A stretch of 64,000 nt of DNA from assembly GCF_003334305.1 (NCBI RefSeq), contig NZ_QOWS01000003.1; one strand, given 5' to 3'. The notes under the pieces were generated by a model. It was not told where the DNA came from and made no database searches. It saw nothing but the letters and a program-made list of their open reading frames with translations. Both the position numbers and the translations under genes were made by a program. Positions 1-64,000 of this stretch are shown here, piece by piece. How positions within the stretch are numbered: position 1 is the first letter of the stretch; every line of letters starts with the position of its first letter. Source of the stretch: Escherichia coli. GTDB taxonomy: Bacteria > Pseudomonadota > Gammaproteobacteria > Enterobacterales > Enterobacteriaceae.

Positions 1-869
1 ATAAGCCGTATCACCTGCTCAATCTTATCCAGCAGTACCTGCGGTGCATCGTTAAACAGCAGATGTGCCTCGTCGAAGAAAAACACCAGTTTTGGTTTCT
101 CCAGATCGCCCGCTTCCGGCAATTGTTCATACAACTCTGAAAGCATCCACAGCAGGCTGGCGGCGTACAGTTTCGGCATCTGATAAAGCTTCTCGGCGCT
201 GAGGATATTGATAACGCCTTTACCGTTGGTATCGGTGCGCATCCAGTCTTTGATATCCAGCATCGGCTCGCCAAAGAAGTGTGCTGCGCCTTGCTGTTCC
301 AGCGACAACAGTCCGCGCTGGATGGCACCAACCGATGCGCTACTGATATTACCGTACTGATTCTGGAAAGATTTGGCGTTATCGCCGATGTACTGGGTAA
401 TCGCCCGCAGATCTTTAAAGTCGAGCAGCAACAATCCCTGATCGTCAGCAATACGGAAGATGATATTCAGCACGCCAGATTGCACATCGTTGAGATTCAA
501 CAGCCGCGCCAGCAACAGCGGCCCCAGATCCGAAACCGTCGCCCGCACCGGATGGCCTTTCTCGCCAAAGATATCCCACACCACCACCGGATTAGCATGC
601 GGTTGCCAGTCATTGACGCCGATATTTTTAAGCCTTGCGAGTAGTTTTTCCGATGCCGTTCCTGCCTGCGCGATGCCGGTCAGATCGCCTTTCACATCGG
701 CCATAAACACCGGAACACCGATTTCCGATAGAGACTCCGCCAGTTTTTGCAGCGTGACAGTTTTACCCGTCCCCGTTGCGCCAGTAATCAGCCCGTGACG
801 GTTAGCCATTCCCGGCAGTAAAAACAGTTCTGTGTCCGGCGTGCGGGCAATTAACAGGGGTTCGCTCAT
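1..869 (-). CDS. yjgR: YjgR-like P-loop ATPase (DUF853 family), 5' part only; gene runs off the window start
   Basis: Minus-strand translation from the ATG (complement of 867-869) gives [49 protein letters not shown] with a Walker A GTGKT; reading frame stays open to position 1. Not in the ORF track because it is truncated. Confidence 0.85.
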
Positions 870-969
870 GAGATATCCTCCAGTTTCCTGCCTGGAGTAT
901 AGGCAACGGCTGTGCACTCTTCACCGCTAAATTCAGCAGATTGCGAGACGCCTTCCAAAGAGATTTAAG

Positions 970-992
970 TGCCGGGCGACAGGCACCCGGCA
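970..992 (-). terminator. Putative terminator hairpin downstream of ahr
   Basis: Inverted repeat tgccgggcgacaggcacccggca immediately after the ahr stop (999-1001 complement); only moderately U-rich tail on the minus transcript. Confidence 0.35.
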
Positions 993-998
993 AAGGGA

Positions 999-2018
999 TC
1001 AGAAGTCGGCTTTCAGAACCACGCGATAACGCGCCTTACCGTCGCGCACATGCTGGATGGCGTCGTTAATTTTCGACATCGGGAACAGTTCGGTGGTCGG
1101 CGCAACCTTGCTGCGGGCGGCAAAACGCATCAGCTTACGCAGCTCATAAGGTGTGCCGGTTGCTGAACCAGAGACGCTGCGGTCGCCCGCAATTAACGTA
1201 AAGGCCGGAACAGACAGCGGCGTGAGAACCGCACCGACCGTATGGAAATTACCGCCATAGGTCAGCGCCTCAAAATAAGGCTGCCAGTCGAGGCTGACGT
1301 TGACGGTGTTGATAATGAGATCAAACTGCCCCGCCAGTGCTTTCAGTGCCTGCGGATCGCGGCTATTCACCACTTTATCGGCACCCATCGCCAGCACTTC
1401 CTGCTCTTTCGCCGGATTAGAACTAAAGGCTGTCACCTCGCATCCCATTGCGTGCAGAAGTTTTATAGCGATATGCCCCAGCCCGCCAATACCAATTACC
1501 CCAACGCGGCTGGTGGCAGTGATATGGTGCATCAACAGTGGTTTAAAGACCGTGATACCGCCGCACAACAGCGGCCCGGCAGACTCGATATCAATATTTT
1601 CTGGCAGCGGAATCACCCATTGCCAGTCCGCACGCAACTTCTCGGCAAAACCGCCGCGATTCATAATTGTTGGCACCGCACCTTGCTCGCAGTTGATCTG
1701 ATTACCGCTAATACAGGCATCGCAATGCCCGCAGCTGCGTGCCGTCCAGCCAATCCCGACACGCTGACCGACCTGCAAACCTTTATCCTGTGCGGCGCTC
1801 CCGAGCGCCACCACGCGACCAATCACCTCATGCCCGGCAACCAGCGGATACTGTGAAAATCCCCATTCGTTGTCGATCATCGACAGATCGGAATGGCAGA
1901 TCCCGCAGTAATCCACCTGCACTTCAACATCTTGTGGCTTCAGTTCACCGGGATCGTACTCATAAACTTCCAGTTCGCCGCCCGCTTCTTTTGCGGCATA
2001 GCATTTTATCATCGACAT
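999..2018 (-). CDS. ahr: NADPH-dependent aldehyde reductase, Zn-dependent alcohol dehydrogenase family
   Basis: ORF 999-2060; product from MSMIK... (339 aa) carries the GHEVIG and CGICHSDL zinc-ADH motifs and a GIGGLGH Rossmann motif; matches remembered Ahr/YjgB. Confidence 0.93.
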
Positions 2019-2156
2019 TTTTTGATCCTTCTCTGGTGTTGTCTGGGAAGTGTAGAGCATGGCAGGGCGGGGTGCCTGGAGTGTGACAAAGGTTACACAT
2101 CGCTGTATGCAATGCTGAAAATTTCAGCACTTAGCGAAGTGGGAGCAAGCTGGCGC

Positions 2157-2184
2157 TTGCATGGTGGCGTGCGCTAGGTATAAT
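2157..2184 (+). promoter_or_regulatory. leuX promoter (sigma70-like)
   Basis: -35 TTGCAT (2157-2162), 16-bp spacer, -10 TATAAT (2179-2184), about 30 nt upstream of the tRNA 5' end. Confidence 0.6.
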
Positions 2185-2213
2185 CCACAACGTTTTCCGC
2201 ATACCTCTTCAGT

Positions 2214-2298
2214 GCCGAAGTGGCGAAATCGGTAGACGCAGTTGATTCAAAATCAACCGTAGAAATACGTGCCGGTTCGAGTCCGGCCTTCGGCACCA
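2214..2298 (+). tRNA. leuX: tRNA-Leu (anticodon CAA)
   Basis: 85-nt sequence GCCGAAGTGGCGAAATCGGTAGACGCAGTTGATTCAAAATCAACCGTAGAAATACGTGCCGGTTCGAGTCCGGCCTTCGGCACCA: 7-bp acceptor stem, long variable arm, CAA in the anticodon loop, encoded CCA end. Confidence 0.95.
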
Positions 2299-2314
2299 CA
2301 TCGTATGCAAATCG

Positions 2315-2339
2315 AGTCGCTCAAGGGCGGCTTTTTTTG
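2315..2339 (+). terminator. Rho-independent terminator after leuX
   Basis: Stem agtcgc / gcggct with a 6-nt loop followed by a run of seven T (2333-2339). Confidence 0.55.
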
Positions 2340-2499
2340 TGCCTGAAATCCAGTATCCGCAAGGCTTTCCTCGCTTTTTCACTCAACCTAAGTCAACCTG
2401 ATTCAATCTACATCAACTTACTGATGCGGGTACAACTGCGGGTATTTCCCGGTTCGATTATGTTTGTACCCACACAGGGCCCTTGAAAGGATACTCATC

Positions 2500-3764
2500 A
2501 TGGCTCTGAGTGATGTGAAGGTCCGTTCGGCTAAGCCGGAAGCAAAAGCCTATAAACTTACTGACGGTGAAGGCATGGTTTTGTTGGTCACCCTAATGGC
2601 TCCAAATACTGGCGACTTCGTTATCGTTTTGGCGGTAAGGAGAAGATGCTGGCGCTGGGGAAATACCCTGAAGTCTCGCTGGTCGATGCCAGAGGTCGCC
2701 GGGATGAAGCCCGTAAGTTGTTAGCTAACGGCGTCGATCCTAGTGAGAACAAGAAAGCTGTTAAGGTAGAGCATGAGCAAGAGGTGATAACGTTTGAAGT
2801 GGTAGCCAGAGAGTGGCACGCCAGCAATCAGAAGTGGTCTGCATCGCATAGCGCTCGTGTATTGAAAAGCCTCGAAGATAATCTCTTTGCTGCTATCGGT
2901 AAGCGGAACATTGCTGATCTGAAGACTCGGGATCTGCTTGTCCCCATCAAAGCGGTGGAGTCGTCTGGGCGTCTCGAAGTCGCTGCTCGTTTGCAGCAGC
3001 ATACTACCGCGATTATACGCTTTGCTGTACACAGTGGATTAATCGACTACAACCCCGCTCAAGAGATTGCTGGTGCGGTTGCTACGGCGAAAAGACAGCA
3101 TCGTGCTGCTCTGGAACTTAACCGCATTCCTGAATTGCTTCAACGCATCTATCACTATTCTGGCAGGCCGTTAACCCGACTGGCGGTTGAACTCACATTG
3201 TTAGTTTTCATCCGTTCAAGCGAGTTGCGTTTTGCTCGCTGGTCAGAAGTTGATTTTGATACTGCCATGTGGACGATTCCGGGAGAACGTGAGCCACTGG
3301 AGGGAGTTAAGCATTCTCAGCGTGGTTCGAAGATGCGGACTCCACATCTTGTACCCTTATCTCGACAAGCTCTCACCATTCTGGAAAAAATCAAAAGCAT
3401 GAGTGGAAACCGTGAGCTGATCTTCGTTGGTGATCACGATCCGCGTAAGCCAATGAGTGAGAATACGCTTAACAAGGCCTTGCGAGTGATGGGCTATGAC
3501 ACGAAAACGGAAGTGTGTGGACATGGTTTCAGGACGATGGCGTGTAGTTCTTTGATTGAATCGGGATTGTGGTCGAGGGATGCAGTAGAGCGGCAGATGA
3601 GTCATCAGGAACGTAGCTCAGTACGGGCGGCTTATATCCATAAGGCGGAACATCTTGGGGAGCGAATGTTGATGCTGCAGTGGTGGGCTGATTATCTGGA
3701 TGCGAATAGAATGGCGGCTATCACTCCATTTGACTATGCAAAGATTAATAGTTCTTTTCGATAA
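2500..3764 (+). pseudogene. intB: P4-family tyrosine integrase with an N-terminal frameshift; longest intact frame 2646-3764
   Basis: ATG at 2500 gives MALSDVKVRSAKPEAKAYKLTDGEGMVLLV and then leaves frame; the expected continuation HPNGSKYWRLRYRFGGKEKMLALGKYPEVSLVDARGRRDEARKLLANGVDPS is in the other frame joined at about nt 2589, consistent with a 1-bp deletion (gtcac where gtccac is expected). Position next to a tRNA 3' end is typical for P4-type integrases. Confidence 0.75.
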
Positions 3765-3820
3765 TTCTATCTAAGTATATGAATATTAACTGTTTTTTAA
3801 TTAAAGGCTTATAACTGAGA

Positions 3821-3854
3821 AGCCTCCGCCCTAATGGGGAGAGGCTTTTGTCTT
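3821..3854 (+). terminator. Possible terminator hairpin after the integrase gene
   Basis: agcctc / gaggct inverted repeat followed by tttgtctt; the loop is long (14 nt), so this is weak. Confidence 0.3.
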
Positions 3855-3965
3855 AACTCAATCAAGAAGGAAATCGTTATGTAAAACTTTATTTTTTTGT
3901 CCGGTATGTGAACGGAAGTGTTAAATATCCACTATGCCTTGTTCGCGCAATGGTCATCCTTTCAA

Positions 3966-5435
3966 TCAAATAACTCCAAGCTTTGCATACAATTCTTTTT
4001 TCTCTTTCATGCTGTTATCCAATGGTGCTACTCGCAATGCCGCTTTCAAATAAGCCGCAGCACCAGAGTAATCACGCATTTGCTCGCAAACTAAAATGAG
4101 TTGGCTTAACACATGGAACTTCATTGGAGTTGTTTGGTTTACTTTCTCCAATAGTACTCTTGCTTCAGAATATTTCGCTTCAAGGCCAAGGATAGATGAT
4201 TCTAAATACATGGTGGCCGCGTTTTCTGCTTCAGCTTGCTTTCGTTGCAACAGCCAGAAATTTGCTTGACTGATATTGCGTAACTGTAGGTTTGCCTTAA
4301 CTATCAACTCGAACAAAGCTGCTGGTTGAGTCAATTTACCCTCAAGTAAGATCGCTTTATTATCTTCTACAACTTTTTCAAAGTCGAATAAGCGATTGGC
4401 GCGATACAAGGCAATAAGTTGCTGATGTAAAGCTTGTAGATCTTTACTGCGGCTATACTCCTGCGACGCTAATTGAGCAGCTTTTTGGTAAGATTGATCG
4501 GACATTGCTTCAAGTACCGCACTTGACCAGTCCTGAGCAGGTTTAGTTTGAAAAACGGGAGCAATAGCACCAACTTTTAATTGCTTAGTGGCAGCAGAAT
4601 CAAATGCATGAATTAAGTCGGAAATAGTGGAAAAGCGATCCTCCGCTCGTTTTTGTAAACAAGTAAGAACCACTTGTTCCAGGTCCGTATGAATAGAGCT
4701 ATTAATCTCTGTCGGAAGCTTGAAAGGTGCGTGGCGCTGAACTTGTGCTGGCGTATCATGGGGCAGCTTTCCTGTCAGCAGCTGGTATAGCAAAACACCT
4801 AAGCTATAGATGTCGCCCAATAGTAGCTCTTCCAGGCTGCCTCTACGGCTATCGACGTTGGAGAACTCTGGGGCCGAATACAGCACAGTCCCGCCATTTT
4901 CACGGGTACGAACGTAAATTTCTTCTGGTAAAGCTGAGCTGCCAAAGTCCGTCAACTTCACCAGGTCCCGCTCTCCAACCAAAATGTTATGTGGCTTAAT
5001 ATCTCCATGAGATATTGGTACTGGTAATTCGGCCAAATAATGCACAGCACAGAGCACTTGACGATATATTCTGAACAACCGTTCATAGGTCTGGCCAAAA
5101 TTACGCTGCCTGTCATCGAGCTTTTGCGCCAGGGTTTGGCTGGGAAAATACTCCATTTCAATATAGAACCATTCATTATCTATACGGCCCATATCAAAAA
5201 TTTGCACAATATTTTCGTGCGGCTCGACGTTTAAAAGCTCTTTACCTTCGGCAAGCTGACGGTCTTCCCGAGTAATATCCTTAGGGATTTTTACTGCGAC
5301 AATTTTTCCATCTTTCAGGCGTTCCGCCCGCCATACCCAGCCATGGCTGCCATCACCAAGGCATTCAAGTAACAGGTATTTGTCACCAAGGCGTTTATTC
5401 GTCCCTGGCAAAAAATGTGCTGATTTTATATTCAC
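3966..5435 (-). CDS. Hanks-type Ser/Thr protein kinase with a C-terminal helical (TPR-like) domain
   Basis: 489-aa ORF with Gly-rich loop LGDGSHGW, catalytic lysine in VAVKIP, catalytic loop HGDIKPHN, DFG, SAPE and DIYSLGVLLYQLLTG; C-terminal half is helical and repeat-like. Last gene of the operon; its start overlaps the upstream gene stop by 4 nt. Confidence 0.88.
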   Translation of the reverse strand: MNIKSAHFLPGTNKRLGDKYLLLECLGDGSHGWVWRAERLKDGKIVAVKIPKDITREDRQLAEGKELLNVEPHENIVQIFDMGRIDNEWFYIEMEYFPSQTLAQKLDDRQRNFGQTYERLFRIYRQVLCAVHYLAELPVPISHGDIKPHNILVGERDLVKLTDFGSSALPEEIYVRTRENGGTVLYSAPEFSNVDSRRGSLEELLLGDIYSLGVLLYQLLTGKLPHDTPAQVQRHAPFKLPTEINSSIHTDLEQVVLTCLQKRAEDRFSTISDLIHAFDSAATKQLKVGAIAPVFQTKPAQDWSSAVLEAMSDQSYQKAAQLASQEYSRSKDLQALHQQLIALYRANRLFDFEKVVEDNKAILLEGKLTQPAALFELIVKANLQLRNISQANFWLLQRKQAEAENAATMYLESSILGLEAKYSEARVLLEKVNQTTPMKFHVLSQLILVCEQMRDYSGAAAYLKAALRVAPLDNSMKEKKELYAKLGVI

Positions 5436-5974
5436 ATCAACACCTCATAGTGAATTCTGTCCAAAACAATCATGTTCAGGTTTTTGATAAATAAAAAGCG
5501 ACTAAATACCACCTCAACATCAGGAGCGGCGATTACTTGGGTACCCGTGGACGAAGTAAAACCCATACGGCATATGTCTTTCAGTTTTTGAGTATCAGGT
5601 ACACCTACTAAGCCTTGGCTCCAGGCACTGAGGACCAGGGTTTTGGGGCAATGATTCCAGCGCTGTGCTGCTTCCAGTAAGTTTTTTAATTTTTCTTCCA
5701 GCTTTTGCTGCCCCTTCGCTGAACCATCAAAGCGTTCAAATTCGATTAAACACACAGGCGATGCAGAAGATTTATGAAACCAGCCCGAGTCAGAGCGAAT
5801 ATCAGCACCAAATGTCCCTGGAGCCGGGCATTCCACTACCGCCATAAATGACTGTTCATGCCCGAATGTATTCCAAACGCTACAGCCCAGGCTGTGGACC
5901 AATACATCCTGGTCCAATAGCTTACCGCTTGCTAAAAGTGGAAATGTCTCATTTACCCAGGCAACTTCAGGCAT
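5432..5974 (-). CDS. Hypothetical protein (about 180 aa), operon partner of the kinase
   Basis: ORF track 5432-6031; the first ATG is at 5974 (complement of 5972-5974), 7 nt after the HerA-like stop and preceded by AAGGTG. No recognisable motif. Confidence 0.7.
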   Translation of the reverse strand: MPEVAWVNETFPLLASGKLLDQDVLVHSLGCSVWNTFGHEQSFMAVVECPAPGTFGADIRSDSGWFHKSSASPVCLIEFERFDGSAKGQQKLEEKLKNLLEAAQRWNHCPKTLVLSAWSQGLVGVPDTQKLKDICRMGFTSSTGTQVIAAPDVEVVFSRFLFIKNLNMIVLDRIHYEVLM

Positions 5975-5981
5975 AGGCACC

Positions 5982-7667
5982 TTAGCCACTGAAAGAGCCC
6001 CAAACACGCAGTACCTCTGGTGATTCACCACCGTGAATTAATGCCTTACTACCAACTTTAACAAGCAGTGGTGCAGGGATTGAACGACCACACACCAAAG
6101 CTTCACCGGTTGATAAACTCGGGAGTTCCTCCAGATCAGCTTTGCTCACCATATCTGATGCTTTAGCTATAAATCGTTGATCGTCAGGGTTCTTTAAGCG
6201 CATCGTAATTAGCGTATTGCACTGAGAGGTCACATCTGAATCTAATTTCGATGGACGCTGGCTCACAATGCCAAATCCAACGCCAAATTTACGACCTTCA
6301 CCAGCGATCTTTTTAATAATGCGGTGACTGACTGCGTTGCCGCCGGCCGGGGCAAAATTATGACCCTCTTCGTAAATGATAAAGCATGGGCGCAGCGGGT
6401 CCGTTTTGCTCGAGGCTGCTTTTAATATTTCACTAGATAACAGTGCACAAATGACTTGCTTAGCGGTATCACTCAAACCTTGTAAGTCAACAACGACTAA
6501 ACGCCCCTGTTGATTGCTCGGGCGACCCACCATTTTGTAAATATCAGTTGGCTCAGCCATTGTTGCGCTGTAAAAACTTTTAGCTTCATTAAGCACACGT
6601 GAAAGCTTCATCGAGGCGACGGCGGCACTACGGCCTGATAACGCCTTCGCCTCAGCTTCAGAAAGGTCGTCCCACTCTTTTAACTCTTCAATACCATCAC
6701 CTAATAAGAAGCGTAGGCGGTTAATATCTCGTGGCTCAGTCTTATCTGCAGAGCGCCAATAACGAATTGCAACATCGAGTACTCGTTGCTGCGGTTCCGT
6801 TAAGCCAGGTAATATTTCAGCAATATCGTCCATTTCAAAATGGTCAAACTGAAGCGCTAATGGCGTATTCTTACTGGCGTATTTATGTTTAAAAGATTCA
6901 TGCTGCGGCGAGTAAACCTGAATACCTGCACCGGCGGCTTGCAGCTTTTCAAAGGTCTGTTTTATCAGTGGCAGTGCTTCTTGATCACGCTTATCGTCAG
7001 TGGCTTCTAAGAAGCTTGAGAATTGCAGATTACCGCCAGCGAGGGCTTTACCGTATTCACCATGTGGGTCAAATACTACTACCGTACCGTTATTAACCGC
7101 AACTAAACGCTCAATAATGCGGCCAACTGTATAAGACTTACCTGAACCCGTCATTGCCAGAACAGCCAAATGCTCAGTGACCAACTTGTTCACGTCAATA
7201 AAAACAGGAACTGTATTCTCACCTTTGTCGTAGCCTACTAAGTTACCTAAGTGCAAACTGGAGTGTTCATTAAATTCGTAAAAATCACTCAAAAACTGAA
7301 AATCGACGGTTTCAACAGCGGTACCCGGGTTAAGCGGGCGACGTGGAATTTTGATTTGACGAGTAACAGGATCGCGGTAACCAACCAGCTCGACCTGAGC
7401 AAACATATTCTCACCAGTTACATTCGCACCGGGCAAAAGCTCAAGCTCGGTTACACCATCGCCAAAGCCGGCGTTATAGAGCATATTAGTACGGCTTATC
7501 TTGGTCACTCGCCCCAGTACGGCGACTTGCCCCTCATCTTTGCGTTCCTGGTGCATAATGCGTACAAACTCACCACGGCGTACTGAAAACGAGTCTTGTA
7601 CAACCATAGTTAACTGACTGGCATCACCAGTGTTACCGACTAATTTACCTAAAACTTTATAAGCCAT
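5982..7667 (-). CDS. HerA/FtsK-superfamily P-loop ATPase (DUF87-like)
   Basis: 561 aa; Walker A LAMTGSGKSYT, then VVVFDPHGEY, Walker B-like FIIYEEGHNF and a C-terminal GVGFGIVSQRPSKLD segment typical of HerA-type ATPases. Confidence 0.82.
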   Translation of the reverse strand: MAYKVLGKLVGNTGDASQLTMVVQDSFSVRRGEFVRIMHQERKDEGQVAVLGRVTKISRTNMLYNAGFGDGVTELELLPGANVTGENMFAQVELVGYRDPVTRQIKIPRRPLNPGTAVETVDFQFLSDFYEFNEHSSLHLGNLVGYDKGENTVPVFIDVNKLVTEHLAVLAMTGSGKSYTVGRIIERLVAVNNGTVVVFDPHGEYGKALAGGNLQFSSFLEATDDKRDQEALPLIKQTFEKLQAAGAGIQVYSPQHESFKHKYASKNTPLALQFDHFEMDDIAEILPGLTEPQQRVLDVAIRYWRSADKTEPRDINRLRFLLGDGIEELKEWDDLSEAEAKALSGRSAAVASMKLSRVLNEAKSFYSATMAEPTDIYKMVGRPSNQQGRLVVVDLQGLSDTAKQVICALLSSEILKAASSKTDPLRPCFIIYEEGHNFAPAGGNAVSHRIIKKIAGEGRKFGVGFGIVSQRPSKLDSDVTSQCNTLITMRLKNPDDQRFIAKASDMVSKADLEELPSLSTGEALVCGRSIPAPLLVKVGSKALIHGGESPEVLRVWGSFSG

Positions 7668-8814
7668 TATTCAATCCCTCATCGAGGCCTGCCAACCACC
7701 CTGCCTCAATATCATTATTCTTTAGTGCCTGGTGTAAACCCTGGCGATAAAACGTAGCAAATTTAGGTAAAATACCAAGCTGTTGATAACCAAGTAATTG
7801 TGGCAACGGCATTGCATTACCTTTGTTTTGCATATCCAGCACCATCAGGCGAGAGGCAACTAAATCGAGATCAGCACTTTTCCATTCTGGTTCGTCACCC
7901 GCTAATTGCACCATTTTTATCTGTCCACCTCGGGCACTACGGAAGTGAAAACCAATTAGACCTTGCTTAGCTTCAATATTGGGTTCAATGCGCTTTTCTT
8001 GTTCAGACAAACGAAATGCGATGGTGCGCGAATAGTTGCCTAAAATGCCATTGATAAATCGCAAATCTCCCACGCCAACCAAACTTTCATCCAGTCCTTC
8101 CAGATTTTGCATCAACTCTTTAGAAAACCCATCAGATGCTAAAATTTGTTTGCGTCCTTGTTCGGTACGTAAATCTTGTTTGGCGATACTTACAATGGCA
8201 CTAAAGCGCTCAGCCAAAATGCTCGCAAGTACTACACCATTTTGATTCCAGGGAAAAATTCTGGAGCGATGGTTTTGCCAAAAAGTTTCTATCACTTGTC
8301 TGGTTTTTTCGTACTCTTGTTTATGACGGACATTTCTCTCCAGCGGAGCCATATCCCGTGCTAAAAACAACGGCGTATCCAGCAAAATTAAATCGCCAGG
8401 CTCATAACCTAAAAGTTTTTTCTCAACTAACTGATAAGCCTGACGAATTTCAATTAAATCAAGCCGTTTACGCTGAGCTTCAAAATCAATATCATCCAGT
8501 TCTGATACCGAGTCGCTACCCACCGTGCTGACTTTATTGTCATCTATTAACAAATCTGTGCGCACTGCTGCACTGGCATAAATAAAACCACCCAATACCT
8601 TGTCTAAGCACGATTTAGTCGCAATACCGGCTACGCGTAAATTAACAATTGTGGGCTTGGGGACCGCTTTCACTAAGCCAGCATCACGGAATAGCGGCGC
8701 CACTTGCTCAATATCACGGACCTGTTTAAGCAAGCGTCCTGCACTTCCCGGTAAGCGAAGCTGGCTATCGATGGCGAGCGATTGCGCTAAATTCATCGTT
8801 TTGTTCTCATTCAT
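7657..8814 (-). CDS. Hypothetical protein (about 386 aa)
   Basis: ATG at 8814 (MNENKTMNLAQ...) lies 2 nt after the stop of the upstream gene; its 3' end overlaps the HerA-like start by 11 nt. No confident motif. Confidence 0.75.
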   Translation of the reverse strand: MNENKTMNLAQSLAIDSQLRLPGSAGRLLKQVRDIEQVAPLFRDAGLVKAVPKPTIVNLRVAGIATKSCLDKVLGGFIYASAAVRTDLLIDDNKVSTVGSDSVSELDDIDFEAQRKRLDLIEIRQAYQLVEKKLLGYEPGDLILLDTPLFLARDMAPLERNVRHKQEYEKTRQVIETFWQNHRSRIFPWNQNGVVLASILAERFSAIVSIAKQDLRTEQGRKQILASDGFSKELMQNLEGLDESLVGVGDLRFINGILGNYSRTIAFRLSEQEKRIEPNIEAKQGLIGFHFRSARGGQIKMVQLAGDEPEWKSADLDLVASRLMVLDMQNKGNAMPLPQLLGYQQLGILPKFATFYRQGLHQALKNNDIEAGWLAGLDEGLNNGL

Positions 8815-8816
8815 GC

Positions 8817-9665
8817 TTATAGCGTTCCTGTGTGTAGCTGCTCGCCAAGTAATGGGGCATAAGCCCAATATTGCGAGGCTTGTAGGCATGTTTTACCGGT
8901 AGCTGTTATGCCCGCGTCGTCGATAAAATCGTGCTGCCGCAACATCTCACCCCGCTTGACAATATCAAGGCTATTAACATCAAACATCAGCTTAACCGCA
9001 TTATGCTCAGACAACGCTTGTAAGTTCATGCCACCGCCAGCGTAGAGTAATAGCAATACAACTAGATCGTGCTTATCTGGCGTGTAGTCAGTTGATGGCG
9101 CTTTAGGTTCGATTATTCGTTCAGCAATGCCTGCATGGTCCACAAACCAATTCAACCAGCTCACCAGGAGCTCACTATGATCGAGTAAAGTCAGCGACCA
9201 CAAAGGTAACGTGGTAAAGGCTAATAGCCCACTGTTGCTGTGTTTTCGTATGTAGCGGGTATGCACTACATCACCGGCCTGGTGCTGGTAGCGATCTGCG
9301 CTGCCAGTAAAGCCAGCAATAGCCTGGTCTGTTTCACTGGCTAGCAAAGCGGTTAGCCCCGGTTCCTGCCCCCTCAAGCTCGCTGGTACTAACTGCCAAT
9401 CCAGTGGATAGGGCAATTGCGCTAATAAGGTAAATTGTTCTGCTTTCAGGTTTATTACCAAAGCGGCACAACCTGCCTGCATAGCCCAGTGATACAGGTG
9501 CTGCATAGTATTAGCGTCAGTCAACTCTTCTGCTTGCACTATTAACAAACCGCTGGCTGGCGGCGAGCTAATCCAATCCTTCATTAAGGGGGTAGCCCCC
9601 GCAACAGTTTGCAAAAAACGGCCTTTACGATTACTGGCCAGTGCCGCAGATAAATAACGACTCAT
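8817..9665 (-). CDS. Hypothetical protein (about 282 aa)
   Basis: ATG at 9665 (MSRYLSAAL...), 10 nt after the stop of the 1428-aa gene; the longer frame to 9692 needs a non-ATG start. No recognisable motif. Confidence 0.72.
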   Translation of the reverse strand: MSRYLSAALASNRKGRFLQTVAGATPLMKDWISSPPASGLLIVQAEELTDANTMQHLYHWAMQAGCAALVINLKAEQFTLLAQLPYPLDWQLVPASLRGQEPGLTALLASETDQAIAGFTGSADRYQHQAGDVVHTRYIRKHSNSGLLAFTTLPLWSLTLLDHSELLVSWLNWFVDHAGIAERIIEPKAPSTDYTPDKHDLVVLLLLYAGGGMNLQALSEHNAVKLMFDVNSLDIVKRGEMLRQHDFIDDAGITATGKTCLQASQYWAYAPLLGEQLHTGTL

Positions 9666-9675
9666 CGCGTCACCT

Positions 9676-12600
9676 CTACAAACCAGTGGCAAAGGTAAGG
9701 CGCATTTTTACAATGCCTTTGTCTACAAGTCCTTTCTGTTGCTCAGGTGTTAACACGGGTTCCTGATTTTGGCTCAAAGCCTTATAAATCGGTTGCCAAT
9801 CCGCCAGTGTTAAGCCTGTATCATTTAATATTTGCTCACCTTGACTCTGCCATTTGGCCTGGGTGCTTTCACACACCTGTTGAAGTTCTCTGACACCCAA
9901 ATTGCTCACATCCTCCAGAGTCAACGCTGCTGGTTCCGCTTGCTTTTGAGAAGCCAATAGCGGTTTTAATAACGGCAGCCAGCTGTTTACCTGTGCGATG
10001 GAGTTGCGTCTTACTTGGTTTAGACGCTCTTCAATTTTAAGTAGCTGGCCTTGAATCGGTGTAAGTTGACCGCGTGCCGGTTTTAAAAGCTCTTCTGGTA
10101 AATCCCGTAACGATGAAAACTGCCCATTGCGCAAACTGTTTTGCATACTTTGACGCTTGCTCTCTGCATCACTGGGGAGATCGGCAATAGCATCTTCAAT
10201 GAGCTGTAATTTCATTACCAGTTTTGGTAGCTCTGCAATGTCATCGGCGAACTGATACTCAGCCGTGGCGCTACTAAGCCATTCTTGCAGTTGTTGTGCA
10301 CGTAGTTTTTGCTCTGTGAGGTTATTAACCAGCTTACTAAATCGTTCTTTGCAGTTGCGGTAGCTGGACAAAATATGCCCCTGAATCTCCGCTATCGGCA
10401 ACTGTTGATCATTGTGCAGGTTTAAACCCACTTCTTGCGCTAAGGCTGAAAGCTTGTCATGCGCTCTACCTAAATCGAGTTTACGCAGGTAATGCAGTAA
10501 GGTATCGCTATCTGCTTGCTGCTCTTTTCGGCCAGTGGCACTGCTGGTATCGTCTTTTAACGCTCCATCTAAAATATGACCTATGGTGCGCAGCGTGTTG
10601 GTGTACAGACGTTTCGGAAAATTCGTCAGCGGGGCACACTCTGTTTCAACATCTATGATTAAATCAACGAGTCGGTTGTTGATACGCTCAGCGCTGCACT
10701 CAACAAACTCGGCAAATAAACAGGCCTGTTCAATCCGTTGATAAAGCGAGGTCGTTTTGTCTTCTAAGCTGAGAATATGGGCATCTTTTAGCATAGGCCT
10801 GGAACTATTAAGCGGTTTAACCTTTGCTACCAGCTCCAGCACTTCAGCGCGTTTGTGGATAAGCCCTGCCAATACTTTCGTGTCGTTGGCCTCGACCATA
10901 TCAGCCAATTGTTCTTCTTGCTGTTTGAGCACGTTAAATAGCGATTGTGCTTTTTCCAGCTGCTCTTTAGCTTCCACGGTGACGAAACCCAGCTTATTTT
11001 TACCCAGTGGCGCGAACATTTCATTAATGCGTGCATAACCATACACGCGGCTCATGACTTCCACATTGGCTGCATAGCTGCCCATATCGTTACCACGGAA
11101 CCAGTTTTGCGCTTCTCTAATGGCATTTTCTAAGCGGGAGCGCGGGTAGTGCTCCCAAATTGCCTGTTTTTCTGTTGGATTGGTTAAAGTGAGTAAGTTC
11201 AGCTCTCCACACCACCACATCCAGTCATTAAACACGCCTTTGGCGGTAACACTCGTTTCAGCCACATAGGCGAAATAAAACTGTTGCTTAAAGCCTTCGA
11301 ATTGCCACTTGTGCTTTTTATTAGGGTGAGCAATACGGGCTAAAAATAATGGGATCTGCGCCTGGCTTCGCTGCACATTATTAAGTTCAGTAAATAGCCC
11401 GGCATGTTCATCGGCAGTGTAACCTTTGGCAATATAGCTGCCCGGCACCTTAAGTTTATCCAACAAGCTGCTCAGCTCATTCACTGGCACGCCGTGTTGC
11501 TGCTGTAAATCGAGAATGCCATTTAACTCAGGGTGAGCAATGGCCAGCTGATACCAGCCTTTAAACAACAGGTCTCGGTCATTCGGTGATAATTTACCAT
11601 CTACCTTTAACGGCCAGGCAATTAAACCGCGCTGCTGCAAACGCTGGCGCCACTTGTGAATGGCATCCGTGGCAAAGGTTGTCAGGGCATGCAGCTTGTT
11701 TTTGAATTTCGCGGTAAAGCTGTCGGCAGTTAAATTCACGCCGTGCAACTGACATGCTGCCAAACTTAAGCCAATACGCTCTAACTGGTCTGCTTCGCTT
11801 GGGTTGACATAATGCAGCAGTATCGCATCACGCAACTCATTTCTTTCATCCAGTCGGCTGTATTGCTCCATGAGATGTGCAGAAGCAGTTAACGCTAATA
11901 CTGGCGTGCGACCATTTTGGTGGCTGTGGTTTGCCGCAAAGGTGTGAAGATTGTTCAGCTCAATTAGGTTGCTGACCCAGGCAAACAAGGCTTTACCTTC
12001 TGGGTGAAGCTTAAATCCATCCAGGGTAAGTAAACCACCCTGGCGGCCACGGGGCTCGGTTAAAATGGCCAAAGGTGCATCGTCGCTGCCCGCTTTATTA
12101 CTCAGCAAGTTTTCATCATAGGTCCAGTTGTTATCAAGTAATCTCACAAAGCCCGTTACACGGGCTAATGCCTTGATGAGCGGCTTCTGGCTACTTTGTT
12201 TGCTAAGTTCACTCATTGCCTGTTCATGAGCGTCGCCCATGGCGGGATCTTTAAAAATCAGTGAGTTTTGCTGGGCACTGCGATAGCGCAAATCCAGGCG
12301 CAGTAACATCGCCACACTGGGGCCAATATGCGTTGCTTCGCTGGCGTCCAGTTCGGTAGTTTCACCCACTAGCTTGTGCCATAAGGCATCGGCAGCGAAT
12401 TCAATCGCTGGGTGGTCATACAGCAAGCTGAGTAAGTATTTAAACTCACCTTTTGACAGAGGTAGTAATACCGCGCCTTTATCGCCGCTTGCGGCTTGTT
12501 CTTTAATTGAAAAAGTACGCAGGTTATCCAGCAAAGTATCTAAGTTCAGCGCTTGATCTACTGCAGGGTAGTACCATTCATCTTTATCGCGGCGGAATTT

Positions 12601-13962
12601 GGCTTGCTCCAGGGCTTGTCGGCACTGTAGGCGGTCAATGCTCAGTTTGCGGTAATGAGCGGCTATGGGTTCCAGATCTTCGTTTTTCAGCGCCAGCAAT
12701 TCTGTGGCATAGCCCATTTCAGCTAAGCGCACGGGTAATTGGCCGTAGAGCAAACTACGACATTCGGTCAATAGTGCCTGGTCGCGAGTTTGAATGCCTT
12801 CTATCGCGCCTTTATCCAGCACATGCCTGGCTACGCGGCCAGAGCCTGCCAGCACAGCTTCAAATAAATCGCCCACATCCTTGATACTGCGGCCTGCTTG
12901 TTGGTATTGGCTCAGCACTGCATCCACATTAGCCATGACCACGTTAAACCAACCGAAGTTGGCACCACTCATGGCGTATGCAGCTTCCACTAAACCAGCA
13001 GGGTAATTAAAACCCAGCTTGCCGTCTTTTAAGAGGCTTGCCACATAGTCTGATACATCGGCAAAGGCATTATGCTCAAGTTCCACTAACTCAAAGCGGC
13101 GTGCGACCGATTGAATTTCGCGCAATTGCTGGCCAAGCAGTGGTGAACACAGCGCTACATAGCGCAACCATGGAAGTTTACGGCGAGGGTCTTCCTCTTT
13201 AATTGCTTTACCAATCAGGCGAATGGCCTGGCCATCGAGGCGTTTATTTTGTTCATCTTCCAGGCCAAAGGTGGCGGCTTCTGCAACGGTTTCCAGCTCA
13301 TCCAGCACCACCAACATATACTGCACGCCAAAGCTCTTTAATACTTTATAGGCGGCTTGCACCAAACTGACTACCAGCGTTTGGTCAGTATAGAGGTCTT
13401 CTTCGCTGTGGTTGGCGTTCAGCTGTAAGGCATCTGCTAACAGTTCAGATTTAAAGCCAAATGGCATTAAGCGTTCATAGGCTTGTTTGGCAATTTCACT
13501 TTGAATCGATCCATCAAAGGTTTGGGTGGCCAGTGGTAATAGCGCCTGATATAAACCAAAAGCAAACCAGTTATCCGAGTTTTGATAATCTGATGCCACT
13601 TGCGAGTAGCGAATGTAGAGCGCCAGGTATTTGTCTTGCGTGTCGCGATTAAACAGCTGCTTATCGTGCAGTTGGCCTTGTTCGTCGCGGACAAACCAGC
13701 CCCTTGAACAGTCGTTAATTTGTGCAACCAATTCATGGCCTAAACGTGATTTACCCCGACCCCATTCGGCTTCGACGGCAAACACATGGGCAAAGCGATC
13801 ATCGTCGTGATCCACCGTATGCAAAAAGGTTTGAAAGCGTTTAAAAAAGCGGCTCTGGCCCACTAACGGGTCGCGAGGTGGATAATCTGATACGCCCGTC
13901 GCCGCCCAGCGATGTTGTTTTGCCAGGCTATCAACCATCTGTTCGTTTAATTCAAAACTCAT
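9676..13962 (-). CDS. Giant protein (1428 aa) with an N-terminal KAP-type P-loop NTPase domain and about 1200 aa of helical extension
   Basis: Walker A AEWGRGKSRL (the GxWGxGKS pattern of KAP NTPases) near residue 65 and Walker B MLVVLDELE about 150 residues later; the remainder is long and uninterrupted. ATGA overlap with the upstream gene. Confidence 0.85.
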   Translation of the reverse strand: MSFELNEQMVDSLAKQHRWAATGVSDYPPRDPLVGQSRFFKRFQTFLHTVDHDDDRFAHVFAVEAEWGRGKSRLGHELVAQINDCSRGWFVRDEQGQLHDKQLFNRDTQDKYLALYIRYSQVASDYQNSDNWFAFGLYQALLPLATQTFDGSIQSEIAKQAYERLMPFGFKSELLADALQLNANHSEEDLYTDQTLVVSLVQAAYKVLKSFGVQYMLVVLDELETVAEAATFGLEDEQNKRLDGQAIRLIGKAIKEEDPRRKLPWLRYVALCSPLLGQQLREIQSVARRFELVELEHNAFADVSDYVASLLKDGKLGFNYPAGLVEAAYAMSGANFGWFNVVMANVDAVLSQYQQAGRSIKDVGDLFEAVLAGSGRVARHVLDKGAIEGIQTRDQALLTECRSLLYGQLPVRLAEMGYATELLALKNEDLEPIAAHYRKLSIDRLQCRQALEQAKFRRDKDEWYYPAVDQALNLDTLLDNLRTFSIKEQAASGDKGAVLLPLSKGEFKYLLSLLYDHPAIEFAADALWHKLVGETTELDASEATHIGPSVAMLLRLDLRYRSAQQNSLIFKDPAMGDAHEQAMSELSKQSSQKPLIKALARVTGFVRLLDNNWTYDENLLSNKAGSDDAPLAILTEPRGRQGGLLTLDGFKLHPEGKALFAWVSNLIELNNLHTFAANHSHQNGRTPVLALTASAHLMEQYSRLDERNELRDAILLHYVNPSEADQLERIGLSLAACQLHGVNLTADSFTAKFKNKLHALTTFATDAIHKWRQRLQQRGLIAWPLKVDGKLSPNDRDLLFKGWYQLAIAHPELNGILDLQQQHGVPVNELSSLLDKLKVPGSYIAKGYTADEHAGLFTELNNVQRSQAQIPLFLARIAHPNKKHKWQFEGFKQQFYFAYVAETSVTAKGVFNDWMWWCGELNLLTLTNPTEKQAIWEHYPRSRLENAIREAQNWFRGNDMGSYAANVEVMSRVYGYARINEMFAPLGKNKLGFVTVEAKEQLEKAQSLFNVLKQQEEQLADMVEANDTKVLAGLIHKRAEVLELVAKVKPLNSSRPMLKDAHILSLEDKTTSLYQRIEQACLFAEFVECSAERINNRLVDLIIDVETECAPLTNFPKRLYTNTLRTIGHILDGALKDDTSSATGRKEQQADSDTLLHYLRKLDLGRAHDKLSALAQEVGLNLHNDQQLPIAEIQGHILSSYRNCKERFSKLVNNLTEQKLRAQQLQEWLSSATAEYQFADDIAELPKLVMKLQLIEDAIADLPSDAESKRQSMQNSLRNGQFSSLRDLPEELLKPARGQLTPIQGQLLKIEERLNQVRRNSIAQVNSWLPLLKPLLASQKQAEPAALTLEDVSNLGVRELQQVCESTQAKWQSQGEQILNDTGLTLADWQPIYKALSQNQEPVLTPEQQKGLVDKGIVKMRLTFATGL

Positions 13963-15260
13963 AACGACGATCCTTGAAGGTTTATTCTATTGGCGGCGCG
14001 TTTTTTATTGGCATAGCAGTTTTGCGCCAGTTGCTTAATGGTCCGTTGTAACGTTTGGCTTTTGTAGCCAAATAGTGGTGCTAACGGCAGGCTATAACAG
14101 GCATCGCTGAAGCTTGTATGAATTCGATATTGGCCGGCCTCTCCACGACCCGCCTCGGTAAATTGCCAGATTTTTTTTGCCAACAATTCGGCAATGAATG
14201 AGCTCAGGACGCGGTTTAGGCGGTTGATGCTTTCCGTGTTCGCATCGAGTGCCGGGTAGAGGGGTATATTGAGCTCACCGAGCAGAAGCACAAGAAACTC
14301 GGCCAAACTACCCAGACTCACCTCATCACCTTCAATGCCCTGTACCGCCACATTTATTTGACCGGGGGCAAAGGCATTTTGCCCGGCAGGTAAGGTGAGC
14401 AACAAACCGCCACGTTGCTCGGCAGCCCAGGCATCTTGCACAAAGATAATTAGACTGAGTAAAAATAACCAGGGCTGTTGGGCGAATAGCTCGGTAAGCG
14501 GCATGTTGTCATGACCCGAGCGGGACACCAATAACCAATCGGCATTGGGTTTAAGGTTATGTTCATCAAGCAAGGTATTAGGGAGTGCTAACAACCGCCC
14601 ACTACACCAGTTATTTGTCAGTTGTTTTGCGGTGACATCCACCGCTTGTATAGGTGCCGGTGGTTCATTTTGTTCGCTCACGGTAAACAAGGTATAGCTG
14701 GTGCGCAAAATACGACATAGCGCGGGAATGGCAGCATTGTCGTTTAGGCTATGACCGAGCAAATCGCGTTCGGTTTGTGCCAGAGGGCCGGCAATGATTT
14801 GCGGCGTGGTGGCAGTGCTTTCCAGCTGGGCTAAGACCCATTCACTGGCATTGCCCAGTTGCTGAATGAGTTTAACCAATACCATTGTGTCACTCATCGT
14901 GCCTGCTTCCTGGCAGCGAGCGGCGGCTAAATTGATCCAATGTTGGCGAACATCTGGGTTTAAGCCCAACAACGCTAATTGCCATTCACCTGACTGGCTT
15001 AAATCGTTAAAGGCATCAAGCAATGGTGCAGTGAGGCTAAAGGCGCTAACGATATCCGTTTCAGCGTCGTTCTTTTTCGGCTGTATTATTGGTTGTAGCA
15101 GTGACCTAAGGGCAGGCACAGCCGCCAATAACAATGCTGCTTTGTTGGCGTTCAAACCACCTTGTTGCCAAAGCTGCAGGCAGAGGTTAAGTGCCGCTTC
15201 GCTATTTACGGGGTCGTTATATTGCCTGGTTGTACTGCTGTCCGTGCCCCTTGTCTCCAT
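13959..15260 (-). CDS. Hypothetical protein (433 aa)
   Basis: Complete ORF starting METRGTDSS; 2-nt gap to the upstream HsdS-like gene and 4-nt overlap with the downstream gene. No recognisable motif. Confidence 0.78.
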   Translation of the reverse strand: METRGTDSSTTRQYNDPVNSEAALNLCLQLWQQGGLNANKAALLLAAVPALRSLLQPIIQPKKNDAETDIVSAFSLTAPLLDAFNDLSQSGEWQLALLGLNPDVRQHWINLAAARCQEAGTMSDTMVLVKLIQQLGNASEWVLAQLESTATTPQIIAGPLAQTERDLLGHSLNDNAAIPALCRILRTSYTLFTVSEQNEPPAPIQAVDVTAKQLTNNWCSGRLLALPNTLLDEHNLKPNADWLLVSRSGHDNMPLTELFAQQPWLFLLSLIIFVQDAWAAEQRGGLLLTLPAGQNAFAPGQINVAVQGIEGDEVSLGSLAEFLVLLLGELNIPLYPALDANTESINRLNRVLSSFIAELLAKKIWQFTEAGRGEAGQYRIHTSFSDACYSLPLAPLFGYKSQTLQRTIKQLAQNCYANKKRAANRINLQGSSL

Positions 15261-15262
15261 CT

Positions 15263-16741
15263 TTACTCTTCAGCCTCCGCTTGCGCCGCCTCTTCCAGCA
15301 AACTGTATAACTCATCCACATCGCTAAATAGCGGTGTGGCACCTTCAATGGCATAACCCTCAGCGCTCAGTTTGCTTAAAATCGCTTGATCAAAGCTGCT
15401 GTCGCCATCTTCCAGGGCTTGTTGGGCCTGGATTAGTTGTTGCTCAGTCAGTTGGCCTTCGATTAATGACTCAACTAGAGTTTTGGCAGATGCTGTTAAC
15501 TTTTTTGCATATGCTGCCGTAGTAACGGCTAGTCTCAGCTTACTTCCTATTTCTCTATTCTTCGCTATGTCAATCGGAATCAGAATATTTAACAGGTTTT
15601 CTGAAGTCACTTTTGGTACAACGCTGCCAGTAGTCACACCTTTCCAACACGGAAAGTGTTTATCCAGGAACCTACAAATAGACTCAATATCATATTCATC
15701 TTTTACCTTTAAAACCCAAACATGGTTGTTTGCCCAAAACTTTCCATCAGCTACATTTGCACAGCCAATAGAGCCATCTTGCGCAATAATCAGATATTTA
15801 CCGTTGAAATTGAATTCGGTATGAGTATCTATTGGACCTGATGCGCCATAGTAAAAATATGGTCCGGGTACTCTGTCTTCCGATTTAATAGGGTCGCCAC
15901 ATTTGCATTTACTAATGAAATTAGATAGTTTTGATGAATTCCTAAAGGTCATTTGACTATCGGCCGCACGTGCAAACTCAGGAGCTAAAGACACTGCTGA
16001 TAATACCTGTTGTTTCATTCTTCTAGGTTTCAATGTTAATGAATCAACAAGGTTGAAGTGAAATAAATCTTTAATTTTTCTATCAGCCATTCCTTCAAGT
16101 CGTTTCGCCCAAGCGCGTAACTGCTCGGCTTGGCGAACTTTATCCCCGATGTATTTTTGGGCTAGAGGTAAAACTTTAGGAACCGCTAGCGAGCGGACAC
16201 TTGGGAAGTCAATTGCAGGGCGAGTTGCGCCATATGCTTCCTTCCAGATCGCTACTTGTCCGGTTTTGCTATTCAAATATGCCACCAAGAAATAGGCGTC
16301 AACTTTTTTGGGATCGGGCTTGAATCTGACTGAGTGCTGACTAATGTTGGCCGGTAGATGTTTAGCTGACACAACAGCCGATTTACCAAATTTTGCACCA
16401 GTAATCGTAAGTAAAACGTCGCCATCCACTAATCGGCTGCGCTTTAATTTTTCATCATCTTCATCGTTAATAAAAACAGCTTCTTCAGCTTGCAAGAACA
16501 TTTCTTCAACTTCAGAAGTGCGATAAAACTTAACACGGCCTTTTTCTAAATAATTTGCTCCTAAAGGTGTTGCGCCACTAGCCACCCCGCGCTTTGAATC
16601 AATTACCGCTTCTAGGGGCAAAGCACCTAGGTTGTCTTTTATCTTATTAATTTGTCTTTCAAATCGCGGTTGATAGTGCCAAGGATCAATCCGCCTTTCA
16701 GACAATTGTTCGGGTGTTCTTTTAAAAATAGTTGCCATCAC
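15263..16741 (-). CDS. Type I restriction-modification specificity subunit-like protein (HsdS-like, two target-recognition domains)
   Basis: Two repeated TRD-end segments (GATRPAIDFPSVRSLAVPKVLPLAQ and GVTTGSVVPKVTSENLLNILIPIDIAKNREIG) plus a helical C-terminus, resembling HsdS. Start is GTG at 16741 or ATG at 16738, overlapping the methyltransferase stop. Confidence 0.75.
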   Translation of the reverse strand: MMATIFKRTPEQLSERRIDPWHYQPRFERQINKIKDNLGALPLEAVIDSKRGVASGATPLGANYLEKGRVKFYRTSEVEEMFLQAEEAVFINDEDDEKLKRSRLVDGDVLLTITGAKFGKSAVVSAKHLPANISQHSVRFKPDPKKVDAYFLVAYLNSKTGQVAIWKEAYGATRPAIDFPSVRSLAVPKVLPLAQKYIGDKVRQAEQLRAWAKRLEGMADRKIKDLFHFNLVDSLTLKPRRMKQQVLSAVSLAPEFARAADSQMTFRNSSKLSNFISKCKCGDPIKSEDRVPGPYFYYGASGPIDTHTEFNFNGKYLIIAQDGSIGCANVADGKFWANNHVWVLKVKDEYDIESICRFLDKHFPCWKGVTTGSVVPKVTSENLLNILIPIDIAKNREIGSKLRLAVTTAAYAKKLTASAKTLVESLIEGQLTEQQLIQAQQALEDGDSSFDQAILSKLSAEGYAIEGATPLFSDVDELYSLLEEAAQAEAEE

Positions 16742-18885
16742 TCACCCCGCTTATAAGCCGATACAATCTTATCCAGATCGTTTGCGACACCGGCGTTATA
16801 GTCTTCGATATTGTTTTTCACCACATAACCCAATGTTTCAGCCACTGCCATAAACACGTCGGTTTGTGGCTCGGGCAAAAATTGCTCTGGCTGGTTGGGG
16901 TTAGCATGGCGTTTTTGTAAATACAAAATCGAGGTTTTGGCCCCCGTACCGGAGAGTTTAAAGCAGTCGCTCGGCAATGAAATTACTGCTTTTACAATAG
17001 CTTTACCGCCAACAAACTCGCCGGTTTTTTCGTCTTTTTTCCCCATAATGTACTCACGGACATAACGGTCGCCGGAGTTACATAAAATACCATCAGGCAG
17101 CACTATTAACAGGCGGCCACCGGGTTTAAGCAGTTGCAGGCAGCGGTCGATAAAAAGTACTGCTGGGTCAATAGTGGCACCTACCGGTTGCCAGTTGCCC
17201 TTGCTATCGGGCTTGCTGCCCAGCGCGAGCCCTGCGGTTGTAGGCTGCAGGCTGTAAAACGGCTTTTTATCAGTCCCGCCCGTTCTGCGCAAATCGGTAC
17301 GGTAGCCCGCCCATTTAGGCTCGCCGTTTTCATCCAGCTCTAAATCACCGATATCCTGCCACTTCATTTTCACGTGGTCATACCAGGCGTTGTAGCTATC
17401 AACGACTTTTTTGGTCGGACGAAAACCACCGAGCACTTGCTCCATATTGGCTTCGTAATTGGCTTTTGAGTTTTGACCATTTTTGCCTTTATCAAATTTA
17501 GGCGTACCGAACGGCGGGTTGGTGCAAATCAGGTCAAAGCTATTCGGCTTCAGAGCGTTAGTAGTGAGTGAGTTGTCGGTATAAAAAATCTGCGCTTTGG
17601 GGGCACCTTGCAATGCCATATTCACGCGGGCCAGCATTACCATGCGTGGTGCAGCATCGGCACCGGTAAATGCACAGTCGCGTAATTTTTGTTTCAATGA
17701 TTCTTTTTTATCGTCGGCCAGCACCAGCTTAAAATCGATCCATTTATCAATCTGGCTTAACGCCACCGAGCCAAAACCAAAGGAGCCACAGGTGGGGTCG
17801 CAGAAACGAAAATCGCCATTGGCTAAGCGCGATCGCATTTCATCGTCATCGTCGATGTCGTGCATAGCAATTTCTAGCATGGCCTGTTTTACTGGGTTTG
17901 GTGTTAAATAAACGCCAAGGCCACCTTTGGATTCAAAGTTAGCGCGTAGGAATACATCAAACACTCTGCCTAGTAAATCTCCTGACACATCAGCCAACGT
18001 GCCGTGTTCTTTCGCGATTTTACCGTCGTTGGTTTTTACCGGACCCAGGTTTTGTATTGCTTCCAGCAAATCCTGATAGTTTTTCGCAACAGACAGTCGC
18101 AGGTGTGTTTCTTTACTAAAGATGGGGTTACGTGAGCCATCATCTGAGATCACAACGTAGTTTTCGTGGCTTTTAAATTCCTCAAAGGCGGCTTTGATTT
18201 GGGCAACGGCTTTATCGCCGTGGCTCTCCACATATTGCCAATCAAAGACATCACGAAAACGCAGGGTATTTCCCTCATCATCTTTAAAGGTAAGGTCTTC
18301 ATCGTGATGCAGGCGGAAAGTTTCTAAAAACAGAAGCTTAGCTACTTCTTCAATAATGTCGTTCTTGTCGTTTACCTTGTCTTTGGTAACGCGATAAACA
18401 TTTTCATGGAAGGCATCAAATCGCTGCATTAAGCGTGTATAAACACGCATCGACCAGCGAAAGGTTGGATCACGCTCCATGCGATCAAAGCTACGTAATT
18501 CTTCCAGACCAGGCAGGGTATCTGCACCGTGGGTACCGTCAGATCCATCGGCACCGAACAAGGCCAAAATACGTTGGTTCAAGCCATCGTCCACAACGGC
18601 ATATACTGGCCAGTCACCTTCGATATCACTTAACAGCTGATAGGCTAAATCATCAAACTTTGCAGTGTCAGCGGCGTATTCCCAATGGCCTTCTGTCAGC
18701 GCAATCAACATGACTGGTGGCGTTAAGTTGCCTTCAACCAGGCCTTGAATGAGACCAGCCTTGGCGAATTCATGCTCGGGTAATTCGACCAATGGCTGAG
18801 TAAACTCGGAGTGCTGTTTGACCAGTTTATTGAACAGTGCTTCTAGCTGCTGTTGCGGGTCTTGTTTTTTTGCTTCTTTTGCCAT
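16738..18885 (-). CDS. N6-adenine DNA methyltransferase (HsdM-like) with an extra N-terminal region of about 350 aa
   Basis: 715 aa; AdoMet motif I-like DPTCGSFGFG and catalytic motif IV NPPFG; the domain order resembles the type I M subunit. Confidence 0.85.
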   Translation of the reverse strand: MAKEAKKQDPQQQLEALFNKLVKQHSEFTQPLVELPEHEFAKAGLIQGLVEGNLTPPVMLIALTEGHWEYAADTAKFDDLAYQLLSDIEGDWPVYAVVDDGLNQRILALFGADGSDGTHGADTLPGLEELRSFDRMERDPTFRWSMRVYTRLMQRFDAFHENVYRVTKDKVNDKNDIIEEVAKLLFLETFRLHHDEDLTFKDDEGNTLRFRDVFDWQYVESHGDKAVAQIKAAFEEFKSHENYVVISDDGSRNPIFSKETHLRLSVAKNYQDLLEAIQNLGPVKTNDGKIAKEHGTLADVSGDLLGRVFDVFLRANFESKGGLGVYLTPNPVKQAMLEIAMHDIDDDDEMRSRLANGDFRFCDPTCGSFGFGSVALSQIDKWIDFKLVLADDKKESLKQKLRDCAFTGADAAPRMVMLARVNMALQGAPKAQIFYTDNSLTTNALKPNSFDLICTNPPFGTPKFDKGKNGQNSKANYEANMEQVLGGFRPTKKVVDSYNAWYDHVKMKWQDIGDLELDENGEPKWAGYRTDLRRTGGTDKKPFYSLQPTTAGLALGSKPDSKGNWQPVGATIDPAVLFIDRCLQLLKPGGRLLIVLPDGILCNSGDRYVREYIMGKKDEKTGEFVGGKAIVKAVISLPSDCFKLSGTGAKTSILYLQKRHANPNQPEQFLPEPQTDVFMAVAETLGYVVKNNIEDYNAGVANDLDKIVSAYKRGE

Positions 18886-18935
18886 GATGTTTTCTAAAAT
18901 CCTTTAATACAGCCAATGGTTACTACAAATGCCGG

Positions 18936-19322
18936 CTAATTTATCAGTACCAGCAAGGGGCCTTTAATCTCTATCTGCGCGTGCTTCTGTGCCAGTTTGC
19001 GTATCTGCTGTTCACTGGTCGTAATACCAGCAGGGAGCTTTTTCAGTACTTGTGCAAGGGGCATGCGCCCACCAGCTTGATGCAACAATGATACCAAATG
19101 TGCCGCGATATCAGGTATAACCTGGTACGTTGCCGTTGTGGGCCCTTTTAGATGATTACTTTGAGGCAATGAGGCAAGCCATAGCGAAACTTGAGACTGG
19201 CTAAAGCCAAGTGTTTGCCAGAGGGTTTGGTTCTCATTAAATACAACGGCGGCGCTTCTGGGAGTTGCTGTTTGCTGAGTTATTAGTTGTTCCAGGCTTT
19301 GTCGCTGGTATTCATGGGTCAT
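18936..19322 (-). CDS. Small hypothetical protein (128 aa), possibly helix-turn-helix
   Basis: ATGA overlap with the McrC-like gene stop; a 50-nt gap precedes the methyltransferase gene. The segment TLWQTLGFSQSQVSLWLAS loosely resembles an XRE-type HTH (weak). Confidence 0.65.
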   Translation of the reverse strand: MTHEYQRQSLEQLITQQTATPRSAAVVFNENQTLWQTLGFSQSQVSLWLASLPQSNHLKGPTTATYQVIPDIAAHLVSLLHQAGGRMPLAQVLKKLPAGITTSEQQIRKLAQKHAQIEIKGPLLVLIN

Positions 19323-20662
19323 CTCATGCCTCCACTATAGGATACTGAAGCAGCCATCCGATCCAGTTTGGGGCTCATTGTACAGGACACGTCATTCGGC
19401 CACATCATCCTCTCACCGCGTTTTGCCATTATCCGGTATGGCACAACCCATAATTTTAAAGTCTCCGAGAAAGCAAAATGCTGCGCTATAGGTTGGCTAA
19501 AGTCATCATGCGCAGGGTAAATCAGATACATTTCGCCATTCCCACCAAGATATTTTTGTCCGTAGGCAAACATTTGATAGAAGTCAGCTTGTGCCAGTCC
19601 ATAGAGTGATTTTGTCTGCTGGCTGCTATTCACCAGCTTCCATTTTGTATCCATCACCATTTCGGTTTGAACTGGTTTGTGTGATTGAATCAGCAAGTCG
19701 GGGCGAAGCTTAAAGCAATCTTTAAGTCCATGCTTTACCAAAGAATAAGTTGCTGCTTGAGGTAAAACTTTGAGGTGAGGTGGTAACTCGTCGGGTAGGG
19801 TCTGTGCCACAAAGGATTCAAATACCGCTTCCATAGGGAACAAAAGTGATATCGCTTTGGTGTTTCCCTGCAAAGCACTCGGGCTCATTCCCCTCAGGAT
19901 CAATTGCGCCCATGCCATTGGCTCGTTGTAATGAGCCATACCACGCTCGAGGCGTAAGTTGTTTATATCACGTTCAATATCCCGGCTAAGTGGAATACCG
20001 TCAAACGCAAAACGCAGTTCGTAAAGCCAGCGTTGATTATCTGATGACAGCTGCAGACTAAGAAGCTTATCTAGTGCGGAGTGTAAGAGCCGATTGGCTG
20101 CACAATCAGGCATGTAGTCATCATAATCGACACAAAACTTATGGCGATTCACCGCGTTATGTCGCAGCTGTGCAGAAAGCATCAGCTTGCCCTTCATAAA
20201 AGCCAGATTACCTTGCTTGCTCACATAGTCGGAGCGTAAACCCTGTTTAAGCAATTGGCTGACGCTATGCAAAAACTGGTTAATAAAAATCTCAAGCAAA
20301 GGCATACGCTGAGCCTGAAGAGTGGCTTGCTGGGTTTGAATATGTCGGAACCCAGGCAGATGGCTTAGCATCGTCAGCAATGTTTGACGTGCATTAGCCG
20401 CTGTGAGGTTTTTACCAACCTTGGGCAGTATCTCAAGCTGGAAACCGTGAGGTGTTGAAAGCATCCCTGCGTAGTTTTGAACCTGAAGCAATTTGAAGCC
20501 TGAGCGAGAGGTGAGTTTGAGGAACTGGCTCCCTTGATTACTTGCCAGGCTAAGCGCTTCTAAATAATTAAAGACCTGTGGAGGCACCGGTTTTGCGCCA
20601 ACTGAAGCCGCTTTTCCACTCCCCAAGAGGTCATATTCAAAAACGGAGATAACTTCACCCAT
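19319..20662 (-). CDS. McrC-like PD-(D/E)xK nuclease
   Basis: 447 aa; RPDLLI ... MDTKWK arrangement typical of the McrC catalytic core; overlaps the upstream McrB-like gene by 8 nt, as in mcrBC. Confidence 0.8.
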   Translation of the reverse strand: MGEVISVFEYDLLGSGKAASVGAKPVPPQVFNYLEALSLASNQGSQFLKLTSRSGFKLLQVQNYAGMLSTPHGFQLEILPKVGKNLTAANARQTLLTMLSHLPGFRHIQTQQATLQAQRMPLLEIFINQFLHSVSQLLKQGLRSDYVSKQGNLAFMKGKLMLSAQLRHNAVNRHKFCVDYDDYMPDCAANRLLHSALDKLLSLQLSSDNQRWLYELRFAFDGIPLSRDIERDINNLRLERGMAHYNEPMAWAQLILRGMSPSALQGNTKAISLLFPMEAVFESFVAQTLPDELPPHLKVLPQAATYSLVKHGLKDCFKLRPDLLIQSHKPVQTEMVMDTKWKLVNSSQQTKSLYGLAQADFYQMFAYGQKYLGGNGEMYLIYPAHDDFSQPIAQHFAFSETLKLWVVPYRIMAKRGERMMWPNDVSCTMSPKLDRMAASVSYSGGMR

Positions 20663-22730
20663 GATTTACTGCCTGCTCATCAAGGGGAGTCTGTTGGGGC
20701 TGATAAATTGAACGATAAGCCTGTGGAATATTCCAGATCTCTTGATCGAAATCTTTGAGCTCATAAGCTGTTGATTGCTGATCATGGCGTCGTAAACCAT
20801 GGTTGTTACCAAAAAGCGTATCGAGATCGTCGGTTTTCTCAATCACGAATTGCAGGTTGTCGTCTTGCTTTTGATTGTCTGCCAGCACCAACCGGATCTT
20901 GTTCCAGTCATCGAAAAAGTATTCCTGTAAAAGCGGAATGATCTTTTTCTGGAATGCGATCTTCAATTGTTTAAACGCAGCTTCTTCATCACCGGCATCG
21001 AGTGCATTTTTTACCGGCATAAAGAACGCATGCCCCAGCGTATGTTCACGATCGTAAAGAGCCTCGATGCGGCTATTGAGTTTCTCTAACAACGACTCGA
21101 GCTCTATGCCTTTCACCTTAGCTTCACTCAGTAAAGAGAGATCAGGCATCATTTCGACAAAGTCAAAGCGACGGCGCAAAGCCGTGTCCATCAGAGCTAA
21201 AGAACGGTCCGCTGTATTCATGGCTCCGATGATATCGACATTGCCGGGTACGCTGAAGTGATCACCGCTATAAGCCAGTTGCAGGCTCATCGCATTGGGC
21301 ATGCCTGCACGCTTGTCTACTTCAATGAGTGAGATTAGTTCACCAAAGATCTTGGATATGTTACCGCGATTGATCTCATCAATGAAAATGGCGTAGCGAT
21401 GTCCTGGATCGGCATTCGCACGTTGGCAAAGGCGCATAAAGATACCCGGCTCAATGGGATAAGAGATATTGCCACTCTCGTCAGAGCGAGCGCGTATACC
21501 TTCAATAAATTCTTCATAGCCGTAAGATTGGTGGAACGTAACCACCGCAAAACGCTGGATGGCTTCGGCAGATTTAGGGCCACGTTTAAGTTCGGCGTAG
21601 AGCTCTACCAAATCCTCCACTTGCTCGAGCTGTGAATCAACTAGAAACCATTCGCTGTTATCTGTTTTGTTAAATACGGCAGGCTCACGCCGATTCTTAT
21701 AATCAACGGTTAACGACTCGGGAACTGTATAGGATTGCAAAGCTGCCCAGGCAGTATTCGATAGATTGCCATTACGACCGTTTAATAATGCCTTACGTTG
21801 AAACCACATATGTTCAATAATTTGGCGAACTTTCGCTCGTTTCCCAAGATCGAGCAGCACCAGCGTTATAACCTGCATCCAGTTCAACGATTCAAGGCGA
21901 GAATCCAGCCAGGCATCACGATCAGCGGGAACAGCATGAGAAGTGTACTCTTTCATTTTTTGCTGCAACCTGAAGGTCTTGCCAGTGCCAGGGGGGCCAA
22001 AGAAGATCACGTTAGTTGGTGAATGTAGGATGATCTTGTTCTCGATGGGCTCACTGCGGGTTATGGATGTAGTGCTAGCTACTTTCTCCTGCTTTTGTTC
22101 ATTATCGCGTTCACGGAGCAATTCATAGAGATGCCAGATGGCCATATTCACATAATAAGGATCTGTATCAGGAGATTGGGCGTGTATGGCTTGTTTCAAT
22201 TCATAGTTTTTCTGTAACCAATTTCCGGTCAGTACCAAACCGAGATGGAAGTGCTGATTTAAGAATTCTGCTGCTTTATTAAAAGCATTCTCATCCACAG
22301 TACTGGTGTAGTTTTCTGGCGAGAACGCGGCAAAGACGCGATTTCTCAAACTCCAATACATACGCTTGAGAAGTCCGTTTTCTTTAGCTTGTTGAAGTGC
22401 ATTGCCAACATATTGGTAAGTTTCTTCATCCGGCTGTTGCCGAATTCGTTCAGTTAGTTCTCTAAGCAGTGGCAGGCTTTGCTGATATTCTGCTAAGGAT
22501 GGAACGCCCTGGCGAATACTTGCAATGCCGTTGTCACGCTCATACCAAAGCTGTTTGACCAGACCATCTGTTGCAGGCTCAGCAAAAGTTGAGGTTTGCT
22601 GTAGCAAAGTCGTAAATGCACGGTATCGCTGATACCATCTGGAAGCTGTGTAATTTTTATCTTTCGCCAGGGCATCAATCAATTCACTAATCGTTAGCCT
22701 ACCTGCTTCGACACTATCTACAAGAGTCAT
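20655..22730 (-). CDS. McrB-like AAA+ NTPase with a distinct N-terminal domain of about 230 aa
   Basis: 691 aa; Walker A GPPGTGKTF, Walker B FIDEINRGN and the McrB-type ALRRRFDF motif. First gene of the operon; GAGGAA ribosome-binding site 8 nt upstream of the ATG. Confidence 0.85.
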   Translation of the reverse strand: MTLVDSVEAGRLTISELIDALAKDKNYTASRWYQRYRAFTTLLQQTSTFAEPATDGLVKQLWYERDNGIASIRQGVPSLAEYQQSLPLLRELTERIRQQPDEETYQYVGNALQQAKENGLLKRMYWSLRNRVFAAFSPENYTSTVDENAFNKAAEFLNQHFHLGLVLTGNWLQKNYELKQAIHAQSPDTDPYYVNMAIWHLYELLRERDNEQKQEKVASTTSITRSEPIENKIILHSPTNVIFFGPPGTGKTFRLQQKMKEYTSHAVPADRDAWLDSRLESLNWMQVITLVLLDLGKRAKVRQIIEHMWFQRKALLNGRNGNLSNTAWAALQSYTVPESLTVDYKNRREPAVFNKTDNSEWFLVDSQLEQVEDLVELYAELKRGPKSAEAIQRFAVVTFHQSYGYEEFIEGIRARSDESGNISYPIEPGIFMRLCQRANADPGHRYAIFIDEINRGNISKIFGELISLIEVDKRAGMPNAMSLQLAYSGDHFSVPGNVDIIGAMNTADRSLALMDTALRRRFDFVEMMPDLSLLSEAKVKGIELESLLEKLNSRIEALYDREHTLGHAFFMPVKNALDAGDEEAAFKQLKIAFQKKIIPLLQEYFFDDWNKIRLVLADNQKQDDNLQFVIEKTDDLDTLFGNNHGLRRHDQQSTAYELKDFDQEIWNIPQAYRSIYQPQQTPLDEQAVNHG

Positions 22731-22899
22731 CGTGACTTTTCCTCTGTTGTGACATTACTTATTTTTTAATTAATATGAGGTATTCTAACTATATTGAGTT
22801 AATCGTTGTGACAAGTGCCTGTTATATATACAACTATCTGTTAACTCAGCTCTAATTTAAATACAATGTAAGGTTGTAGGGTGAATGCTGTTATCAACC
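22731..22899 (-). promoter_or_regulatory. AT-rich intergenic region, probable promoter of the 12-gene operon
   Basis: 169 bp between the HNH gene stop and the McrB-like start; candidate -35 TTGTCA (complement of 22809-22814) and -10 TATAGT (complement of 22788-22793) with a short 15-bp spacer, so the hexamer call is weak. Confidence 0.35.
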
Positions 22900-23772
22900 T
22901 CACCCCCTAAAAACCTCTTTCCGATGCCACTCTACAAACACCTCATAAGGGTAATTTTTACGCACCTGCGGCAACGCAATAGTTTTCCCGTCAAAATCCC
23001 AGAATAATCTCTCAACGATCCCTCCGCCGTTTACCGCATCTGATACCAGTACCCGCATATTTTCATCCAGGCCAATCGATCCTTTATCAAAGGCTTTATG
23101 GTGAATTGCGCAAAGCGCCAGGCCATTAGGAATTTCACAAGGACCTCCTTGCTGTTTCCATTTTATATGCGCCGCTTCCAACGCTACGGTGGTGTCGTCG
23201 TGGCGCATATTAAAGCCACATATCGCGCACTGGTAGTTATAAGCGCGTAATACATTTTTGCGAAATAAAGGGTCGCGCTGTTTACGGATTTGCTGGAGAT
23301 CAAAACCCAGCTCGTCAGCAATTTCTTCCTGAATACTCTCGGTGAAGTGCGCTTCGAGTATCTGTTGCGCCAGAGTATTGATGAGTTTTTTATTGCCGGT
23401 TACCAGGGCGTAGTGCTGTTCATCGAAACCGCCTGCAACGTGGTATTCGTTCAGTTCCTTCACTGGCGGTTGTCGGCTGCTCCCTGCTGTTGAGCAAAGC
23501 TCGGCATTGTGTAATTGCCAGAATCCGTCGCCTTGTAATCGCCAGAACGGCATATCAGGTCGGTAATGTGAACGCTGTGGCCCAAAACGTTCCAGTAAAC
23601 TGTGCAGAGGTTCGTAGATTTCCGATCCATAATCGAAAAGGCGTGGATGTCCATTCAGGTATCCCGCTAATACGTATAGCAATAACAATGGCTTATGCGG
23701 CGCGCGCTGTTCACCTTTGTGCCAGATTTTTATGTTGGCAATTGCCTGCTGTAGCGATTTACTGGAAGCCAT
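22900..23772 (-). CDS. HNH endonuclease with an uncharacterised N-terminal domain (candidate modification-dependent restriction enzyme)
   Basis: C-terminal HNH motif CAICGF ... AAHIKWKQQGGPCEIPNGLALCAIHHKAFDKG. Preferred start is the ATG at 23772 (MASSKSL), preceded by AGGGA; the ORF track extends to 23829 with a TTG start. Confidence 0.78.
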   Translation of the reverse strand: MASSKSLQQAIANIKIWHKGEQRAPHKPLLLLYVLAGYLNGHPRLFDYGSEIYEPLHSLLERFGPQRSHYRPDMPFWRLQGDGFWQLHNAELCSTAGSSRQPPVKELNEYHVAGGFDEQHYALVTGNKKLINTLAQQILEAHFTESIQEEIADELGFDLQQIRKQRDPLFRKNVLRAYNYQCAICGFNMRHDDTTVALEAAHIKWKQQGGPCEIPNGLALCAIHHKAFDKGSIGLDENMRVLVSDAVNGGGIVERLFWDFDGKTIALPQVRKNYPYEVFVEWHRKEVFRG

Positions 23773-23983
23773 TGATATCCCTGGCAGTGAAATAATTGCG
23801 ATCATGCTCGCAAATTTTCGGCTGTTCAAGCCTGCAAGTGAAGATATATTACTTTGATCTCATTTGTTTTTTTGCTGCCTGTGTACCCTAATTGCCATGC
23901 GATGTTGCACCGACGCAAACCACCTTTTACGCCGGAGGAGTTAAAAGCGTTGATGGATGCGAATAAATCAAATTAATGAACGC

Positions 23984-24964
23984 TCACTTTTCGCGCCAAA
24001 ACTGCAAAATTGCTTCTACAAACCTGTCAGAAATAACCCCCCGACGGGCTGCCGTGCTGAAATGACTGCTTCGCAGTGCCGTCGTCCAGTTCTCCGGTGA
24101 CCGGTACGCTGAACCGTAATATCCCGTGCTTAAATCGTCCGGGTCTTCATCAGGCGCGTTCGTCAGTCCTCTTTCACCTTGTTGCTGGAAGTCGACGAAA
24201 ATAATATTGGCTAAAACATTATTTTGATAATTGCCATAAATAGCTTCATACGAATGCGGGAAATTTTCTTTCCAGTACCAGGTGGTATCGCCGCAAAACC
24301 ACGGCGCGTCAGTAATATTATTAAGCTGAGAATGGTATTGTTTTAGATCCCTACGAAAGGCTTCAACCATATGATTAAAGTGTTGAGGGTGTGACGCGTA
24401 GTCACTGGTCATTAAGTCAAATTCGCCTTGCATCCAGCATACGCCGAGGAATTTGTTCTGCGGATTTTTTGCCAGTGCGGCTCGCGTTCTGCTGACTAAA
24501 TCCTGGTATAGCGGAGTATCCGATCCCCAACGACAAGCATCATGGCTGGCTCCGTGCCGTTCTGAATATGTCCCTTCGCTGCCCGCGATAAAAGCCGAGC
24601 CGCCACGACAACATGGAACGATGAGAACCCCTGCATTATCAGGAATAGAGGGCAGTAATTTCCGTGCAATATGCAGTGCCTGGCCAACGGTGCCGTACTG
24701 TGTTTGATGATTCGTTGCCAGAGGATGGTGATAACCCTGCATATCCTGAACATCGTGTGGGCAGTGAGTCAGTGGAATAATGTCGTTAAAGTGACATGAC
24801 GGGCCTCCGGGATGCGTATGCGCAAATCTCGCTAATTGTTTAATTCTGGGATGAGGCGCATCTTCCCTGTCCGGTAATGGCAGTCCTTCGCCATACGCCA
24901 TGGCATTAGACTGACCAGCAACGGTAAGAACATAGTAATAATCGGGCGATATTATTGCGTTCAT
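23984..24964 (-). CDS. nanS: 9-O-acetyl-N-acetylneuraminate esterase
   Basis: Product from MNAIISPDYYYVLTVAGQSNAMAYGEG... (about 326 aa) matches remembered NanS/YjhS. Confidence 0.9.
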   Translation of the reverse strand: MNAIISPDYYYVLTVAGQSNAMAYGEGLPLPDREDAPHPRIKQLARFAHTHPGGPSCHFNDIIPLTHCPHDVQDMQGYHHPLATNHQTQYGTVGQALHIARKLLPSIPDNAGVLIVPCCRGGSAFIAGSEGTYSERHGASHDACRWGSDTPLYQDLVSRTRAALAKNPQNKFLGVCWMQGEFDLMTSDYASHPQHFNHMVEAFRRDLKQYHSQLNNITDAPWFCGDTTWYWKENFPHSYEAIYGNYQNNVLANIIFVDFQQQGERGLTNAPDEDPDDLSTGYYGSAYRSPENWTTALRSSHFSTAARRGVISDRFVEAILQFWREK

Positions 24965-25028
24965 ATAAATTTCGCGTAATTGAAATGACAAATTGATAGC
25001 AGGGCCCCTTTACCGGGGCCCTGAAGCG

Positions 25029-26135
25029 TTAATTTTGTACTGTGACTTTATTATCCTTCACAGAGATCAAAACTGAATCCGTCACCGCTTTGCCGCCTGC
25101 AGTTTCACCGCCAATAATCAATAGACTATTATTCCAGGGCAATGATACTCCGTAGGCCCGACCTTGCGATAATTCACCCGATTTATCCCATTTCCCGTTA
25201 TGCCAAAGATGAATATCAGTGCTATATGATTTTTTTAGGCCTTCATGCGCATAGTTCTTACCGTTCTGGTAATTTTCTCGTGAACCTTTGAATCCGGCCC
25301 CTCCGGCAAATATAAGAGAATCATTGCTTATCCCCGCAAAACCGCCAGCGACGCCATCTGGTGATGAGACGGGAGCAAGCTTATTCCATTTTAAATTATT
25401 ACCGGTGAAATCAAGTTCAAATACGGCATCCGTTCGCAATCCTGGTTTGGCTTCGCCATTAATAAGCCAGGTTTTATCACCTTTATTCACAAGCGCCGCA
25501 CCAGCCGTTCCGTACCAGGGAGATTCGCCAGCGTAACTCCATTGCTGTGTTGAGGGATCAAAAGACAACAGAAACTTATTGAAGAAATAATCTTCTGCTT
25601 TTTTGTCAAAATAATGGGCATTGATCTTGTCTATAGTTGCTGAATCTTTTCCAGCCTCGTTGAGATCTTCAAAATAGCCATTGAAGATATTCTGGTTAAC
25701 ACCGCCAGTAACATAAGCCTTGCCGTTGTGTACAAAAGTCACATGACCCGCCATGCCCATCGGTGCATGCGACATCAATTTAACCCAACTATTGGTTTTG
25801 GGGTTGTATTTGTGTACGTCATTAAATACCTGAGTCAAGCCCTTGCTATTTTTGCCAATGCCGCCAAACACATACAGATTGCCATCAATAAATGCCGAGG
25901 TTGCTTGATCTCTTGGTCCACCAGGGAATGCAGCTAACGCTGTCCATTTTTTATCTTTGGCCTGTGTATCCAGCTTGTACCATGCCGTACCTGCGCTACC
26001 TAAACCAATGTAGACAGTGTCGTTATCAATTGCTCCGGTACCACTTTTAAATGGCACAGGAGTTTCAGGTAATACAGACGCGTTTGCGGCAAATGAAGCC
26101 ATCATGATAGCAAGCGCCGTTATTGTTTTATTCAT
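25029..26135 (-). CDS. nanM: N-acetylneuraminate mutarotase (Kelch-repeat beta-propeller)
   Basis: Product from MNKTITALAIMMASFAANA (signal peptide) onward; repeated GG/W Kelch-like blades; matches remembered NanM/YjhT. Confidence 0.9.
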   Translation of the reverse strand: MNKTITALAIMMASFAANASVLPETPVPFKSGTGAIDNDTVYIGLGSAGTAWYKLDTQAKDKKWTALAAFPGGPRDQATSAFIDGNLYVFGGIGKNSKGLTQVFNDVHKYNPKTNSWVKLMSHAPMGMAGHVTFVHNGKAYVTGGVNQNIFNGYFEDLNEAGKDSATIDKINAHYFDKKAEDYFFNKFLLSFDPSTQQWSYAGESPWYGTAGAALVNKGDKTWLINGEAKPGLRTDAVFELDFTGNNLKWNKLAPVSSPDGVAGGFAGISNDSLIFAGGAGFKGSRENYQNGKNYAHEGLKKSYSTDIHLWHNGKWDKSGELSQGRAYGVSLPWNNSLLIIGGETAGGKAVTDSVLISVKDNKVTVQN

Positions 26136-26154
26136 TGTGACTGTCTCCTGTCTA

Positions 26155-26871
26155 CTACAGTTTAAATGACACACCAATGCGATAACTGTTTTCCGATAAA
26201 TTATCTCTGCCGTTGTAAACACCCTGACGGTCCAGGTAGTCATATTCTATGTATGGCGTAATATCGGGCGTCATATGGTATTGTAGAACAAATGCATTTT
26301 CCGTCGCCCATTTCTTATGGTTTGCATAGCGATAATCGTTCTGTTTGCTGTATAGCGTCGTTTGCCATGCGAAGGTGAAATCACTATTAATATGGTAAGT
26401 GACATATCCATCCCAACGATGAACGTTATCACGAGACATATCACCGGATAAGTCTTGTTGTCGGTAAGCTTTCCAGTCGTAACGATAGCGAATGCCAAAA
26501 TTAAGATCTTTTGTCGCGTCCCAGGACAGTTTTACGTAGGGTCCGTAGCGTGTGCCGTTGCTGCTAAAATGCGTTAACATTCCCGGGCGCACCGTCCATT
26601 GATCATCAAGTTTAATCGCGTAATTAACTTCAACCTGAACATCATTGAGTGCGGCATTTTCCTTTTTATTATCATGAATGGTATTCCAGGTATTACTTTC
26701 CATGCTTGCCCACCATCCATTTTGCCATCCCTCACTGACTTTGAGTCGAGTCTCATAGGCGTGGCTTCCACTACGATATCCACCACGTACGTCCAGTGTT
26801 GCAGCCTGAGAAATTAATGGTGACGAAAAGCACAGTAATAATACGCCAGAAAGTATTTTAGCCTTTTTCAT
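26155..26871 (-). CDS. nanC: N-acetylneuraminic acid outer-membrane channel (KdgM family porin)
   Basis: Product MKKAKILSGVLLLCFSSPLISQA... with signal peptide, beta-barrel character and a terminal F; matches remembered NanC/YjhA. Confidence 0.9.
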   Translation of the reverse strand: MKKAKILSGVLLLCFSSPLISQAATLDVRGGYRSGSHAYETRLKVSEGWQNGWWASMESNTWNTIHDNKKENAALNDVQVEVNYAIKLDDQWTVRPGMLTHFSSNGTRYGPYVKLSWDATKDLNFGIRYRYDWKAYRQQDLSGDMSRDNVHRWDGYVTYHINSDFTFAWQTTLYSKQNDYRYANHKKWATENAFVLQYHMTPDITPYIEYDYLDRQGVYNGRDNLSENSYRIGVSFKL

Positions 26872-28324
26872 AAATTTCACTCATTTGTAGGATACAGAAA
26901 GCAATACAAAGCCCGCATAAACAATTAGCATTTATGTTGTGTAGTATTTTTTGCCAGGCTTATAGTGTCTTTGGCAACCGATAGCTGTATTTTATATTTT
27001 TTGTATAATGTCTCCTGTGAAAAATCTCTTTCCACATTATTTAAATAAACAGAGAGCCAGATTAAATACTTGAGTATAAAATCTCTGCTGATGTTTAATT
27101 GATTTGAATGTTCGTAAGCTATATCACTTACTCAATTCATTTTACCCAGAGTCATAAAATAGAGTGTCTGTTGATCTCATTTTCATATTCCTTTCAGACT
27201 GAAGTGCATTTTCATCACCCGATGAGAAAGAACTGAAGTGATGTTTGCCATAGATTACGAGATGCCCAGTCTCATTGCCTATCGTGGTGCACCTTTATAC
27301 CTGTTATACCAGATCAAAAATCACGCAATCCATACAACGAAACCAGATTTGCAATTCGTGTCACAAAATATGTCGATCTTTTTCTAAGAAGAAGATGCCA
27401 TGTGAAGCCAGACGAACACTTGCGGAGGCCTTCACAAACCAAAGATTGTTGTTTAATTGTATGTTTTATAAGTAATTTATTTAAAGTATAAACAAGGAAA
27501 GATTTGCAAGCTAACTCAGTGAGCGTGGTGAAAATCAGTGTTTACCCGCCATCAGGCTGAGCATAATTCTCATCATGAAATATGTTTCCTGGTTTGTGGC
27601 TTGTAACTGGTCACTTCTGAAGTCGATCTGGAGAGGCTTGTTGATGTTGGTGTTTTCAGGATGATGTTTCACTTAGTTTGTTTGCCGTATCGCCCGGCGA
27701 ATGGCTGTGATTGAGGAAGGTTTAAGTCGTAGTGACCAAAGCTATATTTACCAACGAATGTAGATGAAAAAATCATCTCCTGCGTTCCCCATATCTCCAG
27801 GATAAAAAGGAATGTAACAATCTCATGGCGTAAGCTGACGAATCAGCCAGGAATAATCGCTAGGGACCTAAGAATTAGCATGATAATAGCCACTAAGAAA
27901 TTACTGCGCTCCATGAAATAGCCATTTTGTGGCAAATGGAGTTGACTAATAATGTCATATGTGAGACGGCTAGTTGAACGAATATTAAATTTTGCTGAAT
28001 TTTTTATGTTGATTTTACTTGTTACAGAACATATCACATGATATATAGATAAGATTAGTTGCATTAATGATGAGGGTTATTATTAGATTCGTATCCGATT
28101 GATAAATATATAAAGGTACATAGCATGCAAGAGCATGGCGTTTGTATGGCAACGTTATTATAATTAACTGTTGCTACTCCATTTAAGTTCACTCAGAAGA
28201 ACTGGTCCACTTACGTTAGTTATTAAGCAAACGTTCGCTTTTATAAACATAATCAGGATAAAAATGTTGGATTATTGCTAACCCAGCACAGCTAGTGCGC
28301 GTCTGTAATTATAAGGGAAAAACG
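26872..28324. promoter_or_regulatory. Long AT-rich nanC-fimB intergenic regulatory region
   Basis: About 1.45 kb without a convincing ORF between the divergent nanC and fimB genes; by recollection this region carries the fimB and nanC promoters and NanR/NagC/IHF sites. Individual sites were not located. Confidence 0.6.
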
Positions 28325-28927
28325 ATGAAGAATAAGGCTGATAACAAAAAAAGGAACTTCCTGACCCATAGTGAAATCGAATCACTCCTTAAAGCAGCAA
28401 ATACCGGGCCTCATGCAGCACGTAATTATTGTCTGACTTTGCTTTGTTTTATTCATGGTTTCCGGGCGAGTGAAATTTGTCGATTGAGGATTTCGGATAT
28501 TGATCTTAAGGCAAAGTGTATATATATCCATCGATTAAAAAAAGGCTTTTCAACAACGCATCCGCTATTGAACAAAGAAGTTCAGGCTTTAAAAAACTGG
28601 TTGAGTATCCGTACTTCGTACCCGCATGCTGAGAGCGAGTGGGTATTTTTATCTCGTAAGGGAAATCCGCTTTCTCGGCAACAGTTTTACCATATTATCT
28701 CGACTTCCGGTGGTAATGCCGGGTTGTCACTGGAGATTCATCCGCACATGTTACGCCATTCGTGTGGTTTTGCTTTGGCGAATATGGGAATAGATACGCG
28801 ACTTATCCAGGATTATCTTGGGCATCGCAATATTCGTCATACTGTCTGGTATACCGCCAGCAATGCAGGGCGTTTTTACGGCATCTGGGATAGAGCCAGA
28901 GGACGACAGCGTCACGCTGTTTTATAG
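28325..28927 (+). CDS. fimB: Type 1 fimbriae switch recombinase FimB (tyrosine recombinase)
   Basis: MKNKADNKKRNFLTHSEIESLL ... HMLRHSCGFALANMGIDTRLIQDYLGHRNIRHTVWYT (200 aa). Confidence 0.95.
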   Translation: MKNKADNKKRNFLTHSEIESLLKAANTGPHAARNYCLTLLCFIHGFRASEICRLRISDIDLKAKCIYIHRLKKGFSTTHPLLNKEVQALKNWLSIRTSYPHAESEWVFLSRKGNPLSRQQFYHIISTSGGNAGLSLEIHPHMLRHSCGFALANMGIDTRLIQDYLGHRNIRHTVWYTASNAGRFYGIWDRARGRQRHAVL

Positions 28928-29404
28928 AGATAGTTGAGATACCAGGGATGGTGTTAAAAACTACATTATTCTTACGATATATCAAAAATGATTAACCATT
29001 TATTAATTGATGTTATTGTAAGTGTGATTATTAATTTTCATAATAAACATTAAGTTAACCATATCCATACAAAATACAATGGTTTATGTTCTTCAAAATA
29101 AATAAACAAAATCATTCATAAATTTACACATCACTTAAATTCTCCTGTTTCCGCACTTTTTTCTTTATTTTTTAAGCAACTGGAAGTTAATCCACTGCAA
29201 TCTATTGTTATATTGAATCAAATCAATGAAAATAGATGTTATCACATCAGTGATATTTTATTTTTGTATGATATTTAATGTAATTGACTGATAGCCACAT
29301 CACTTCGTGTGTGGTTATCTTTTTATCTATTGGGCTAATTTTGACCGATTGAGGTTTCCTATAGGTATTCATTCAAATATATCTCAGTTAGGAGTACTAC
29401 TATT

Positions 29405-30001
29405 GTGAGTAAACGTCGTTATCTTACCGGTAAAGAAGTTCAGGCCATGATGCAGGCGGTTTGTTACGGGGCAACGGGAGCCAGAGATTATTGTCTTATT
29501 CTGTTGGCATATCGGCATGGGATGCGTATTAGTGAACTGCTTGATCTGCATTATCAGGATCTTGACCTTAATGAAGGTCGAATAAATATTCGCCGACTGA
29601 AGAACGGATTTTCTACCGTTCACCCGTTACGTTTTGATGAGCGTGAAGCCGTGGAACGCTGGACCCAGGAACGTGCTAACTGGAAAGGCGCTGACCGGAC
29701 CGACGCTATATTTATTTCTCGCCGCGGGAGTCGGCTTTCTCGCCAGCAGGCCTATCGCATTATTCGCGATGCCGGTATTGAAGCTGGAACCGTAACGCAG
29801 ACTCATCCTCATATGTTAAGGCATGCTTGTGGTTATGAACTGGCGGAGCGTGGTGCCGATACCCGTTTAATTCAGGATTATCTCGGGCATCGAAATATTC
29901 GCCATACTGTACGTTATACCGCCAGTAATGCTGCTCGTTTTGCCGGACTATGGGAAAGAAATAATCTCATAAACGAAAAATTAAAAAGAGAAGAGGTTTG
30001 A
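29405..30001 (+). CDS. fimE: Type 1 fimbriae switch recombinase FimE (tyrosine recombinase)
   Basis: MSKRRYLTGKEVQAMMQAV ... HMLRHACGYELAERGADTRLIQDYLGHRNIRHTVRYT (198 aa). Confidence 0.95.
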   Translation: MSKRRYLTGKEVQAMMQAVCYGATGARDYCLILLAYRHGMRISELLDLHYQDLDLNEGRINIRRLKNGFSTVHPLRFDEREAVERWTQERANWKGADRTDAIFISRRGSRLSRQQAYRIIRDAGIEAGTVTQTHPHMLRHACGYELAERGADTRLIQDYLGHRNIRHTVRYTASNAARFAGLWERNNLINEKLKREEV

Positions 30002-30048
30002 TTTAACTCATTGATAATAAAGTTAAAAAACAAATAAATACAAGACAA

Positions 30049-30057
30049 TTGGGGCCA
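30049..30057. repeat. fim switch left inverted repeat (IRL)
   Basis: TTGGGGCCA, reverse complement of the repeat at 30354-30362. Confidence 0.85.
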
Positions 30058-30067
30058 AACTGTCCAT

Positions 30068-30097
30068 ATCATAAATAAGTTACGTATTTTTTCTCAA
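30068..30097 (-). promoter_or_regulatory. fimA promoter inside the switch, reading towards fimE (OFF phase)
   Basis: On the minus strand: -35 TTGAGA (complement of 30092-30097), 18-bp spacer, -10 TATGAT (complement of 30068-30073); no comparable element faces fimA on the plus strand. Confidence 0.55.
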
Positions 30098-30353
30098 GCA
30101 TAAAAATATTAAAAAACGACAAAAAGCATCCAACTGTTTGATATGTAAATTATTTCTCTTGTAAATTAATTTCACATCACCTCCGCTATATGTAAAGCTA
30201 ACGTTTCTGTGGCTCGACGCATCTTCCTCATTCTTCTCTCCAAAAACCACCTCATGCAATATAAAAATCTATAAATAAAGATAACAATAGAATATTAAGC
30301 CAGCAAATAAACTGAAAAAGTTTGTGCGCGATGCTTTCCTCTATGAGTCAAAA

Positions 30354-30362
30354 TGGCCCCAA
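30354..30362. repeat. fim switch right inverted repeat (IRR)
   Basis: TGGCCCCAA, reverse complement of the repeat at 30049-30057. Confidence 0.85.
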
Positions 30363-30481
30363 ATGTTTCATCTTTTGGGGGAAAACTGTGCAGTGTTGGC
30401 AGTCAAACTCGTTGACAAAACAAAGTGTACAGAACGACTGCCCATGTCGATTTAGAAATAGTTTTTTTAAAGGAAAGCAGC

Positions 30482-31030
30482 ATGAAAATTAAAACTCTGG
30501 CAATCGTTGTTCTGTCGGCTCTGTCCCTCAGTTCCGCAGCGGCTCTGGCCGATACTACGACGGTAAATGGTGGGACCGTTCACTTTAAAGGGGAAGTTGT
30601 TAACGCCGCTTGCGCAGTTGATGCAGGCTCTGTTGATCAAACCGTTCAGTTGGGCCAGGTTCGTACCGCTAGCCTGAAGCAGGCTGGAGCAACCAGCTCT
30701 GCCGTTGGTTTTAACATTCAGCTGAATGATTGCGATACCACTGTTGCCACAAAAGCCGCTGTTGCCTTCTTAGGTACGGCAATTGATGCTACGCATACTG
30801 ATGTACTGGCTCTGCAGAGTTCAGCTGCGGGTAGCGCAACAAACGTTGGTGTGCAGATCCTGGACAGAACGGGTGCTGCGCTGGCGCTGGACGGTGCGAC
30901 ATTTAGTTCAGAAACAACCCTGAATAACGGAACCAACACCATTCCGTTCCAGGCGCGTTATTTTGCAACCGGTGCCGCAACCCCTGGCGCAGCTAATGCG
31001 GATGCGACCTTCAAGGTTCAGTATCAATAA
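30482..31030 (+). CDS. fimA: Type 1 fimbrial major subunit FimA
   Basis: [23 protein letters not shown] signal peptide followed by a pilin domain; ATG at 30482 inside ORF 30425-31030. Confidence 0.95.
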
Positions 31031-31094
31031 CCTACCCAGGTTCAGGGACGTCATTACGGGCAGGGATGCCCACCCTTGTGCGATAAAAATAACG

Positions 31095-31634
31095 ATGAAA
31101 AGGAAGAGATTATTTCTATTAGCGTCGTTGCTGCCAATGTTTGCTCTGGCCGGAAATAAATGGAATACCACGTTGCCCGGCGGAAATATGCAATTTCAGG
31201 GCGTCATTATTGCGGAAACTTGCCGGATTGAAGCCGGTGATAAACAAATGACGGTCAATATGGGGCAAATCAGCAGTAACCGGTTTCATGCGGTTGGGGA
31301 AGATAGCGCACCGGTGCCTTTTGTTATTCATTTACGGGAATGTAGCACGGTGGTGAGTGAACATGTGGGTGTGGCGTTTTACGGTGTCGCGGATGGTAAA
31401 AATCCAGATGTGCTTTCCGTTGGAGAGGGGCCAGGGATAGCCACCAATATTGGCGTAGCGTTGTTTGATGATGAAGGAAACCTCGTACCGATTAATCGTC
31501 CTCCAGCAAACTGGAAACGGCTTTACTCAGGCTCTACTTCGCTACATTTCATCGCCAAATATCGTGCTACCGGGCGTCGGGTTACTGGCGGCATCGCCAA
31601 TGCACAGGCCTGGTTCTCTTTAACCTATCAGTAA
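31095..31634 (+). CDS. fimI: Fimbrial protein FimI
   Basis: [19 protein letters not shown] signal peptide; the frame is open back to 30963, so the start is ambiguous. Confidence 0.85.
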
Positions 31635-31670
31635 TTGTTCAGCAGATAATGTGATAACAGGAACAGGACA

Positions 31671-32396
31671 GTGAGTAATAAAAACGTCAATGTAAGGAAA
31701 TCGCAGGAAATAACATTCTGCTTGCTGGCAGGTATCCTGATGTTCATGGCAATGATGGTTGCCGGACGCGCTGAAGCGGGAGTGGCCTTAGGTGCGACTC
31801 GCGTAATTTATCCGGCAGGGCAAAAACAAGTGCAACTTGCCGTGACAAATAATGATGAAAATAGTACCTATTTAATTCAATCATGGGTGGAAAATGCCGA
31901 TGGTGTAAAGGATGGTCGTTTTATCGTGACGCCTCCTCTGTTTGCGATGAAGGGAAAAAGAGAGAATACCTTGCGTATTCTTGATGCAACTAATAACCAA
32001 TTGCCACAGGATCGGGAAAGTTTATTCTGGATGAATGTTAAAGCGATTCCGTCAATGGATAAATCAAAATTGACTGAGAATACGCTACAGCTCGCAATTA
32101 TCAGCCGCATTAAACTGTACTATCGTCCGGCTAAATTAGCGTTGCCACCCGATCAGGCCGCAGAAAAATTAAGATTTCGTCGTAGCGCGAATTCCCTGAC
32201 GCTGATTAACCCGACACCCTATTACCTGACGGTAACAGAGTTGAATGCCGGAACCCGGGTTCTTGAAAATGCATTGGTGCCTCCAATGGGCGAAAGCACG
32301 GTTAAATTGCCTTCTGATGCAGGAAGCAATATTACTTACCGAACAATAAATGATTATGGCGCACTTACCCCCAAAATGACGGGCGTAATGGAATAA
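31671..32396 (+). CDS. fimC: Periplasmic pilus chaperone FimC
   Basis: 241-aa PapD-like chaperone with signal peptide; position and sequence match remembered FimC. Confidence 0.93.
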   Translation: MSNKNVNVRKSQEITFCLLAGILMFMAMMVAGRAEAGVALGATRVIYPAGQKQVQLAVTNNDENSTYLIQSWVENADGVKDGRFIVTPPLFAMKGKRENTLRILDATNNQLPQDRESLFWMNVKAIPSMDKSKLTENTLQLAIISRIKLYYRPAKLALPPDQAAEKLRFRRSANSLTLINPTPYYLTVTELNAGTRVLENALVPPMGESTVKLPSDAGSNITYRTINDYGALTPKMTGVME

Positions 32397-32462
32397 CGCA
32401 GGGGGAATTTTTCGCCTGAATAAAAAGAATTGACTGCCGGGTGATTTTAAACCGGAGGAATA

Positions 32463-35099
32463 ATGTCATATCTGAATTTAAGACTTTACCAGCGAAACAC
32501 ACAATGCTTGCATATTCGTAAGCATCGTTTGGCTGGTTTTTTTGTCCGGCTCTTTGTCGCCTGTGCTTTTGCCGCACAGACACCTTTGTCATCTGCCGAA
32601 CTCTATTTTAATCCGCGCTTTTTAGCGGATGATCCCCAGGCTGTGGCTGATTTATCGCGTTTTGAAAATGGGCAAGAATTACCGCCAGGGACGTATCGTG
32701 TCGATATCTATTTGAATAATGGTTATATGGCAACGCGTGATGTCACATTTAATACGGGCGACAGCGAACAAGGGATTGTTCCCTGCCTGACACGCGCGCA
32801 ACTTGCCAGTATGGGGCTGAATACGGCTTCTGTCTCCGGTATGAATCTGCTGGCGGATGATGCCTGCGTGCCATTAACCTCAATAATCCATGACGCTACT
32901 GCGCATTTAGATGTTGGTCAGCAGCGACTCAACCTGACGATCCCTCAGGCATTTATGAGTAATCGCGCGCGTGGTTATATTCCTCCTGAGTTATGGGATC
33001 CCGGTATTAATGCCGGATTGCTCAATTATAATTTCAGCGGAAATAGTGTACAGAATCGGATTGGGGGTAACAGCCATTATGCATATTTAAACCTACAGAG
33101 TGGGTTAAATATTGGTGCGTGGCGTTTACGCGACAATACCACCTGGAGTTATAACCGTAGCGACAGATCATCAGGTAGCAAAAATAAATGGCAGCATATC
33201 AATACCTGGCTTGAGCGAGACATAATACCGTTACGTTCCCGGCTGACGCTGGGTGATGGTTATACTCAGGGCGATATTTTCGATGGTATTAACTTTCGCG
33301 GCGCACAATTGGCCTCAGATGACAATATGTTACCCGATAGCCAAAGAGGATTTGCCCCGGTGATCCACGGTATTGCTCGTGGTACTGCACAGGTCACTAT
33401 TAAACAAAATGGGTATGACATTTATAATAGTACGGTGCCACCGGGGCCTTTTACCATCAACGATATCTATGCCGCAGGTAATAGTGGTGACTTGCAGGTA
33501 ACGATCAAAGAGGCTGACGGCAGCACGCAGATTTTTACCGTACCCTATTCGTCAGTCCCGCTTTTGCAACGTGAAGGGCATACTCGTTATTCCATTACGG
33601 CAGGAGAATACCGTAGTGGAAATGCGCAGCAGGAAAAACCCCGCTTTTTCCAGAGTACATTACTCCACGGCCTTCCGGCTGGCTGGACAATATATGGTGG
33701 AACGCAACTGGCGGATCGTTATCGTGCTTTTAATTTCGGTATCGGGAAAAACATGGGGGCACTGGGCGCTCTGTCTGTGGATATGACGCAGGCTAATTCC
33801 ACACTTCCCGATGACAGTCAGCATGACGGACAATCGGTGCGTTTTCTCTATAACAAATCGCTCAATGAGTCAGGCACGAATATTCAGTTAGTGGGTTACC
33901 GTTATTCGACCAGCGGATATTTTAATTTCGCTGATACAACATACAGTCGAATGAATGGCTACAACATCGAAACACAGGACGGTGTTATTCAGGTTAAGCC
34001 GAAATTCACCGACTATTACAACCTCGCTTATAACAAACGCGGGAAATTACAACTCACCGTTACTCAGCAACTCGGGCGCACATCAACACTGTATTTGAGT
34101 GGTAGCCATCAAACTTATTGGGGAACGAGTAATGTCGATGAGCAATTCCAGGCTGGTTTAAATACTGCGTTCGAAGATATCAACTGGACGCTCAGCTATA
34201 GCCTGACGAAAAACGCCTGGCAAAAAGGACGGGATCAGATGTTAGCGCTTAACGTCAATATTCCTTTCAGCCACTGGCTGCGTTCTGACAGTAAATCTCA
34301 GTGGCGACATGCCAGTGCCAGCTACAGCATGTCACACGATCTCAACGGTCGGATGACCAATCTGGCTGGTGTATACGGTACGTTGCTGGAAGACAACAAC
34401 CTCAGCTATAGCGTGCAAACCGGCTATGCCGGGGGAGGCGATGGTAATAGCGGAAGCACAGGCTACACCACGCTGAATTATCGCGGTGGTTACGGCAATG
34501 CCAATATCGGTTACAGCCATAGCGATGATATTAAGCAGCTCTATTACGGAGTCAGCGGTGGGGTACTGGCTCATGCCAATGGCGTAACGCTGGGGCAGCC
34601 GTTAAACGATACGGTGGTACTTGTTAAAGCGCCTGGCGCAAAAGATGCAAAAGTCGAAAACCAGACGGGGGTGCGTACCGACTGGCGCGGTTATGCCGTG
34701 CTGCCTTATGCCACCGAATATCGGGAAAACAGAGTGGCGCTGGATACCAATACCCTGGCTGATAACGTCGATTTAGATAACGCGGTCGCTAACGTTGTTC
34801 CCACTCGTGGGGCGATCGTGCGAGCAGAGTTTAAAGCGCGCGTTGGGATAAAACTGCTCATGACGCTAACTCACAATAATAAGCCGCTGCCGTTTGGGGC
34901 GATGGTGACATCAGAGAGTAGCCAGAGTAGCGGCATTGTTGCGGATAATGGTCAGGTTTACCTCAGCGGAATGCCTCTAGCGGGAAAAGTTCAGGTGAAA
35001 TGGGGAGAAGAGGAAAATGCTCATTGTGTCGCCAATTATCAACTGCCACCAGAGAGTCAGCAGCAGTTATTAACCCAGCTATCAGCTGAATGTCGTTAA
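32463..35099 (+). CDS. fimD: Outer-membrane usher FimD
   Basis: 878-aa usher-family protein, in the expected place in the fim cluster. Confidence 0.95.
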   Translation: MSYLNLRLYQRNTQCLHIRKHRLAGFFVRLFVACAFAAQTPLSSAELYFNPRFLADDPQAVADLSRFENGQELPPGTYRVDIYLNNGYMATRDVTFNTGDSEQGIVPCLTRAQLASMGLNTASVSGMNLLADDACVPLTSIIHDATAHLDVGQQRLNLTIPQAFMSNRARGYIPPELWDPGINAGLLNYNFSGNSVQNRIGGNSHYAYLNLQSGLNIGAWRLRDNTTWSYNRSDRSSGSKNKWQHINTWLERDIIPLRSRLTLGDGYTQGDIFDGINFRGAQLASDDNMLPDSQRGFAPVIHGIARGTAQVTIKQNGYDIYNSTVPPGPFTINDIYAAGNSGDLQVTIKEADGSTQIFTVPYSSVPLLQREGHTRYSITAGEYRSGNAQQEKPRFFQSTLLHGLPAGWTIYGGTQLADRYRAFNFGIGKNMGALGALSVDMTQANSTLPDDSQHDGQSVRFLYNKSLNESGTNIQLVGYRYSTSGYFNFADTTYSRMNGYNIETQDGVIQVKPKFTDYYNLAYNKRGKLQLTVTQQLGRTSTLYLSGSHQTYWGTSNVDEQFQAGLNTAFEDINWTLSYSLTKNAWQKGRDQMLALNVNIPFSHWLRSDSKSQWRHASASYSMSHDLNGRMTNLAGVYGTLLEDNNLSYSVQTGYAGGGDGNSGSTGYTTLNYRGGYGNANIGYSHSDDIKQLYYGVSGGVLAHANGVTLGQPLNDTVVLVKAPGAKDAKVENQTGVRTDWRGYAVLPYATEYRENRVALDTNTLADNVDLDNAVANVVPTRGAIVRAEFKARVGIKLLMTLTHNNKPLPFGAMVTSESSQSSGIVADNGQVYLSGMPLAGKVQVKWGEEENAHCVANYQLPPESQQQLLTQLSAECR

Positions 35100-35108
35100 G
35101 GGGGCGTG

Positions 35109-35639
35109 ATGAGAAACAAACCTTTTTATCTTCTGTGCGCTTTTTTGTGGCTGGCGGTGAGTCACGCTTTGGCTGCGGATAGCACGATTACTATCCGCGG
35201 CTATGTCAGGGATAACGGCTGTAGTGTGGCCGCTGAATCAACCAATTTTACTGTTGATCTGATGGAAAACGCGGCGAAGCAATTTAACGACATTGGCGCG
35301 ACGACTCCTGTTGTTCCATTTCGTATTTTGCTGTCACCCTGTGGTAATGCCGTTTCTGCCGTAAAAGTTGGGTTTACCGGCGTTGCAGATAGCCACAATG
35401 CCAATCTGCTTGCACTTGAAAATACGGTGTCAGCGGCTTCGGGACTGGGAATACAGCTTCTGAATGAGCAGCAAAATCAAATACCCCTTAATGCTCCATC
35501 GTCCGCGCTTTCGTGGACGACCCTGACGCCGGGTAAACCAAATACGCTGAATTTTTACGCCCGGCTAATGGCGACACAGGTGCCTGTCACTGCAGGGCAT
35601 ATCAATGCCACGGCTACCTTCACTCTTGAATATCAGTAA
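35109..35639 (+). CDS. fimF: Fimbrial minor subunit FimF
   Basis: [22 protein letters not shown] signal peptide, pilin fold, terminal YQ. Confidence 0.92.
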
Positions 35640-35651
35640 CTGGAGATGCTC

Positions 35652-36155
35652 ATGAAATGGTGCAAACGTGGGTATGTATTGGCGGCAATATTGGCGCTCG
35701 CAAGTGCGACGATACAGGCAGCCGATGTCACCATCACGGTGAACGGTAAGGTCGTCGCCAAACCGTGCACAGTTTCCACCACCAATGCCACGGTTGATCT
35801 CGGCGATCTTTATTCTTTCAGTCTGATGTCTGCCGGGGCGGCATCGGCCTGGCATGATGTTGCGCTTGAGTTGACTAATTGTCCGGTGGGAACGTCGAGG
35901 GTCACTGCCAGCTTCAGCGGGGCAGCCGACAGTACCGGATATTATAAAAACCAGGGGACCGCGCAAAACATCCAGTTAGAGCTACAGGATGACAGTGGCA
36001 ACACATTGAATACTGGCGCAACCAAAACAGTTCAGGTGGATGATTCCTCACAATCAGCGCACTTCCCGTTACAGGTCAGAGTATTGACGGTAAATGGCGG
36101 AGCCACTCAGGGAACCATTCAGGCAGTGATTAGCATCACCTATACCTACAGCTGA
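35652..36155 (+). CDS. fimG: Fimbrial minor subunit FimG
   Basis: MKWCKRGYVLAAILALASATIQA signal peptide; about 167 aa. Confidence 0.92.
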   Translation: MKWCKRGYVLAAILALASATIQAADVTITVNGKVVAKPCTVSTTNATVDLGDLYSFSLMSAGAASAWHDVALELTNCPVGTSRVTASFSGAADSTGYYKNQGTAQNIQLELQDDSGNTLNTGATKTVQVDDSSQSAHFPLQVRVLTVNGGATQGTIQAVISITYTYS

Positions 36156-36174
36156 ACCCGAAGAGATGATTGTA

Positions 36175-37077
36175 ATGAAACGAGTTATTACCCTGTTTGC
36201 TGTACTGCTGATGGGCTGGTCGGTAAATGCCTGGTCATTCGCCTGTAAAACCGCCAATGGTACCGCTATCCCTATTGGCGGTGGCAGCGCTAATGTTTAT
36301 GTAAACCTTGCGCCTGCCGTGAATGTGGGGCAAAACCTGGTCGTAGATCTTTCGACGCAAATCTTTTGCCATAACGATTATCCGGAAACCATTACAGACT
36401 ATGTCACACTGCAACGAGGCTCGGCTTATGGCGGCGTGTTATCTAATTTTTCCGGGACCGTAAAATATAGTGGCAGTAGCTATCCATTTCCGACCACCAG
36501 CGAAACGCCGCGGGTTGTTTATAATTCGAGAACGGATAAGCCGTGGCCGGTGGCGCTTTATTTGACGCCTGTGAGCAGTGCGGGCGGGGTGGCGATTAAA
36601 GCTGGCTCATTAATTGCCGTGCTTATTTTGCGACAGACCAACAACTATAACAGCGATGATTTCCAGTTTGTGTGGAATATTTACGCCAATAATGATGTGG
36701 TGGTGCCTACTGGCGGCTGCGATGTTTCTGCTCGTGATGTCACCGTTACTCTGCCGGACTACCCTGGTTCAGTGCCAATTCCTCTTACCGTTTATTGTGC
36801 GAAAAGCCAAAACCTGGGGTATTACCTCTCCGGCACAACCGCAGATGCGGGCAACTCGATTTTCACCAATACCGCGTCGTTTTCACCAGCGCAGGGCGTC
36901 GGCGTACAGTTGACGCGCAACGGTACGATTATTCCAGCGAATAACACGGTATCGTTAGGAGCAGTAGGGACTTCGGCGGTAAGTCTGGGATTAACGGCAA
37001 ATTACGCACGTACCGGAGGGCAGGTGACTGCAGGGAATGTGCAATCGATTATTGGCGTGACTTTTGTTTATCAATAA
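36175..37077 (+). CDS. fimH: Mannose-binding fimbrial adhesin FimH
   Basis: MKRVITLFAVLLMGWSVNAWSFACKTANGTAIPIGGGSANVYVNLAP lectin-domain N-terminus; 300 aa. Confidence 0.95.
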   Translation: MKRVITLFAVLLMGWSVNAWSFACKTANGTAIPIGGGSANVYVNLAPAVNVGQNLVVDLSTQIFCHNDYPETITDYVTLQRGSAYGGVLSNFSGTVKYSGSSYPFPTTSETPRVVYNSRTDKPWPVALYLTPVSSAGGVAIKAGSLIAVLILRQTNNYNSDDFQFVWNIYANNDVVVPTGGCDVSARDVTVTLPDYPGSVPIPLTVYCAKSQNLGYYLSGTTADAGNSIFTNTASFSPAQGVGVQLTRNGTIIPANNTVSLGAVGTSAVSLGLTANYARTGGQVTAGNVQSIIGVTFVYQ

Positions 37078-37149
37078 AGAAATCACGGGGCATTGCTAAT
37101 GCAGGTACGCAATATTACCTGAAGCTAAAAACCTGCACGTTAGCCCTTT

Positions 37150-37186
37150 GTAGGCCAGATAAGACGCGTTAGCGTCGCATCTGGCA
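37150..37186. repeat. REP (repetitive extragenic palindrome) element
   Basis: gtaggccagataagacgcgttagcgtcgcatctggca, a palindromic unit of the E. coli REP family between fimH and gntP. Confidence 0.7.
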
Positions 37187-37250
37187 TAAACAAAGCGCAC
37201 TTTGCCGACAATCCGAACTGAGCCTGCCATTGGCAGGCTCTGGTGTTCTT

Positions 37251-38594
37251 TTACGCTACCATGCTAATAATCAGCACAATAATCAGCCCAACCACGGAGT
37301 TGACCAGCTCCAGCAGACCCCAGGTTTTCAACGTGTCTTTTACCGACAGGTCAAAGTAACCTTTGAACAACCAGAAAGATGCATCGTTAATGTGGGTGAG
37401 GGTGTTGGAACCCGCAGCCGTCGCCAGCACCAGCAGCGCCGGATTCACGCCAACCAGCTGACCGGTTGCTGGATCAAGGATTGCAGCACTGATAATCCCG
37501 GCGGCGGTCATCGCCGAAACGACACCCTGACCCGTCGCCAGACGAATTAGCACAGTGATCAGCCATGCCATGATGTAGGGCGAGATATTGCCGTGGGACA
37601 TCAACATGCCGATGGTGTCGCCAATGCCGGTGTCGATGATAGTTTGCTTCAGCACGCCACCCGCACCGATGATCAGAATCACCATTGCAATGCTTTTCAC
37701 CGCACTTTCAAAAGCGTTCATCACCCACTGCATGTCATGACCACGTGCGGTGCCAAAGAGTACGAATGCAACCACCATCGCAATAAACATTGCAATCGGC
37801 GAGGAACCGATAAAGTTAACCACTTCCCAGGCAGGGGTATCTTTTACCAGCCAGATATTGGCGATGGTGGTAGAGATCATAATGATCGCCGGGATCAGCG
37901 GCACCAGAATCGAAACGCCGAAAGAGGGCAGATTGTTCATATCTACCGGTTGATCTGCTTTCAGGAATGATGGCGTTGGGCGCTCAAGATTGCCGAGGAA
38001 CTTCGGCAGGATCAGACCTGCGCAGATTACACTTGGGATCGTCACCAGTACGCCATAGATATAAACCATCCCCATATCTGCGCCATAAGCATTCACCAGC
38101 GCCACCGGACCCGGCTGCGGTGGGAACAGTGAATGTGCGGTAGTGGCAGCTGCTACTGCCGGGATCGCCAGTTTCAGGAACGGAATTTTAGCTTCGGCGG
38201 CAATAACAATAACCAGCGGCGCTAACATGATAAAGGCCACTTCATAGAACATCGCCAGACCAAAAATCAGGCCGATGATAATCACTGACAGCTGTACATA
38301 GCGCAGACCGAGACGCGCCAGCAGCGTATGCGCTATCTGGTGAGCCGCGCCGGAGTCGACCATCAATTTACCGATGACCGCACCGAACACCACGATGATA
38401 GCCAGTTCCCCCAGCGTGTTGCCGAAGCCCGCTTTCATGGTGTGCAGCAGCGACATCAAATCCATGCCCGCCAGCATCCCGACGGACAGCGCCGCCACCA
38501 ACAAAGCCACCATTGAATTGATTTTGAACTTCAAATTCAGTACCAGCATCAGACCAATGCCGAATACCACCCAGAGAATGTTAAGCACATGCAT
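37251..38594 (-). CDS. gntP: Gluconate/fructuronate transporter (GntP family)
   Basis: 447-aa polytopic membrane protein starting [23 protein letters not shown]; matches remembered GntP. Confidence 0.93.
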
Positions 38595-38647
38595 AACGTT
38601 TTACCTTACCTGGTTGAACCGTTGTTATTTTGGGCGACATGTTATGC

Positions 38648-38663
38648 AAATTGGTCAACCATT
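38648..38663. promoter_or_regulatory. Putative UxuR/ExuR operator (gntP side)
   Basis: AAATTGGTCAACCATT, a near-palindrome of the TTGGT..ACCAA type in the gntP-uxuA divergent region. Confidence 0.4.
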
Positions 38664-38710
38664 GTTGCGATGAATGTCACATCCTCTGATCAATAACCAT
38701 CGATTACCCT

Positions 38711-38729
38711 TTGCTGCAATTTGCAGCAA
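38711..38729. promoter_or_regulatory. Perfect 9-1-9 palindrome in the uxuA upstream region
   Basis: TTGCTGCAA t TTGCAGCAA; a probable regulator-binding site whose identity is unknown. Confidence 0.3.
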
Positions 38730-38754
38730 CAACCATGAGAGTGAAATTCTTGTG

Positions 38755-38772
38755 ATGTGGTTAACCAATTTC
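38755..38772. promoter_or_regulatory. Putative UxuR/ExuR operator (uxuA side)
   Basis: Palindrome TGGTTAACCA inside gtggttaaccaatttc, about 165 nt upstream of uxuA, with a TTGACA hexamer just downstream (38783-38788). Confidence 0.45.
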
Positions 38773-38933
38773 AGAATTCGGGTTGACATGTCTTACCAAA
38801 AGGTAGAACTTATACGCCATCTCATCCGATGCAACGCCACGGCTGCGGTCTGGTTGTTCATCCGGATACCTAAACAACTCCAGGGTTCCGCGTCTCTTTG
38901 CTGTGGAACCCACTATGTGAAAGAGGAAAAATC

Positions 38934-40118
38934 ATGGAACAGACCTGGCGCTGGTACGGCCCAAACGATCCGGTTTCTTTAGCTGATGTCCGTCAGGCGG
39001 GCGCAACTGGCGTGGTTACCGCGCTGCACCATATCCCGAACGGCGAAGTATGGTCCGTAGAAGAGATCCTCAAACGCAAGGCGATCGTTGAAGACGCAGG
39101 CCTGGTGTGGTCTGTCGTAGAAAGCGTACCAATTCACGAAGATATCAAAACCCACACTGGCAACTATGAGCAGTGGATCGCTAACTATCAGCAGACTCTG
39201 CGCAACCTGGCGCAGTGCGGCATTCGCACCGTGTGCTACAACTTCATGCCGGTGCTCGACTGGACCCGTACTGACCTCGAATACGTGCTGCCAGACGGCT
39301 CCAAAGCTCTGCGCTTCGACCAGATCGAATTCGCTGCATTCGAAATGCATATCCTGAAACGTCCAGGCGCGGAAGCGGATTACACCGAAGAAGAAATTGC
39401 TCAGGCTGCTGTTCGCTTCGCCACTATGAGCGATGAAGACAAAGCGCGTCTGACGCGTAACATCATTGCCGGTCTGCCGGGCGCGGAAGAAGGGTATACC
39501 CTCGACCAGTTCCGTAAGCACCTGGAGCTGTACAAAGATATCGATAAAGCGAAGCTGCGCGAAAACTTTGCCGTCTTCCTGAAAGCGATTATTCCAGTTG
39601 CTGAAGAAGTTGGCGTGCGTATGGCGGTTCACCCGGACGATCCGCCGCGCCCGATCCTCGGCCTGCCGCGCATTGTTTCCACCATTGAAGATATGCAGTG
39701 GATGGTTGATACCGTAAACAGCATGGCGAACGGTTTCACCATGTGCACCGGTTCCTACGGCGTGCGTGCTGACAACGATCTGGTTGATATGATCAAGCAG
39801 TTCGGTCCGCGTATTTACTTCACCCATCTGCGCTCCACCATGCGTGAAGATAACCCGAAAACCTTCCACGAAGCGGCGCACCTGAACGGTGACGTTGATA
39901 TGTACGAAGTGGTGAAAGCGATTGTTGAAGAAGAACACCGTCGTAAAGCGGAAGGCAAAGAAGACCTGATCCCGATGCGTCCGGACCACGGTCATCAGAT
40001 GCTGGACGACCTGAAGAAGAAAACCAACCCAGGTTACTCCGCAATTGGTCGTCTGAAAGGCCTGGCCGAAGTTCGCGGTGTCGAACTGGCGATCCAGCGC
40101 GCTTTCTTTAGCCGTTAA
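38934..40118 (+). CDS. uxuA: D-mannonate dehydratase
   Basis: [40 protein letters not shown] ... (394 aa). Confidence 0.95.
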
Positions 40119-40198
40119 TATCCACCGGCATGGCTGCGCGCCGTGCCGGTTCCTTCTTCCTTGCCGTCACTCTCTGAAGACGGATTCTGGAGTTTACG

Positions 40199-41659
40199 AT
40201 GACTACTATTGTTGACAGCAATCTGCCGGTTGCCCGCCCGTCATGGGATCATTCTCGTCTGGAATCACGCATTGTGCATCTCGGTTGCGGGGCGTTTCAC
40301 CGCGCGCACCAGGCGCTGTATACCCATCATCTGCTGGAAAGCACCGACAGCGACTGGGGCATCTGCGAAGTTAACCTGATGCCAGGCAACGACCGCGTGC
40401 TGATCGAAAACCTGAAAAAACAGCAACTGCTGTACACCGTAGCGGAAAAAGGCGCAGAGAGCACCGAGCTGAAAATTATCGGTTCGATGAAAGAAGCGCT
40501 GCATCCGGAAATCGATGGCTGCGAAGGTATTCTCAACGCGATGGCGCGTCCGCAAACGGCGATTGTCTCTCTAACGGTCACGGAAAAAGGCTACTGCGCT
40601 GATGCGGCAAGCGGTCAACTGGATCTCAATAACCCGCTGATCAAGCACGATCTGGAAAACCCGACTGCGCCGAAGTCCGCGATTGGTTACATCGTCGAAG
40701 CCTTGCGTCTGCGTCGTGAAAAAGGGTTGAAAGCGTTTACGGTGATGTCCTGCGATAACGTGCGTGAAAACGGTCATGTGGCGAAGGTCGCGGTACTGGG
40801 GCTGGCTCAGGCGCGTGACCCGCAGCTGGCGGCATGGATTGAAGAAAATGTCACCTTCCCGTGCACCATGGTTGACCGCATCGTTCCGGCGGCGACGCCA
40901 GAAACCTTACAGGAAATTGCTGACCAGCTGGGTGTTTACGACCCGTGCGCCATTGCCTGCGAACCGTTCCGTCAGTGGGTGATTGAAGATAACTTCGTTA
41001 ATGGTCGCCCGGACTGGGATAAAGTGGGCGCACAGTTCGTTGCAGACGTTGTGCCGTTCGAAATGATGAAGCTGCGTATGCTGAACGGCAGCCACTCTTT
41101 TCTGGCGTACCTCGGTTACCTCGGCGGCTATGAAACCATTGCCGACACCATGACTAACCCGGCTTATCGCAAAGCGGCCTTTGCCCTGATGATGCAGGAA
41201 CAAGCGCCAACGCTGTCGATGCCGGAAGGTACAGACCTGAACGCCTATGCGACGCTGCTGATCGAGCGTTTCAGCAACCCGTCTCTGCGTCACCGTACCT
41301 GGCAGATTGCGATGGACGGCAGCCAGAAGTTACCGCAGCGTCTGCTGGACCCGGTGCGTCTGCACCTGCAAAACGGCGGCAGCTGGCGTCACCTGGCGCT
41401 GGGCGTGGCTGGCTGGATGCGTTACACCCAGGGCGTGGATGAGCAGGGTAATGCCATTGACGTGGTCGACCCGATGCTGGCGGAGTTCCAGAAGATCAAC
41501 GCGCAGTATCAGGGCGCAGACCGCGTGAAAGCGCTGCTGGGCCTGAGCGGTATTTTTGCCGATGATCTGCCGCAGAATGCCGACTTTGTTGGCGCAGTGA
41601 CGGCGGCATATCAGCAGCTGTGCGAACGCGGTGCGCGCGAGTGTGTGGCTGCGCTGTAA
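40199..41659 (+). CDS. uxuB: D-mannonate (fructuronate) oxidoreductase
   Basis: 486 aa starting MTTIVDSNLPVARPSWDHSRLESRIVHLGCGAFHRAHQALY; mannitol-dehydrogenase family. Confidence 0.95.
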   Translation: MTTIVDSNLPVARPSWDHSRLESRIVHLGCGAFHRAHQALYTHHLLESTDSDWGICEVNLMPGNDRVLIENLKKQQLLYTVAEKGAESTELKIIGSMKEALHPEIDGCEGILNAMARPQTAIVSLTVTEKGYCADAASGQLDLNNPLIKHDLENPTAPKSAIGYIVEALRLRREKGLKAFTVMSCDNVRENGHVAKVAVLGLAQARDPQLAAWIEENVTFPCTMVDRIVPAATPETLQEIADQLGVYDPCAIACEPFRQWVIEDNFVNGRPDWDKVGAQFVADVVPFEMMKLRMLNGSHSFLAYLGYLGGYETIADTMTNPAYRKAAFALMMQEQAPTLSMPEGTDLNAYATLLIERFSNPSLRHRTWQIAMDGSQKLPQRLLDPVRLHLQNGGSWRHLALGVAGWMRYTQGVDEQGNAIDVVDPMLAEFQKINAQYQGADRVKALLGLSGIFADDLPQNADFVGAVTAAYQQLCERGARECVAAL

Positions 41660-41683
41660 CTAACTGATTACCCTACAGACTTA

Positions 41684-41728
41684 CTGGTCAATCAAACTGA
41701 TATTTGGTTGACCAGTTTTCGTTTTTTT
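41684..41728 (+). terminator. Rho-independent terminator after uxuB
   Basis: Stem ctggtcaa / ttgaccag (41684-41715) followed by tttt cg ttttttt. Confidence 0.7.
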
Positions 41729-41801
41729 GCCCACCTGTACGTGCCAACTTCCAGTGCTAATGGTATAGTTTGAGATTAACGGGGGCCGTAAAATTGCCCG
41801 T

Positions 41802-41837
41802 TGTAGGCCGGATAAGGCGTTCACGCCGCATCCGGCA
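41802..41837. repeat. REP element
   Basis: gtaggccggataaggcgttcacgccgcatccggca. Confidence 0.7.
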
Positions 41838-41873
41838 AAAATTTGATTAACCGCACCTAACGGACACAACACC

Positions 41874-42647
41874 ATGAAATCTGCCACCTCTGCGCAAAGA
41901 CCTTACCAGGAAGTCGGGGCGATGATCCGCGATCTGATCATAAAGACGCCGTACAACCCTGGCGAACGGCTGCCGCCGGAGCGTGAAATTGCAGAAATGC
42001 TTGATGTCACGCGGACGGTGGTACGTGAAGCGCTGATCATGCTGGAGATCAAAGGGCTGGTGGAAGTGCGCCGGGGTGCCGGTATCTATGTTCTTGATAG
42101 CTCAGGCAGCCACAACACAGACAGTCCGGATGCCAACGTCTGCAATGATGCGGGTCCTTTTGAGCTGTTACAGGCGCGTCAGTTACTGGAAAGTAACATC
42201 GCCGAGTTTGCCGCCCTGCAGGCTACCCGCGAAGATATCGTCAAAATGCGTCAGGCATTGCAACTGGAAGAGCGTGAACTGGCTTCCAGTGCGCCGGGCA
42301 GCAGCGAAAGCGGTGACATGCAGTTCCATCTCGCTATTGCCGAAGCAACGCATAACAGCATGCTGGTGGAGCTGTTCCGTCAGTCCTGGCAGTGGCGGGA
42401 AAACAACCCAATGTGGATCCAGTTGCACAGCCATCTGGATGACAGCCTGTATCGCAAAGAGTGGTTGGGCGATCACAAACAGATCCTCGCCGCGTTAATC
42501 AAAAAAGATGCCCGAGCGGCGAAGCTGGCAATGTGGCAGCATCTGGAAAACGTTAAGCAACGTCTGCTGGAATTCTCGAACGTTGACGATATTTATTTTG
42601 ACGGCTATCTGTTTGATTCATGGCCGCTGGATAAAGTCGACGCCTGA
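41874..42647 (+). CDS. uxuR: GntR-family transcriptional repressor of hexuronate genes
   Basis: 257 aa starting MKSATSAQRPYQEVGAMIRDLIIKTPYNPGERLPPEREIAEMLDVTRTVVREAL (winged HTH) with an FCD effector domain. Confidence 0.95.
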   Translation: MKSATSAQRPYQEVGAMIRDLIIKTPYNPGERLPPEREIAEMLDVTRTVVREALIMLEIKGLVEVRRGAGIYVLDSSGSHNTDSPDANVCNDAGPFELLQARQLLESNIAEFAALQATREDIVKMRQALQLEERELASSAPGSSESGDMQFHLAIAEATHNSMLVELFRQSWQWRENNPMWIQLHSHLDDSLYRKEWLGDHKQILAALIKKDARAAKLAMWQHLENVKQRLLEFSNVDDIYFDGYLFDSWPLDKVDA

Positions 42648-42660
42648 CTTATTATAATAA

Positions 42661-42691
42661 GCGCAAGGGTAAACGTTCCTTGCGCTTTCTT
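42661..42691. terminator. Hairpin terminator between convergent uxuR and yjiC
   Basis: gcgcaagg / ccttgcgc stem with a 9-nt loop followed by tttctt. Confidence 0.5.
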
Positions 42692-42787
42692 AAATTAAGA
42701 AGTCGCAATGAGTATTACTTTGTAAATTGCAGGGTATTGTTTAAATATCTGTATAACCTGAATATTAGTACTCATTCTTCTCAGTGG

Positions 42788-43618
42788 CTATTTACCAATA
42801 TAATTCCATTCACCATTTTTTAATTCAAACAGTTCTGGAAGAGATGACGGTTGCAGAGTCATGCGTTTGAGTGGCGCATCTTCATCACCGGGGATAACGT
42901 TATATCCCATTTTTGCATGGATCTCCGCGGTACCGGGATAGGCTTCTATACCAATTATTGGGTCATTTCCCATTCCAATATTAGCATTAAGTAATGCGGC
43001 AAGGGCGAATCCGGAAGAATTTGCTACCCCTGAGACAGTTATTATCTGATCAATATAGATATCAATTCTTGGCTGCTCATTGGTCCATCTTTTTGCCTGA
43101 GAAACTGGAAGGGTTGAAATATATCCTATCGTGGTTCCGGCGTAACCTGGAACATTGCAACCAGGGCCTAATGTTATTTCATGAACTGTATAGTCCTCAA
43201 CAGGATCGAAAGGGCTCTTCATAAATAAATTTAGCCGTAAACCTTCTGCTAATTCTGTAGCAGCATGCGCCTTTTTACATATACCACCATATATTTCGTC
43301 TAAAGCTGAGGTGATTTTCAAGTTTCGATAGAGCATACGTCCTGTTGTTGTAATACCATCGGATTCTCTGCATGCTTCTGTCACATAATTAAATGGCCAG
43401 GACTCTTTACTAATATCAAGTTTTCTAATTTCGACAACGCTTTTTCCATCGTAATTATGGTTATTGCCACGAGCAAGAGGCAGAAGATAGATATTTTCCG
43501 TATCCAGGCGAGCTCGTTCATATTTACGTGTTAACTCATTGTCGACTTTTGGGTGATGAAGGAAGTGATTATCTGTAATAATTTGACTCTGAAGGGCATT
43601 GCTTAATGGCATAGACAT
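42788..43618 (-). CDS. yjiC: Uncharacterised protein YjiC
   Basis: 276-aa ORF starting MSMPLSNALQSQIITDNHFLHH; position matches remembered K-12 yjiC. Confidence 0.8.
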   Translation of the reverse strand: MSMPLSNALQSQIITDNHFLHHPKVDNELTRKYERARLDTENIYLLPLARGNNHNYDGKSVVEIRKLDISKESWPFNYVTEACRESDGITTTGRMLYRNLKITSALDEIYGGICKKAHAATELAEGLRLNLFMKSPFDPVEDYTVHEITLGPGCNVPGYAGTTIGYISTLPVSQAKRWTNEQPRIDIYIDQIITVSGVANSSGFALAALLNANIGMGNDPIIGIEAYPGTAEIHAKMGYNVIPGDEDAPLKRMTLQPSSLPELFELKNGEWNYIGK

Positions 43619-44290
43619 AATAGTTACCTTTTAGGAGTATTTCACTGATGTTTAGAAAAATAGATAAATTTTTCTGTAGTAAAAAGAGAAGTAAACAAAT
43701 GACATGCATGTTTCTGTTGTAGTGATATCAACTCTACACGGTGATATTAAAGGGTAGGAAACACTCTAAAGTATCAAAAAACGCTCATTTGAAATTATTT
43801 TCATGCAATTAAAAAGCATATCTTATTACTAATTGGAATTTGATGTTGCTATATTGATGTCTATATTAATAATGCCTGTGAATGGTATTTTTGATGTATT
43901 TGATATGTTATCAATTTATATTATTTACAAACTAATTGTTTCAAATAATACATGGCTGATTATGCGGAAATAAATAATTTCCCACCGGAATTAAGTAGCA
44001 GCGGTGACAAGTATTTTCATCTACGTAACTATTCGGAATATTCAGAATATACTAGCGGTTTTTTTTTGAGTTTGATGATTTTTATCAAATCATGACTTTT
44101 TTCCTGAAAAGTCAGTAGATATTCATAGGCAAGTAAGGTTTTATACTTTGCTGACAGGATTCAGGCCTGTCTCAGACTGACATGGATGTAATGAACAAAA
44201 GGGAATGGCTATGGAAAATGAGCATCAATACAGTGGTGCCCGGTGTTCAGGGCAAGCCGCATATGTTGCTAAACGTCAGGAGTGCGCAAA

Positions 44291-44683
44291 ATGATGCGCC
44301 AATCACTTCAGGCTGTTTTACCTGAAATTTCAGGCAATAAAACGTCATTGCTGCGTAAATCGGTATGCAGCGATCTCCTCACTCTTTTTAATTCTCCTCA
44401 TTCGGCATTACCGTCATTACTTGTTTCAGGCATGCCAGAGTGGCAAGTGCATAACCAGAGCGACAAACATCTCCAGAGCTGGTATTGCCGTCAGCTGCGT
44501 TCTGCACTGTTATTTCATGAGCCACGGATTGCGGCGTTGCAGGTTAATTTTAAAGAAGCGTACTGCCACACTCTGGCGATCAGCCTTGAGATAATGCTGT
44601 ACCACGACGGTGAACCGCTAACGTTTGATCTGGTCTGGGATAATGGCGGTTGGTGTAGTGCGATGCTGGAGAATGTCAGCTAA
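44291..44683 (+). CDS. iraD: Anti-adapter protein IraD (inhibits RssB-mediated RpoS degradation)
   Basis: [30 protein letters not shown] ... (130 aa), preceded by a long AT-rich leader region. Confidence 0.88.
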
Positions 44684-45587
44684 GCACAATCTCCAGCTCG
44701 CGCAGTTCACGCCAGAAGCGTTCGGCAACTGGATTCATGCGGGTATTCATTCGGTATGCATAGGCCTGAATCGGGATCACCAGTTCGTCCCGATTCAGTA
44801 CAACGAGCTTCCCGCTGCGAATTTCTTGTTGGATGGCGTACTCCGGCAGCCAGGCAATCCCACAGCCGTCGAGGGCAACCTGCTTTAAAAGCTCGCTCAT
44901 CGAAGAGACAAAAAAGGTGCTGAAACTTAACTCACTGTGGCGCGTCAGGGTGCGATTAATCAATCGCCCCATGTAGGAGTTGCGGCTGTAATTCAGTAAC
45001 GGAAAGTGTGGCTGCGCGAGGTTAAAAAGTGCTTCTCCGTGTTCGTCACTGGCGCAGACAGGGAACAATTGAGATTCAAATAAGCGAATGTGGTCAAACG
45101 GCGCTTCCAGCAAATCTTCGTCGTGAAAGGAAAAAATACAGTCACTTTGCCCTTCACGCAGTTTATCGACCGCTTCATCGACATCAATAGCTTCAATTGC
45201 CCAGGTAAAGAGCGGCGGCATCTGGCTGATAATGGACGGTAACAGCCCGAGGGAAAGAGAGTGTGCAGCGGCTATCTTGATTTTTCGTTGCGCGTAATCG
45301 CTGCCGCCACGCAGCTCTGCCAGATTGCTCTCTAACTGTTGCAACAGATGGCGGATCTGCGAATGGAAGATTTTCCCTTGTTCTGAGAGTTGCAGCGGCG
45401 TTACCTGGCGGTTAAACAATTCAACACCAATCGCCTGTTCCAGCGCACGGATGCGGCGGCTGAATGCCGGTTGCGAGACGTTGCGACTGACTGCCGCCTG
45501 GGAAAAATTGCGGCATTTTTCCAGGGTCAGAAAATCATAAAGCCATTTGGTTTCAATATTATGCAAAATCGCACCACAGTCATCCAT
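44676..45587 (-). CDS. hypT: LysR-family transcriptional regulator HypT (YjiE)
   Basis: 303 aa; N-terminal [34 protein letters not shown] and a LysR substrate-binding domain. Confidence 0.9.
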
Positions 45588-45651
45588 TACGTTTTACTCT
45601 GTCAGCCGCCCTTGCGGGCATTCTACGTCCATTCGGGCGGCTGACAACCGT

Positions 45652-46824
45652 TTAAGCCGTTTCAAACGTTCCATTCACGCAGGCTTTGCCGTCTTTGACC
45701 ATCAGTTTGCCGCGAGCGTATACCTGCTCAATGCGCAGTTCTGGCGTCATGACCAGCAAGTCAGCATCATTGCCTGGCAGAATTTCGCCTTTCCCGGTCA
45801 GGTTAAGGAAACCGGCTACGCTACTGGTGAGCGGGCGCAGGGCATCGCTGATACTGAAATCATAGTCTTTGACCAGCACCTGCACGGTTTCCAGCAACGT
45901 TTCAAAACCGGCAACACCGATATGGGTTAAATTCCCTTCGTCATCGAAGAACGGCTGGCTACCGTTGCCGTCGGAGCTGAGGGTGACGCGTGCCAGCGGA
46001 ATACCCGCCTGAACGGCGCGGGCAATACCTTCGGCAGGGGCGACCGGTTCGTCAATGCTGCTGGTGATATCGATAGTGCCGCCTTTGCGCGCGAACTCCA
46101 GCGCCTGCTCAAACAACGGAACGTTGCGGTTAACGTGGGTCGGCAGCAACTTGCTGATCGGCACATCGCAGTTTTCCAGCAGGTCATAGACAGGCTGTAA
46201 CGCCTTTTTGCTGTCGCCCATGTGGAACACGGTGACGCCAGGTTTACCGCCGAGCAAACCGCCAACGCGGGATTCCGCCGCCATATTAGCCAGGTGATAA
46301 ACGTCCGGTGCGGCAGAACGGTGATCAGAGATGGCGCATTTCACGCCAATCACACGATCGATAATCGCCACGTCTTTTTCCACGGAACCTGTAATGGTGC
46401 GGGAAGGGACATGATAAGCGCCGGTCAGCATCCAGGCGCTGATGCCTTCTTCATTGAGCGCACGGGTCTTGGCGAGCAGGGATTCCGGGTGGCGAGAGAT
46501 AGAGTCGGTGCCCAGCAGACCAACCACTGACGTGACGCCCGCTTCCGTCAGGCGACTTAGCGCCACTTCTGGCGTGCGCGTCGTGGGACCTGCTTCGCCG
46601 CCACCACCAATCAAATGGACGTGTTGATCAATAAAACCAGGACAGAGGATCTGCCCGCTGAGATCGACAACCGTGCAGTCCGGTACAATGTCAGAAGGGA
46701 TATTGCTGGCAACGGCGATAATTTTGCCGTTAGCGACGAGGACATCGCAAATTCCCCGATCTTCCGGCGCATACAAATGCGCTCCCTGCAGCAGGGTAAA
46801 ACCGGCTGCGGTATAATCAATCAT
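45652..46824 (-). CDS. iadA: Isoaspartyl dipeptidase
   Basis: 390-aa amidohydrolase with the GFIDQHVHLIGGGGE metal-binding motif. Confidence 0.92.
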   Translation of the reverse strand: MIDYTAAGFTLLQGAHLYAPEDRGICDVLVANGKIIAVASNIPSDIVPDCTVVDLSGQILCPGFIDQHVHLIGGGGEAGPTTRTPEVALSRLTEAGVTSVVGLLGTDSISRHPESLLAKTRALNEEGISAWMLTGAYHVPSRTITGSVEKDVAIIDRVIGVKCAISDHRSAAPDVYHLANMAAESRVGGLLGGKPGVTVFHMGDSKKALQPVYDLLENCDVPISKLLPTHVNRNVPLFEQALEFARKGGTIDITSSIDEPVAPAEGIARAVQAGIPLARVTLSSDGNGSQPFFDDEGNLTHIGVAGFETLLETVQVLVKDYDFSISDALRPLTSSVAGFLNLTGKGEILPGNDADLLVMTPELRIEQVYARGKLMVKDGKACVNGTFETA

Positions 46825-46836
46825 GGTAACTCCTTG

Positions 46837-47298
46837 TTAAACAATAAGCTGCATAACCCAGATCGACAGCAATGCGTTAATCACGCAGACCGTAATGATA
46901 TGCGGGTAATATTTGGCATTCACTTCGGCTGTCCCCAGGCAGCGACCGACATTTTGCACCGGGTTGCCCATTAAATACATCGCGGGCAGTAAAACGGTGA
47001 CATCGTGACCGGTTAATGCGCCGGCGGTCGCCAGACTGGCGGCAACACCGACTGCGCCGCCCATACTCATTAATGCGGCTAAAAGGACGGTTGCCGCTTC
47101 ACCGGGTAATCCCCACAGCGCCATTACGGGTTCACAGATATGCCCCACCCAGTCGAGCAGGCCGGTAATTTTCAGCGCCTGAATGATGACAAACGCCATC
47201 ACCACGTTTGGCAGCAGGTTGGTCGTGGCGATAGTAAAGCCACGGCGCGCGCCATCGATAAACATATCCATGACGTTTTTGCGGACCTGAGTTGTCAT
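46837..47298 (-). CDS. yjiG: Inner-membrane protein YjiG
   Basis: 153-aa hydrophobic ORF; ATGA overlap with yjiH. Confidence 0.85.
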   Translation of the reverse strand: MTTQVRKNVMDMFIDGARRGFTIATTNLLPNVVMAFVIIQALKITGLLDWVGHICEPVMALWGLPGEAATVLLAALMSMGGAVGVAASLATAGALTGHDVTVLLPAMYLMGNPVQNVGRCLGTAEVNAKYYPHIITVCVINALLSIWVMQLIV

Positions 47299-47978
47299 GC
47301 TTGCGCTCCTTGCGTTGGGTTGCGACGTTCTTCGAAGTTAAGCCAGACGCGCAAAATGTTGGCTCCGACAAATTTAAACACCAGGATGACGGCTAAAGGT
47401 ACGATTACGGACGTGCCCAGAAAGGCGAACACCGCGACGCCGGAAGAGAAGTAGTTGGTGATGATGGCGCTACCGCTGGTTTGATATGCGGCGAAAATCA
47501 CTTTATCGCGTTCGGTAATTTCCCCTTCCTGCGCCAGCTCTTTGGTCATACCGGCGGCGGCATCAGTGTTTTGCAGGTTAGCGATCAGCGCCAGCGAGCA
47601 GATCCCTGGAATGCCCAACAACGGTTTTAGCACAGGCGTCATTAACTGCTGCGCGGCGCGTAATCCACCAAGACCATCGGTAATTGAAATAATCCCCAGA
47701 GAGAGAATGACTGACGGTGCCAGCTCCAGCGCAAAGAGAAAGCCATCTTTAGCCCCCGCGCCACCCGCCCCGCGAAATGAGGTGGTGGCTCCATTCGCAC
47801 CAGGCAGTTGCCCAAACGATCCGTTCAGAACGGAAAAATCAAAAACGCGCCACCAGCTGTCTGTCCCGGAAAAAACTCCGGAAAAAAAGATTATGGTGAG
47901 AAAAAAAGCCAGATACCCTTTAATGCCCACTTTTTCTGTCGCCAGCTCCCCGGCTACAGCATCCCCTTGTTGTGTCAT
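47295..47978 (-). CDS. yjiH: Inner-membrane protein YjiH
   Basis: About 227-aa membrane protein from MTQQGDAVAGE; forms an operon with yjiG. Confidence 0.85.
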   Translation of the reverse strand: MTQQGDAVAGELATEKVGIKGYLAFFLTIIFFSGVFSGTDSWWRVFDFSVLNGSFGQLPGANGATTSFRGAGGAGAKDGFLFALELAPSVILSLGIISITDGLGGLRAAQQLMTPVLKPLLGIPGICSLALIANLQNTDAAAGMTKELAQEGEITERDKVIFAAYQTSGSAIITNYFSSGVAVFAFLGTSVIVPLAVILVFKFVGANILRVWLNFEERRNPTQGAQA

Positions 47979-48227
47979 AACAATCCCCATTGTTTTTTTG
48001 TGTTTGTGTGTTGCTTGAGCCAGGAAAATTCCTGGAGCTGAAAAACCTTATCAGCCATGTGGGTATGGGGAAAATGCAAGTATGTTTCTTGCTATGCGTT
48101 TTTTGCATAGCGGAAAAATTACGCTGTGTAGAAAAGGCTCTGCGCAGGATTGAGTTGCAGAAAATTCATAAACCCAGTGACAATGACATCAGTAAATAAA
48201 AACAGAAAATCCAGGGACGAAAACGCG

Positions 48228-48782
48228 ATGGCAAAGTACAACGAAAAAGAGTTGGCGGATACGAGCAAGTTTTTAAGTTTTGTCCTCCGACACAAACCGG
48301 AGGCGATTGGTATCGTACTTGACCGTGAAGGATGGGCGGATATCGATAAGCTCATACTTTGTGCCCAAAAAGCGGGCAAGCGGTTAACCCGTGCATTGCT
48401 GGATACTGTGGTTGCCACCAGCGATAAAAAGCGTTTTAGTCATTCCAGTGATGGTAGGTGCATCCGCGCGGTTCAGGGGCATTCGACTTCGCAGGTCGCC
48501 ATTTCCTTTGCCGAAAAAACACCGCCACAGTTTCTCTACCACGGTACGGCAAGCCGTTTCCTTGACGAGATAAAAAAACAGGGGCTGATTGCAGGGGAGC
48601 GTCATTACGTACATCTCTCTGCTGATGAAGCAACGGCACGCAAAGTGGGAGCAAGACACGGATCGCCGGTTATCTTAACCGTCAAAGCACAGGAAATGGC
48701 GAAACGAGGCATCCCTTTCTGGCAAGCGGAAAACGGGGTCTGGCTGACATCAACGGTTGCTGTTGAGTTTCTTGAGTGGTAA
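48228..48782 (+). CDS. kptA: RNA 2'-phosphotransferase (Tpt1 family)
   Basis: [42 protein letters not shown] ... (184 aa). Confidence 0.92.
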
Positions 48783-48794
48783 GGGAAACACTCC

Positions 48795-49973
48795 TCATGA
48801 AGTGACCACTTGCAGCTTAAATAATTGTACTGTGCTGATAAGCGCAGCAATAAACAACGCCGCCGCGCCGCAGAGAGTGGCGCCGGCAAGCGCCGATGTT
48901 CCATTGCCGAGCATACTGGTCAGCGCCGGGCCGAGGATTTGTCCAATGCCGTAAATGAGCGTCACAAAGCCTAAAAGATTGAGATTTCCCGGAACGCTCA
49001 GTTGGCGGGCGATAGTCATCACCAGAGATGTCGTGCCCATAAAGGTACCGCCAAAACCGATACTACTAATGATAAGCAAGAGAGGAGAGTCGCTGGCGAG
49101 AGTAAGCAGCACACTGATAGCCTGCACCAGCAAATTCGCCGTCAGGCAAGGCAAAGCCCCCCAACGTTTTGCTGCCCATAGCCAGCCAAAGCAGCCTGGC
49201 ACAATTGATAAGCCGACTAACGTCCAGAGATGGGCGGTTAACAATGGTGAGCCTGCATCTTTCGCCATGAGCGGCAGGTAAGTCGCGACGATGATATAAC
49301 CAAATCCCGCAAGGCCGTACAGAATAGCCAGTAACCACCAGCTCATTATCTGTTGCTCCGTTTTTGCCAATGGCATTGGTGCGATGGCGTGTTTTTTCGA
49401 GGGCATTAAAAGCGTAAGTGCAATCAGCATCATGCCAGAAAGCGCCCCGGCGCCTTGCCATAACGTTTGCGAGGAGAAGGCAAAATGCAGGCCTGCCAGA
49501 ACATATTCGTTGCCCAGTGCAATGCCAATGCCAACGCCAGAAAACAAAGCTGCCAGCACAAAAGGATGGCGCGTGTGCTGCATAATCAGCGTCGAACCAA
49601 AAATCAGCATACCGGCGCTGGCGACACCCGCCAGGAAGCGAATCAATAACACCAGAATAAATGGCGGCAACCATGCCATTGCGAGGATCAACAACCCGCT
49701 CGCCAGGGCAGAAACCAACAGTAATGGGCGCAGGCGCGACGGCTGGTGAAATGCGCCAAACGAAAATAGCAGACTGCCAGCCAGATACCCCGCATAGTTG
49801 CCGCTGGCAATCCACGAGAGCTGGCTAAATGAAAACGCCCCTTCCGCCATCATGACGGGCAACATAGGCGTATAAAGGAAGCGACCTAATCCCATACCTA
49901 AGGTCAGAACCAGCATCCCGAAAAGCGCGGTGCTGAAAGAAAAGCGTTCTACGGGATGCGAGGACGAAGGCAT
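48795..49973 (-). CDS. yjiJ: MFS-family transporter YjiJ
   Basis: 392-aa polytopic membrane protein. Confidence 0.85.
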
Positions 49974-50040
49974 GTTTAACCTTGTATGTCATTTTTGTTG
50001 TTAACAAGTTAATAACAAAAAGGTGAAATATGCCAGCCTG

Positions 50041-51048
<1,008 letters not shown>

Positions 51049-51219
51049 TCACCCATTGTATTTCCTCGCCGGGGGGACAGGTCAGCCAAATGCATAACCC
51101 GCAGCCGCCGCGTAAATCACGGGGAATATCGCTGACGCGAAAAGTCATGCCCGCTGCCTGCAACGCCTTGCGGGTTTGTATGACGCCGACCGTGGAGTGA
51201 AATAAAAATAAAAACTCTT

Positions 51220-53148
<1,929 letters not shown>

Positions 53149-53263
53149 GATTTTCCTTCCCCGTACCACGGGAGATAATGAAAAGAGGCCACATTATTAC
53201 CATTCTTTTAGTGTGGTTTATTTGATCTCTCTCGCGGTTAGCTACTTAGTTTTTCATGGATTT

Positions 53264-54544
53264 CTAAAAATTGCCGAGGGGGAACAAGGCCGGGAGCTGC
53301 GACAACAAATATAAAATTAGCCCAATACAACCGCCAACCAGCGTACCGTTGACACGGATAAACTGCAGATCTTTGCCGATATTTAACTCTATTTGCCGCG
53401 ACATATCCCGCGCATCCCAGCTTTTTACCGTATCGCTGATATGGCGCGTCAGGAATGCGGAAAACTCAGGCGCGACGCGGTGCGCGGCTTGTTCCAGATG
53501 ACCATTTAACGACGCCCGCAAGGCATCATCGGCAATTAACGTTTCGCCAAACCATTGACCCGCCCGCGCGATACGTTCTTTCACACGAGAATCTTCACTG
53601 TTGATATCCGCTTTCAGCCATTCCCGTAAATCCCCCCACAATTCACTGAGATAGCGGTTAAAAGCTTCATCTTCTTTCAGATAGCTTTTTACGGCATCAG
53701 CTCGCGCTGCCATTTCAGGATCGTTTTTCAACTTGTCGATCAGGGCAAAAGTGGCGCGATCAAACGCATGGCGGATCTGATGCGCACGATCGCGGCTGAT
53801 ATCATCAAGCAAAGAATTCACCGCGTCAGAAACCAACTCCGCGCTATGTTCGCCCAGCCATTCGGTGGGGAGAATTTTGGCTTTTAGTGGATGCTCGCTC
53901 TCCAGCCAGCGAACAATTTGCTGGGCGATTAACTTGCGCGATTTATCGCGCTGGAGAAGGGCGATCAACTGTGCGATCAGCGTATCCAGCAGCACCTGAT
54001 GACGATCGTTTTTGGTCATACTCTCCAGCATCAACGCACTGGTGCCGGAAAGATCTACCTTATCAATCGCCCGATGGACCGCGCGCTTAAGCAGGCGCTG
54101 AATACGCGCATCATCGGTCAGTTCAAGAAAACCGCTCATGATCTGCAACAGATGCTGACCAACGCGGCGGGCGTTTTCTGGCTGACTAAACCAGTTGCCA
54201 ATCAACAACGCCGGTTCGTGACGTCGAATCAATGCCACCAGCGACTGGGTATCGAGAAATTTTTCCTGCACGAACTGGCCGAGATTTTCGCCAATCCGGT
54301 CTTTATTACGCGGGATAATCGCCGTATGACGAGAAATGATCGGAATCGGCACGCGGCGAAACAGCGCCACCACCGCAAACCAGTCCGCCAGCGCGCCGAC
54401 CATCGCCGCTTCAGCAATCGCCTTCACGCCGCTCACCCAAAAATTGGGCGGCAAAAACAGCGTAACGACAAAGGTAGCAGCGGCGATAAGCAGTAAAGAG
54501 AGCGCCAACATTTTGGCGCGTCTGAGTTCAATGAGTTTATTCAT
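53264..54544 (-). CDS. yjiN: Inner-membrane protein YjiN (DUF445)
   Basis: 426-aa ORF with N-terminal transmembrane segments. Confidence 0.85.
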
Positions 54545-54584
54545 AACGTTAAGAATAGAGCCTGACGGCAGGATCGCGCAAAAA

Positions 54585-55817
54585 TCACCGCTCCTCCGCC
54601 AGCTCGGCAGCCTGATGTTGGCGCACGCGATTGAGCAATCCTGCCAGGGTGAAAACGACGATAACGCCCGCCACGACGGCTAACAGATGAAACGGCAAGC
54701 GACCGCCGTTAAACCACAGCCAGCGGCCGATTTCGACCGAGACAGACATCACCATCAGGATCACCATATTCAGCGATGCGGAGACGGTTCCTTTCGGTAA
54801 GTTATTGGAAAAAAGCGTAAAGCGGAATAAGGTCGGGAAGATCAAACCAATCCCGAAAGCATACAAACTGGTGCCCAGCACCGACCACAGCCAGACGTGC
54901 GGTGACAGCAGATTGCCGATAATCAACAGCGCGAGGCCGACCAGTTGAATGGGTACAGCACGCCAGATAAAGCGCGGTTCGGTCGGATCTTTAACGAAAC
55001 GCGCCACGATGGCATTCGCGACAATCACCGCGCCGAACACCGGAACCTGTGTCCAGGCGAACTGCGAAGTTGTTAAGCCGCCTGCGTCAATCAGGATCAC
55101 CGGCGAGACAGCCACCCAACTCATCATCGGGATATAGCTTAAAGAGATGGTTGCTGCGCCAAAGAGGAACAGCCGGTTGCAAAAGACATTACGAAAATCG
55201 CGCAAGACGCTTTTGGCGCTAAATGGAACCGCGCCGCGCTTCACCGTCTCTGGCATCGCCAGCAGTAAGCCAACAAATGAGATAAACCCCATAACCGCAA
55301 TGATGGCAAAAAGGACTTTCCAGTGCACAAAGTGCATCAGAGCTGCGCCGGAAAGCGGGCCAATAATCGGCGCAATCAGTACGATGGAGGTGATAATCGC
55401 CATCAACTTAATCCCTTTTGTCTGTCCGAACGCCTCCTGCACCGTGACATAACCAACGGTAGCAATAAAACAGATACTGGTGCCCTGAATTGCACGCGCG
55501 ATAAGAAACTGTGTCATAGACGTTGTGAACATTGTCGCAGCGCAGGCAAGGGTAAATATTAGCGCCCCGGTAATCAGCACCGGCCTGCGGCCAATCCTGT
55601 CGGAAAGCGGCCCCAGCAGCCACTGTAACGCCATACCCCCCGCGAGATAGAGACTGACGGCAGCCGGAGCCAGACTGACATCGGCATTAAAATCACGGAC
55701 CACATTAATGATCCCCGGCTGGATCAGATCCGTCGAAAGATAGGCGGCAAAGTCATACAAAATCAACGCCATCGGGAAAAACAGCGTAGCGGCATGGCGG
55801 GCAAAAAAACGTGGCAT
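54585..55817 (-). CDS. mdtM: MFS multidrug efflux transporter MdtM
   Basis: [26 protein letters not shown] ... (about 410 aa), 12-TMS MFS. Confidence 0.92.
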
Positions 55818-56283
55818 AACAAACAACTCCTTGTCCGGAGAACCCCAACGGGGAAAACGAAATTCAATACCGTCGGTAATGACGAAAGGCAGGCGAGAAG
55901 GACAAATGTACTGAATTTCATGTAATCAACCACACTGCCTGTGAACACACAGACAGAGAAATACCTTCTGACTCCAGGTCAGAATGTATAACGATTACAA
56001 ATAGTCATCAGCACATTACACCTCTTTAATTGATGGGTTGCATAGAAAATATACACCTTAAGTGTAATTAAAATTTGCGGTTAATCAAAAGAGCGCGGTG
56101 GAAAGGGGAATATCTGCCGGGTACAGGAAATGTAAAACGCGAGCCTGTTTCCGGAAAAATGTATCGTTTGCAGAGGAACACAAATAGCCTGGAAAGCGCC
56201 TCGGGGAACGAGAAATTGCCGGGTGAGAATGGTTTTGTTAGTCGCTACAGTCGGGCCATCTTATCTACAGGTGACGGATCGCC

Positions 56284-57228
56284 ATGACAAACTTCACAAC
56301 CAGCACGCCGCATGACGCATTATTTAAATCCTTTCTCACGCACCCTGACACCGCGCGGGATTTTATGGAGATCCACTTACCCAAAGATTTACGTGAACTG
56401 TGCGATCTCGACAGCTTAAAACTGGAATCCGCCAGCTTCGTCGATGAAAAATTGCGGGCGCTACACTCCGATATTCTGTGGTCGGTAAAGACCCGTGAAG
56501 GTGATGGTTATATTTACGTAGTGATTGAACATCAGAGCCGCGAGGATATCCATATGGCCTTTCGCCTGATGCGATATTCCATGGCGGTGATGCAGCGCCA
56601 TATCGAGCATGATAAACGCCGGCCGCTACCGCTGGTCATCCCGATGCTGTTTTATCACGGTAGCCGTAGTCCTTATCCCTGGTCCCTGTGCTGGCTGGAC
56701 GAATTTGCTGACCCGACCACCGCACGGAAGCTTTATACCGCAGCGTTCCCGCTGGTGGATGTCACTGTCGTGCCAGACGACGAGATTGTGCAGCACCGCA
56801 GAGTCGCCCTGTTGGAGTTGATCCAAAAGCATATTCGCCAGCGCGATCTGATGGGGCTTATCGATCAACTGGTAATATTACTGGTTACAGAGTGTGCTAA
56901 TGACAGCCAGATAACTGCGCTGTTAAATTACATTTTACTGACTGGCGATGAAGCGCGTTTTAAGAAGTTTATCAGCGAACTTACCCGTCGAATGCCACAA
57001 CACAGGGAGCGAATAATGACGATTGCAGAGCGAATTTATAATGATGGATGGCTGTTGGGGATGGAAAAGGGGAAAGAAGAAGGGGAACAACGCCTCCTTA
57101 GATTGTTGTTGCAGAATGGGGCAGATCCTGAATGGATACAAAAGATTACCGGACTTTCGACAGAGCAAATGCAGGCATTAGAGCAGCCCTTGCCTGAAAT
57201 CAAGCGCGATCCATGGATCGAATACTAA
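56284..57228 (+). CDS. rpnD: Rpn-family recombination-promoting nuclease-like protein (PD-(D/E)XK, transposase_31 fold), apparently intact
   Basis: 314-aa uninterrupted ORF starting [33 protein letters not shown] with [11 protein letters not shown] in the nuclease core. Confidence 0.8.
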
Positions 57229-57318
57229 TCAGAGACGGATGACAAACGCAAAGCTGCCTGATGCGCTACGCTTATCAGACCTACATTTCCTCTGCAATCT
57301 ATTGAATTTGCGCGGTTT

Positions 57319-57352
57319 GTAGGCCGGATAAGGCGTTCACGCCGCATCCGGT
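57319..57352. repeat. REP element
   Basis: gtaggccggataaggcgttcacgccgcatccgg. Confidence 0.7.
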
Positions 57353-57469
57353 ATGAACGAAGCACACTTTGCCTAAGCCATGCTGGAACGTGGCGATGAC
57401 CCTGCAAAGATACAACGAGTTACAGGCGATTCGTGAGAGGAAATCAGGTGCTTCGCCACTAATTCGAAT

Positions 57470-58882
57470 TTATTCCATTGCCCGATACACGGCCTCGCCA
57501 ATTTGCTTTAGTGCTTCGCGATAGGTTTCGCTGAGCGGCAAAGCGCAGTTGATGCGTAGACAATTACGGTATTTGCCGGAAGCCGAGAAAATCGAGCCTG
57601 CTGCCACCTGGATATTCATGCGGCACAGCTGCCGCGCAACGCAGACCATATCGACCTGTTCAGGCAATTCTATCCACAGTAAAAATCCGCCTTTCGGGCG
57701 CGTAATACAGATTTCGCAGGGAAAATATTCCCGTATCCAGCAGGTATAAAGCGCCAAATTGCGCTGATAGCTCTGCCGCATCCGCCGGATATGGCGATGA
57801 TAGTGACCTTCCAGCACAAACGTTGCCGCCGCCATTTGCGTGGACGGCACATTAAAGCTGCTGATGGCGTATTTCATATGCATCAGTTTATCGTGATAAC
57901 GCCCCGGTGCGACCCAACCCACGCGCAGGCCTGGAGCAATACTTTTACTGAACGAGCTGCACAACAACACTCGCCCGTCGATATCCCATGAATGGATGGT
58001 CCGCGGGCGCGGATACTCCGTTGCCAGTTCGCCGTAGACATCATCTTCAAAAATCACAATATCATGACGCTGAGCGAGAGAGAGAACGGCCCGTTTGCGT
58101 GCGTCCGGCATAATAAATCCCAGCGGATTATTACAGTTTGGCACCAGAATGATGCCTTTAATCGGCCACTGTTCCAGCGCCAGTTCCAGTGCTTCAACGC
58201 TGATGCCAGTTTCTGGATCGGTTGGGATTTCAATCACTTTCACGCCCATGCCTCGCAGCATCTGCATCGAACCGTAATAACAGGGAGATTCGACCGCGAC
58301 AATATCGCCCGGTTTACACACCGCCATTAACGCCAGCGACATCGAGTTATGGCAGCCGCTGGTGATGATGATGTCATCGGCGGTGACCACCGAGCCGCTG
58401 TCGAGCATCAGGCGGGCAATCTGCTCCCGCAACACTCGCTGACCGGCTAACAAGTCATAACCGAGAACGGTTTGCAGATTATGCTGCACCACCCGGCTTA
58501 GCTCACGCCACAGCGGTTTCAGGCTGGGCGTTTCGACATCCGGCGTGCTTTTGCTTAACGGAACAATGGAATTGTCGCTATGCGCCTCCAGCATATCCAG
58601 CACCTGATCCCACTGGGTAATTTCCACCGGGCGCTGCACCGGACGCGTCATCGGCGGTACAGGCGGCTGGGCTTTACGTTGTGCGACAAAATAACCCGAA
58701 CGCGGCTGCGGAGTGATGAGCCTCATCGTTTCCAGCGTCTGATACGCCTGTTGCACGGTGCTGATGCTGACGCCGTGCTCCTGACTTAAGCTGCGCACCG
58801 ACGGCAATTTCTCCCCGTGACGATACAGCCCTTGCTCAATCCGCTCGGCAAGTAGAGTCGCCAGATGTTGATAACGCGTCAT
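57470..58882 (-). CDS. yjiR: MocR-type regulator (GntR HTH fused to a PLP aminotransferase-like domain) YjiR
   Basis: 470 aa; N-terminal winged HTH (EKLPSVRSLSQEHGVSISTVQQAYQTLE) and a fold-type I aminotransferase domain. Confidence 0.9.
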   Translation of the reverse strand: MTRYQHLATLLAERIEQGLYRHGEKLPSVRSLSQEHGVSISTVQQAYQTLETMRLITPQPRSGYFVAQRKAQPPVPPMTRPVQRPVEITQWDQVLDMLEAHSDNSIVPLSKSTPDVETPSLKPLWRELSRVVQHNLQTVLGYDLLAGQRVLREQIARLMLDSGSVVTADDIIITSGCHNSMSLALMAVCKPGDIVAVESPCYYGSMQMLRGMGVKVIEIPTDPETGISVEALELALEQWPIKGIILVPNCNNPLGFIMPDARKRAVLSLAQRHDIVIFEDDVYGELATEYPRPRTIHSWDIDGRVLLCSSFSKSIAPGLRVGWVAPGRYHDKLMHMKYAISSFNVPSTQMAAATFVLEGHYHRHIRRMRQSYQRNLALYTCWIREYFPCEICITRPKGGFLLWIELPEQVDMVCVARQLCRMNIQVAAGSIFSASGKYRNCLRINCALPLSETYREALKQIGEAVYRAME

Positions 58883-59058
58883 GCTGTATTCCTTATTTGG
58901 CCCATACAGAAAGAAAAACCGGTACAGATGAGGCTAAAAAACCGGATGCAGATGCTGTTTTAACCTGTCTGTATGTTAAATAAAACTAATATTTGCATCT
59001 GTATTGTGAACTGCCAGAAGGCGGATGATGAAGCCTCTGAAAGATGAGGAGGCAGCAG

Positions 59059-59223
59059 ATGGAATTTCACGAAAACAAAGCCAAAACGCCGTTTATCAGA
59101 CTTGTGCAACTCTGGCATGCGGTGAGGCGTTGGCGGCGGCAAATGCAGACCCGACGAGTGTTACAGCAGATGAGTGATGAACGGTTGAGGGATATTGGGT
59201 TACGCAGGGAGGATGTGGAGTGA
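59059..59223 (+). CDS. yjiS: Small DUF1127 protein YjiS
   Basis: 54-aa ORF MEFHENKAKTPFIRLVQLWHAVRRWRRQMQTRRVLQQMSDERLRDIGLRREDVE with GAGGAGG upstream; below the ORF-track length cutoff. Confidence 0.8.
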   Translation: MEFHENKAKTPFIRLVQLWHAVRRWRRQMQTRRVLQQMSDERLRDIGLRREDVE

Positions 59224-59574
59224 ACTATGGGCGGCGTGTTGGCAAATGCTGCCTGTCTGCATTCAAAATTGCTACAAAATCCAACCATAAAAGTCGTTTA
59301 CAACATATTTTTCTGATTTACATACAGATAATGACCTGAGCTGTCTCTCTGGGGGTCATCATCTATGCGTCCGGGGGATCTGTCACAAAAAGGAATAGAA
59401 CAAAATCATCAGCGGTGAATAAAGCGATTCGTTTTAGATCACATTAATGAAATTTTTGTATCAAAAATTAGTTATCGCGCTCACAGTTCATAATGAAACA
59501 ATTCTCTGCAAATAGATAACCGAAGCTTCGTTGCTAGTATCAATTCGCTAATTATACACCTGCCAGAGGATACA

Positions 59575-62115
59575 ATGAAAAATAGAAATCGTATGATCGT
59601 GAACTGTGTTACTGCTTCCCTGATGTATTATTGGAGCTTACCTGCACTGGCTGAGCAGTCGTCAAGTGAGATAAAGATTGTTCGCGATGAATACGGCATG
59701 CCGCATATTTATGCCAATGATACATGGCACCTATTTTATGGCTATGGCTATGTAGTAGCACAAGATCGCCTTTTTCAGATGGAAATGGCACGTCGCAGTA
59801 CTCAAGGGACTGTCGCGGAAGTGCTTGGCAAAGATTTTGTGAAATTTGATAAAGATATCCGTCGTAACTACTGGCCGGATGCTATCCGGGCGCAAATTGC
59901 TGCCCTTTCCCCAGAGGATATGTCCATTCTGCAAGGCTACGCTGATGGAATGAATGCCTGGATTGATAAGGTAAATACCAATCCAGAGACGCTCTTACCA
60001 AAACAGTTTAATACATTTGGCTTTACTCCTAAGCGCTGGGAACCGTTTGATGTCGCGATGATATTTGTGGGCACCATGGCAAACCGCTTCTCTGATAGCA
60101 CTAGCGAAATTGATAATCTGGCACTGCTAACGGCTTTAAAAGATAAATATGGTGTATCACAAGGCATGGCGGTATTTAATCAGTTGAAATGGCTGGTAAA
60201 CCCATCAGCGCCAACCACTATTGCCGTACAAGAGAGTAACTACCCACTTAAATTTAATCAGCAAAACTCGCAAACAGCAGCTCTGTTGCCACGCTACGAT
60301 TTACCTGCACCAATGCTTGACCGACCAGCAAAAGGGGCGGATGGCGCACTGCTGGCGTTAACAGCAGGGAAGAACCGGGAAACTATTGCTGCACAATTTG
60401 CACAGGGTGGTGCCAATGGTCTGGCGGGGTATCCAACGACCAGCAATATGTGGGTGATCGGCAAAAGCAAAGCCCAGGATGCGAAAGCAATCATGGTAAA
60501 TGGTCCGCAGTTTGGCTGGTATGCGCCTGCGTATACTTATGGTATTGGTCTGCACGGTGCTGGTTATGATGTCACTGGCAATACACCATTTGCCTATCCT
60601 GGGCTGGTTTTTGGTCATAATGGTGTGATTTCCTGGGGATCAACGGCAGGTTTCGGCGATGATGTCGATATTTTTGCTGAACGGCTGTCGGCAGAGAAAC
60701 CAGGCTACTACTTGCATAATGGTAAGTGGGTGAAAATGTTAAGCCGTGAGGAAACCATTACGGTGAAAAATGGTCAGGCAGAGACCTTTACTGTCTGGCG
60801 TACGGTGCATGGCAACATTCTCCAAACTGACCAGACGACACAAACGGCTTACGCTAAATCCCGCGCATGGGATGGTAAAGAGGTGGCGTCTTTGCTGGCC
60901 TGGACTCATCAGATGAAGGCCAAAAATTGGCAGGAGTGGACACAGCAGGCAGCGAAACAAGCACTGACCATCAACTGGTACTATGCTGATGTAAACGGCA
61001 ATATTGGTTATGTTCATACTGGTGCTTATCCAGATCGTCAATCAGGCCATGATCCGCGATTACCCGTTCCTGGTACGGGAAAATGGGACTGGAAAGGGCT
61101 ATTGCCTTTTGAAATGAACCCTAAGGTGTATAACCCCCAGTCGGGATATATTGCTAACTGGAACAATTCTCCCCAAAAAGATTATCCCGCTTCAGATCTG
61201 TTTGCCTTTTTGTGGGGTGGTGCAGATCGCGTTACGGAGATCGACCGACTGCTTGAGCAAAAGCCACGCTTAACTGCTGATCAGGCATGGGATGTTATTC
61301 GCCAAACCAGTCGTCAGGATCTTAACCTGAGGCTTTTTTTACCTACTCTGCAAGCAGCGACATCTGGTTTGACACAGAGCGATCCGCGTCGTCAGTTGGT
61401 AGAAACATTAACACGTTGGGATGGCATCAATTTGCTTAATGATGATGGTAAAACCTGGCAGCAGCCAGGCTCTGCCATCCTGAACGTTTGGCTGACCAGT
61501 ATGTTGAAGCGTACCGTAGTGGCTGCCGTACCTATGCCATTTGATAAGTGGTACAGCGCCAGTGGCTACGAAACAACCCAGGACGGCCCAACTGGTTCGC
61601 TGAATATAAGTGTTGGAGCAAAAATTTTGTATGAGGCGGTGCAGGGAGACAAATCACCAATCCCACAGGCGGTTGATCTGTTTGCTGGGAAACCACAGCA
61701 GGAGGTTGTGTTGGCTGCGCTGGAAGATACCTGGGAGACTCTTTCCAAACGCTATGGCAATAATGTGAGTAACTGGAAAACACCTGCAATGGCCTTAACG
61801 TTCCGGGCAAATAATTTCTTTGGTGTACCGCAGGCCGCAGCGGAAGAAACGCGTCATCAGGCGGAGTATCAAAACCGTGGAACAGAAAACGATATGATTG
61901 TTTTCTCACCAACGACAAGCGATCGTCCTGTGCTTGCCTGGGATGTGGTCGCACCCGGTCAGAGTGGGTTTATTGCTCCCGATGGAACAGTTGATAAGCA
62001 CTATGAAGATCAGCTGAAAATGTACGAAAATTTTGGCCGTAAGTCGCTCTGGTTAACGAAGCAGGATGTGGAGGCGCATAAGGAGTCGCAGGAAGTGTTG
62101 CACGTTCAGAGATAA
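59575..62115 (+). CDS. pac: Penicillin G acylase precursor (Ntn-hydrolase)
   Basis: 846 aa; [74 protein letters not shown] matches remembered E. coli penicillin G amidase (signal peptide, alpha subunit, spacer, beta subunit beginning SNMWVIG). Confidence 0.95.
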
Positions 62116-62130
62116 TTAAGCCCGAAAGCC

Positions 62131-62158
62131 CTCATATTCTGGAGGAATATGAGGGTGA
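62131..62158. terminator. Hairpin between convergent pac and yjiA
   Basis: ccctcatattc / gaatatgaggg stem with a 5-nt loop; flanking T-runs are weak. Confidence 0.35.
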
Positions 62159-62192
62159 TAAAGTCTCAGGTATTGTGATGTTGGAGGGCTGG

Positions 62193-63149
62193 TTACTTTT
62201 TGAGTCCCGCAAACGCCGCCCGAATCTCATCCTCCGGCAACTGAATCCCGATAAACACCATCGTGCTATGCGGTGTTTCATCGCCCCATGGCCTGTCCCA
62301 GTCGGCGCTGTAGAGGCGCTGGACGCCCTGGAACAGCAGGCGGTTAGGTTCGCCGTCAATCCACAGCATCCCTTTGTAACGCAGCAGTTTATCCGCCGAT
62401 TCCAGCAGCAGGTTTTCCATCACCCGGGAAACTTCGCTGATATCTACCGGGTAATCCAGTTCCACCACAATCGACGAAATATCGTTTTGTTTGTCCGCGA
62501 TAAAATGGAAACGCGGTTTGGTGCTGACGACGTTTTCTTCCAGCATAAAACCGTTGGTGTTGAACAGCAGACCCAGGTCGATGTCGCCGTGGGTGACGGT
62601 GTAGACCGGTGCACGGGCGTTGATGCGTGCCAGACGTTCACGCAGTTTTTCTGCTTCGCCTGCGACGTCGGTTTTAGTCAGCAGAATACGGTCGGCGTAG
62701 CCCACCTGGGACTGGGCGATGGTGAACTGGTTCATCTGCTCATCGGCATGTACCGCATCCACCAGCGCAATCACGCCGTCCAGCAGGTAGCGCTGGCATA
62801 AAATCTCATGGGAGAAAAAGGTTTGAATAATCGGGCCAGGATCGGCCATGCCGGTGCATTCAATGACCAGACGATCGAACTGAATATTGCCCTTGTCGAG
62901 ATTATCCAGCAGGTCGAGTAGCGCGTCCTCCAGCTCGTTGGAGCGCGAACAGCAGATGCAGCCGTTGGTCAGCGTTTTGATCTGCGTTGCGCGATCACCA
63001 ATCAATTGATCATCAACGGAGACTTCGCCGAATTCGTTTTCAATCACGGCAATCTTGTAGCCGTGTTGTTCATTAAGAATATGGCGCAGCAGGGTGGTTT
63101 TGCCCGCGCCTAAAAAACCGGTGAGTAGGGTAACTGCAATCGGGTTCAT
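62193..63149 (-). CDS. yjiA: CobW/COG0523-family GTPase YjiA
   Basis: MNPIAVTLLTGFLGAGKTTLLRHILNE (P-loop) and a GCICC motif; 318 aa from the ATG at 63149. Confidence 0.93.
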   Translation of the reverse strand: MNPIAVTLLTGFLGAGKTTLLRHILNEQHGYKIAVIENEFGEVSVDDQLIGDRATQIKTLTNGCICCSRSNELEDALLDLLDNLDKGNIQFDRLVIECTGMADPGPIIQTFFSHEILCQRYLLDGVIALVDAVHADEQMNQFTIAQSQVGYADRILLTKTDVAGEAEKLRERLARINARAPVYTVTHGDIDLGLLFNTNGFMLEENVVSTKPRFHFIADKQNDISSIVVELDYPVDISEVSRVMENLLLESADKLLRYKGMLWIDGEPNRLLFQGVQRLYSADWDRPWGDETPHSTMVFIGIQLPEDEIRAAFAGLKK

Positions 63150-63159
63150 GCTCTCTCCA

Positions 63160-63363
63160 TTAACAACAGCGCATACCGCCTTTACCATCGCCGCCGTAGC
63201 GTGCGTTCTGGCGTTCGCGGAAGAATTCTTCATAGCTCATGTACGGCTTGTCGGGATGGTTGGTCTTCATATGCTCGACGTAGTTGTCGTAGTCTGGAAT
63301 GCCAATCAACATCTTCGCCGCCTGGCCGAGATATTTTTTTGCCTGTCCTAAGTTACCAAACAT
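63160..63363 (-). CDS. yjiX: Small DUF466 protein YjiX
   Basis: 67 aa [58 protein letters not shown]; partner of the downstream CstA-family transporter. Confidence 0.88.
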
Positions 63364-63412
63364 AGTTCACTCTGATAAGAACAAAGCCCCGCCGAAGCGG
63401 GGCTAAATACGG

Positions 63413-64000
63413 TTAGTGGTGCGAAGAGATCTTCACGCCGCCTTCCGGGATTGGAACGTACGGTGTTTCTTTGTCAGTACGTTTGTCGCTGTTACGCACA
63501 TTCAGCCAGGTTTTGAAACCGTAGAAGATGATGCTGTACACCACAATCAGGAACAGAATACTCAGGCCTGCGTTGGTGTAGTTGTTCACAACGATGTGGT
63601 TCATGTTGGCAATCTGCTGCGCCGTCAGGTCAGTACCGTTAGCAATCTTCTCTTTGTACTGGCTTGCCATGTAGAAGAAGCCTTCCATCTGCGGGTTGGT
63701 GCTGAACAGTTTCAGACCCAGCGCCCAGGTGGTGCAGATAAGCAGCCATACAGCCGGAACAACAGTTACCCAGATGTATTGGGTGCGCTTCATCTTAATC
63801 AGCACAACGGTGCCCAGTACCAGCGCTACGGCTGCCAGCATCTGGTTGGAAATACCGAACAGCGGCCACAGGCTCTTAACGCCGCCCAGCGGATCGACCA
63901 CGCCCTGATACAGCAGGTAGCCCCACAGACCCACACAGCCCGCAGTACCGATGATACCGGCAACCAGAGAGTCGGTTTTTTTCAGGAACGGGATGAAGTT
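63413..64000 (-). CDS. btsT: CstA-family pyruvate/peptide transporter BtsT (YjiY), 3' part only; gene continues past the window end
   Basis: Hydrophobic C-terminal segment ending KETPYVPIPEGGVKISSHH; the frame stays open to position 64000. Confidence 0.85.
   Translation of the reverse strand, partial: NFIPFLKKTDSLVAGIIGTAGCVGLWGYLLYQGVVDPLGGVKSLWPLFGISNQMLAAVALVLGTVVLIKMKRTQYIWVTVVPAVWLLICTTWALGLKLFSTNPQMEGFFYMASQYKEKIANGTDLTAQQIANMNHIVVNNYTNAGLSILFLIVVYSIIFYGFKTWLNVRNSDKRTDKETPYVPIPEGGVKISSHH

Follow-up and report, generated by a model that had tools for sequence, protein, structure and literature searches.

The gene at positions 22900..23772 (minus strand) of the analysed window, a stretch of 64,000 nucleotides of Escherichia coli contig NZ_QOWS01000003.1, very probably encodes an SBD-HNH restriction endonuclease that is stand-alone and modification-dependent, an allele of EcoWI with an N-terminal DNA sulfur-binding domain (SBD) and a C-terminal HNH nuclease domain. 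Its product shows every defining feature of the SBD-HNH phosphorothioate (PT)-dependent restriction endonuclease family that can be tested in a sequence. The family is already known: it is named in NCBIfam and Pfam, the SBD has been solved in three proteins, and an E. coli member has been characterised.

Gene call and translation start

An earlier reading of this DNA, made from the sequence without database searches (hereafter the sequence-only reading), had described an open reading frame at 22900-23829 with an intact HNH motif and an ambiguous start codon (23772, 23805 or 23829). The longest minus-strand open reading frame matches these coordinates exactly: it runs uninterrupted over 22900..23829, encodes 309 aa from a TTG codon and ends with a stop codon at 22900-22902. 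Both peptides quoted at that time, HKPLLLLYVLAGY and FWRLQGDGFWQL, are found in the translation, and so are all elements of the motif CAIC...H...N...CAIHH.

With regard to the start codon, the comparisons described below place the predicted start at ATG 23772 and not at 23805 or 23829. Alignments of E. coli sequences upstream of 23772 did not discriminate among the three candidates, since even O157, in which the rest of the spacer is different, retains the ~70 nt that precede the ATG. The start was therefore settled by orthologues from other genera and by the NCBIfam profile NF045808, which begins 4-5 residues past the Met encoded at 23772. This Met (M-A/T/P-S...) has a homologous Met in 20 of 20 aligned orthologues, namely 19 from Shigella, Citrobacter, Pseudocitrobacter, Lelliottia, Enterobacter, Klebsiella, Salmonella, Kluyvera, Buttiauxella and further sources, plus that of E. 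coli W. All but one of the 20 begin at this residue, the exception (P0098) carrying a 6-residue extension, and the 19 extra residues of the 309-aa frame have no counterpart in the family. ATG 23772 is also the start used by RefSeq/PGAP in a 100% identical locus (WP_000168559.1), and a GGGA Shine-Dalgarno-like element is located 5 nt upstream of it. The gene can thus be annotated at 22900-23772 as a phosphorothioate-dependent restriction endonuclease. The predicted coding sequence and the region upstream of it are as follows.

22900..23772, minus strand: coding sequence of the predicted SBD-HNH PT-dependent restriction endonuclease; 290 aa plus stop, 33.2 kDa, identical to RefSeq WP_000168559.1
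23773..23983, minus strand: upstream non-coding region of 211 bp, from the nanS stop codon to the gene start, expected to hold the gene's own promoter

A promoter and terminator scan of positions 22500-24200 gave nothing above shuffle expectation, and no minus-strand promoter site was detected in this interval. A hairpin at 23796-23813, covering the discarded ATG 23805, occurs at chance rate. No RNA family was found in or near the gene by an Rfam scan of the window. On the plus strand, positions 23872-23976 encode what is left of another HNH nuclease, its C-terminal end ...YPNCHAMLHRRKPPFTPEELKALMDANKSN.

The N-terminal region is a sulfur-binding domain

The protein gave a full-length match to NCBIfam NF045808, "phosphorothioated DNA-binding restriction endonuclease" (E = 2.9e-131; 436.8 bits, the curated cutoff being 180 bits; profile positions 2-284 of 284), and RefSeq uses the same name for the identical locus. 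Homologues of the SBD-HNH protein in the databases number 4430.

The N-terminal ~140-160 aa are a sulfur-binding domain of the ScoMcrA type (Pfam PF26340), as judged by sequence, predicted fold and Pfam assignments to near-identical homologues. In a sequence search of the PDB with phmmer, residues 23-161 of the 309-aa form matched the ScoMcrA SBD (5zmo, E = 5.6e-8; also 5zmm and 5zmn), and the SBD of SprMcrA (7cc9, 7ccd, 7ccj) gave weaker matches to the N-terminal region. A Pfam-A scan of the protein itself returned HNH_2 (PF13391) only; precomputed Pfam assignments record both PF26340 (DNA-SBD_ScoMcrA) and PF13391 on homologues, including the 98%-identical P0002 and more distant ones. An AF2 model built on a shallow alignment of 21 orthologue sequences had pLDDT values of mostly 70-94 over aa 1-160 (61-94 by 10-residue block). 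When this model was compared with the PDB by Foldseek, the top 15 matches, down to E ~2e-3, were all SBDs of ScoMcrA, SprMcrA and Hga, with target-normalised TM-scores of 0.70-0.77; the match to 5zmo reached a TM-score of 0.77 with an rmsd of 2.1 A over 136 columns.

Since the sequence and Foldseek matches of the N-terminal region were to SBDs only, the stretch of about 200 aa that the sequence-only reading could not name is assigned to a ScoMcrA-type SBD, of ~140-160 aa and followed by a linker. That reading had considered SRA, SBD, PUA-like and YTH domains for this region, and an enzyme of the McrA or the ScoMcrA type. SBD is the candidate borne out by phmmer and Foldseek, and in this respect the enzyme resembles the ScoMcrA type: the modification read would be a backbone phosphorothioate, in contrast to the modified bases recognised by E. 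coli McrA and by SRA, PUA or YTH readers. Phosphorothioated DNA was among the substrates proposed at that time, in agreement with what NF045808 and the SBD assignment predict. No SRA domain was found in the 290-aa protein by sequence searches, Pfam or AF2, which revealed SBD, short linker and HNH_2 only; the protein therefore has the architecture of SprMcrA and EcoWI and not that of ScoMcrA.

Sulfur pocket and base-reading loop

In ScoMcrA, the cavity that holds the Rp sulfur has walls formed by H116, R117, Y164 and A168 and a floor formed by P165; the position of R117 is a Lys in most homologues. Binding is abolished by the P165N and R117A exchanges and strengthened by Y164M, and the loop S187-RGRR-191 reads the bases of GpsGCC (PMC6224610). 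We mapped these residues through the HMMER alignment to 5zmo/5zmm, using the numbering of the 290-aa protein, and determined conservation over 21 aligned orthologues. The elements identified are listed here together with the domain itself.

23293..23772, minus strand: N-terminal DNA sulfur-binding domain, ~aa 1-160; boundaries approximate, the C-terminal part being the helical linker
23689..23697, minus strand: H26-K27-P28, predicted sulfur-cavity wall and cationic contact to the phosphorothioate; H26 corresponds to ScoMcrA H116 and K27 to R117; invariant in 21 orthologues
23539..23553, minus strand: M74-P75-F76-W77-R78, by alignment to 5zmo/5zmm; M74 corresponds to ScoMcrA Y164 (lid), P75 to P165 (floor, essential) and R78 to A168
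23467..23484, minus strand: loop G97-S-S-R-Q-P102, aligning with the ScoMcrA base-reading loop S187-RGRR-191

Residues P75, F76, W77 and R78 are invariant in the 21 orthologues, and M74 is at least 90% conserved. The G97-P102 loop is predicted to set the sequence context of recognition, and its GSSRQ, compared with SRGRR, is consistent with a context other than GpsGCC. The protein also carries KPzzLL...PF..L..W, the signature of active EcoWI homologues according to Lutz et al. (PMC7461809).

The C-terminal HNH nuclease domain

The sequence-only reading had reported the HNH motif as intact, and the domain and its motif residues were located as follows.

23065..23229, minus strand: HNH_2 nuclease domain, aa 182-236; Pfam PF13391, E = 5.5e-10
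23218-23229, minus strand: C182-x-x-C185, zinc-ribbon motif, invariant in 21 orthologues
23167-23169, minus strand: H202, predicted catalytic H of the HNH motif, invariant in 21 orthologues
23125-23127, minus strand: N216, predicted catalytic N of the HNH motif, invariant in 21 orthologues
23098-23112, minus strand: C221-A-I-H224-H225; C221, H224 and H225 invariant in 21 orthologues

The region matched the PADLOC HNH model PDLC04132 (3.3e-25) and, in the PDB sequence search, the HNH domain of TagI (6ghs; aa 188-268 in the numbering of the 309-aa form, E = 1.2e-4). AF2 gave a poor model here (pLDDT <50), so that the HNH fold is supported here by the sequence only. A CxxC/CxxH zinc ribbon and an H-N-H triad are features of the family (PMC7461809), and C182/C185/C221/H224 and H202/N216/H225 agree with them.

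An HNH motif alone is common to several classes of nuclease, and the HNH region gave a weak match to IscB below threshold (24.5 bits against a cutoff of 175). That the protein should be a homing endonuclease, a colicin- or pyocin-type toxin, a phage packaging nuclease or a 5-methylcytosine-directed McrA-type enzyme is nonetheless exceedingly improbable. Placement in a homing-endonuclease or colicin-like family, which the sequence-only reading had named as evidence against its own interpretation, was not found: among the NCBIfam, Pfam and PADLOC models, none for homing, colicin, terminase-associated or McrA nucleases matched the protein. Its N-terminal domain matches sulfur-binding domains only, and the gene is chromosomal, next to nanS, in surroundings that show no sign of an intron, an intein, an immunity gene or a phage. 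Homing, colicin-like and McrA-like nucleases are effectively ruled out by these profile and fold searches.

Relation to E. coli W and its presumed EcoWI

According to REBASE nomenclature, the name EcoWI points to E. coli strain W. Neither the sequence nor an accession of EcoWI is given in PMC7461809 (main text and supplement), PMC9521924 or PMC10602919, and for this reason the protein was compared directly with the genome of E. coli W. The orthologue encoded on its chromosome (WP_000168572.1; NC_017635.1) has 290 aa, of which 288 are identical to those of the window protein (99.3%). The proteins differ by H69 for Q and by G156 for R. Both positions are outside the conserved pocket and the HNH motifs, and the exchanges would be expected to leave the properties of EcoWI unchanged. 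The island and the gene order in NC_017635.1 are exactly as in the window.

EcoWI has been described as an E. coli SBD-HNH enzyme with a predicted mass of 33.4 kDa that is a dimer in solution (Lutz et al. 2020, PMC7461809); the mass computed for the E. coli W orthologue, 33.31 kDa, fits the published value. Based on this mass and on the naming rule, the E. coli W orthologue is probably EcoWI itself, and because of its near-identity to this presumed EcoWI the gene in the window is treated as an EcoWI allele.

Integrity of the gene

It is very improbable that the gene is a relic, inactive or drifting, or that its SBD-HNH product has a specificity or role unlike that of EcoWI, for instance as a PT-binder devoid of useful nuclease activity. 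In favour of such a reading, K-12 and many other strains carry only decayed fragments of the gene at the same site, and the remnant of another HNH gene is located just upstream. Decay in other lineages is typical of restriction genes, however, and has no bearing on the copy in the window. The open reading frame in the window is of full length, and its pocket, zinc-ribbon and catalytic residues are all intact and invariant. Values of dN/dS (Nei-Gojobori) were 0.28 against the W allele, 0.25 against strain 536 and 0.16 against O157, which indicates purifying selection. The allele does differ from that of E. coli W, at the two residues given above, but residues 69 and 156 leave pocket and HNH motifs untouched and the two proteins remain 99.3% identical. 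Some family members, e.g., Bsp48385I and Hba180I, are only weakly active (PMC7461809), a point in favour of reduced function here as well; the intact sequence argues for the functional, EcoWI-like enzyme.

Independence from the neighbouring McrBC-like operon

Downstream of the gene, on the same strand, a McrB-like open reading frame starts at 22730, which confirms the gap of 169 bp noted in the sequence-only reading.

22731..22899, minus strand: AT-rich spacer of 169 bp to the McrB-like gene (start at 22730), with the junction to the variable leuX-island cargo at ~22889

The same reading had suggested that the gene may be independent of the operon, and its distribution bears this out. Of 5426 complete E. 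coli genomes, 1707 contain the gene (873 bp, at least 80% coverage), while the 5.1-kb segment comprising it together with the McrB-like, McrC-like and 128-aa genes is found in 289. In strain 536 the gene is followed downstream by the remnant of a peptidase gene and by a hypothetical gene, located at the end of a different leuX island; O157:H7 has remnants of a recombinase and a transposase in this place. Homology with strain 536 stops after TGAGGTTGATAAC, ~10 nt past the stop codon (~22889), and homology with O157 stops inside the last 11 codons, resulting in a 283-aa variant. At its other flank the gene stays linked to nanS-nanM-nanC-fimB. K-12 retains only a frameshifted fragment of it at the same position, and the Salmonella orthologue is a single gene with unrelated neighbours that include YjiT/YjiV-like genes and the YjhX toxin.

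These distributions weigh directly on the proposal that the gene works as part of the McrBC-like, methylation-associated operon next to it, for instance a co-transcribed nuclease or sensor subunit. The proposal draws on the common strand, the short distance to the McrB-like gene, the preservation of this arrangement in E. coli W and 289 complete genomes, and the spacer, where no convincing intrinsic terminator was recognised: a hairpin overlapping the stop codon (-15.6 kcal/mol) is not a convincing one because of its z of -1.4 and its lack of a U-tract. Co-occurrence with the McrBC-like neighbours is not obligate, however, as seen from 1707 genomes against 289; the downstream neighbours are unrelated in 536 and O157:H7, where homology breaks at the 3' end of the gene, and differ again in Salmonella. 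In addition, EcoWI expressed alone from a plasmid restricts dnd+ plasmids (PMC7461809). We consider membership in the operon very improbable, and the evidence points to a gene that is genetically independent of it.

There is a slim chance that in W-type strains the SBD-HNH gene is coupled to the large leuX defence island. Transcription might read through the spacer of 169 bp, which has no recognised terminator, although nothing requires read-through into the McrB-like gene. Alternatively, islands might be exchanged by repeated recombination at the 3' end of the gene, where homology breaks in three lineages within ~45 nt. The gene also marks the distal boundary of the leuX island and helps to delimit the neighbouring defence operon. 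A search for a direct repeat of the leuX 3' end (attR) near the gene found the tRNA itself only.

The defence island occupies ~2214-22889, between leuX (2214-2298), with an integrase (2646-3764), and the stop codon of the SBD-HNH gene. Its ten co-oriented genes encode a kinase of the Ser/Thr type, an ATPase resembling HerA, four proteins that matched no family (one has 1428 aa), proteins similar to HsdS and HsdM, a further one of 128 aa, and a McrC/McrB-like pair. For the methylation-associated defence system, PADLOC gave matches to its models mad6, mad8, mad5 and mad2; by NCBIfam these were sub-threshold. In this part of the window, the leuX defence island holds more interest than the SBD-HNH gene.

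Proposed mechanism and biological role

The N-terminal SBD would dock on double-stranded DNA such that the Rp sulfur of a PT linkage enters the small hydrophobic cavity of H26, M74, P75 and R78, with K27 providing the cationic contact, and the neighbouring loop at ~G97-P102 would read the bases around the PT site. The helical linker would then place the C-terminal zinc-ribbon HNH (beta-beta-alpha-metal) nuclease, predicted to bind zinc through C182/C185/C221/H224 and to use H202, N216 and H225 for catalysis, so that both strands are cut close to the PT site, at a constant distance.

In the cell, the enzyme would serve to destroy incoming plasmid or phage DNA that was PT-modified by the dnd system of its previous host; a host of such an enzyme must therefore be without a dnd system whose specificity matches. 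No dnd genes were found among the neighbours annotated at identical or near-identical loci, and fewer than 3.6% of such genes lie near dnd clusters (Lutz et al., PMC7461809). Presence of the gene predicts that the strain resists DNA uptake from dnd+ (GpsAAC/GpsTTC-modifying) donors and that it does not itself carry a GpsAAC/GpsTTC modification system. As a discovery the gene is of little value, with a curated NCBIfam model, a Pfam domain, SBD crystal structures and a characterised E. coli member in use.

Comparison with known systems

TagI (6GHS) and other modification-dependent nucleases with HNH_2 (PF13391) share a related HNH_2 domain with the window protein. Their N-terminal reader domain is unrelated, and no match was obtained outside the HNH region.

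ScoMcrA, the type IV enzyme of Streptomyces coelicolor (5ZMM, 5ZMN, 5ZMO), has a homologous SBD, the counterparts of H26, K27 and P75 in H116, R117 and P165, and a C-terminal HNH domain. It differs in being a 561-residue chain with an extra N-terminal head domain and an SRA domain, and in cutting 5mC/5hmC DNA as well; the match to 5zmn covers only the SBD part of that structure. Its loop is SRGRR (GpsGCC) compared with GSSRQ, and its Y164 is a Met in the window protein. SprMcrA of Streptomyces pristinaespiralis (7CC9, 7CCD, 7CCJ) is closer in architecture, being an SBD-HNH protein without SRA, and its SBD has a similar fold (target-normalised TM-score 0.70-0.75), although identity in the structural alignment is only ~17-19%. 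SprMcrA depends on Mn2+, its catalytic triad is H-N-R, and the distance at which it cuts is variable (PMC7461809); the triad of the window protein is H-N-H.

EcoWI is the closest known system, with the same species, the same SBD-linker-HNH organisation, a mass of ~33 kDa, the KPzzLL...PF..L..W signature and a CxxC/CxxH zinc ribbon in common; the window protein departs by two substitutions from the E. coli W protein, which is itself the presumed EcoWI. EcoWI depends on Mg2+ and becomes promiscuous with Mn2+; it recognises GpsAAC/GpsTTC and cuts at N7/N6, leaving a 1-nt 3' overhang; fully and hemi-modified sites are both cut, and a second site is stimulatory (PMC7461809). In vivo it strongly restricts dnd+ plasmids with GpsAAC/GpsTTC and weakly those with GpsGCC (PMC7461809), and it serves as the reagent of EcoWI-seq (PMC9521924).

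The SBD-HNH gene in K-12 and its junctions

In E. coli K-12 C3026 (locus L005, 6032-6237), the gene of the sulfur-binding SBD-HNH endonuclease was reduced to a frameshifted fragment of about 200 bp adjoining nanS, with 88.7% identity to the codons for the N-terminal SBD part (about aa 7-89). Because only this fragment is kept, laboratory K-12 strains would, judging from sequence, be devoid of SBD-HNH restriction activity.

At the 3' end of the gene (window about 22855-22940; comparison loci L003 and L004), the island/flank junctions of W-type, 536 and O157 were located within about 45 nt of one another. The O157 protein had an altered C-terminus (283 aa). In the window, the stop codon of the gene was overlapped by a hairpin, GGGGGUGAGGUUG...CAGCAUUCACCC. 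This 3' end may be a recurrent recombination junction. A direct repeat of leuX was looked for in the junction region and was not found.

Neighbouring features

23872-23976 (+), HNH remnant, pseudogene according to PGAP
23984-24991 (-), nanS (sialate O-acetylesterase), 335 aa from TTG
57277-57319 (-), ES036 (CssrF) sRNA, Rfam match

The remnant, LLPVYPNCHAMLHRRKPPFTPEELKALMDANKSN, sits in the spacer bounded by the start of the SBD-HNH gene and the stop of nanS; it is the C-terminal part of an HNH endonuclease other than SBD-HNH. It was kept in W and 536 and missing from O157; the equivalent spacer in K-12 carries the annotated small protein YthB. The nanS frame was seemingly full length in the window, and PGAP calls the gene a truncated pseudogene in the STEC711, W and K-12 C3026 records. 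This discrepancy may stem from the annotation or the choice of start codon, or else from sequence that truly differs outside the 100%-identical stretch. The ES036 match barely exceeded the gathering threshold (39.9 vs 37.6 bits) and is unrelated to the SBD-HNH gene.

The leuX defence island

Downstream of the SBD-HNH gene, a leuX-integrated defence island of ten genes, all in one orientation, occupied window 2214-22889.

2214-2298, tRNA-Leu (leuX)
2646-3764, integrase
3966-22730 (-), island minus-strand genes, in this order:
Ser/Thr kinase (PADLOC mad6, 1.2e-45)
199-aa protein
HerA-like ATPase (HerA/mad8)
proteins of 410, 291, 1428 and 433 aa, no family matches
HsdS-like and HsdM-like proteins, weak mad5/mad2 matches
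128-aa protein
McrC-like and McrB-like proteins

The McrB-like protein comprised 691 aa, the N-terminal 230 or so being devoid of domain assignment. The NCBIfam scores fell short of the MAD6 cutoff. The same island is carried by E. coli W. Its gene content suggests a MADS-like methylation-associated system with a McrBC-like pair attached.

Follow-up and report, generated by a model that had tools for sequence, protein, structure and literature searches.

Organization of the nanC-fimB locus

The 64-kb window analyzed here, by which we mean the whole stretch of Escherichia coli DNA at its full length, contains a divergent gene pair in which the ATG of nanC at 26871 (minus strand) and that of fimB at 28325 (plus strand) stand 1453 bp apart. 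The locus is delimited by the following features:

26155..26871, minus strand: nanC coding sequence (N-acetylneuraminate outer-membrane channel), from the ORF list and the RefSeq annotation of strain A7; left flank
28325..28927, plus strand: fimB coding sequence (type 1 fimbrial switch recombinase), from the ORF list and the strain A7 RefSeq annotation; right flank
26872..28324, no strand assigned: nanC-fimB divergent intergenic regulatory region, 1453 bp, GC 0.36

Both the NanC and the FimB proteins carry standard RefSeq WP accessions. The initial annotation had singled out the interval between them as an unusually long, AT-rich non-coding gap of 1.45 kb, and this description holds to the nucleotide: the spacer measures 1453 bp at the coordinates above, with a GC content of 0.362 versus 0.482 for the whole window (0.30-0.45 in 200-bp windows inside the spacer), and is the largest stretch without an ORF of at least 110 aa in the 64 kb scanned, the runners-up measuring about 0.7 kb. 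The further statement that it holds no convincing ORF is likewise borne out, the two longest frames (73 and 66 aa) each being disrupted in 8 of 9 other E. coli strains. Self-BLAST revealed no second copy of the spacer in the 64-kb window, and no direct, inverted or tandem repeats were detected in it besides the NanR repeat described below.

The spacer is 100% identical to that of E. coli strain A7 (orangutan faeces), and of 5426 complete E. coli genomes, 5021 contain at least 80% of it, most of them with 95-99% identity; annotated features underlie it in almost none of the complete genomes that carry it. The closest well-studied counterpart is the nanC (yjhA)-fimB interval of K-12 MG1655 (4539502-4540956), which has the same flanks and orientation, a length of 1455 rather than 1453 bp and about 97% identity. 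The NanR, NagC, SlyA and H-NS sites, the OLE (ops-like element) and the promoter are identical between the two alleles, with only four differing positions in the fimB-proximal 800 bp and the remaining differences confined to the nanC-proximal 660 bp. RefSeq annotates no feature in the 1455-bp gap of MG1655, though the recent entries ythB and fimR2 (an sRNA) are listed nearby. The locus has been placed on the leuX genomic island (PMC4374849), and a spacer of 1456-1458 bp has been cited by Ishihama's group as unusually long between divergent genes (PMC3946193). The nanC-fimB spacer is in this sense a real feature that was already known in detail.

A distal module of NanR and NagC operators

The features on the nanC side of the spacer are:

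26872..27287, minus strand: nanC-proximal segment, putative nanC leader of about 415 nt
27288..27310, minus strand: NanR operator GGTATA-aca-GGTATA-aa-GGTGCA, two perfect repeats and one degenerate repeat, reading towards nanC
27312..27315, no strand assigned: Dam site GATC adjoining the NanR operator, from motif search
27350..27372, plus strand: NagC operator O_NC1 TGCAATTCGTGTCACAAAATATG, exact match to 'fimB1' of FITBAR Table 1 (PMC3098098)
27373..27561, no strand assigned: inter-NagC spacer, AT-rich, 189 bp, hypervariable in sequence and fixed in length
27562..27584, plus strand: NagC operator O_NC2 CATAATTCTCATCATGAAATATG, exact match to 'fimB2' of FITBAR Table 1 (PMC3098098)

Control of fimB by NanR and NagC had been described in the initial annotation, together with the suggestion that GGTATA repeats, NagC motifs and IHF motifs be sought. 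Both kinds of operator proved to be present, in agreement with the K-12 literature (PMC3173223). The GGTATA scan located the NanR operator at 27288-27310 with its adjoining GATC; the tandem pair at 27296-27310 (minus strand) is the sole such pair in the 64-kb window, and TRF reports a period-9 repeat at 27291-27310. All 11 Escherichia sequences compared below share the 20-nt sequence TATACCTGTTATACCAGATC (27296-27315) without change, and some of them vary at the degenerate third repeat. The operator lies 744-766 bp upstream of the fimB start at 28054 and 425 bp from the nanC ATG.

NanR operators of the sialoregulon are of the GGTATA repeat type (PMC8012715), and NanR binds no more than 5 bp from GATC sites with time-varying methylation at nanA, nanC and yjhB (PMC5155068). 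In K-12, NanR represses nanCMS from this operator (PMC3658417), and when Neu5Ac was present in genomic SELEX with K-12 DNA in vitro, NanR retained one target, the nanC/fimB spacer (PMC5934670). The operator resembles the NanR operators of nanATEK-yhcH and yjhBC in its tandem GGTATA repeats, its adjoining GATC and the repression of the adjacent nan operon (PMC8012715, PMC5155068), but differs from them in possessing a degenerate third repeat (GGTGCA) and in acting also positively, on an oppositely directed gene about 750 bp away. The nanC promoter probably overlaps this operator, which would give the nanC transcript its leader of about 415 nt; TATAAC and TATAAA are both possible -10 hexamers. 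A CRP-like TGTGA half-site (minus strand) overlaps O_NC1 and would sit at -61.5 or -71.5 of the putative nanC start.

Both published NagC operators are present as exact 23-mers, and a second GATC follows O_NC1 immediately, at 27375-27378. We scored the 64-kb window with a position weight matrix built from eight NagC sites outside fim, of the nagE-nagB type and with O_NC1 and O_NC2 excluded: O_NC2 ranks first (score 19.8) and O_NC1 second, so that the two highest-scoring sites in the window are the two operators. Compared with the divergent Escherichia E69, O_NC1 carries one substitution and O_NC2 matches at 21 of 23 positions. The distances of 212 bp between O_NC1 and O_NC2, measured start to start, and of 54 bp between the NanR operator and O_NC1 are the same in 11 of 11 sequences, and the distance from O_NC2 to the SlyA operators varies between 313 and 341 bp in the same set.

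In K-12, fimB is activated from a distance, by NanR and NagC at operators some 470-760 bp upstream of the promoter, and the effect is lifted by Neu5Ac and GlcNAc (PMC3173223). NagC targets including fimB need two sites and looping (PMC5401889), and the invariant 212-bp spacing would reflect cooperation of the two NagC sites through a DNA loop. At nagE-nagB and other two-operator NagC loops, two 23-bp operators are likewise jointly needed for cooperative looping (PMC5401889); the nagE-B loop represses adjacent promoters, whereas a loop at nanC-fimB would be situated hundreds of base pairs upstream and activate fimB, in combination with a NanR operator at a distance of 54 bp.

Work by Sohanpal in 2007 is said to have found that IHF is required, with a site between the NagC operators. 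Exact consensus matches for IHF, CRP, Lrp and H-NS were absent from the spacer, and allowing one mismatch returned an IHF-like site alone: a match to WATCAANNNNTTR at 27469-27481 (minus strand), near the midpoint between the NagC operators, which is not conserved in E69.

SlyA and H-NS sites, fimB promoter and leader

The fimB side of the spacer holds the following features:

27851-27860, plus strand: H-NS3 GAATAATCGC, overlapping the SlyA operators; sequence from PMC3173223
27860-27871, plus strand: SlyA operator O_SA2 CTAGGGACCTAA, exact match to the sequence in PMC3173223
27875-27886, plus strand: SlyA operator O_SA1 TTAGCATGATAA, exact match to the sequence in PMC3173223
27880-27889, plus strand: H-NS2 ATGATAATAG, overlapping the SlyA operators; sequence from PMC3173223
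28019..28054, plus strand: fimB sigma-70 promoter, -35 TTGTTA at 28019-28024 and -10 TATATA at 28042-28047, hexamers assigned from the published start
28054..28324, plus strand: fimB 5' leader (PMC3911127)
28136-28147, plus strand: OLE TGGCGTTTGTAT, in the fimB leader
28279-28316, plus strand: MicA target in the fimB leader (PMC3911127)
28313-28318, plus strand: Shine-Dalgarno AAGGGA, in the fimB leader

Operator positions in this study derive from secondary sources, that is, from papers quoting the sites (PMC3098098, PMC3173223, PMC3911127). fimB has been assigned a sigma-70 promoter and a 271-nt 5' UTR (PMC3911127), which places its transcription start near 28054 (28325 minus 271), in agreement with the SlyA positions. 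The SlyA operators have been mapped to -194 to -167, overlain by the H-NS sites ATGATAATAG and GCGATTATTC (PMC3173223); the corresponding sites are present within 27851-27889 at the distances predicted from that report, in a block (27856-27895) that is 90% identical to E69. Promoter and leader together differ from K-12 by one base. The fimB promoter itself, at 8/12 matches, falls under the threshold of our promoter scan.

The initial annotation had proposed, from its length and AT-richness, that the region might be bound by H-NS. Such binding is documented for K-12, in which an H-NS footprint extends from about -500 to +150 of fimB (PMC3173223) and SELEX assigned an H-NS flag and two RpoD holoenzyme peaks to the nanC-fimB spacer (PMC3946193). 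The sequences of the K-12 H-NS sites that overlap the SlyA operators occur here in AT-rich island DNA (GC 0.36 versus 0.48), the footprint and the SELEX flag both being K-12 data.

Conserved operators are separated by hypervariable DNA

A FimB-based scan of species-representative genomes recovered FimB orthologues from eight other genera, with loci in Klebsiella, Raoultella, Citrobacter, Enterobacter, Shimwellia, Yersinia and Samsonia among them, plus Escherichia E69. In many of the other genera 0.5-1.7 kb upstream of fimB is poor in ORFs. These loci share no upstream DNA similarity with the spacer, and an adjacent NanC, a NanR tandem repeat and a strong NagC pair are all absent from them, which suggests that the sugar-sensing module is specific to Escherichia. 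Since no upstream DNA is shared across genera, cross-genus footprinting is impossible and E69 alone is usable; in this divergent Escherichia 14-20% of 4-fold degenerate sites in nanC/fimB differ, and it served as the outgroup. The alignment comprised 10 E. coli sequences (the window, MG1655 and eight genomes spread over the identity range), with E69 as the 11th. Mean pairwise differences among the 10 E. coli were:

27995-28060, core promoter: 0.000
O_NC2: 0.009
NanR plus O_NC1 island: 0.012
Flanking third codon positions: 0.035-0.048
27585-27855: 0.073
27373-27561, inter-NagC spacer: 0.077

Comparison with other E. coli, another check put forward in the initial annotation, thus recovers the operators as conserved islands held at fixed 54- and 212-bp spacings. 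No variation occurs among the 10 E. coli in the NanR operator, in O_NC1 or in the core promoter at 27995-28060, and O_NC2 carries one substitution in one strain. The islands recur against E69, with identities of 93-97% at 27289-27388, 90-93% at 27916-27975 and 78-97% over promoter and leader, 40-column windows over 27995-28052 reaching 95-97%. The nanC-proximal segment up to about 27228 is roughly neutral (about 82-90% identity). The DNA between the islands falls to 15-60% identity, well under the neutral expectation, and the inter-NagC spacer is 47-60% identical versus 80-86% at 4-fold degenerate sites.

This inter-operator segment is hypervariable in sequence yet fixed in length, the sole observation here that we consider mildly new. 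It contains zero indels in the 11 sequences, whereas 27585-27855 accumulates them, and across 5075 E. coli genomes its length stays at 189 bp, although most of them match the window there at only 80-95% identity. The allele of strain A7 is a minority form (at least 95% identical in 695 of the 5075 genomes) and, compared with MG1655, does without the extra GATC that K-12 has there. The E69 allele has no full-length match in complete E. coli genomes, the best full-length identity being about 81%.

As an observation in its own right, 27373-27561 and 27585-27855 diverge 1.5-3 times faster than synonymous sites and form distinct alleles within E. coli. The 189 bp of the inter-NagC spacer are kept exactly even at about 50% divergence.

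A shared control region and its alternatives

Taken together, these data support, with near certainty in our judgement, a reading in which the spacer serves nanCMS and fimB jointly, as their divergent control region on the leuX island of E. coli. A doubtful extension of this reading is that 27373-27561 and 27585-27855 are not neutral filler, and that lineages tune fimB and nanC output by swapping spacer alleles, with operator phasing held by selection. Tuning could then proceed through DNA bending, H-NS nucleation or loop geometry and, if real, would amount to heritable variation in the rate of fimbrial phase switching. The comparative map, which sets constrained operators, spacings, promoter and leader against the fast-evolving parts, could guide allele-swap work on differences in fimbriation between strains.

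That the spacer additionally hides an unannotated sRNA or small-protein gene, for instance a plus-strand transcript that would start from a near-consensus promoter (TTGGCA-16-TATATT, 26971-26998) and run antisense to the nanC leader, or a short ORF, appears very unlikely. Two long leaders would leave room for such a gene, and this plus-strand sigma-70-like site, with a 10/12 match, coincides with hexamers to which a SELEX RpoD peak was assigned (PMC3946193). However, promoter-like sites in the spacer number 4 versus 6.9 expected from shuffles and terminator-like sites 1 versus 0.9 expected, the lone terminator-like hairpin lying in the fimB leader, and the nanC-proximal part evolves about neutrally relative to E69. 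RNA folding is at shuffle level (z-scores of -0.12 for the fimB leader and +0.89 for the putative nanC leader), and Rfam returns no match in the spacer at E-values up to 10. The suggestion of the initial annotation that unannotated small RNAs might be encoded here thus drew no support from Rfam families, from an excess of promoters or terminators, from fold signals or from the annotation of MG1655, whose gap is empty despite the new small proteins and sRNAs nearby. Permissive E-values did yield a Gut-1 match, at chance level and outside the spacer, which was discarded.

PGAP places a 'hypothetical protein' in the spacer of one genome in about 5000 (EFF60); a 49-aa ORF at 27238-27387 has GCG in place of its start codon in one strain, and a 45-aa ORF at 28015-28152 is the one ORF that remains intact with its start codon in 10 of 10 strains. 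The intactness of the latter is uninformative on coding, because the promoter and leader DNA there barely varies. Eleven ORFs reach 30 aa or more, and the remaining 10 are broken in start, stop or frame in at least one of the 10 strains, among them the 66- and 73-aa frames with their losses in 8 of 9 other strains; coding was rejected on this ground.

Least probable of all is a historical explanation in which, beyond the two promoters, the length is decayed, H-NS-silenced, horizontally acquired leuX-island DNA and neither length nor spacing has a sequence-specific role: the island location (PMC4374849) with low GC, the faster-than-synonymous divergence of large parts of the spacer, and the FimB loci of other genera without shared upstream DNA, NanC, NanR tandem repeat or strong NagC pair would all fit it, but the conserved blocks are discrete and fall on operators that were defined by experiment, the 54- and 212-bp distances are free of indels in 11 sequences despite 40-50% substitution between the sites while neighbouring 27585-27855 gains them, the distal sites matter by K-12 genetics (PMC3173223), and pseudogene remnants are not detectable, tblastn and the upstream ORFs of other genera giving noise-level matches only.

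Proposed regulation of fimB and nanCMS

Within the shared control region, regulation of the K-12 type probably holds in this strain as well, the sites being read from the sequence here and their binding and outcome taken from the K-12 literature. NanR and NagC bound at the distal module would raise fimB transcription, and NanR would also repress nanCMS. Sialic acid would release NanR, and GlcNAc-6-phosphate, formed from GlcNAc, which itself arises in sialic acid catabolism, would release NagC. Upon their release fimB expression, and with it FimB-driven OFF-to-ON switching of type 1 fimbriae, should fall, and nanCMS should be induced. At the proximal end, H-NS is expected to cover the AT-rich stretch between about -500 and +150 and to silence the fimB promoter, in competition with SlyA at 27860-27886, and the 271-nt fimB leader could add post-transcriptional control via MicA. 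Roughly half of E. coli genomes have an inter-NagC spacer that differs by at least 10% from the one in this strain, and the quantitative behavior of the module may therefore differ. In such a scheme, established for K-12, the region ties sugars that the host releases in inflammation (sialic acid and GlcNAc) to the display of type 1 fimbriae, a major colonization and urinary-tract virulence factor, and in this wild strain from an orangutan the module is intact.

A comparable architecture is found at csgD-csgB (755 bp), which was cited alongside nanC-fimB (PMC3946193). It is likewise a long, AT-rich, divergent spacer upstream of a surface-adhesion regulator, bound by H-NS, IHF and many transcription factors, and it shares with nanC-fimB two RNA polymerase peaks and H-NS silencing. 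It differs in responding to other regulators and signals, in being half as long and in having its control sites nearer to the promoters, versus distances of 470-770 bp in nanC-fimB.

Rapid divergence between the regulator-binding sites of the nanC-fimB spacer

The two stretches that separate the operators of the nanC-fimB spacer, 27373-27561 between the NagC operators and 27585-27855 between O_NC2 and the SlyA sites, were found to diverge faster than synonymous sites, with a mean pairwise difference of about 0.075 as against 0.035-0.048 in the synonymous comparison. Relative to the outgroup strain E69, identity falls to 15-60% in these inter-operator stretches whereas it holds at 80-86% at 4-fold sites, and distinct alleles of both are already present within E. 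coli. The first stretch is exactly 189 bp long in all sequences examined, while the second gathers indels instead. Among these, a 12-bp insertion (ATACACAGTCTG) lies at about 27803 in strains SaT040 and N1 (loci L009 and L010), and the same interval carries insertions of 17 bp and 14 bp in E69. SaT040 and N1 are also the two most divergent of the E. coli sequences compared.

E69 itself is labelled 'E. coli' (CP089930.1, locus L013), and its NanC and FimB are about 99% identical to the window proteins; its intergenic region shows just 79-88% identity or thereabouts. This spacer allele is absent from complete RefSeq E. coli genomes, where the best full-length match reaches about 81%, and E69 probably belongs to a cryptic Escherichia lineage serving as a species representative in its own right. 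Two further assemblies carry FimB sequences 100% identical to that of E. coli: a contig of 3.3 kb from an 'uncultured Bacteroides sp.' bin (L012), in which the E. coli spacer is also present at 96% identity, and a 449-bp contig attributed to 'Jiangella anatolica' (L034). Both appear to reflect contaminated or mis-binned public assemblies.

A sigma-70-like pair facing fimB

At the nanC end of the spacer, 100 bp from the nanC ATG, we find a near-consensus sigma-70-like pair (TTGGCA-16-TATATT, 26971-26998, + strand), directed at fimB from a distance of 1.3 kb. The same hexamers are listed as a constitutive 'fimB' promoter in a genomic SELEX study (PMC3946193), a position that differs from the mapped fimB start at about 28054. 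If active, this candidate promoter would run antisense to the nanC leader.

Variation in the flanking genes

In some E. coli, including strain S1-IND-02-A (L011) and hit H29, the fimB transcription start is followed after about 7 bp by an IS1A element (window ~28061), which links it to the C-terminal remnant of a fimbrial-protein gene adjoining gntP, presumably fimH. The variant lacks fimB and the greater part of the fim operon and keeps the entire upstream regulatory region together with nanCM.

On the opposite side, nanS, the third gene of nanCMS, encodes a sialate O-acetylesterase. Its annotation is truncated, with the C-terminus missing, both here (23984-24991) and in S1-IND-02-A (L002, 1527-2093), and the operon of the window strain is effectively nanCM. 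Upstream of the truncated nanS lies a defence island (3966-24991, - strand), whose PADLOC matches include the following products:

Products of the defence island matched by PADLOC
mad6/PD-T4-6-like kinase
HerA/mad8-like ATPase
type I specificity subunit, mad5-like
type I methyltransferase, mad2-like
restriction-enzyme-like protein
HNH protein (RefSeq name 'phosphorothioated DNA-binding restriction endonuclease')

PADLOC returned no match for the island ORFs of 1428, 447, 433 and 410 aa. The island looks like a MADS-type methylation-associated system, and its place is occupied by other island DNA in K-12.

Follow-up and report, generated by a model that had tools for sequence, protein, structure and literature searches.

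The invertible element of the Escherichia coli fim locus was reportedly described by Abraham et al. in 1985. According to reviews of the system (PMC2647292, PMC9993118), this element, fimS, is 314 bp long, is bounded by 9-bp inverted repeats, is located between fimE and fimA and contains the promoter PfimA. In the ON orientation PfimA faces fimA, whereas in the OFF orientation the two are disconnected. The literature also places a Rho-dependent terminator within fimS, which acts on fimE in the OFF orientation only. The best point of comparison for the locus described here is the switch of E. coli K-12 MG1655, alongside the locked-OFF switches of O157:H7 and Shigella flexneri.

The stretch of DNA that was analysed in full, referred to here as the window, comprises 64 kb of E. 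coli sequence. The segment at 30049-30362 is almost certainly E. coli fimS, the invertible element of 314 bp that carries the promoter of the type 1 fimbriae genes, here in phase OFF. The features that bear on this assignment are as follows, in window coordinates.

28325..28927, plus strand: fimB, encoding a tyrosine recombinase for inversion of fimS in either direction; 200 aa, 100% identical to K-12 MG1655 FimB.
29405..30001, plus strand: fimE, encoding a tyrosine recombinase whose inversion of fimS runs mainly from ON to OFF (role from the literature); 198 aa, 100% identical to K-12 FimE, and annotated in relatives.
30049..30362, unstranded: fimS, assigned from its length and repeats; aligned collinearly with K-12 MG1655, from which it differs by 5 internal SNPs, and OFF by three in-silico assays.
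30049..30057, plus strand: IRL, the left 9-bp inverted repeat TTGGGGCCA, a recombination site; the identical left flank of strain H15 stops exactly at 30057.
30068..30097, minus strand: PfimA (predicted), with a -35 hexamer TTGAGA at 30097-30092, an 18-nt spacer and a -10 hexamer TATGAT at 30073-30068; sequence the same as in K-12.
30081..30086, unstranded: SnaBI site TACGTA, from a published orientation assay; 161+442 bp, the OFF pattern.
30166..30303, plus strand (fimE sense): C-rich, G-poor tract, candidate basis of the fimE Rho-dependent terminator; C/G ratio of 2.4-4.0 in 78-nt windows.
30327..30330, unstranded: BstUI site CGCG, from a published orientation assay; 539+188 bp, the OFF pattern.
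30354..30362, plus strand: IRR, the right 9-bp inverted repeat TGGCCCCAA; the right flank of H15 picks up again at 30354.
30482..31030, plus strand: fimA, the major type 1 fimbrial subunit, from its open reading frame and annotation in relatives; promoterless in the present orientation.
31095..37077, plus strand: fimI, fimC, fimD, fimF, fimG and fimH, from their open reading frames; the rest of the operon, driven by PfimA when the switch is ON.

Anatomy of the switch and its promoter

The gene order is fimB, fimE, fimS, fimA, so that both recombinase genes lie immediately upstream of the switch, which is housed in the 480-bp intergenic region between fimE and fimA. In relatives, fimB is annotated as the type 1 fimbria switch DNA invertase FimB. 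The reading frames of all fim structural genes are open and have the expected length, and the fimI-fimH region is collinear, at 99.8%, with that of the annotated strain 2013C-3181. The limits of fimS are set by two perfect 9-bp inverted repeats, IRL (TTGGGGCCA) and its reverse complement IRR (TGGCCCCAA), which enclose an inner segment of 296 bp (30058-30353) and bring the total to 314 bp. This 9-mer occurs only twice in the 64-kb window, as IRL and IRR, and the positions of the repeats place the element exactly where the original prediction had put it, at 30049-30362. An Rfam scan of the fim regulatory region returned no match; elsewhere in the window, a minus-strand segment at 57277-57319 matches the ES036 (CssrF) sRNA with a score just above the gathering score (39.9 versus 37.6 bits).

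A consensus scan of 29900-30520 identified three sigma-70-like sites. The best of these, matching the consensus at 10 of 12 positions, is the minus-strand TTGAGA-18-TATGAT arrangement next to IRL, at 30097..30068, where the original prediction had located a promoter directed towards fimE. A distance of 10 bp separates the end of its -10 hexamer from IRL, and the predicted PfimA reads toward fimE and away from fimA. A search for this exact pattern gave a single match in the window and was negative in all 100 shuffles. The assignment of the hexamers rests on the consensus scan together with the position of the promoter at the end of fimS that faces fimA once the element is flipped. The earlier description of this promoter as the only convincing one was borne out in so far as it is the best match, but was slightly overstated, as there are two weaker 9/12 sites in the same scan, one on the minus strand (30287..30258) and one on the plus strand (30138..30167). 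Shuffled sequence yielded a mean of 1.4 promoter-like matches (sd 1.1) in 29900-30520, against the three found, and the 9/12 sites are near the chance expectation for DNA with a G+C content of 33%.

Olsen and Klemm (1994) are said to have mapped the fimA transcription start by primer extension. In the open-access literature, the promoter is described schematically, and a mapped fimA start with hexamers at nucleotide level was not found there. Between IRR and fimA, the window carries a perfect -35 hexamer, TTGACA, at 30413-30418, where K-12 MG1655 has TTTACA. A fimS-independent promoter at this position was considered and rejected: there is no -10 partner 16-18 nt after the hexamer, and the scan found no promoter there. 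The difference from K-12 is probably a neutral SNP.

On the other side of fimB, a tRNA-Leu(CAA) gene, leuX, at 2214-2298 is followed by a plus-strand open reading frame of 372 aa and then by a minus-strand cluster of approximately 20 kb (2646-23829 for this open reading frame and the cluster together) that resembles a defence island. The cluster encodes a Ser/Thr kinase (best PADLOC match mad6), a HerA-like ATPase, a type I-like specificity subunit and methyltransferase, McrC- and McrB-like proteins and an HNH nuclease, with all NCBIfam matches in the island falling under the curated cut-offs. Four further open reading frames, one of them encoding 1428 aa (9676-13962), have no NCBIfam or PADLOC match. 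The island is present at 100% identity in strains A7, A28, DETEC-E601 and H15, and its place is taken by a BREX-1 system in strain 2013C-3181, the best match to the fim region.

Orientation of the recorded switch

Three published orientation assays were applied in silico to the window and to a copy in which 30058-30353 had been reverse-complemented. In the first, primer OL20 matches at 29790 and OL4 at 30516, defining a 727-bp amplicon with one BstUI site, which is cut into 539+188 bp in the window and 293+434 bp in the flipped copy; the published fragments, from K-12 populations carrying a fimA-lacZ reporter, are 539+187 bp for OFF and 433+293 bp for ON. In the second, amplification with Inv-1 and Inv-2 followed by SnaBI digestion gives 161+442 bp for the window and 405+198 bp for the flipped copy, set against published values of 440+161 bp (OFF) and 403+198 bp (ON). 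The offsets of 1-2 bp fit small strain-to-strain length differences in the DNA flanking fimS, which itself has the published length of 314 bp.

The third assay is an orientation-specific PCR that uses a primer inside fimS (primer 1) with either a primer downstream of fimA (primer 2) or a primer in fimE (primer 3). From the window, primers 1 and 2 give a product of 884 bp, which is the published size of the OFF product, and primers 1 and 3 give no ON product in silico. From the flipped copy, a product arises only with primers 1 and 3, and is 412 bp long compared with the 394 bp published for ON; this minor discrepancy is confined to the ON side and is unexplained. Primer 1 (CCGCGATGCTTTCCTCTATG) lies at 30326-30345 with a single 5'-base mismatch in this strain, G for C at 30326, and the BstUI site CGCG at 30327-30330 is kept.

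The orientation-specific PCR and restriction digests that had been proposed as a check of phase OFF thus return, as in-silico assays, the published OFF result in all three cases, and flipping the inner segment turns each into its ON counterpart. The opposite assignment, in which the switch is actually ON and the real fimA promoter is another plus-strand element, could draw on the 9/12 site at 30138..30167, which faces fimA. That site is at chance level and lies approximately 315 bp from the fimA ATG, however, and the arrangement in the window is the same as in K-12 MG1655, for which a published study found higher fimA transcript levels together with a 296-bp inversion relative to the reference. 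As the three assays give OFF for the window and ON for the flipped sequence, this assignment is refuted, and we give it practically no credence. Nothing in the sequence of the window contradicts the phase-OFF reading.

The region is present in 4719 complete E. coli genomes. The arrangement of the window (OFF) is matched over its full length in 4452 of these (∼94%) and the flipped version (ON) in 246 (∼5%), while approximately 21 match neither over the full length owing to deletions or insertions. One record, H25, carries an IS1 near fimE; an IS1 within fimE has been reported for W3110. In a published survey, fimS inversion was found in 64 of 193 ciprofloxacin-resistant clinical isolates. Among the 246 flipped records, that of strain H15 (NZ_CP010178.1) is especially close to the window: it is 100% identical and colinear up to 30057, has the inner part reversed and is colinear again from 30354, and it shares the 25-kb island that separates leuX from fimB, again at 100% identity. 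As a comparison of genome records, this shows that fimS inverts in nature within an essentially identical local background, and that the breakpoints fall inside the 9-bp repeats. Because H15 has identical flanks and the same island but an inverted fimS, the recorded orientation is a state of the culture rather than a property of the strain.

How much the record says about the sequenced cells is a separate matter. The original prediction took the sequenced molecule or consensus to stand for fimbriae-OFF cells; the OFF orientation stands, but a consensus shows the majority orientation only and not the ON fraction of the culture. A more radical version of this concern is that the culture was a substantial mixture of ON and OFF cells, so that the orientation chosen by the assembler was perhaps not even that of the majority. 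The literature gives a high frequency for FimB-mediated inversion (∼1e-2 per cell per generation), and low-frequency inversion of fimS has been seen in the sequencing reads of cultures. Against this, FimE-mediated ON-to-OFF inversion is reported to dominate FimB-mediated OFF-to-ON inversion when fimE is active, the 4452 OFF records among the 4719 genomes are consistent with this dominance, and the majority path is what assemblers normally report. We regard such a mixture as unlikely.

Predicted operation of the switch and its effect on fimE

The model outlined here draws on the literature for inversion chemistry, promoter activity and Rho-dependent termination, and on sequence for the anatomy, the orientation, the open reading frames and the relatives with the opposite orientation. 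In the present orientation, PfimA would fire away from fimA and leave the fimAICDFGH operon without an attached promoter. FimB or FimE would cut and rejoin the DNA within the 9-bp repeats, flipping the inner 296 bp, after which PfimA would adjoin IRR, face fimA and drive fimAICDFGH, the ON state. While the switch is OFF, the Rho-dependent terminator would shorten and destabilise the fimE mRNA, and the lowered level of FimE may allow FimB to turn some cells back ON.

A candidate for this terminator is visible on the fimE sense strand. Within 30166-30303 the ratio of C to G reaches 4.0, and the 78 nt at 30178-30255 contain 27 C and 9 G. This tract likely provides the sequence basis of the fimE Rho-dependent terminator. 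A scan for intrinsic terminators across 29900-30520 found none, which fits Rho-dependent rather than intrinsic termination of fimE.

The geometry of the OFF orientation also allows for a second effect on fimE. PfimA lies 10 bp from IRL and faces fimE, the stop codon of which is 47 bp past IRL, so PfimA might drive an antisense RNA over IRL into the 3' end of fimE that adds to the Rho-dependent terminator in lowering FimE. Published work on the orientational control of fimE reportedly credits the terminator and not PfimA, and we consider the antisense contribution very unlikely. If it were true, the PfimA antisense RNA would make the OFF state easier to leave.

Comparison with invertible and locked switches

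An OFF record could also represent a fixed genotype rather than a phase, as in O157:H7 or Shigella flexneri, where the switch is genetically locked. The window does show OFF, and there are locked-OFF lineages: Shigella has a nonsense mutation in fimB and was OFF in all 129 genomes examined, and an O157:H7 record (H41) matches the window in the OFF orientation with a shorter fimS region (495 versus 511 bases). In the window, however, fimS has its full 314 bp with both repeats perfect, FimB and FimE match the functional K-12 proteins at every residue, and H15, with identical flanks and the same island, carries fimS inverted. It is thus extremely unlikely that the switch is locked. With the recombinases, the repeats and the structural genes all intact, the switch of the window should be invertible.

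The relevance of this locus lies mainly in its correct annotation, as the default, non-fimbriate orientation of a complete locus that should be able to switch ON. For annotation pipelines or transcript mapping that use the window as a reference, PfimA would appear on the 'wrong' strand, and the orientation in the assembly is best read as a reflection of the sequenced culture and not as a heritable difference between strains.

Among the known systems, the locked-OFF switches of O157:H7 and Shigella flexneri resemble the window in being OFF in the genome record and differ from it in their lesions: a variant of the O157:H7 type (a 16-bp deletion in fimS) or of the Shigella type (a fimB nonsense mutation) was rejected for the window, where fimS is full length and fimB and fimE are intact. 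H15 differs in phase at fimS, as its inner 296 bp is inverted so that PfimA faces fimA, making it a phase-ON record. Relative to K-12 MG1655, the window is collinear across the whole region, with 5 SNPs inside fimS, 2 between IRR and fimA and a different fimA allele, and with no differences in the repeats or the promoter hexamers. The two switches share the 314-bp length, the 9-bp repeats, the position between fimE and fimA, the hexamers with their spacer, the orientation recorded for MG1655 and identical FimB and FimE proteins. The fim switch of the window is in its commonest recorded state, a case of textbook phase variation.

Follow-up and report, generated by a model that had tools for sequence, protein, structure and literature searches.

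A probably fortuitous 19-bp palindrome between the UxuR/ExuR-type operators of the divergent gntP–uxuAB control region of Escherichia coli

Organization of the gntP–uxuA Spacer

The 339-bp spacer analyzed here (38595–38933) is located within a stretch of 64,000 nucleotides of Escherichia coli DNA (referred to below as the window) and forms the gap between gntP, on the minus strand, and uxuA, on the plus strand (Table 1). It is found in 5405 of 5426 complete E. coli genomes, positioned between gntP and uxuA-uxuB-uxuR. The locus is the divergent gntP/uxuAB control region of E. coli, which is already known, and its UxuR/ExuR operators and CRP dependence are textbook E. coli regulation. An initial annotation of the DNA had described a divergent gntP–uxuA control region harboring three palindromes; the gene context was right, and all three palindromes were located where it had placed them.

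Relative to K-12 MG1655, whose coordinates are obtained by adding 4512702 to those of the window, the spacer shows two base differences, at 38638 and 38647, where the window has C and K-12 has T. Position 38647 adjoins the first operator (op1), close to the predicted gntP −10 hexamer, and is T in nearly all other E. coli-like sequences; the window strain carries the minority allele at this position.

Table 1. Genes, operators, CRP sites and predicted promoter elements at the gntP–uxuA locus.
Feature	Position in the window	Position in K-12	Strand	Sequence	Remark
gntP	37251–38594		−		
gntP −10 hexamer (predicted)	38639–38644		−	TAACAT	from sequence and the −41.5 geometry to CRP site 1
op1, UxuR/ExuR-type operator	38648–38663	4551350–65		AAATTGGTCAACCATT	over the predicted gntP core promoter
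CRP site 1	38666–38681 (center 38673.5)			TGCGAtgaatgTCACA	one mismatch to TGTGA-N6-TCACA
Perfect 9-1-9 palindrome (19-mer)	38711–38729	4551413–31		TTGCTGCAA-T-TTGCAGCAA	variable spacer between the promoters
CRP-like site 2	38751–38766 (center 38758.5)			TGTGAtgtggtTAACC	two mismatches to consensus; overlaps op2
op2, UxuR/ExuR-type operator	38755–38772	4551457–74		ATGTGGTTAACCAATTTC	just upstream of the uxuA −35
uxuA −35 (predicted)	38783–38788		+	TTGACA	GGTTGACA at a fixed distance from op2 across genera
uxuA	38934–40118		+		
Third UxuR-type box	41702–41717			ATTTGGTTGACCAGTT	between uxuB and uxuR, upstream of uxuR; two mismatches

UxuR/ExuR-Type Operators

The two outer palindromes, op1 and op2, are both TGGT-NN-ACCA boxes and fit the inverted repeat AAATTGGT-NN-ACCAATTT; op2 contains the perfect core TGGTTAACCA (38758–67). 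They agree at 14 (op1) and 13 (op2) of 18 positions with AAATTGGTATACCAATTT, a UxuR site that is functional in a synthetic promoter and is used in a working UxuR biosensor (PMC8092373). A search of the 64 kb with AATTGGTNNACCAATT, allowing up to two mismatches, identified four matches against 0.35 expected, a number attained in none of 100 shuffles, and three of the four are positioned in uxu regulatory DNA, namely op1, op2 and the third box at 41702–17, which is an autoregulatory site of the uxu system. Similar UxuR-type boxes were identified upstream of uidA and uidR in K-12. Across 80 uxuA loci, each from one genome per species, the density of ATTGGTNNACCAAT (two or fewer mismatches) is 1.75 per kb over the 350 bp preceding uxuA and 0.01 per kb inside the gene, an upstream enrichment of approximately 175-fold.

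Genomic SELEX with purified UxuR produced a single peak in the genome, at the gntP/uxuA spacer, in which two sites were noted; the resolution of this peak is coarser than a base pair, and binding was lowered by glucuronate (PMC5934670). When E. coli, E. albertii and four Citrobacter genomes carrying the gntP<>uxuA divergon are aligned, both operator cores are invariant. Op1 is unchanged across Escherichia and Citrobacter except for its central base, the TGGTTAACCAATT of op2 is invariant in seven genera, and the module TGTGA-T-TTGGTTAACCAATT-N9-GGTTGACA is kept as far as Erwinia. The motif match, the SELEX peak, the conservation across genera and the regulon-wide enrichment together bear out the UxuR/ExuR class to which the initial annotation had referred both TGGT..ACCA boxes, and op1 and op2 can be regarded as members of the UxuR/ExuR (GntR/FadR-family) operator class. 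They show the same TGGT-NN-ACCA repeat and AATT flanks as the operators of the hexuronate regulon (uxuR, uidA, uidR, uxuAB, and gntP) and, as in that regulon, are positioned in the promoters of hexuronate genes under a UxuR SELEX peak, with no difference in this respect.

A fourth TGGT..ACC-like box, TGGTTGAACCG with a 3-nt center, was observed at 38611–38621 and has the Citrobacter version TGGTTGAACCA. It is positioned in the predicted 5′UTR of gntP, where it immediately precedes the ribosome-binding site at a distance of 41.5 bp from op1, and is only moderately conserved, with 4 of 11 positions variable among Escherichia lineages. At the uxaC<>exuT spacer of K-12 (locus L204, 6743–7224), no box meeting the strict UxuR pattern was found, and the dyads there resemble TTGTATGACAA and GTTATCACACCAAT; the ExuR-controlled promoter at this spacer appears, from these dyads, to use a diverged version of the motif. 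Since the ExuR boxes of uxaC/exuT fail the strict pattern, this locus is uninformative on operator spacing.

CRP Sites and Predicted Promoters

Each operator adjoins one CRP-like site. CRP site 1 is among just three one-mismatch matches to the consensus in the 64 kb, is kept in Citrobacter, and is identical to TGCGATGAATGTCACA, the site predicted by MEME under a CRP ChIP-seq peak at gntP/uxuA in ETEC H10407 (PMC4287617). The TGTGA half of CRP-like site 2 is conserved from Escherichia to Erwinia, and CRP SELEX likewise detected multiple CRP sites at gntP–uxuAB (PMC3105977). The initial annotation had recognized the operators, and this part stands, but these two flanking CRP-like sites and the operator spacing of approximately 105 bp were absent from it.

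The −10 hexamer listed in Table 1 would place the gntP start near 38632, in a class II promoter with CRP site 1 at −41.5 and op1 from −16 to −31; on the other side, CRP site 2 and op2 would lie approximately 60 bp upstream of the predicted uxuA start. A consensus promoter scan of the spacer found nothing above threshold, including the predicted gntP −10. Compared with CRP class II and class I sites, the predicted arrangement consists of TGCGA-N6-TCACA at approximately −41.5 (gntP) and TGTGA-N6-TAACC at approximately −60 (uxuA), but site 2 is weak and overlaps op2.

Operator Spacing and a Putative Repression Loop

A distance of 105 bp, or about 10 turns of the helix, separates the centers of op1 and op2; the corresponding boxes lie 104–105 bp apart in Citrobacter and 106 bp apart in E. 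albertii and the Escherichia lineage L002. Operator pairs 102–106 bp apart were identified in Escherichia, Citrobacter, Enterobacter sp. R1, Cedecea, Enterobacter sp. Ag1 and two Erwinia species (window 38648–38772 and loci L004–L007, L009, L010, L012, L039, and L043), with the partner box positioned upstream in some genera and downstream in others. In all of these except Escherichia and Citrobacter, gntP is absent upstream of uxuA, and the op2-equivalent box is accompanied by a second box 102–105 bp downstream, in the uxuA leader. The approximately 70 bp between the CRP sites are unalignable between E. coli and Citrobacter, yet are of nearly equal length, with a difference of at most 2 bp. 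Because two arrangements share a spacing of about 10 turns, and because length is kept while sequence is free, the spacing suggests that UxuR/ExuR bind op1 and op2 cooperatively or by looping and may thereby form a repression loop. The loops of lac O1-O3, gal OE-OI, ara O2-I1 and deo likewise involve two operators, one repressor and integral helical turns, and the sequence between op1 and op2 varies while its length stays, as in those systems; by comparison with them, however, a loop of 105 bp would be short, and looping by UxuR/ExuR is proposed from the spacing alone. The conserved spacing of approximately 104 bp, with free sequence, leads to a testable prediction, namely that UxuR/ExuR repress by cooperative two-site binding.

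These features can be combined into a putative switch. Without fructuronate or glucuronate, the repressor would sit on both op1 and op2, whose 105-bp center distance probably permits cooperative binding or looping. Occupied op1, lying over the predicted gntP core promoter, would shut RNA polymerase out at gntP, and occupied op2, lying over CRP site 2, would block the CRP-dependent activation of uxuA. An inducer would then free the repressor, after which cAMP-CRP would turn on both promoters. The 19-bp palindrome would lie in the spacer of the putative loop, which is constrained in length and unconstrained in sequence, and would probably have no regulatory role itself.

In the divergent Escherichia lineages L002 (3400–3700) and L150, gntP is absent, and the start of nanM is, by eye, directly upstream of the uxuA spacer, which implies that nanC, the fim cluster and gntP were lost. 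Both lineages retain op1 and CRP site 1 despite the loss of gntP, a hint that these two elements also serve uxuA. Upstream of uxuA in Providencia vermicola (L014, 3835–3855), a perfect 21-bp palindrome, GGTTAACCAAATTGGTTAACC, consists of two UxuR-type half-box pairs 11 bp apart, an arrangement that differs from the pairs separated by approximately 104 bp.

Sequence and Conservation of the Central Palindrome

The 9-1-9 palindrome reported between the operators by the initial annotation is real, with all nine arm positions paired around a 1-nt spacer. Each arm, TTGC(T/A)GCAA, is itself a 4-1-4 palindrome, and the 19-mer can equally be read as a 10-bp tandem direct repeat of TTGCNGCAA; its perfect symmetry is less surprising because the arms are self-complementary and form a tandem repeat. 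Under a first-order Markov model, 64 kb should contain approximately 1.3 perfect palindromes whose arms are 9 or longer and whose spacer is 3 or shorter (probability of at least one, 0.72), and the window holds two, the 19-mer and the palindrome between fimH and gntP (37220–40). The probability of such a palindrome within the 339-bp spacer alone is 0.0065. Over the whole window the 19-mer is not improbable, and it is notable for its location only. When perfect palindromes were counted over 794 kb of enterobacterial loci, 49 loci were obtained, many of which have a high G+C content with a T-run behind them and are apparently terminators; this count was not used as a base rate, the sample being biased to the 3′ ends of uxuA and the ORF classifier being crude.

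Neither the four Citrobacter genomes nor additional Citrobacter-like haplotypes from metagenomes contain the 19-mer. E. albertii has the version TTGTTGCAA-T-TTGCAGCAA, in which 8 of 9 pairs and 18 of 19 bases are kept, and 5–7 of 9 arm pairs are found in the Escherichia lineages L002, L150, L165 and L170, whose uxuA genes are 95–98% identical to that of the window. The paired positions 38714 and 38726 have changed to C/A, C/T, T/G and T/T, never to a complementary pair, and no compensatory change was found in the 19-mer across the non-coli Escherichia lineages. Among the divergent Escherichia lineages, 6 of the 19 positions are variable (32%). The proportion is 26% in the whole spacer, 3–14% across operators, CRP sites and the core promoter, and 62% (31/50) in the flanks immediately adjoining the 19-mer. 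The difference from the flanks (6/19 versus 31/50; Fisher p = 0.03, uncorrected, with lineages that are not independent) is the only hint of constraint in the comparison. Among 100 E. coli-like metagenomic loci, representing 46 haplotypes, the 19-mer shows three singleton variants and no common SNP, which is uninformative for a stretch of 19 bp.

Searches for a second copy covered several data sets. No relative of the 19-mer at three or fewer mismatches was found elsewhere in the window, no similar site was found upstream of uxuA in 724 kb of related loci from 80 species, and none was found at four or fewer mismatches in the 12-kb uxaCA-exuT-exuR locus. The half-sites TTGCNGCAA and TGCAANTTGCA show no enrichment in the window.

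Possible Functions of the Central Palindrome

These observations can be compared with a reading in which the 19-mer is the operator of a dimeric transcription factor, either Escherichia-specific or recently recruited, and, placed at about −88 and −100 with respect to the predicted starts, adds to the control of gntP and/or uxuAB as a third input. Its perfect 9-1-9 symmetry is the geometry of Fur or TetR-type operators, its occurrence within the spacer by chance is improbable (the P of 0.0065 given above), and the retention of 18 bases in E. albertii, the lower variability than in the flanks and the lack of common polymorphism in E. coli all count in favor of a binding site; the most decayed versions, moreover, are those of the gntP-less lineages L002 (five changes) and L150 (four changes). 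Against this stand the absence of conservation in Citrobacter despite the shared divergon, the lack of perfect symmetry or compensatory changes outside E. coli, the failure to find a second copy or relative in the sequence examined, and the lack of a match to any motif compared. No site on the 19-mer is present in the ChIP-exo tables of a study of uncharacterized transcription factors (y-TFs; PMC8464067), and the UxuR SELEX study and the literature name only UxuR, ExuR, CRP and, on our reading, GntR. On this balance, an operator of a dimeric factor is unlikely. A narrower version, in which an E. coli regulator or architectural protein yet to be assigned binds the 19-mer as an operator of recent origin inside the putative UxuR/ExuR loop of approximately 105 bp, is quite unlikely; if true, fructuronate uptake (gntP) and mannonate catabolism (uxuAB) would receive a third input that is specific to E. 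coli.

UidR/GusR was considered as the factor and rejected: among the inverted repeats in the two stretches upstream of uidA and uidR, which include UxuR-type boxes as well as other dyads, none resembles the 19-mer. The 19-mer differs from the UxuR/ExuR operators in having GC/GC where GT/AC is needed and in having its dyad centered on a single base, and it shares the 9-1-9 geometry of the Fur box and tetO without a sequence match. The spacing or key bases of Cra, CytR, NsrR, Fur, FNR, NtrC, AtoC, LysR T-N11-A, lux/tra box and Fis sites likewise appear not to fit it.

In the same ChIP-exo tables, the unrelated factors YdcN, YqhC and YedW share one site of 12 bp with low signal in the spacer, in four rows, and a treR site recurs as the adjacent row in two of those lists (PMC8464067). 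The recurrent 12-bp site looks like a non-specific hot spot. Its coordinates (K-12 v2 4549516–27), which we assume to refer to U00096.2, would correspond to approximately 38790–38801, inside the uxuA core promoter and, by the same conversion, about 60–90 bp from the 19-mer.

An architectural role has also been considered, in which the 19-mer would serve as a segment that is flexible or bent by a protein (Fis, HU, or IHF), or as a small cruciform close to the loop apex, and would ease closure. Its center (38720) is 10 bp from the operator midpoint (38710), operator spacing is conserved, and as single-stranded DNA it is predicted to fold at −8.1 kcal/mol (z = −4.8) with an 8-bp stem. The 15-mer GCTGCAATTTGCAGC, in which an A/T core is flanked by G and C at a distance of 14 bp, loosely resembles Fis sites, but the key Fis positions (±3 and ±4) do not fit. 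Arms of 8–9 bp are short for cruciform extrusion in vivo, and other genera keep the spacing without any such palindrome. An architectural role is improbable.

Alternatively, the 19-mer might act at the level of RNA or of the promoter, either by forming a hairpin within an upstream or antisense RNA or by contributing to a secondary promoter. The hexamers TTGCAG and TTGCTG resemble a −35 element, TTGCxG is present on both strands of the 19-mer, and genomic SELEX with the RpoH holoenzyme yielded a peak at the gntP/uxuA spacer with an intensity of 5.0 (PMC5493296). No convincing sigma-32 promoter was seen in the spacer by eye, and a reading of the sequence revealed no acceptable −10 at 16–18 bp from either hexamer. 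A scan found no promoter-like or terminator-like site, there is no Rfam match at E ≤ 1 and no U-tract, and the 19-mer is positioned upstream of both predicted starts. A role of this kind is highly improbable.

A site for a known regulator, whether an NtrC/LuxO-type enhancer-binding protein, Cra or CytR, has some resemblance in its favor. The outer GCTG...CAGC of the 19-mer resembles the GCTGAAnnnTTCAGC-like ends of Cra sites, TGCAA/TTGCA are CytR half-sites, and the 19-mer is located between two CRP sites. Cra and CytR, both of the LacI family, have even-spaced sites centered on a CG step, whereas the dyad of the 19-mer is centered on a single base. In CytR promoters the CRP sites are 52–53 bp apart; here they are 85 bp apart. 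E. coli is not known to have a LuxO. In the searchable bacterial literature, the 19-mer and its parts gave no result other than a resemblance to the Vibrio LuxO site, 11 of whose 13 bases are matched by the core cTGCAATTTGCAg of the 19-mer (PMC10328515). The LuxO site (TTGCAW3TGCAA) is alike in its 9-1-9 geometry and TGCA-N3-TGCA core but, unlike it, the 19-mer lacks conservation and recurrence in a regulon, and there is no sigma-54 promoter in the spacer: the sole match to TGGCAC-N5-TTGCW has three mismatches, lacks the GG and occurs at chance frequency. A sigma-54/enhancer-binding-protein reading was rejected on this ground. None of these regulons is known to be linked to hexuronates, and a known regulator of this group is very improbable.

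The preferred interpretation is that the 19-mer is probably a fortuitous symmetry specific to the E. coli lineage. By comparison across genomes, it lies in the least constrained part of the spacer, is specific to E. coli and is unsupported as a binding site. The existence of the third palindrome and the remark in the initial annotation that its binding factor is not obvious are both upheld, but the role as a third control element is not: conservation of the 19-mer ends with E. coli, no further copy was seen in the sequence examined, and none of the motifs compared fits it. The full account, a known UxuR/ExuR and CRP switch region with a fortuitous 19-bp palindrome inside a putative loop, has in our estimate a probability of roughly 0.6. 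The 19-mer is a clean case of a promoter-region palindrome with perfect symmetry against which comparative data argue.

Other Predicted Structures at the Locus

The Escherichia uxuA leader (approximately 38840–38925) contains about 78 nt that are absent from Citrobacter, and hairpins are predicted in the leader at 38824–38867 and 38883–38911 (GGGTTCC...GGAACCC). The fold of the leader is not significant (z = −1.7) and has no Rfam match, and an RNA element was rejected as a candidate. Between the convergent fimH and gntP genes, the perfect 10-1-10 G+C-rich palindrome GAGCCTGCCAtTGGCAGGCTC (37220–37240) is probably a bidirectional terminator.

Follow-up and report, generated by a model that had tools for sequence, protein, structure and literature searches.

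An intact rpnD gene at the mdtM–yjiR site of an Escherichia coli chromosome, with a predicted internal start for a small RpnD_S protein

The closest described relatives of the gene reported here are the rpnD of E. coli K-12, its K-12 paralogue RpnA (YhgA), and the plasmid-borne RpnP2 of strain ECOR13. In RpnA, the substitutions D11A, D63A, E82A, and Q84K abolish all phenotypes, with D63A inactive both in vivo and in vitro; recombination promotion is lost in R94A and Q84A, and D165A is hyperactive (PMC5350276). Zhong et al. (2023; PMC10400941) described an internal in-frame start in all five K-12 rpn genes, giving a small protein, RpnS, that blocks the toxic full-length RpnL. This block was demonstrated directly for RpnA, RpnB, and RpnC, and each RpnS acts on its own RpnL only; mutation of M244 abolishes RpnA_S, and internal transcription starts are reported for every K-12 rpn gene (PMC10400941). 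Ribosome profiling places initiation peaks at the internal starts of rpnA to rpnE, and RpnD_S has been detected in MG1655 (10.1101/520783, PMC10400941). Four-residue repeats that start 8 to 20 residues past the RpnS methionine vary by strain and set the specificity between RpnL and RpnS (PMC10400941)—for RpnC, the pairing of small antitoxin and nuclease has been reported to depend on the number of repeats. The structure of RpnA_S (PDB 7TH0) is a three-helix bundle that dimerizes through helix 1. Within the family, phage defense has been demonstrated for RpnP2 only, against T-even phages (PMC10400941).

The K-12 rpnD gene has a history of its own. Both yjiP and yjiQ are listed as its synonyms in a published gene table (PMC9504249), and Kingston et al. 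(2015; PMC4498929) reported that YjiP is complete in most E. coli, the K-12 stop being a point mutation. They made a synthetic repaired K-12 yjiP, called yjiPc, which raised RecA-independent recombination ~5-fold in conjugal crosses (PMC4498929, PMC5350276), killed recA cells in a dose-dependent manner, and induced the SOS response (PMC4498929). The 2017 study by Kingston and colleagues is silent on the stop codon because its “RpnD” is the repaired yjiPc of 2015. We had considered amber suppression in the NEB strains as the source of the active K-12 “RpnD” in the 2017 study; this was dropped, as the repaired gene had been synthesized (2015 paper).

How does the locus examined here compare? The window—the whole 64,000-nt stretch of E. 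coli DNA that was analyzed (contig NZ_QOWS01000003.1)—contains, in the ORF list and on reading the sequence, one ATG-initiated ORF of 314 codons plus a stop (Table 1), and the ORF list holds no ORF of comparable size in the other reading frames across the same interval. The ORF is flanked by mdtM (54585..55826, − strand) and yjiR (57470..58882, − strand), the same synteny as in K-12 and other E. coli. The chromosomes of strains CFSAN061769 and HY220605 carry the surrounding 1.5 kb with 100% identity, and RefSeq annotates the identical ORF of CFSAN061769 as WP_000181170.1, [quoted passage not shown] Over the final 20 kb the window is colinear with CFSAN061769 at 99.5% identity, which assigns it to an E. 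coli chromosome. The protein matches the Pfam family PF04754 (Transposase_31, YhgA-like) with E = 1.3e-86, residues 8 to 210 aligning with model positions 1 to 202 of 203, and scores 173 bits against the NCBIfam model of the Rpn family (COG5464), TIGR01784, well over the membership threshold of 52.1. Its score with the RpnA equivalog model NF007361 (378.9 bits) falls below the curated cutoff of 583, so that it is a paralogue of RpnA rather than RpnA itself. Aligned with the four intact K-12 paralogues, taken from NC_000913.3, it shares 57% identity with RpnA, 63% with RpnB, 48% with RpnC, and 55% with RpnE; identity to the conceptual translation of K-12 RpnD is 93%. Judged by its sequence, the ORF is a genuine gene rather than a chance ORF. 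As a whole, the locus is very probably best explained as an intact chromosomal rpnD orthologue at the usual mdtM–yjiR site, with an RpnD_L/RpnD_S organization predicted from its relatives.

Table 1. Positions of rpnD and of the sites discussed in the text, in window coordinates
Feature	Position	Strand	Basis
rpnD CDS, product RpnD_L (314 aa + stop)	56284..57228	+	ORF list; same DNA annotated WP_000181170.1
YhgA-like / Transposase_31 domain, residues 8–210, containing the PD-(D/E)XK nuclease core	56305..56913	+	Pfam PF04754
Codon D11 (RpnA D11A mutant dead)	56314..56316	+	Invariant column, PMC5350276
Codon D63 (GAT), catalytic Asp of the PD motif	56470..56472	+	Invariant in both alignments, PMC5350276
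Codons E82-H83-Q84, (D/E)XK motif with Q replacing K	56527..56535	+	Alignments, PMC5350276
Codon R94	56563..56565	+	Invariant in both alignments; RpnA R94A
Codon Q104 (CAG); TAG in K-12	56593..56595	+	Sequence, DNA alignment with K-12, K-12 translation
PDDE motif, P164–E167	56773..56784	+	Alignments, PMC5350276
Candidate internal promoter for a short rpnD_S transcript, ATGACA-18-TAAATT, TG before −10	56900..56929	+	Consensus scan
Shine-Dalgarno AGGGAG for the internal start	57004..57009	+	Sequence; 15/16 alleles
Nested in-frame gene, predicted RpnD_S, 70 aa, pI 4.6, start M245 (ATG, 57016–57018)	57016..57228	+	Conserved Met; RpnA M244 alignment
Variable four-residue repeat region	57049..57084	+	Allele alignment, DNA alignment with K-12

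Are the residues on which RpnA depends still in place? When the window protein is aligned with K-12 RpnA, RpnB, RpnC, and RpnE, residues D11, D63, E82, Q84, R94, and D165 are all invariant; across a 24-sequence homologue alignment, D11, D63, E82, and R94 are likewise invariant, with Q84 and D165 nearly so. The PDDE motif (P164-D165-D166-E167) is invariant among the K-12 paralogues and at least 90% conserved in the 24 homologues. Codons 1 to 244, compared pairwise with 15 other E. coli alleles by the Nei–Gojobori method, gave dN/dS of 0.03 to 0.16 at dS of 0.06 to 0.20, ratios which indicate that the nuclease domain is under purifying selection. Over the last 47 codons, dN is roughly 10 times that of the nuclease domain, and dN/dS is 0.3 to 0.7. 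The first-pass annotation had described a single intact 314-aa ORF and proposed that the strain may retain an active recombination-promoting nuclease. The ORF is indeed uninterrupted from its ATG start through its stop. The PD-(D/E)XK triad of D63, E82, and Q84 is conserved, as are D11, R94, and D165; because these residues are kept and the domain is under purifying selection, the proposal of a retained nuclease is supported by the sequence. Synonymous divergence between alleles of the nuclease domain (56284–57015) reaches 0.19 to 0.20, for example, between the window and the K-12 type. This is high for a gene within one species; long-standing allelic lineages, or recombination affecting the locus, could account for it.

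Structure prediction was less informative. AlphaFold2, run on the 24-sequence alignment, returned a low-confidence model (mean pLDDT 59.5, pTM 0.41), for which a Foldseek search of the PDB gave nothing at E ≤ 0.001; a sequence search of the PDB with the full-length protein gave nothing at E ≤ 0.01. The modeled order of secondary structure in this low-confidence model—helices, three strands (D63, E82), a helix with R94, and a strand—is no more than consistent with a PD-(D/E)XK core. With a poor model and no Foldseek match, the fold assignment rests on sequence and on published predictions. At the C terminus, helices are modeled at residues 238–261, 263–277, and 282–289, at a pLDDT of just 50 to 73.

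Where does K-12 depart from the intact gene? In NC_000913.3, rpnD (b4584) is a pseudogene at 4568998..4569918, between mdtM (b4337) and yjiR (b4340), and PGAP flags the interval with “internal stop.” Its translation contains one stop, at codon 104, and one substitution, at ORF nt 310 (CAG→TAG), is all that separates the K-12 ORF from its intact 306-aa counterpart in canine strain 1428. The statement in the first-pass annotation that the K-12 orthologue is split into yjiP and yjiQ and carried as an inactive rpnD therefore holds in the reference genome, as well as in the synonyms of the gene table (PMC9504249), and its concern that K-12 might be intact as well is answered by the TAG at codon 104, the sole difference from the strain 1428 allele. 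We used the exact 61-mer around the K-12 TAG as a probe and looked it up in 5,426 complete E. coli genomes, 338 of which contain it. In a spread sample of the carriers, all 16 genomes were 4.5 to 4.7 Mb, and most were recognizable K-12 derivatives (MG1655, JM109, ER1709, KLY). The 61-mer matches E. coli C and BL21-type strains at all but one position.

The window gene and K-12 RpnD (YjiP/YjiQ, b4584; “YjiPc” when repaired) are orthologues that share the mdtM–yjiR position, 93% protein identity, the catalytic residues, and the internal start. They differ in the TAG at codon 104 and in allele length: K-12 has 306 aa and the window 314, since K-12 lacks the two four-residue repeat units that make up window residues 260–267. 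The C-terminal nonapeptide is RERYSWLKS in K-12 and IKRDPWIEY in the window, and there are six further substitutions in codons 1 to 244. Relative to the repaired K-12 protein that was assayed, then, the window allele differs at 7% of residues, carries eight inserted residues, and has different last nine residues.

How common are intact copies of rpnD? Among 20 E. coli loci, spaced evenly along the list of locus-search matches ranked by similarity, the gene is annotated as intact in 16 (306, 314, or 318 aa) and is disrupted in 4, by three different lesions. One is the K-12 nonsense codon. Two, in CDC#03-98 and cattle strain 137, have a 25-nt tandem duplication right after the internal start, and their ORFs are identical to each other. 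The fourth, in poultry strain E7 (NZ_CP104523.1), lacks 1 nt, at ORF nt 398. The presence of disrupted copies in 4/20 sampled strains implies that rpnD is dispensable. Full-length orthologues form large clusters in a large protein collection, with 2,569 and 1,060 members at 314 aa and 3,918 at 318 aa. At megablast sensitivity, at least 80% of the 1.5-kb locus is found in 3,975 of the 5,426 complete genomes, and about a quarter of the genomes are without most of it. An intact rpnD is thus the ordinary state in E. coli and K-12 is the exception; this strain shows no special retention of the gene. None of this is new in outline: the intact gene is already in RefSeq, and papers from 2015 to 2017 describe both the exceptional state of K-12 and the activity of its repaired protein.

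Two of the disrupted copies allow further observations. The 25-nt duplication (GACGATTGCAGAGCGAATTCATAAT), at about ORF nt 736–785 in two genomes of ~5.4 Mb (L015, NZ_CP022689.1; L023, NZ_CP028626.1), shifts the C-terminal frame of both RpnD_L and RpnD_S and leaves the nuclease-domain frame intact to residue 254. In strain E7, the neighboring yjiR is also flagged “internal stop,” and damage to both neighbors points to errors in the assembly or to a locus that is decaying as a whole.

The first-pass annotation overlooked one layer of this gene: an Rpn nuclease is a toxin, and the small protein that restrains it is encoded inside the nuclease gene itself (PMC10400941). Does the window allele have the corresponding internal start? 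A Shine-Dalgarno sequence, AGGGAG, stands 6 nt before the ATG of M245. The ATG is kept in 16/16 alleles and AGGGAG in 15/16, the remaining one being AGAGAG in the frameshifted L015. The dipeptide M245-T246 is invariant in the five K-12 paralogues and in the 24 homologues, and M245 aligns with M244 of RpnA. From these features, the internal start should yield a 70-aa RpnD_S, the predicted antitoxin. A promoter-like site lies further upstream (Table 1), within conserved coding sequence, and its hexamers are identical in 16/16 alleles; the consensus scan found no more promoter-like sites in the region than in shuffled sequence. This site could serve a short transcript.

Set against RpnA, RpnD of the window has the same architecture, a nuclease domain and, after it, a variable C-terminal domain, which RpnA also produces as a protein of its own (RpnA_S, PDB 7TH0), along with the 57% identity, the six conserved residues, and the aligned internal methionine given above. 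It differs in being a paralogue—RpnA is encoded at the feoC–bioH locus—and in a C-terminal domain that can barely be aligned with that of RpnA, the match of RpnD_S to the 7TH0 crystal-structure sequence being weak (E = 0.2). RpnP2 belongs to the same family and, from its description in PMC10400941, is likened to the window gene in its L/S gene-within-gene organization; it differs in being plasmid-borne and in being the one member with demonstrated defense against T-even phages.

The part of the gene in which the alleles differ in length is the repeat region, which begins at RpnD_S residue 12, inside the range of 8 to 20 residues reported for the family (PMC10400941). The window has 8 residues more here than K-12 and 4 fewer than the 318-aa alleles. 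Sampled alleles of 306, 314, and 318 aa correspond to zero, two, and three extra xxxG units, so the window carries two more than K-12, and database homologues have lengths of 306, 310, 314, 318, and 322 aa—steps of four residues. The K-12-type alleles have just YIKG here, where the 318-aa alleles have WLLG-RERG-RKEG-K(V/E)EG. Tandem Repeats Finder detected no DNA-level tandem array in 56950–57230, since there are too few four-residue units and they have diverged too far.

Separately, residues 21–40 of RpnD_S (57076–57135) resemble the ankyrin-repeat consensus xGHxEIVKLLLxxGADPN. An ankyrin fold for RpnD_S was considered and rejected: in a PDB sequence search with RpnD_S alone, designed ankyrin proteins were the top matches, with E down to 9e-8, but single stretches had i-Evalues of 22 to 240, and the score was summed over repeats that all matched one 20-residue motif. 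The ankyrin-like stretch is probably a convergent helix-turn motif.

How might such a gene work? By extension from close relatives, RpnD_L would be a Mg2+-dependent DNA endonuclease with a PD-(D/E)XK fold and little sequence specificity. When over-produced, it would be expected to damage the chromosome, induce SOS, kill recA cells, and increase RecA-independent recombination, as the repaired K-12 allele (93% identical) does. The 70-aa RpnD_S would be translated separately from the internal start and would bind the matching C-terminal domain of RpnD_L and block it, the two forming a gene-within-a-gene toxin–antitoxin pair in which, as in related systems, repeat number may set which RpnS pairs with which RpnL. 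A single C→T change cost K-12 the toxin; the RpnD_S part is retained.

By analogy with RpnP2, the biological role of the pair is likely phage defense. Neither RpnD_L nor RpnD_S matched a family in PADLOC-DB 2.0.0 at E ≤ 0.01. That library, of 2023, may be older than the Rpn report; with no matching model, it lends the defense role no independent support. A more specific proposal, which we put forward tentatively and hold to be possible but on balance doubtful, is that the RpnD_L/RpnD_S pair of this strain, with its two repeats, functions as a chromosomal abortive-infection module beside the variable immigration-control region, that repeat number sets immunity groups among strains, and that K-12 RpnD_S is an orphan antitoxin. 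On this view, the recurrent and independent loss of the toxin part—by the K-12 nonsense codon, the 25-nt duplication, and the 1-nt deletion—suggests that it carries a cost.

Might RpnD instead serve mainly in RecA-independent recombination and horizontal transfer around the neighboring “immigration control region,” and not in phage defense? The ~5-fold effect of the repaired K-12 yjiP in conjugal crosses (PMC4498929, PMC5350276) points that way, and rpnD does border a variable region, with K-12 homology stopping at window position 59223 and a penicillin G acylase gene coming next. Yet the effect required 200-fold over-expression in recA cells, and its authors were without evidence that YjiP targets the replacement events (PMC4498929); nuclease damage alone could account for it indirectly, and the later study recasts the family as toxin–antitoxin defense systems (PMC10400941). 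We consider this role unlikely, and favor an intact toxin–antitoxin gene with a likely part in phage defense.

The surroundings of rpnD have several features of their own. Colinearity with K-12 ends just past yjiS. The stretch from about 59224 to 64000, by colinearity with CFSAN061769, contains the penicillin G acylase gene (~59575–62115, + strand) and then yjiA; at this point K-12 continues instead with yjiT and the remainder of its variable region. Between rpnD and yjiR, positions 57233–57374 contain REP-type repeated sequence (e.g., GCCTGATGCGCTACGCTTATCAG and GTAGGCCGGATAAGGCG), and this stretch alone matches tens of places in each of the 5,426 E. coli genomes (median 31). In the mdtM–rpnD intergenic region, DNA identical to the K-12 small ORF ytiE (b4823; 11 codons, VLMTICNRYTF) lies at 55979–56014 on the − strand. 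Four of the sampled loci (JA0265, MS8324, AR_0089, and Z247) are without mdtM, and there rpnD adjoins yjiN. Downstream, yjiR is intact in JA0265 and reduced to a GntR-type fragment in AR_0089 and Z247, and in MS8324, DUF262 and GmrSD restriction-endonuclease genes stand in its place. What flanks rpnD thus varies between strains, and defense genes are at times among its neighbors.

Somewhat less probable than a main role in recombination is that the ORF is intact yet silent, with RpnD_L unmade or always neutralized, the strain phenotypically like K-12, and the locus acting through RpnD_S or not at all. At the threshold of the consensus scan there is no sigma-70-like promoter upstream of 56284 on the + strand. 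In MG1655, RpnS is far more abundant than RpnL, and even the intact RpnA_L is undetectable (PMC10400941); RpnD_L is undetectable there because of the stop codon. Loss is also tolerated, as the three lesions among 4/20 sampled strains attest. Against silence stand the retention of every catalytic residue and the strong purifying selection on the nuclease domain at dS of 0.06 to 0.20, which would be unexpected for a domain that is never expressed.

That the gene is the transposase of an insertion-sequence-like element, its intact ORF marking a still-active mobile element, has next to nothing left to recommend it: the Pfam name Transposase_31 and the best NCBIfam row, “ISNCY family transposase” (NF007418), suggest as much, but the score of 392.5 bits is below the curated cutoff of 583; the gene lies between the arms of an imperfect 23-nt inverted repeat, 56156–56178 and 57287–57309 (78% complementary), but the exact core of the repeat is 11 nt, of which we estimate ~0.3 matches by chance in 1.6 kb, and its right arm is not conserved in K-12; the window has one copy of the gene; the site is fixed in 20/20 E. 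coli loci, beside mdtM (or yjiN) and yjiR, its remnant, or its replacement genes; and Zhong et al. (PMC10400941), finding variable ends and neither terminal inverted repeats nor target-site duplications, judged Rpn proteins very unlikely to be transposases. A search of the window for a second rpn copy or an extra downstream RpnS-like gene found none.

What does an intact rpnD at its usual chromosomal site mean for E. coli? Beyond annotation its importance is small. The gene is correctly named rpnD (intact) and not “putative transposase,” and K-12 is unsuitable as the reference state for this locus. Of modest value are the nested RpnD_S gene and the repeat number of the allele, two units above K-12. 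Phage defense by chromosomal RpnD would be more naturally studied in a strain that has the gene intact than in K-12.

What the first reader, a model, noticed from the sequence alone, without database searches (positions are those of the whole stretch)
59224..62192. Penicillin G acylase gene sits where K-12 carries the immigration control region
yjiS (59059-59223) and yjiA (62193-63149) are separated only by pac. From memory, K-12 has mcrC-mcrB-symE-hsdS-hsdM-hsdR-mrr between these two genes. This strain therefore lacks the classical EcoK-type immigration control region at its usual locus and has RM-like functions at the leuX island instead. Presence of pac suggests an E. coli W or ATCC 11105-like background.
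Basis: partly seen in the sequence, partly recalled or inferred. Interest (0 to 1): 0.55.

Follow-up and report, generated by a model that had tools for sequence, protein, structure and literature searches.

The report
Penicillin acylase gene replacing restriction genes
In this E. coli strain the chromosomal slot that holds the restriction genes in K-12 holds only the penicillin G acylase gene; this is real, but it was published for E. coli W in 2011 and about one in five complete E. coli genomes has it.

Summary
yjiS (59059-59223, +) and yjiA (62193-63149, -) are separated by a 2,969-bp segment (59224-62192). Its only gene is pac (59575-62115), an intact penicillin G acylase precursor. Homology to K-12 stops at the yjiS stop codon and resumes at the yjiA stop codon. 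K-12 carries yjiT-yjiV-mcrCB-symER-hsdSMR-mrr (16 kb) in that slot.

None of this is new. Archer et al. [quoted passage not shown] The segment here is identical to W's (0 differences in 2,969 nt). The same yjiS-pac-yjiA arrangement is in 1,068 of 5,426 complete E. coli genomes. That is about twice the number with a K-12-type region (538), so pac does not mark a W lineage.

The leuX island in the window does carry defence genes: an HsdM-family methylase, an S subunit, distant McrBC-like genes and an HNH nuclease.

I add one point. pac orthologues in Kluyvera, Silvania, Lelliottia and Leclercia lie in the same yjiS/yjiN-yjiA interval, inside a small metabolic gene group. The PaaX operator upstream of pac is conserved in Kluyvera.

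Verdict: already known, low interest.

The parts
59059..59223 (+). yjiS (DUF1127 small protein), the left conserved anchor. Homology to K-12 ends at its stop codon.
59224..62192 (.). Allele-specific segment (the pac cassette, 2,969 bp). It occupies the slot that holds the 16-kb yjiT...mrr region in K-12.
   Evidence: No match to K-12. Present in 1,075 of 5,426 E. coli genomes, at >=99% identity in 1,060. Identical to E. coli W.
59224..59417 (.). Left part of the cassette, 38.5% G+C across the upstream spacer, with no detectable homologue in K-12 or in the Kluyvera, Silvania or Lelliottia loci. Origin unknown.
59318..59362 (-). Possible relic of the start of a divergently transcribed AraC-family regulator gene. 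It reads MMTPRETAQVIICM-stop, against Kluyvera MTTPREIHQTFI..., at the corresponding distance from the pac ATG (215 bp versus 232 bp). Weak evidence.
   Evidence: 81 of 2000 shuffles score as well against K. cryocrescens; not significant against K. sichuanensis.
59418..59574 (+). pac promoter, operator and 5' leader. This is the only non-coding part of the cassette that is conserved with the six Kluyvera loci.
59425..59463 (+). PaaX operator-like site, CGATTC-N27-GTATCA (published consensus TGATTC-N27-GAATCA). Both half-sites are conserved in Kluyvera.
   Evidence: It is the only match in the 64-kb window. The consensus comes from PMC9493321, citing Kim et al. 2004.
59470..59485 (+). CRP-like site AGTTATCGCGCTCACA (2 mismatches to TGTGA-N6-TCACA). 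The CTCACAGTTC core is invariant in Kluyvera. A second TCACA half-site lies at 59438-59442.
   Evidence: The motif count in the window is no higher than chance; the assignment rests on position and conservation.
59575..62115 (+). pac, the penicillin G acylase precursor (846 aa). Signal peptide: residues 1-26 (59575-59652). Alpha chain: 27-235 (59653-60279). Spacer peptide: 236-289 (60280-60441). Beta chain: 290-846 (60442-62112), starting with the nucleophile Ser290.
   Evidence: Protein identical to that of E. coli W.
62129..62155 (.). Perfect 11-bp stem with a 5-nt loop, between the convergent pac and yjiA stop codons. Probably a two-way terminator or 3'-end stabiliser. It is allele-specific: K-12 and Silvania have unrelated REP-like hairpins at this position.
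   Evidence: free energy -27.1 and -23.3 kcal/mol; z -3.4 and -4.5
62193..63149 (-). yjiA (COG0523 GTPase), the right conserved anchor. Homology to K-12 resumes at its stop codon.

Best explanation
Segment 59224-62192 is the 'pac allele' of the variable yjiS-yjiA interval, known as the immigration control region or E. coli defence hotspot #36. It is a single-gene, non-defence cassette, identical to that of E. coli W.

Shown here: it encodes an intact penicillin G acylase precursor with the signal peptide, alpha chain, spacer and beta chain in the expected order.

From the literature and my own knowledge: the precursor is exported to the periplasm. It then cuts out its own 54-residue spacer, which exposes Ser290 as the N-terminal nucleophile. 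The mature enzyme hydrolyses phenylacetyl amides and esters and releases phenylacetate, which feeds the paa pathway. The neighbouring hpa cluster handles the 4-hydroxy analogues. Transcription is repressed by PaaX, relieved by phenylacetyl-CoA, and activated by cAMP-CRP.

Shown here: a PaaX operator-like site lies 112-150 bp upstream of the ATG.

Inferred: the allele is exchanged between strains by homologous recombination in the conserved flanks. It has no mobility genes of its own, and the flanks are unusually divergent between alleles. A strain with this allele has no restriction system at this locus. Any restriction it has must come from other islands, such as the leuX island in the same window.
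For: The coordinates and the exact homology break-points come.

PGA identity: matches to PDB 1E3A, 1GK9 and 1PNK cover residues 27-286 and 287-846. Ser290 starts the beta chain. Ser B1, Gln B23, Phe B24, Ala B69, Asn B241, Arg B263, Met A142, Arg A145 and Phe A146 are all present. Homologues carry Pfam PF01804.

The cassette and its protein are identical to those of E. coli W. It is present in 1,068-1,075 of 5,426 complete genomes, nearly always as the sole occupant of the slot.

No inverted or direct terminal repeats were found. The only ORFs of 40 aa or more besides pac are short ones overlapping it, so there is no room for a transposase or integrase gene. There are no real plasmid or phage copies and no PADLOC defence family in the cassette.

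The PaaX operator-like site is the only match in the window, and it lies in the stretch conserved with Kluyvera. The consensus is from PMC9493321.

Identity to K-12 falls to 90-97% in the last 5 kb before the cassette and is 96.8% after it. Further away most 1-kb bins are 98-99.9% identical, with a few lower ones.

Published statement of the replacement in W: PMC3032704. Published description of the locus as a cassette-like hotspot that also holds a 'penicillinase' and an aldehyde dehydrogenase in some enterics: PMC12707154.
Against: Nothing contradicts the identification. The steps not tested here are enzyme activity, export route, PaaX and CRP binding in this strain, and the recombination mechanism. 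With two mismatches the PaaX motif is expected about 3 times by chance in 64 kb, so its weight comes from position and conservation. The hairpin lacks a clear U-tract on the pac strand, so its role as a terminator is inferred.
Confidence: 0.93

Rival explanations
1. Origin rival A: E. coli acquired pac horizontally from another enterobacterium that already carried pac in the same yjiS-yjiA interval. The incoming DNA displaced whatever was there, and the allele then spread within E. coli by recombination in the flanks.
For: pac GC3 is 0.45, against 0.56-0.67 for 17 of 22 neighbouring genes. In Kluyvera, Silvania and Lelliottia, pac GC3 (0.70-0.71) matches its neighbours. No species-representative genome of another Escherichia species matched in the 100,044-species scan. 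The E. coli alleles are >=99% identical in 1,060 of 1,075 genomes, which suggests a single fairly recent origin. Orthologues lie in the same interval in at least four other genera.
Against: No donor is known. The protein database shows one E. coli-type cluster and then a gap down to 86% identity. The known syntenic orthologues have high GC3, so none of them is the source of a low-GC3 gene. The immediate flanks, yjiS and yjiA, are ordinary E. coli sequence right up to their stop codons, so the joints are not simple homologous crossovers with a foreign genome.
Confidence: 0.5
2. Origin rival B: pac is an old, vertically inherited resident of this interval in Enterobacteriaceae. Restriction cassettes are the later intruders. 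E. coli keeps the pac allele as a long-lived polymorphism, a trimmed version of a larger LysE-AraC-pac-aldehyde dehydrogenase-outer-membrane-protein islet.
For: The position is the same in Kluyvera (6 loci), Silvania, Lelliottia, Leclercia and an Enterobacter metagenome-assembled genome. PGA identity falls roughly with taxonomic distance: Kluyvera 85-87%, Leclercia 84%, Lelliottia and Silvania 80%, Buttiauxella 72%, Providencia 63-64%. It lies between the flanking proteins: YjiR 79-80%, YjiS 57-62%, YjiA 91-93%. The promoter with its PaaX operator is conserved. There is a possible relic of the AraC gene start at the expected position and strand.
Against: The low GC3 of E. coli pac is hard to reconcile with long residence next to high-GC3 neighbours. 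pac is absent from the representatives of other Escherichia species. The AraC relic is statistically weak. No relics of the aldehyde dehydrogenase, LysE or outer-membrane-protein genes were found. In Buttiauxella pac lies elsewhere.
Confidence: 0.3
3. pac arrived on a transposon, integron cassette, phage or plasmid that inserted next to yjiA and deleted the restriction genes.
For: Only the compositional oddity (low G+C in the upstream spacer, low GC3) and the sharp boundaries.
Against: No terminal inverted repeats or target duplications were found. No ORF in the 2,969 bp is long enough to be a transposase or integrase gene. There is no phage match. The only 'plasmid' matches are records of 0.4-4.8 Mb, which are chromosomes or chromosome fragments. 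There are no remnants of K-12 restriction genes in the flanks. Insertion sequences, where present, interrupt pac rather than flank it (IS1203 in an O111:H8 strain).
Confidence: 0.03
4. The arrangement is an assembly or laboratory artefact, for example a deletion made in an industrial strain.
For: None.
Against: The same junctions occur in more than 1,000 independent complete genomes from wild and domestic animals, humans, food and water.
Confidence: 0.01

Closest known systems
pac locus of E. coli W (ATCC 9637) and its derivative ATCC 11105 (Archer et al. 2011, PMC3032704)
   Same: The 2,969-bp cassette and the PGA protein are identical. The neighbours are the same: rpn-yjiR-yjiS on one side and yjiA-yjiX-btsT on the other. 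A related leuX defence island is present.
   Different: W has a 45-bp deletion in the yjiR-yjiS spacer, 5 substitutions in yjiA, a different S-subunit sequence (window 15463-16724 has no match) and about 0.2-0.9% divergence elsewhere. The window therefore comes from a relative of W, not from W. Strain A7 (orangutan) is 100% identical over both regions tested.
Immigration control region of E. coli K-12 (hotspot #36; Sibley & Raleigh 2004; PMC12707154)
   Same: The chromosomal slot is the same and is bounded by the same anchor genes. The replacement is cassette-like, with break-points at the ends of yjiS and yjiA.
   Different: K-12 has 16 kb holding type I (hsdRMS) and type IV (mcrBC, mrr) restriction systems plus symER. 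Here there are 3 kb holding one metabolic gene and no defence gene. The K-12-type region is the rarer form among complete genomes: 538 against 1,068.
pac locus of Kluyvera species (K. cryocrescens PGA, PDB 4PEL/4PEM)
   Same: An orthologous enzyme (85-87% amino-acid identity) in the same yjiS-yjiA interval. The promoter region, including the PaaX operator-like site and the 5' leader, is conserved.
   Different: In Kluyvera pac sits among a LysE/RhtB-family exporter, an AraC-family regulator (divergent from pac), an aldehyde dehydrogenase and a small outer-membrane protein. Its GC3 matches its neighbours (0.70). E. coli has pac alone, with GC3 0.45.
Providencia rettgeri and Alcaligenes/Achromobacter penicillin G acylases
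   Same: Same Ntn-hydrolase family (Pfam PF01804), same precursor architecture.
   Different: Only 63-64% and 40-53% identical. Their genomic contexts were not examined, except Alcaligenes pakistanensis (L016), which has no yji genes nearby.

Membership tests
Penicillin G acylase (Ntn-hydrolase, Pfam PF01804 / MEROPS S45) | Full-length sequence similarity to structurally solved PGA | tested here: met
   phmmer against PDB: 1E3A, 1GK9 and 1PNK chains cover residues 27-286 and 287-846, with 1300+ bits for the beta chain. The protein is identical to RefSeq WP_000797400.1, 'penicillin G acylase', of E. coli W.
Penicillin G acylase (Ntn-hydrolase, Pfam PF01804 / MEROPS S45) | Precursor layout: signal peptide, alpha chain, spacer peptide, beta chain starting with the nucleophile Ser | tested here: met
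   Residues 1-26, 27-235, 236-289 and 290-846. Ser290 lies in the context TT|SNMWVIG.
Penicillin G acylase (Ntn-hydrolase, Pfam PF01804 / MEROPS S45) | Oxyanion-hole and substrate-pocket residues (Gln B23, Phe B24, Ala B69, Asn B241, Arg B263, Met A142, Arg A145, Phe A146; the residue list is from my own knowledge of the PGA structures) | tested here: met
   All are present at the expected positions.
Penicillin G acylase (Ntn-hydrolase, Pfam PF01804 / MEROPS S45) | Autoproteolytic maturation and hydrolysis of penicillin G or phenylacetyl amides | not testable with these tools
   This needs an enzyme assay. It is inferred from sequence identity with the well-studied W / ATCC 11105 enzyme.
PaaX/CRP-regulated pac promoter (Kim et al. 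2004; Galan et al. 2004) | PaaX operator TGATTC-N27-GAATCA upstream of pac | tested here: met
   CGATTC-N27-GTATCA at 59425-59463 is the only match in the window at up to 2 mismatches and is conserved in six Kluyvera loci. Binding itself was not tested.
PaaX/CRP-regulated pac promoter (Kim et al. 2004; Galan et al. 2004) | CRP sites upstream of the promoter | tested here: inconclusive
   There is one 2-mismatch match at 59470-59485 and a TCACA half-site at 59438-59442. The number of such matches in the window equals the chance expectation. The original papers were not available to me.
Immigration control region / E. coli defence hotspot #36 | Variable segment bounded by the conserved anchors yjiS (or yjiN) and yjiA | tested here: met
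   definition from PMC12707154
Immigration control region / E. coli defence hotspot #36 | Carries restriction-modification or other defence genes | tested here: not met
   No PADLOC family matches PGA, YjiS, YjiA or the antisense ORF. No K-12 region homologue lies at this locus. This is a non-defence allele of the hotspot, as the literature already notes.
Self-mobile genomic island, transposon or prophage | Integrase or transposase gene, terminal repeats or attachment sites, tRNA or insertion-sequence association | tested here: not met

The most novel reading that the evidence does not exclude
The pac allele is not a one-off 'replacement' in W-like strains. It is the E. coli version of an old, syntenic metabolic islet (LysE/RhtB exporter, AraC regulator, pac, aldehyde dehydrogenase, small outer-membrane protein) that occupies the yjiS-yjiA interval in several enterobacterial genera. 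E. coli keeps only pac with its PaaX-controlled promoter, plus a 14-codon relic of the lost divergent AraC regulator. On this reading the famous restriction hotspot alternates between defence cassettes and an aromatic-amide scavenging cassette. Loss of the local AraC regulator left pac under control of PaaX, whose gene lies elsewhere on the chromosome.
Probability: 0.3. Interest if true: 0.3.

Novelty: already known. Interest (0 to 1): 0.12.

Why it matters
The practical consequence is modest and already appreciated. Strains with this allele have no type I or type IV restriction at the classical locus. This is part of why E. coli W is treated as a restriction-minus host. They also carry the industrially important penicillin acylase.

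The survey here adds perspective. The K-12 arrangement used as the textbook reference is the rarer form among complete genomes: 538 against 1,068. So absence of the K-12 region at this locus is not unusual, and it does not mean the strain lacks restriction, because the leuX island in the same window carries defence genes.

The cross-genus synteny of pac shows that hotspot #36 exchanges metabolic cassettes as well as defence cassettes. A 2025 review (PMC12707154) already illustrates this.

Tried and rejected
1. Remnants of mrr, hsdR or other K-12 restriction genes in the pac flanks. blastn with word size 11 and tblastn of all K-12 region proteins found nothing at this locus.

2. Hallmarks of a mobile element. 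No meaningful terminal repeats were found. An 11-nt exact direct repeat between the yjiS end and the pac end (59198-59220 and 62051-62073, 78% over 23 nt) is at chance level for 3.6 kb.

3. Plasmid or phage carriage. There are no phage hits, and the 'plasmid' hits are Mb-scale mislabelled chromosomes.

4. Non-coding RNA in the cassette. The Rfam E-value scan gave only sub-threshold archaeal snoRNA noise inside yjiS.

5. Remnants of the Kluyvera-type neighbours (aldehyde dehydrogenase, LysE, outer-membrane protein) in the E. coli flanks. None were found. The AraC-start match is only suggestive: 81 of 2000 shuffles score as well with one Kluyvera query, and it is not significant with another.

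6. Homology of the pac-yjiA spacer with Silvania or K-12. There is none. Each allele has its own hairpin or REP-like element.

7. The consensus promoter scan found no sigma-70 match on the pac strand upstream of pac. I therefore give no -10/-35 assignment.

8. Sibley & Raleigh 2004 and Galan et al. 2004 are not in the held library. What I say about them rests on citing papers and on memory.

9. A closer donor for pac. The protein search shows a gap between the E. coli cluster and 86% identity.
Full report
**Observation**

The six-frame ORF list shows one long ORF in the interval, at 59575-62115 on the + strand, encoding 846 aa. yjiS ends at 59223 and the yjiA reading frame ends at 62193 on the - strand. 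The RefSeq annotation of strain C11 is 100% identical over 58900-63400. Shifted by the offset of 38,899, it gives yjiS 59059-59223, 'penicillin G acylase' 59575-62115, yjiA 62193-63149 and yjiX 63160-63363.

blastn of 56-64 kb against K-12 MG1655 gives two blocks: 57316-59223 at 96.1% identity and 62193-64000 at 96.8%. Homology therefore stops at the yjiS stop codon and resumes at the yjiA stop codon. The two anchor genes converge on the variable segment.

The K-12 annotation places yjiT, the yjiV pseudogene, mcrC, mcrB, symE/symR, hsdS, hsdM, hsdR and mrr (15,993 bp) in the same slot.

**What the segment contains**

The pac product matches the solved E. coli PGA structures (1E3A, 1GK9, 1PNK) over both chains. 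It has the canonical layout: signal peptide 1-26, alpha chain 27-235, spacer 236-289, and a beta chain that begins with Ser290. All catalytic and pocket residues that I know from the PGA structures are present.

The cassette differs from E. coli W at 0 of 2,969 positions, and the protein is identical.

A stretch of 351 bp lies upstream of the ATG.
- Only its last ~155 bp (59418-59574) are conserved with the six Kluyvera loci.
- That block contains CGATTC-N27-GTATCA at 59425-59463. This is the single match in the window to the published PaaX operator TGATTC-N27-GAATCA (consensus from PMC9493321). Both half-sites are conserved in Kluyvera.
- It also contains a CRP-like site at 59470-59485. The number of such matches in the window is no higher than chance, so this assignment rests on position and conservation.
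- The left ~195 bp (59224-59417) match nothing I could find.

Downstream, a perfect 11-bp hairpin (62129-62155) lies between the convergent stop codons and folds stably on both strands. K-12 and Silvania have unrelated REP-like hairpins at the same place.

No repeat structure, mobility gene, non-coding RNA family or defence family was found in the cassette.

**How common it is**

- The cassette is present in 1,075 of 5,426 complete E. coli genomes: full length in 1,068 and at >=99% identity in 1,060.
- The whole yjiS-pac-yjiA stretch is present in 1,069 genomes.
- A K-12-type region at >=80% coverage is present in only 538.
- The few plasmid hits are records of 0.4-4.8 Mb, which are chromosomes, and there is no phage hit.
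- In some Shiga-toxin-producing lineages the gene is interrupted, for example by IS1203 in an O111:H8 strain.

**Literature**

A 2025 review describes the locus as defence hotspot #36. It notes non-defence occupants such as a 'penicillinase' and an aldehyde dehydrogenase, and it describes the leuX island as the neighbouring hotspot #37 (PMC12707154). The finding is therefore correct but already published.

leuX, tRNA-Leu(CAA), is at 2214-2298. It is followed by:
- an integrase-sized ORF at 2646-3764 (not checked against NCBIfam or Pfam; no PADLOC match);
- a minus-strand cluster with an HsdM-family methylase (16738-18885), an S subunit (15263-16741), large unannotated proteins (9676-13962 and 13959-15260), a HerA-like ATPase (5982-7667) and a Ser/Thr kinase (3966-5435);
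- a McrC-like and McrB-family pair (19319-22730);
- an HNH nuclease (22900-23829).

The PADLOC and NCBIfam matches to the methylation-associated defence system (MADS) components mad2, mad5, mad6 and mad8 are all below the curated cut-offs. So 'RM-like functions at the leuX island' is right. 'Instead' is an inference.

The 'W-like' claim is half right. The window is 99.1-99.8% identical to W from 16.7 kb to its end. But the S subunit differs, W has a 45-bp deletion between yjiR and yjiS, and yjiA differs at 5 sites. Other isolates, such as strain A7 from an orangutan, are 100% identical over both the leuX island and the pac region.

**What I add: synteny in other genera**

A scan of one genome per species (100,044 species) found pac orthologues in Kluyvera (6 loci, 85-87% amino-acid identity), Leclercia (84%), an Enterobacter metagenome-assembled genome (84%), Silvania and Lelliottia (80%) and Buttiauxella (72%). 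No other Escherichia representative matched.

tblastn with the window's flanking proteins shows that pac lies between yjiR-yjiS (or yjiN) and yjiA-yjiX-btsT in every genus except Buttiauxella.

In those genera pac is accompanied by a LysE/RhtB-family exporter, an AraC-family regulator (divergent from pac in Kluyvera), an aldehyde dehydrogenase resembling succinate-semialdehyde dehydrogenase, and a small outer-membrane protein.

**Origin of the E. coli allele**

In Kluyvera, Silvania and Lelliottia, pac GC3 (0.70-0.71) equals that of its neighbours. In E. coli it is 0.45, against 0.56-0.67 for 17 of 22 neighbouring genes. The protein database has one E. coli-type cluster (4,702 members) and then nothing above 86% identity.

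A 14-codon minus-strand ORF at 59362-59318 (MMTPRETAQVIICM) resembles the start of the Kluyvera AraC gene at the matching distance from pac. It is only weakly supported: 81 of 2000 shuffles score as well with one query, and it is not significant with another.

These data leave two origins open. E. coli may have acquired pac from an unsampled, lower-GC relative with the same synteny, or it may have retained an old resident of the interval. I lean to acquisition (0.5 against 0.3).

Identity to K-12 drops to 90-97% in the 5 kb before the cassette and is 96.8% after it. Further away most 1-kb bins are 98-99.9% identical, with a few lower ones. This fits the known hitch-hiking of flank polymorphism with alleles of this locus, and allele exchange by homologous recombination. 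That mechanism is inferred, not shown.

**Verdict**

The W inference is weakened, because the allele is common. The biology (the PGA enzyme, PaaX and CRP control, replacement of the restriction region) is established. Novelty: already known. Interest: low.

Noticed in passing
window 2214-23829: The leuX (tRNA-Leu CAA) island holds an integrase-sized ORF (2646-3764, not confirmed by a family search) and a 9-gene minus-strand cluster: a Ser/Thr kinase, a 199-aa ORF, a HerA-like ATPase, 410-aa and 291-aa ORFs, a 1,428-aa protein with no family hit, a 433-aa ORF, an S subunit and a 715-aa HsdM-family methylase. The cluster gives weak, sub-cut-off matches to MADS components mad2, mad5, mad6 and mad8. 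A McrBC-like pair and an HNH nuclease follow. The island is present at >=80% coverage in 207 of 5,426 E. coli genomes. The 1,428-aa and 433-aa proteins are uncharacterised and may deserve their own look.
   Followed up: partly
window 15463-16724: The S (specificity) subunit gene of the leuX methylase system has no megablast match to the otherwise 99%-identical E. coli W island. This is the usual swapping of target-recognition domains, and it implies a different methylation specificity from W.
   Followed up: partly
window 56284-57228: An intact 314-aa Rpn-family recombination-promoting nuclease gene (the rpnD orthologue) lies two genes from the cassette. In K-12 the same gene is a pseudogene (yjiP/yjiQ). 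A paper on RecA-independent replacement at this region implicates yjiP (PMC4498929; seen only as a search hit).
   Followed up: no
window 58921-58965 (yjiR-yjiS spacer): The window and K-12 have a 176-bp spacer. E. coli W has 131 bp, a 45-bp deletion between short CCTG/CCGG-type repeats. This is a handy marker that separates W from its many pac-positive relatives.
   Followed up: yes
window 54000-59223 and 62193-64000: Identity to K-12 falls to 95-97% in yjiN-mdtM-rpn-yjiR (89.9% in the 57-58 kb bin, which spans the rpn-yjiR spacer) and is 96.8% in yjiA-yjiX-btsT. Further away most bins are 98-99.9%, with a few lower. This looks like the classical polymorphism peak around the hsd locus.
   Followed up: partly
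L004-L015 (Kluyvera, Silvania, Lelliottia, Leclercia loci), pac at 6001-8540 in each: pac orthologues sit in the same yjiS/yjiN-yjiA interval in several genera, with a LysE/RhtB exporter, an AraC regulator, an aldehyde dehydrogenase and a small outer-membrane protein, in varying order. In Leclercia adecarboxylata NCTC13032 (L015) and Kluyvera genomosp. 3 (L013) the pac match is broken into several pieces, which suggests pseudogenes.
   Followed up: partly
L002 27057-38277 (strain C11, just beyond the window's right end): In pac-positive strains the 4-hydroxyphenylacetate (hpa) catabolic cluster lies between btsT and tsr, about 4 kb from pac. K-12 lacks it there. This linkage of two aromatic-acid functions is known from work on E. 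coli W. It cannot be checked in the window itself, which ends inside btsT.
   Followed up: partly
E. coli genome hit H48 (NZ_CP077481, O111:H8) and H70 (NZ_CP029692): pac is interrupted by an IS1203 (IS3-family) insertion in an O111:H8 strain. It is split or partial in a few other genomes (7 of 1,075), so the gene is dispensable in some lineages.
   Followed up: no
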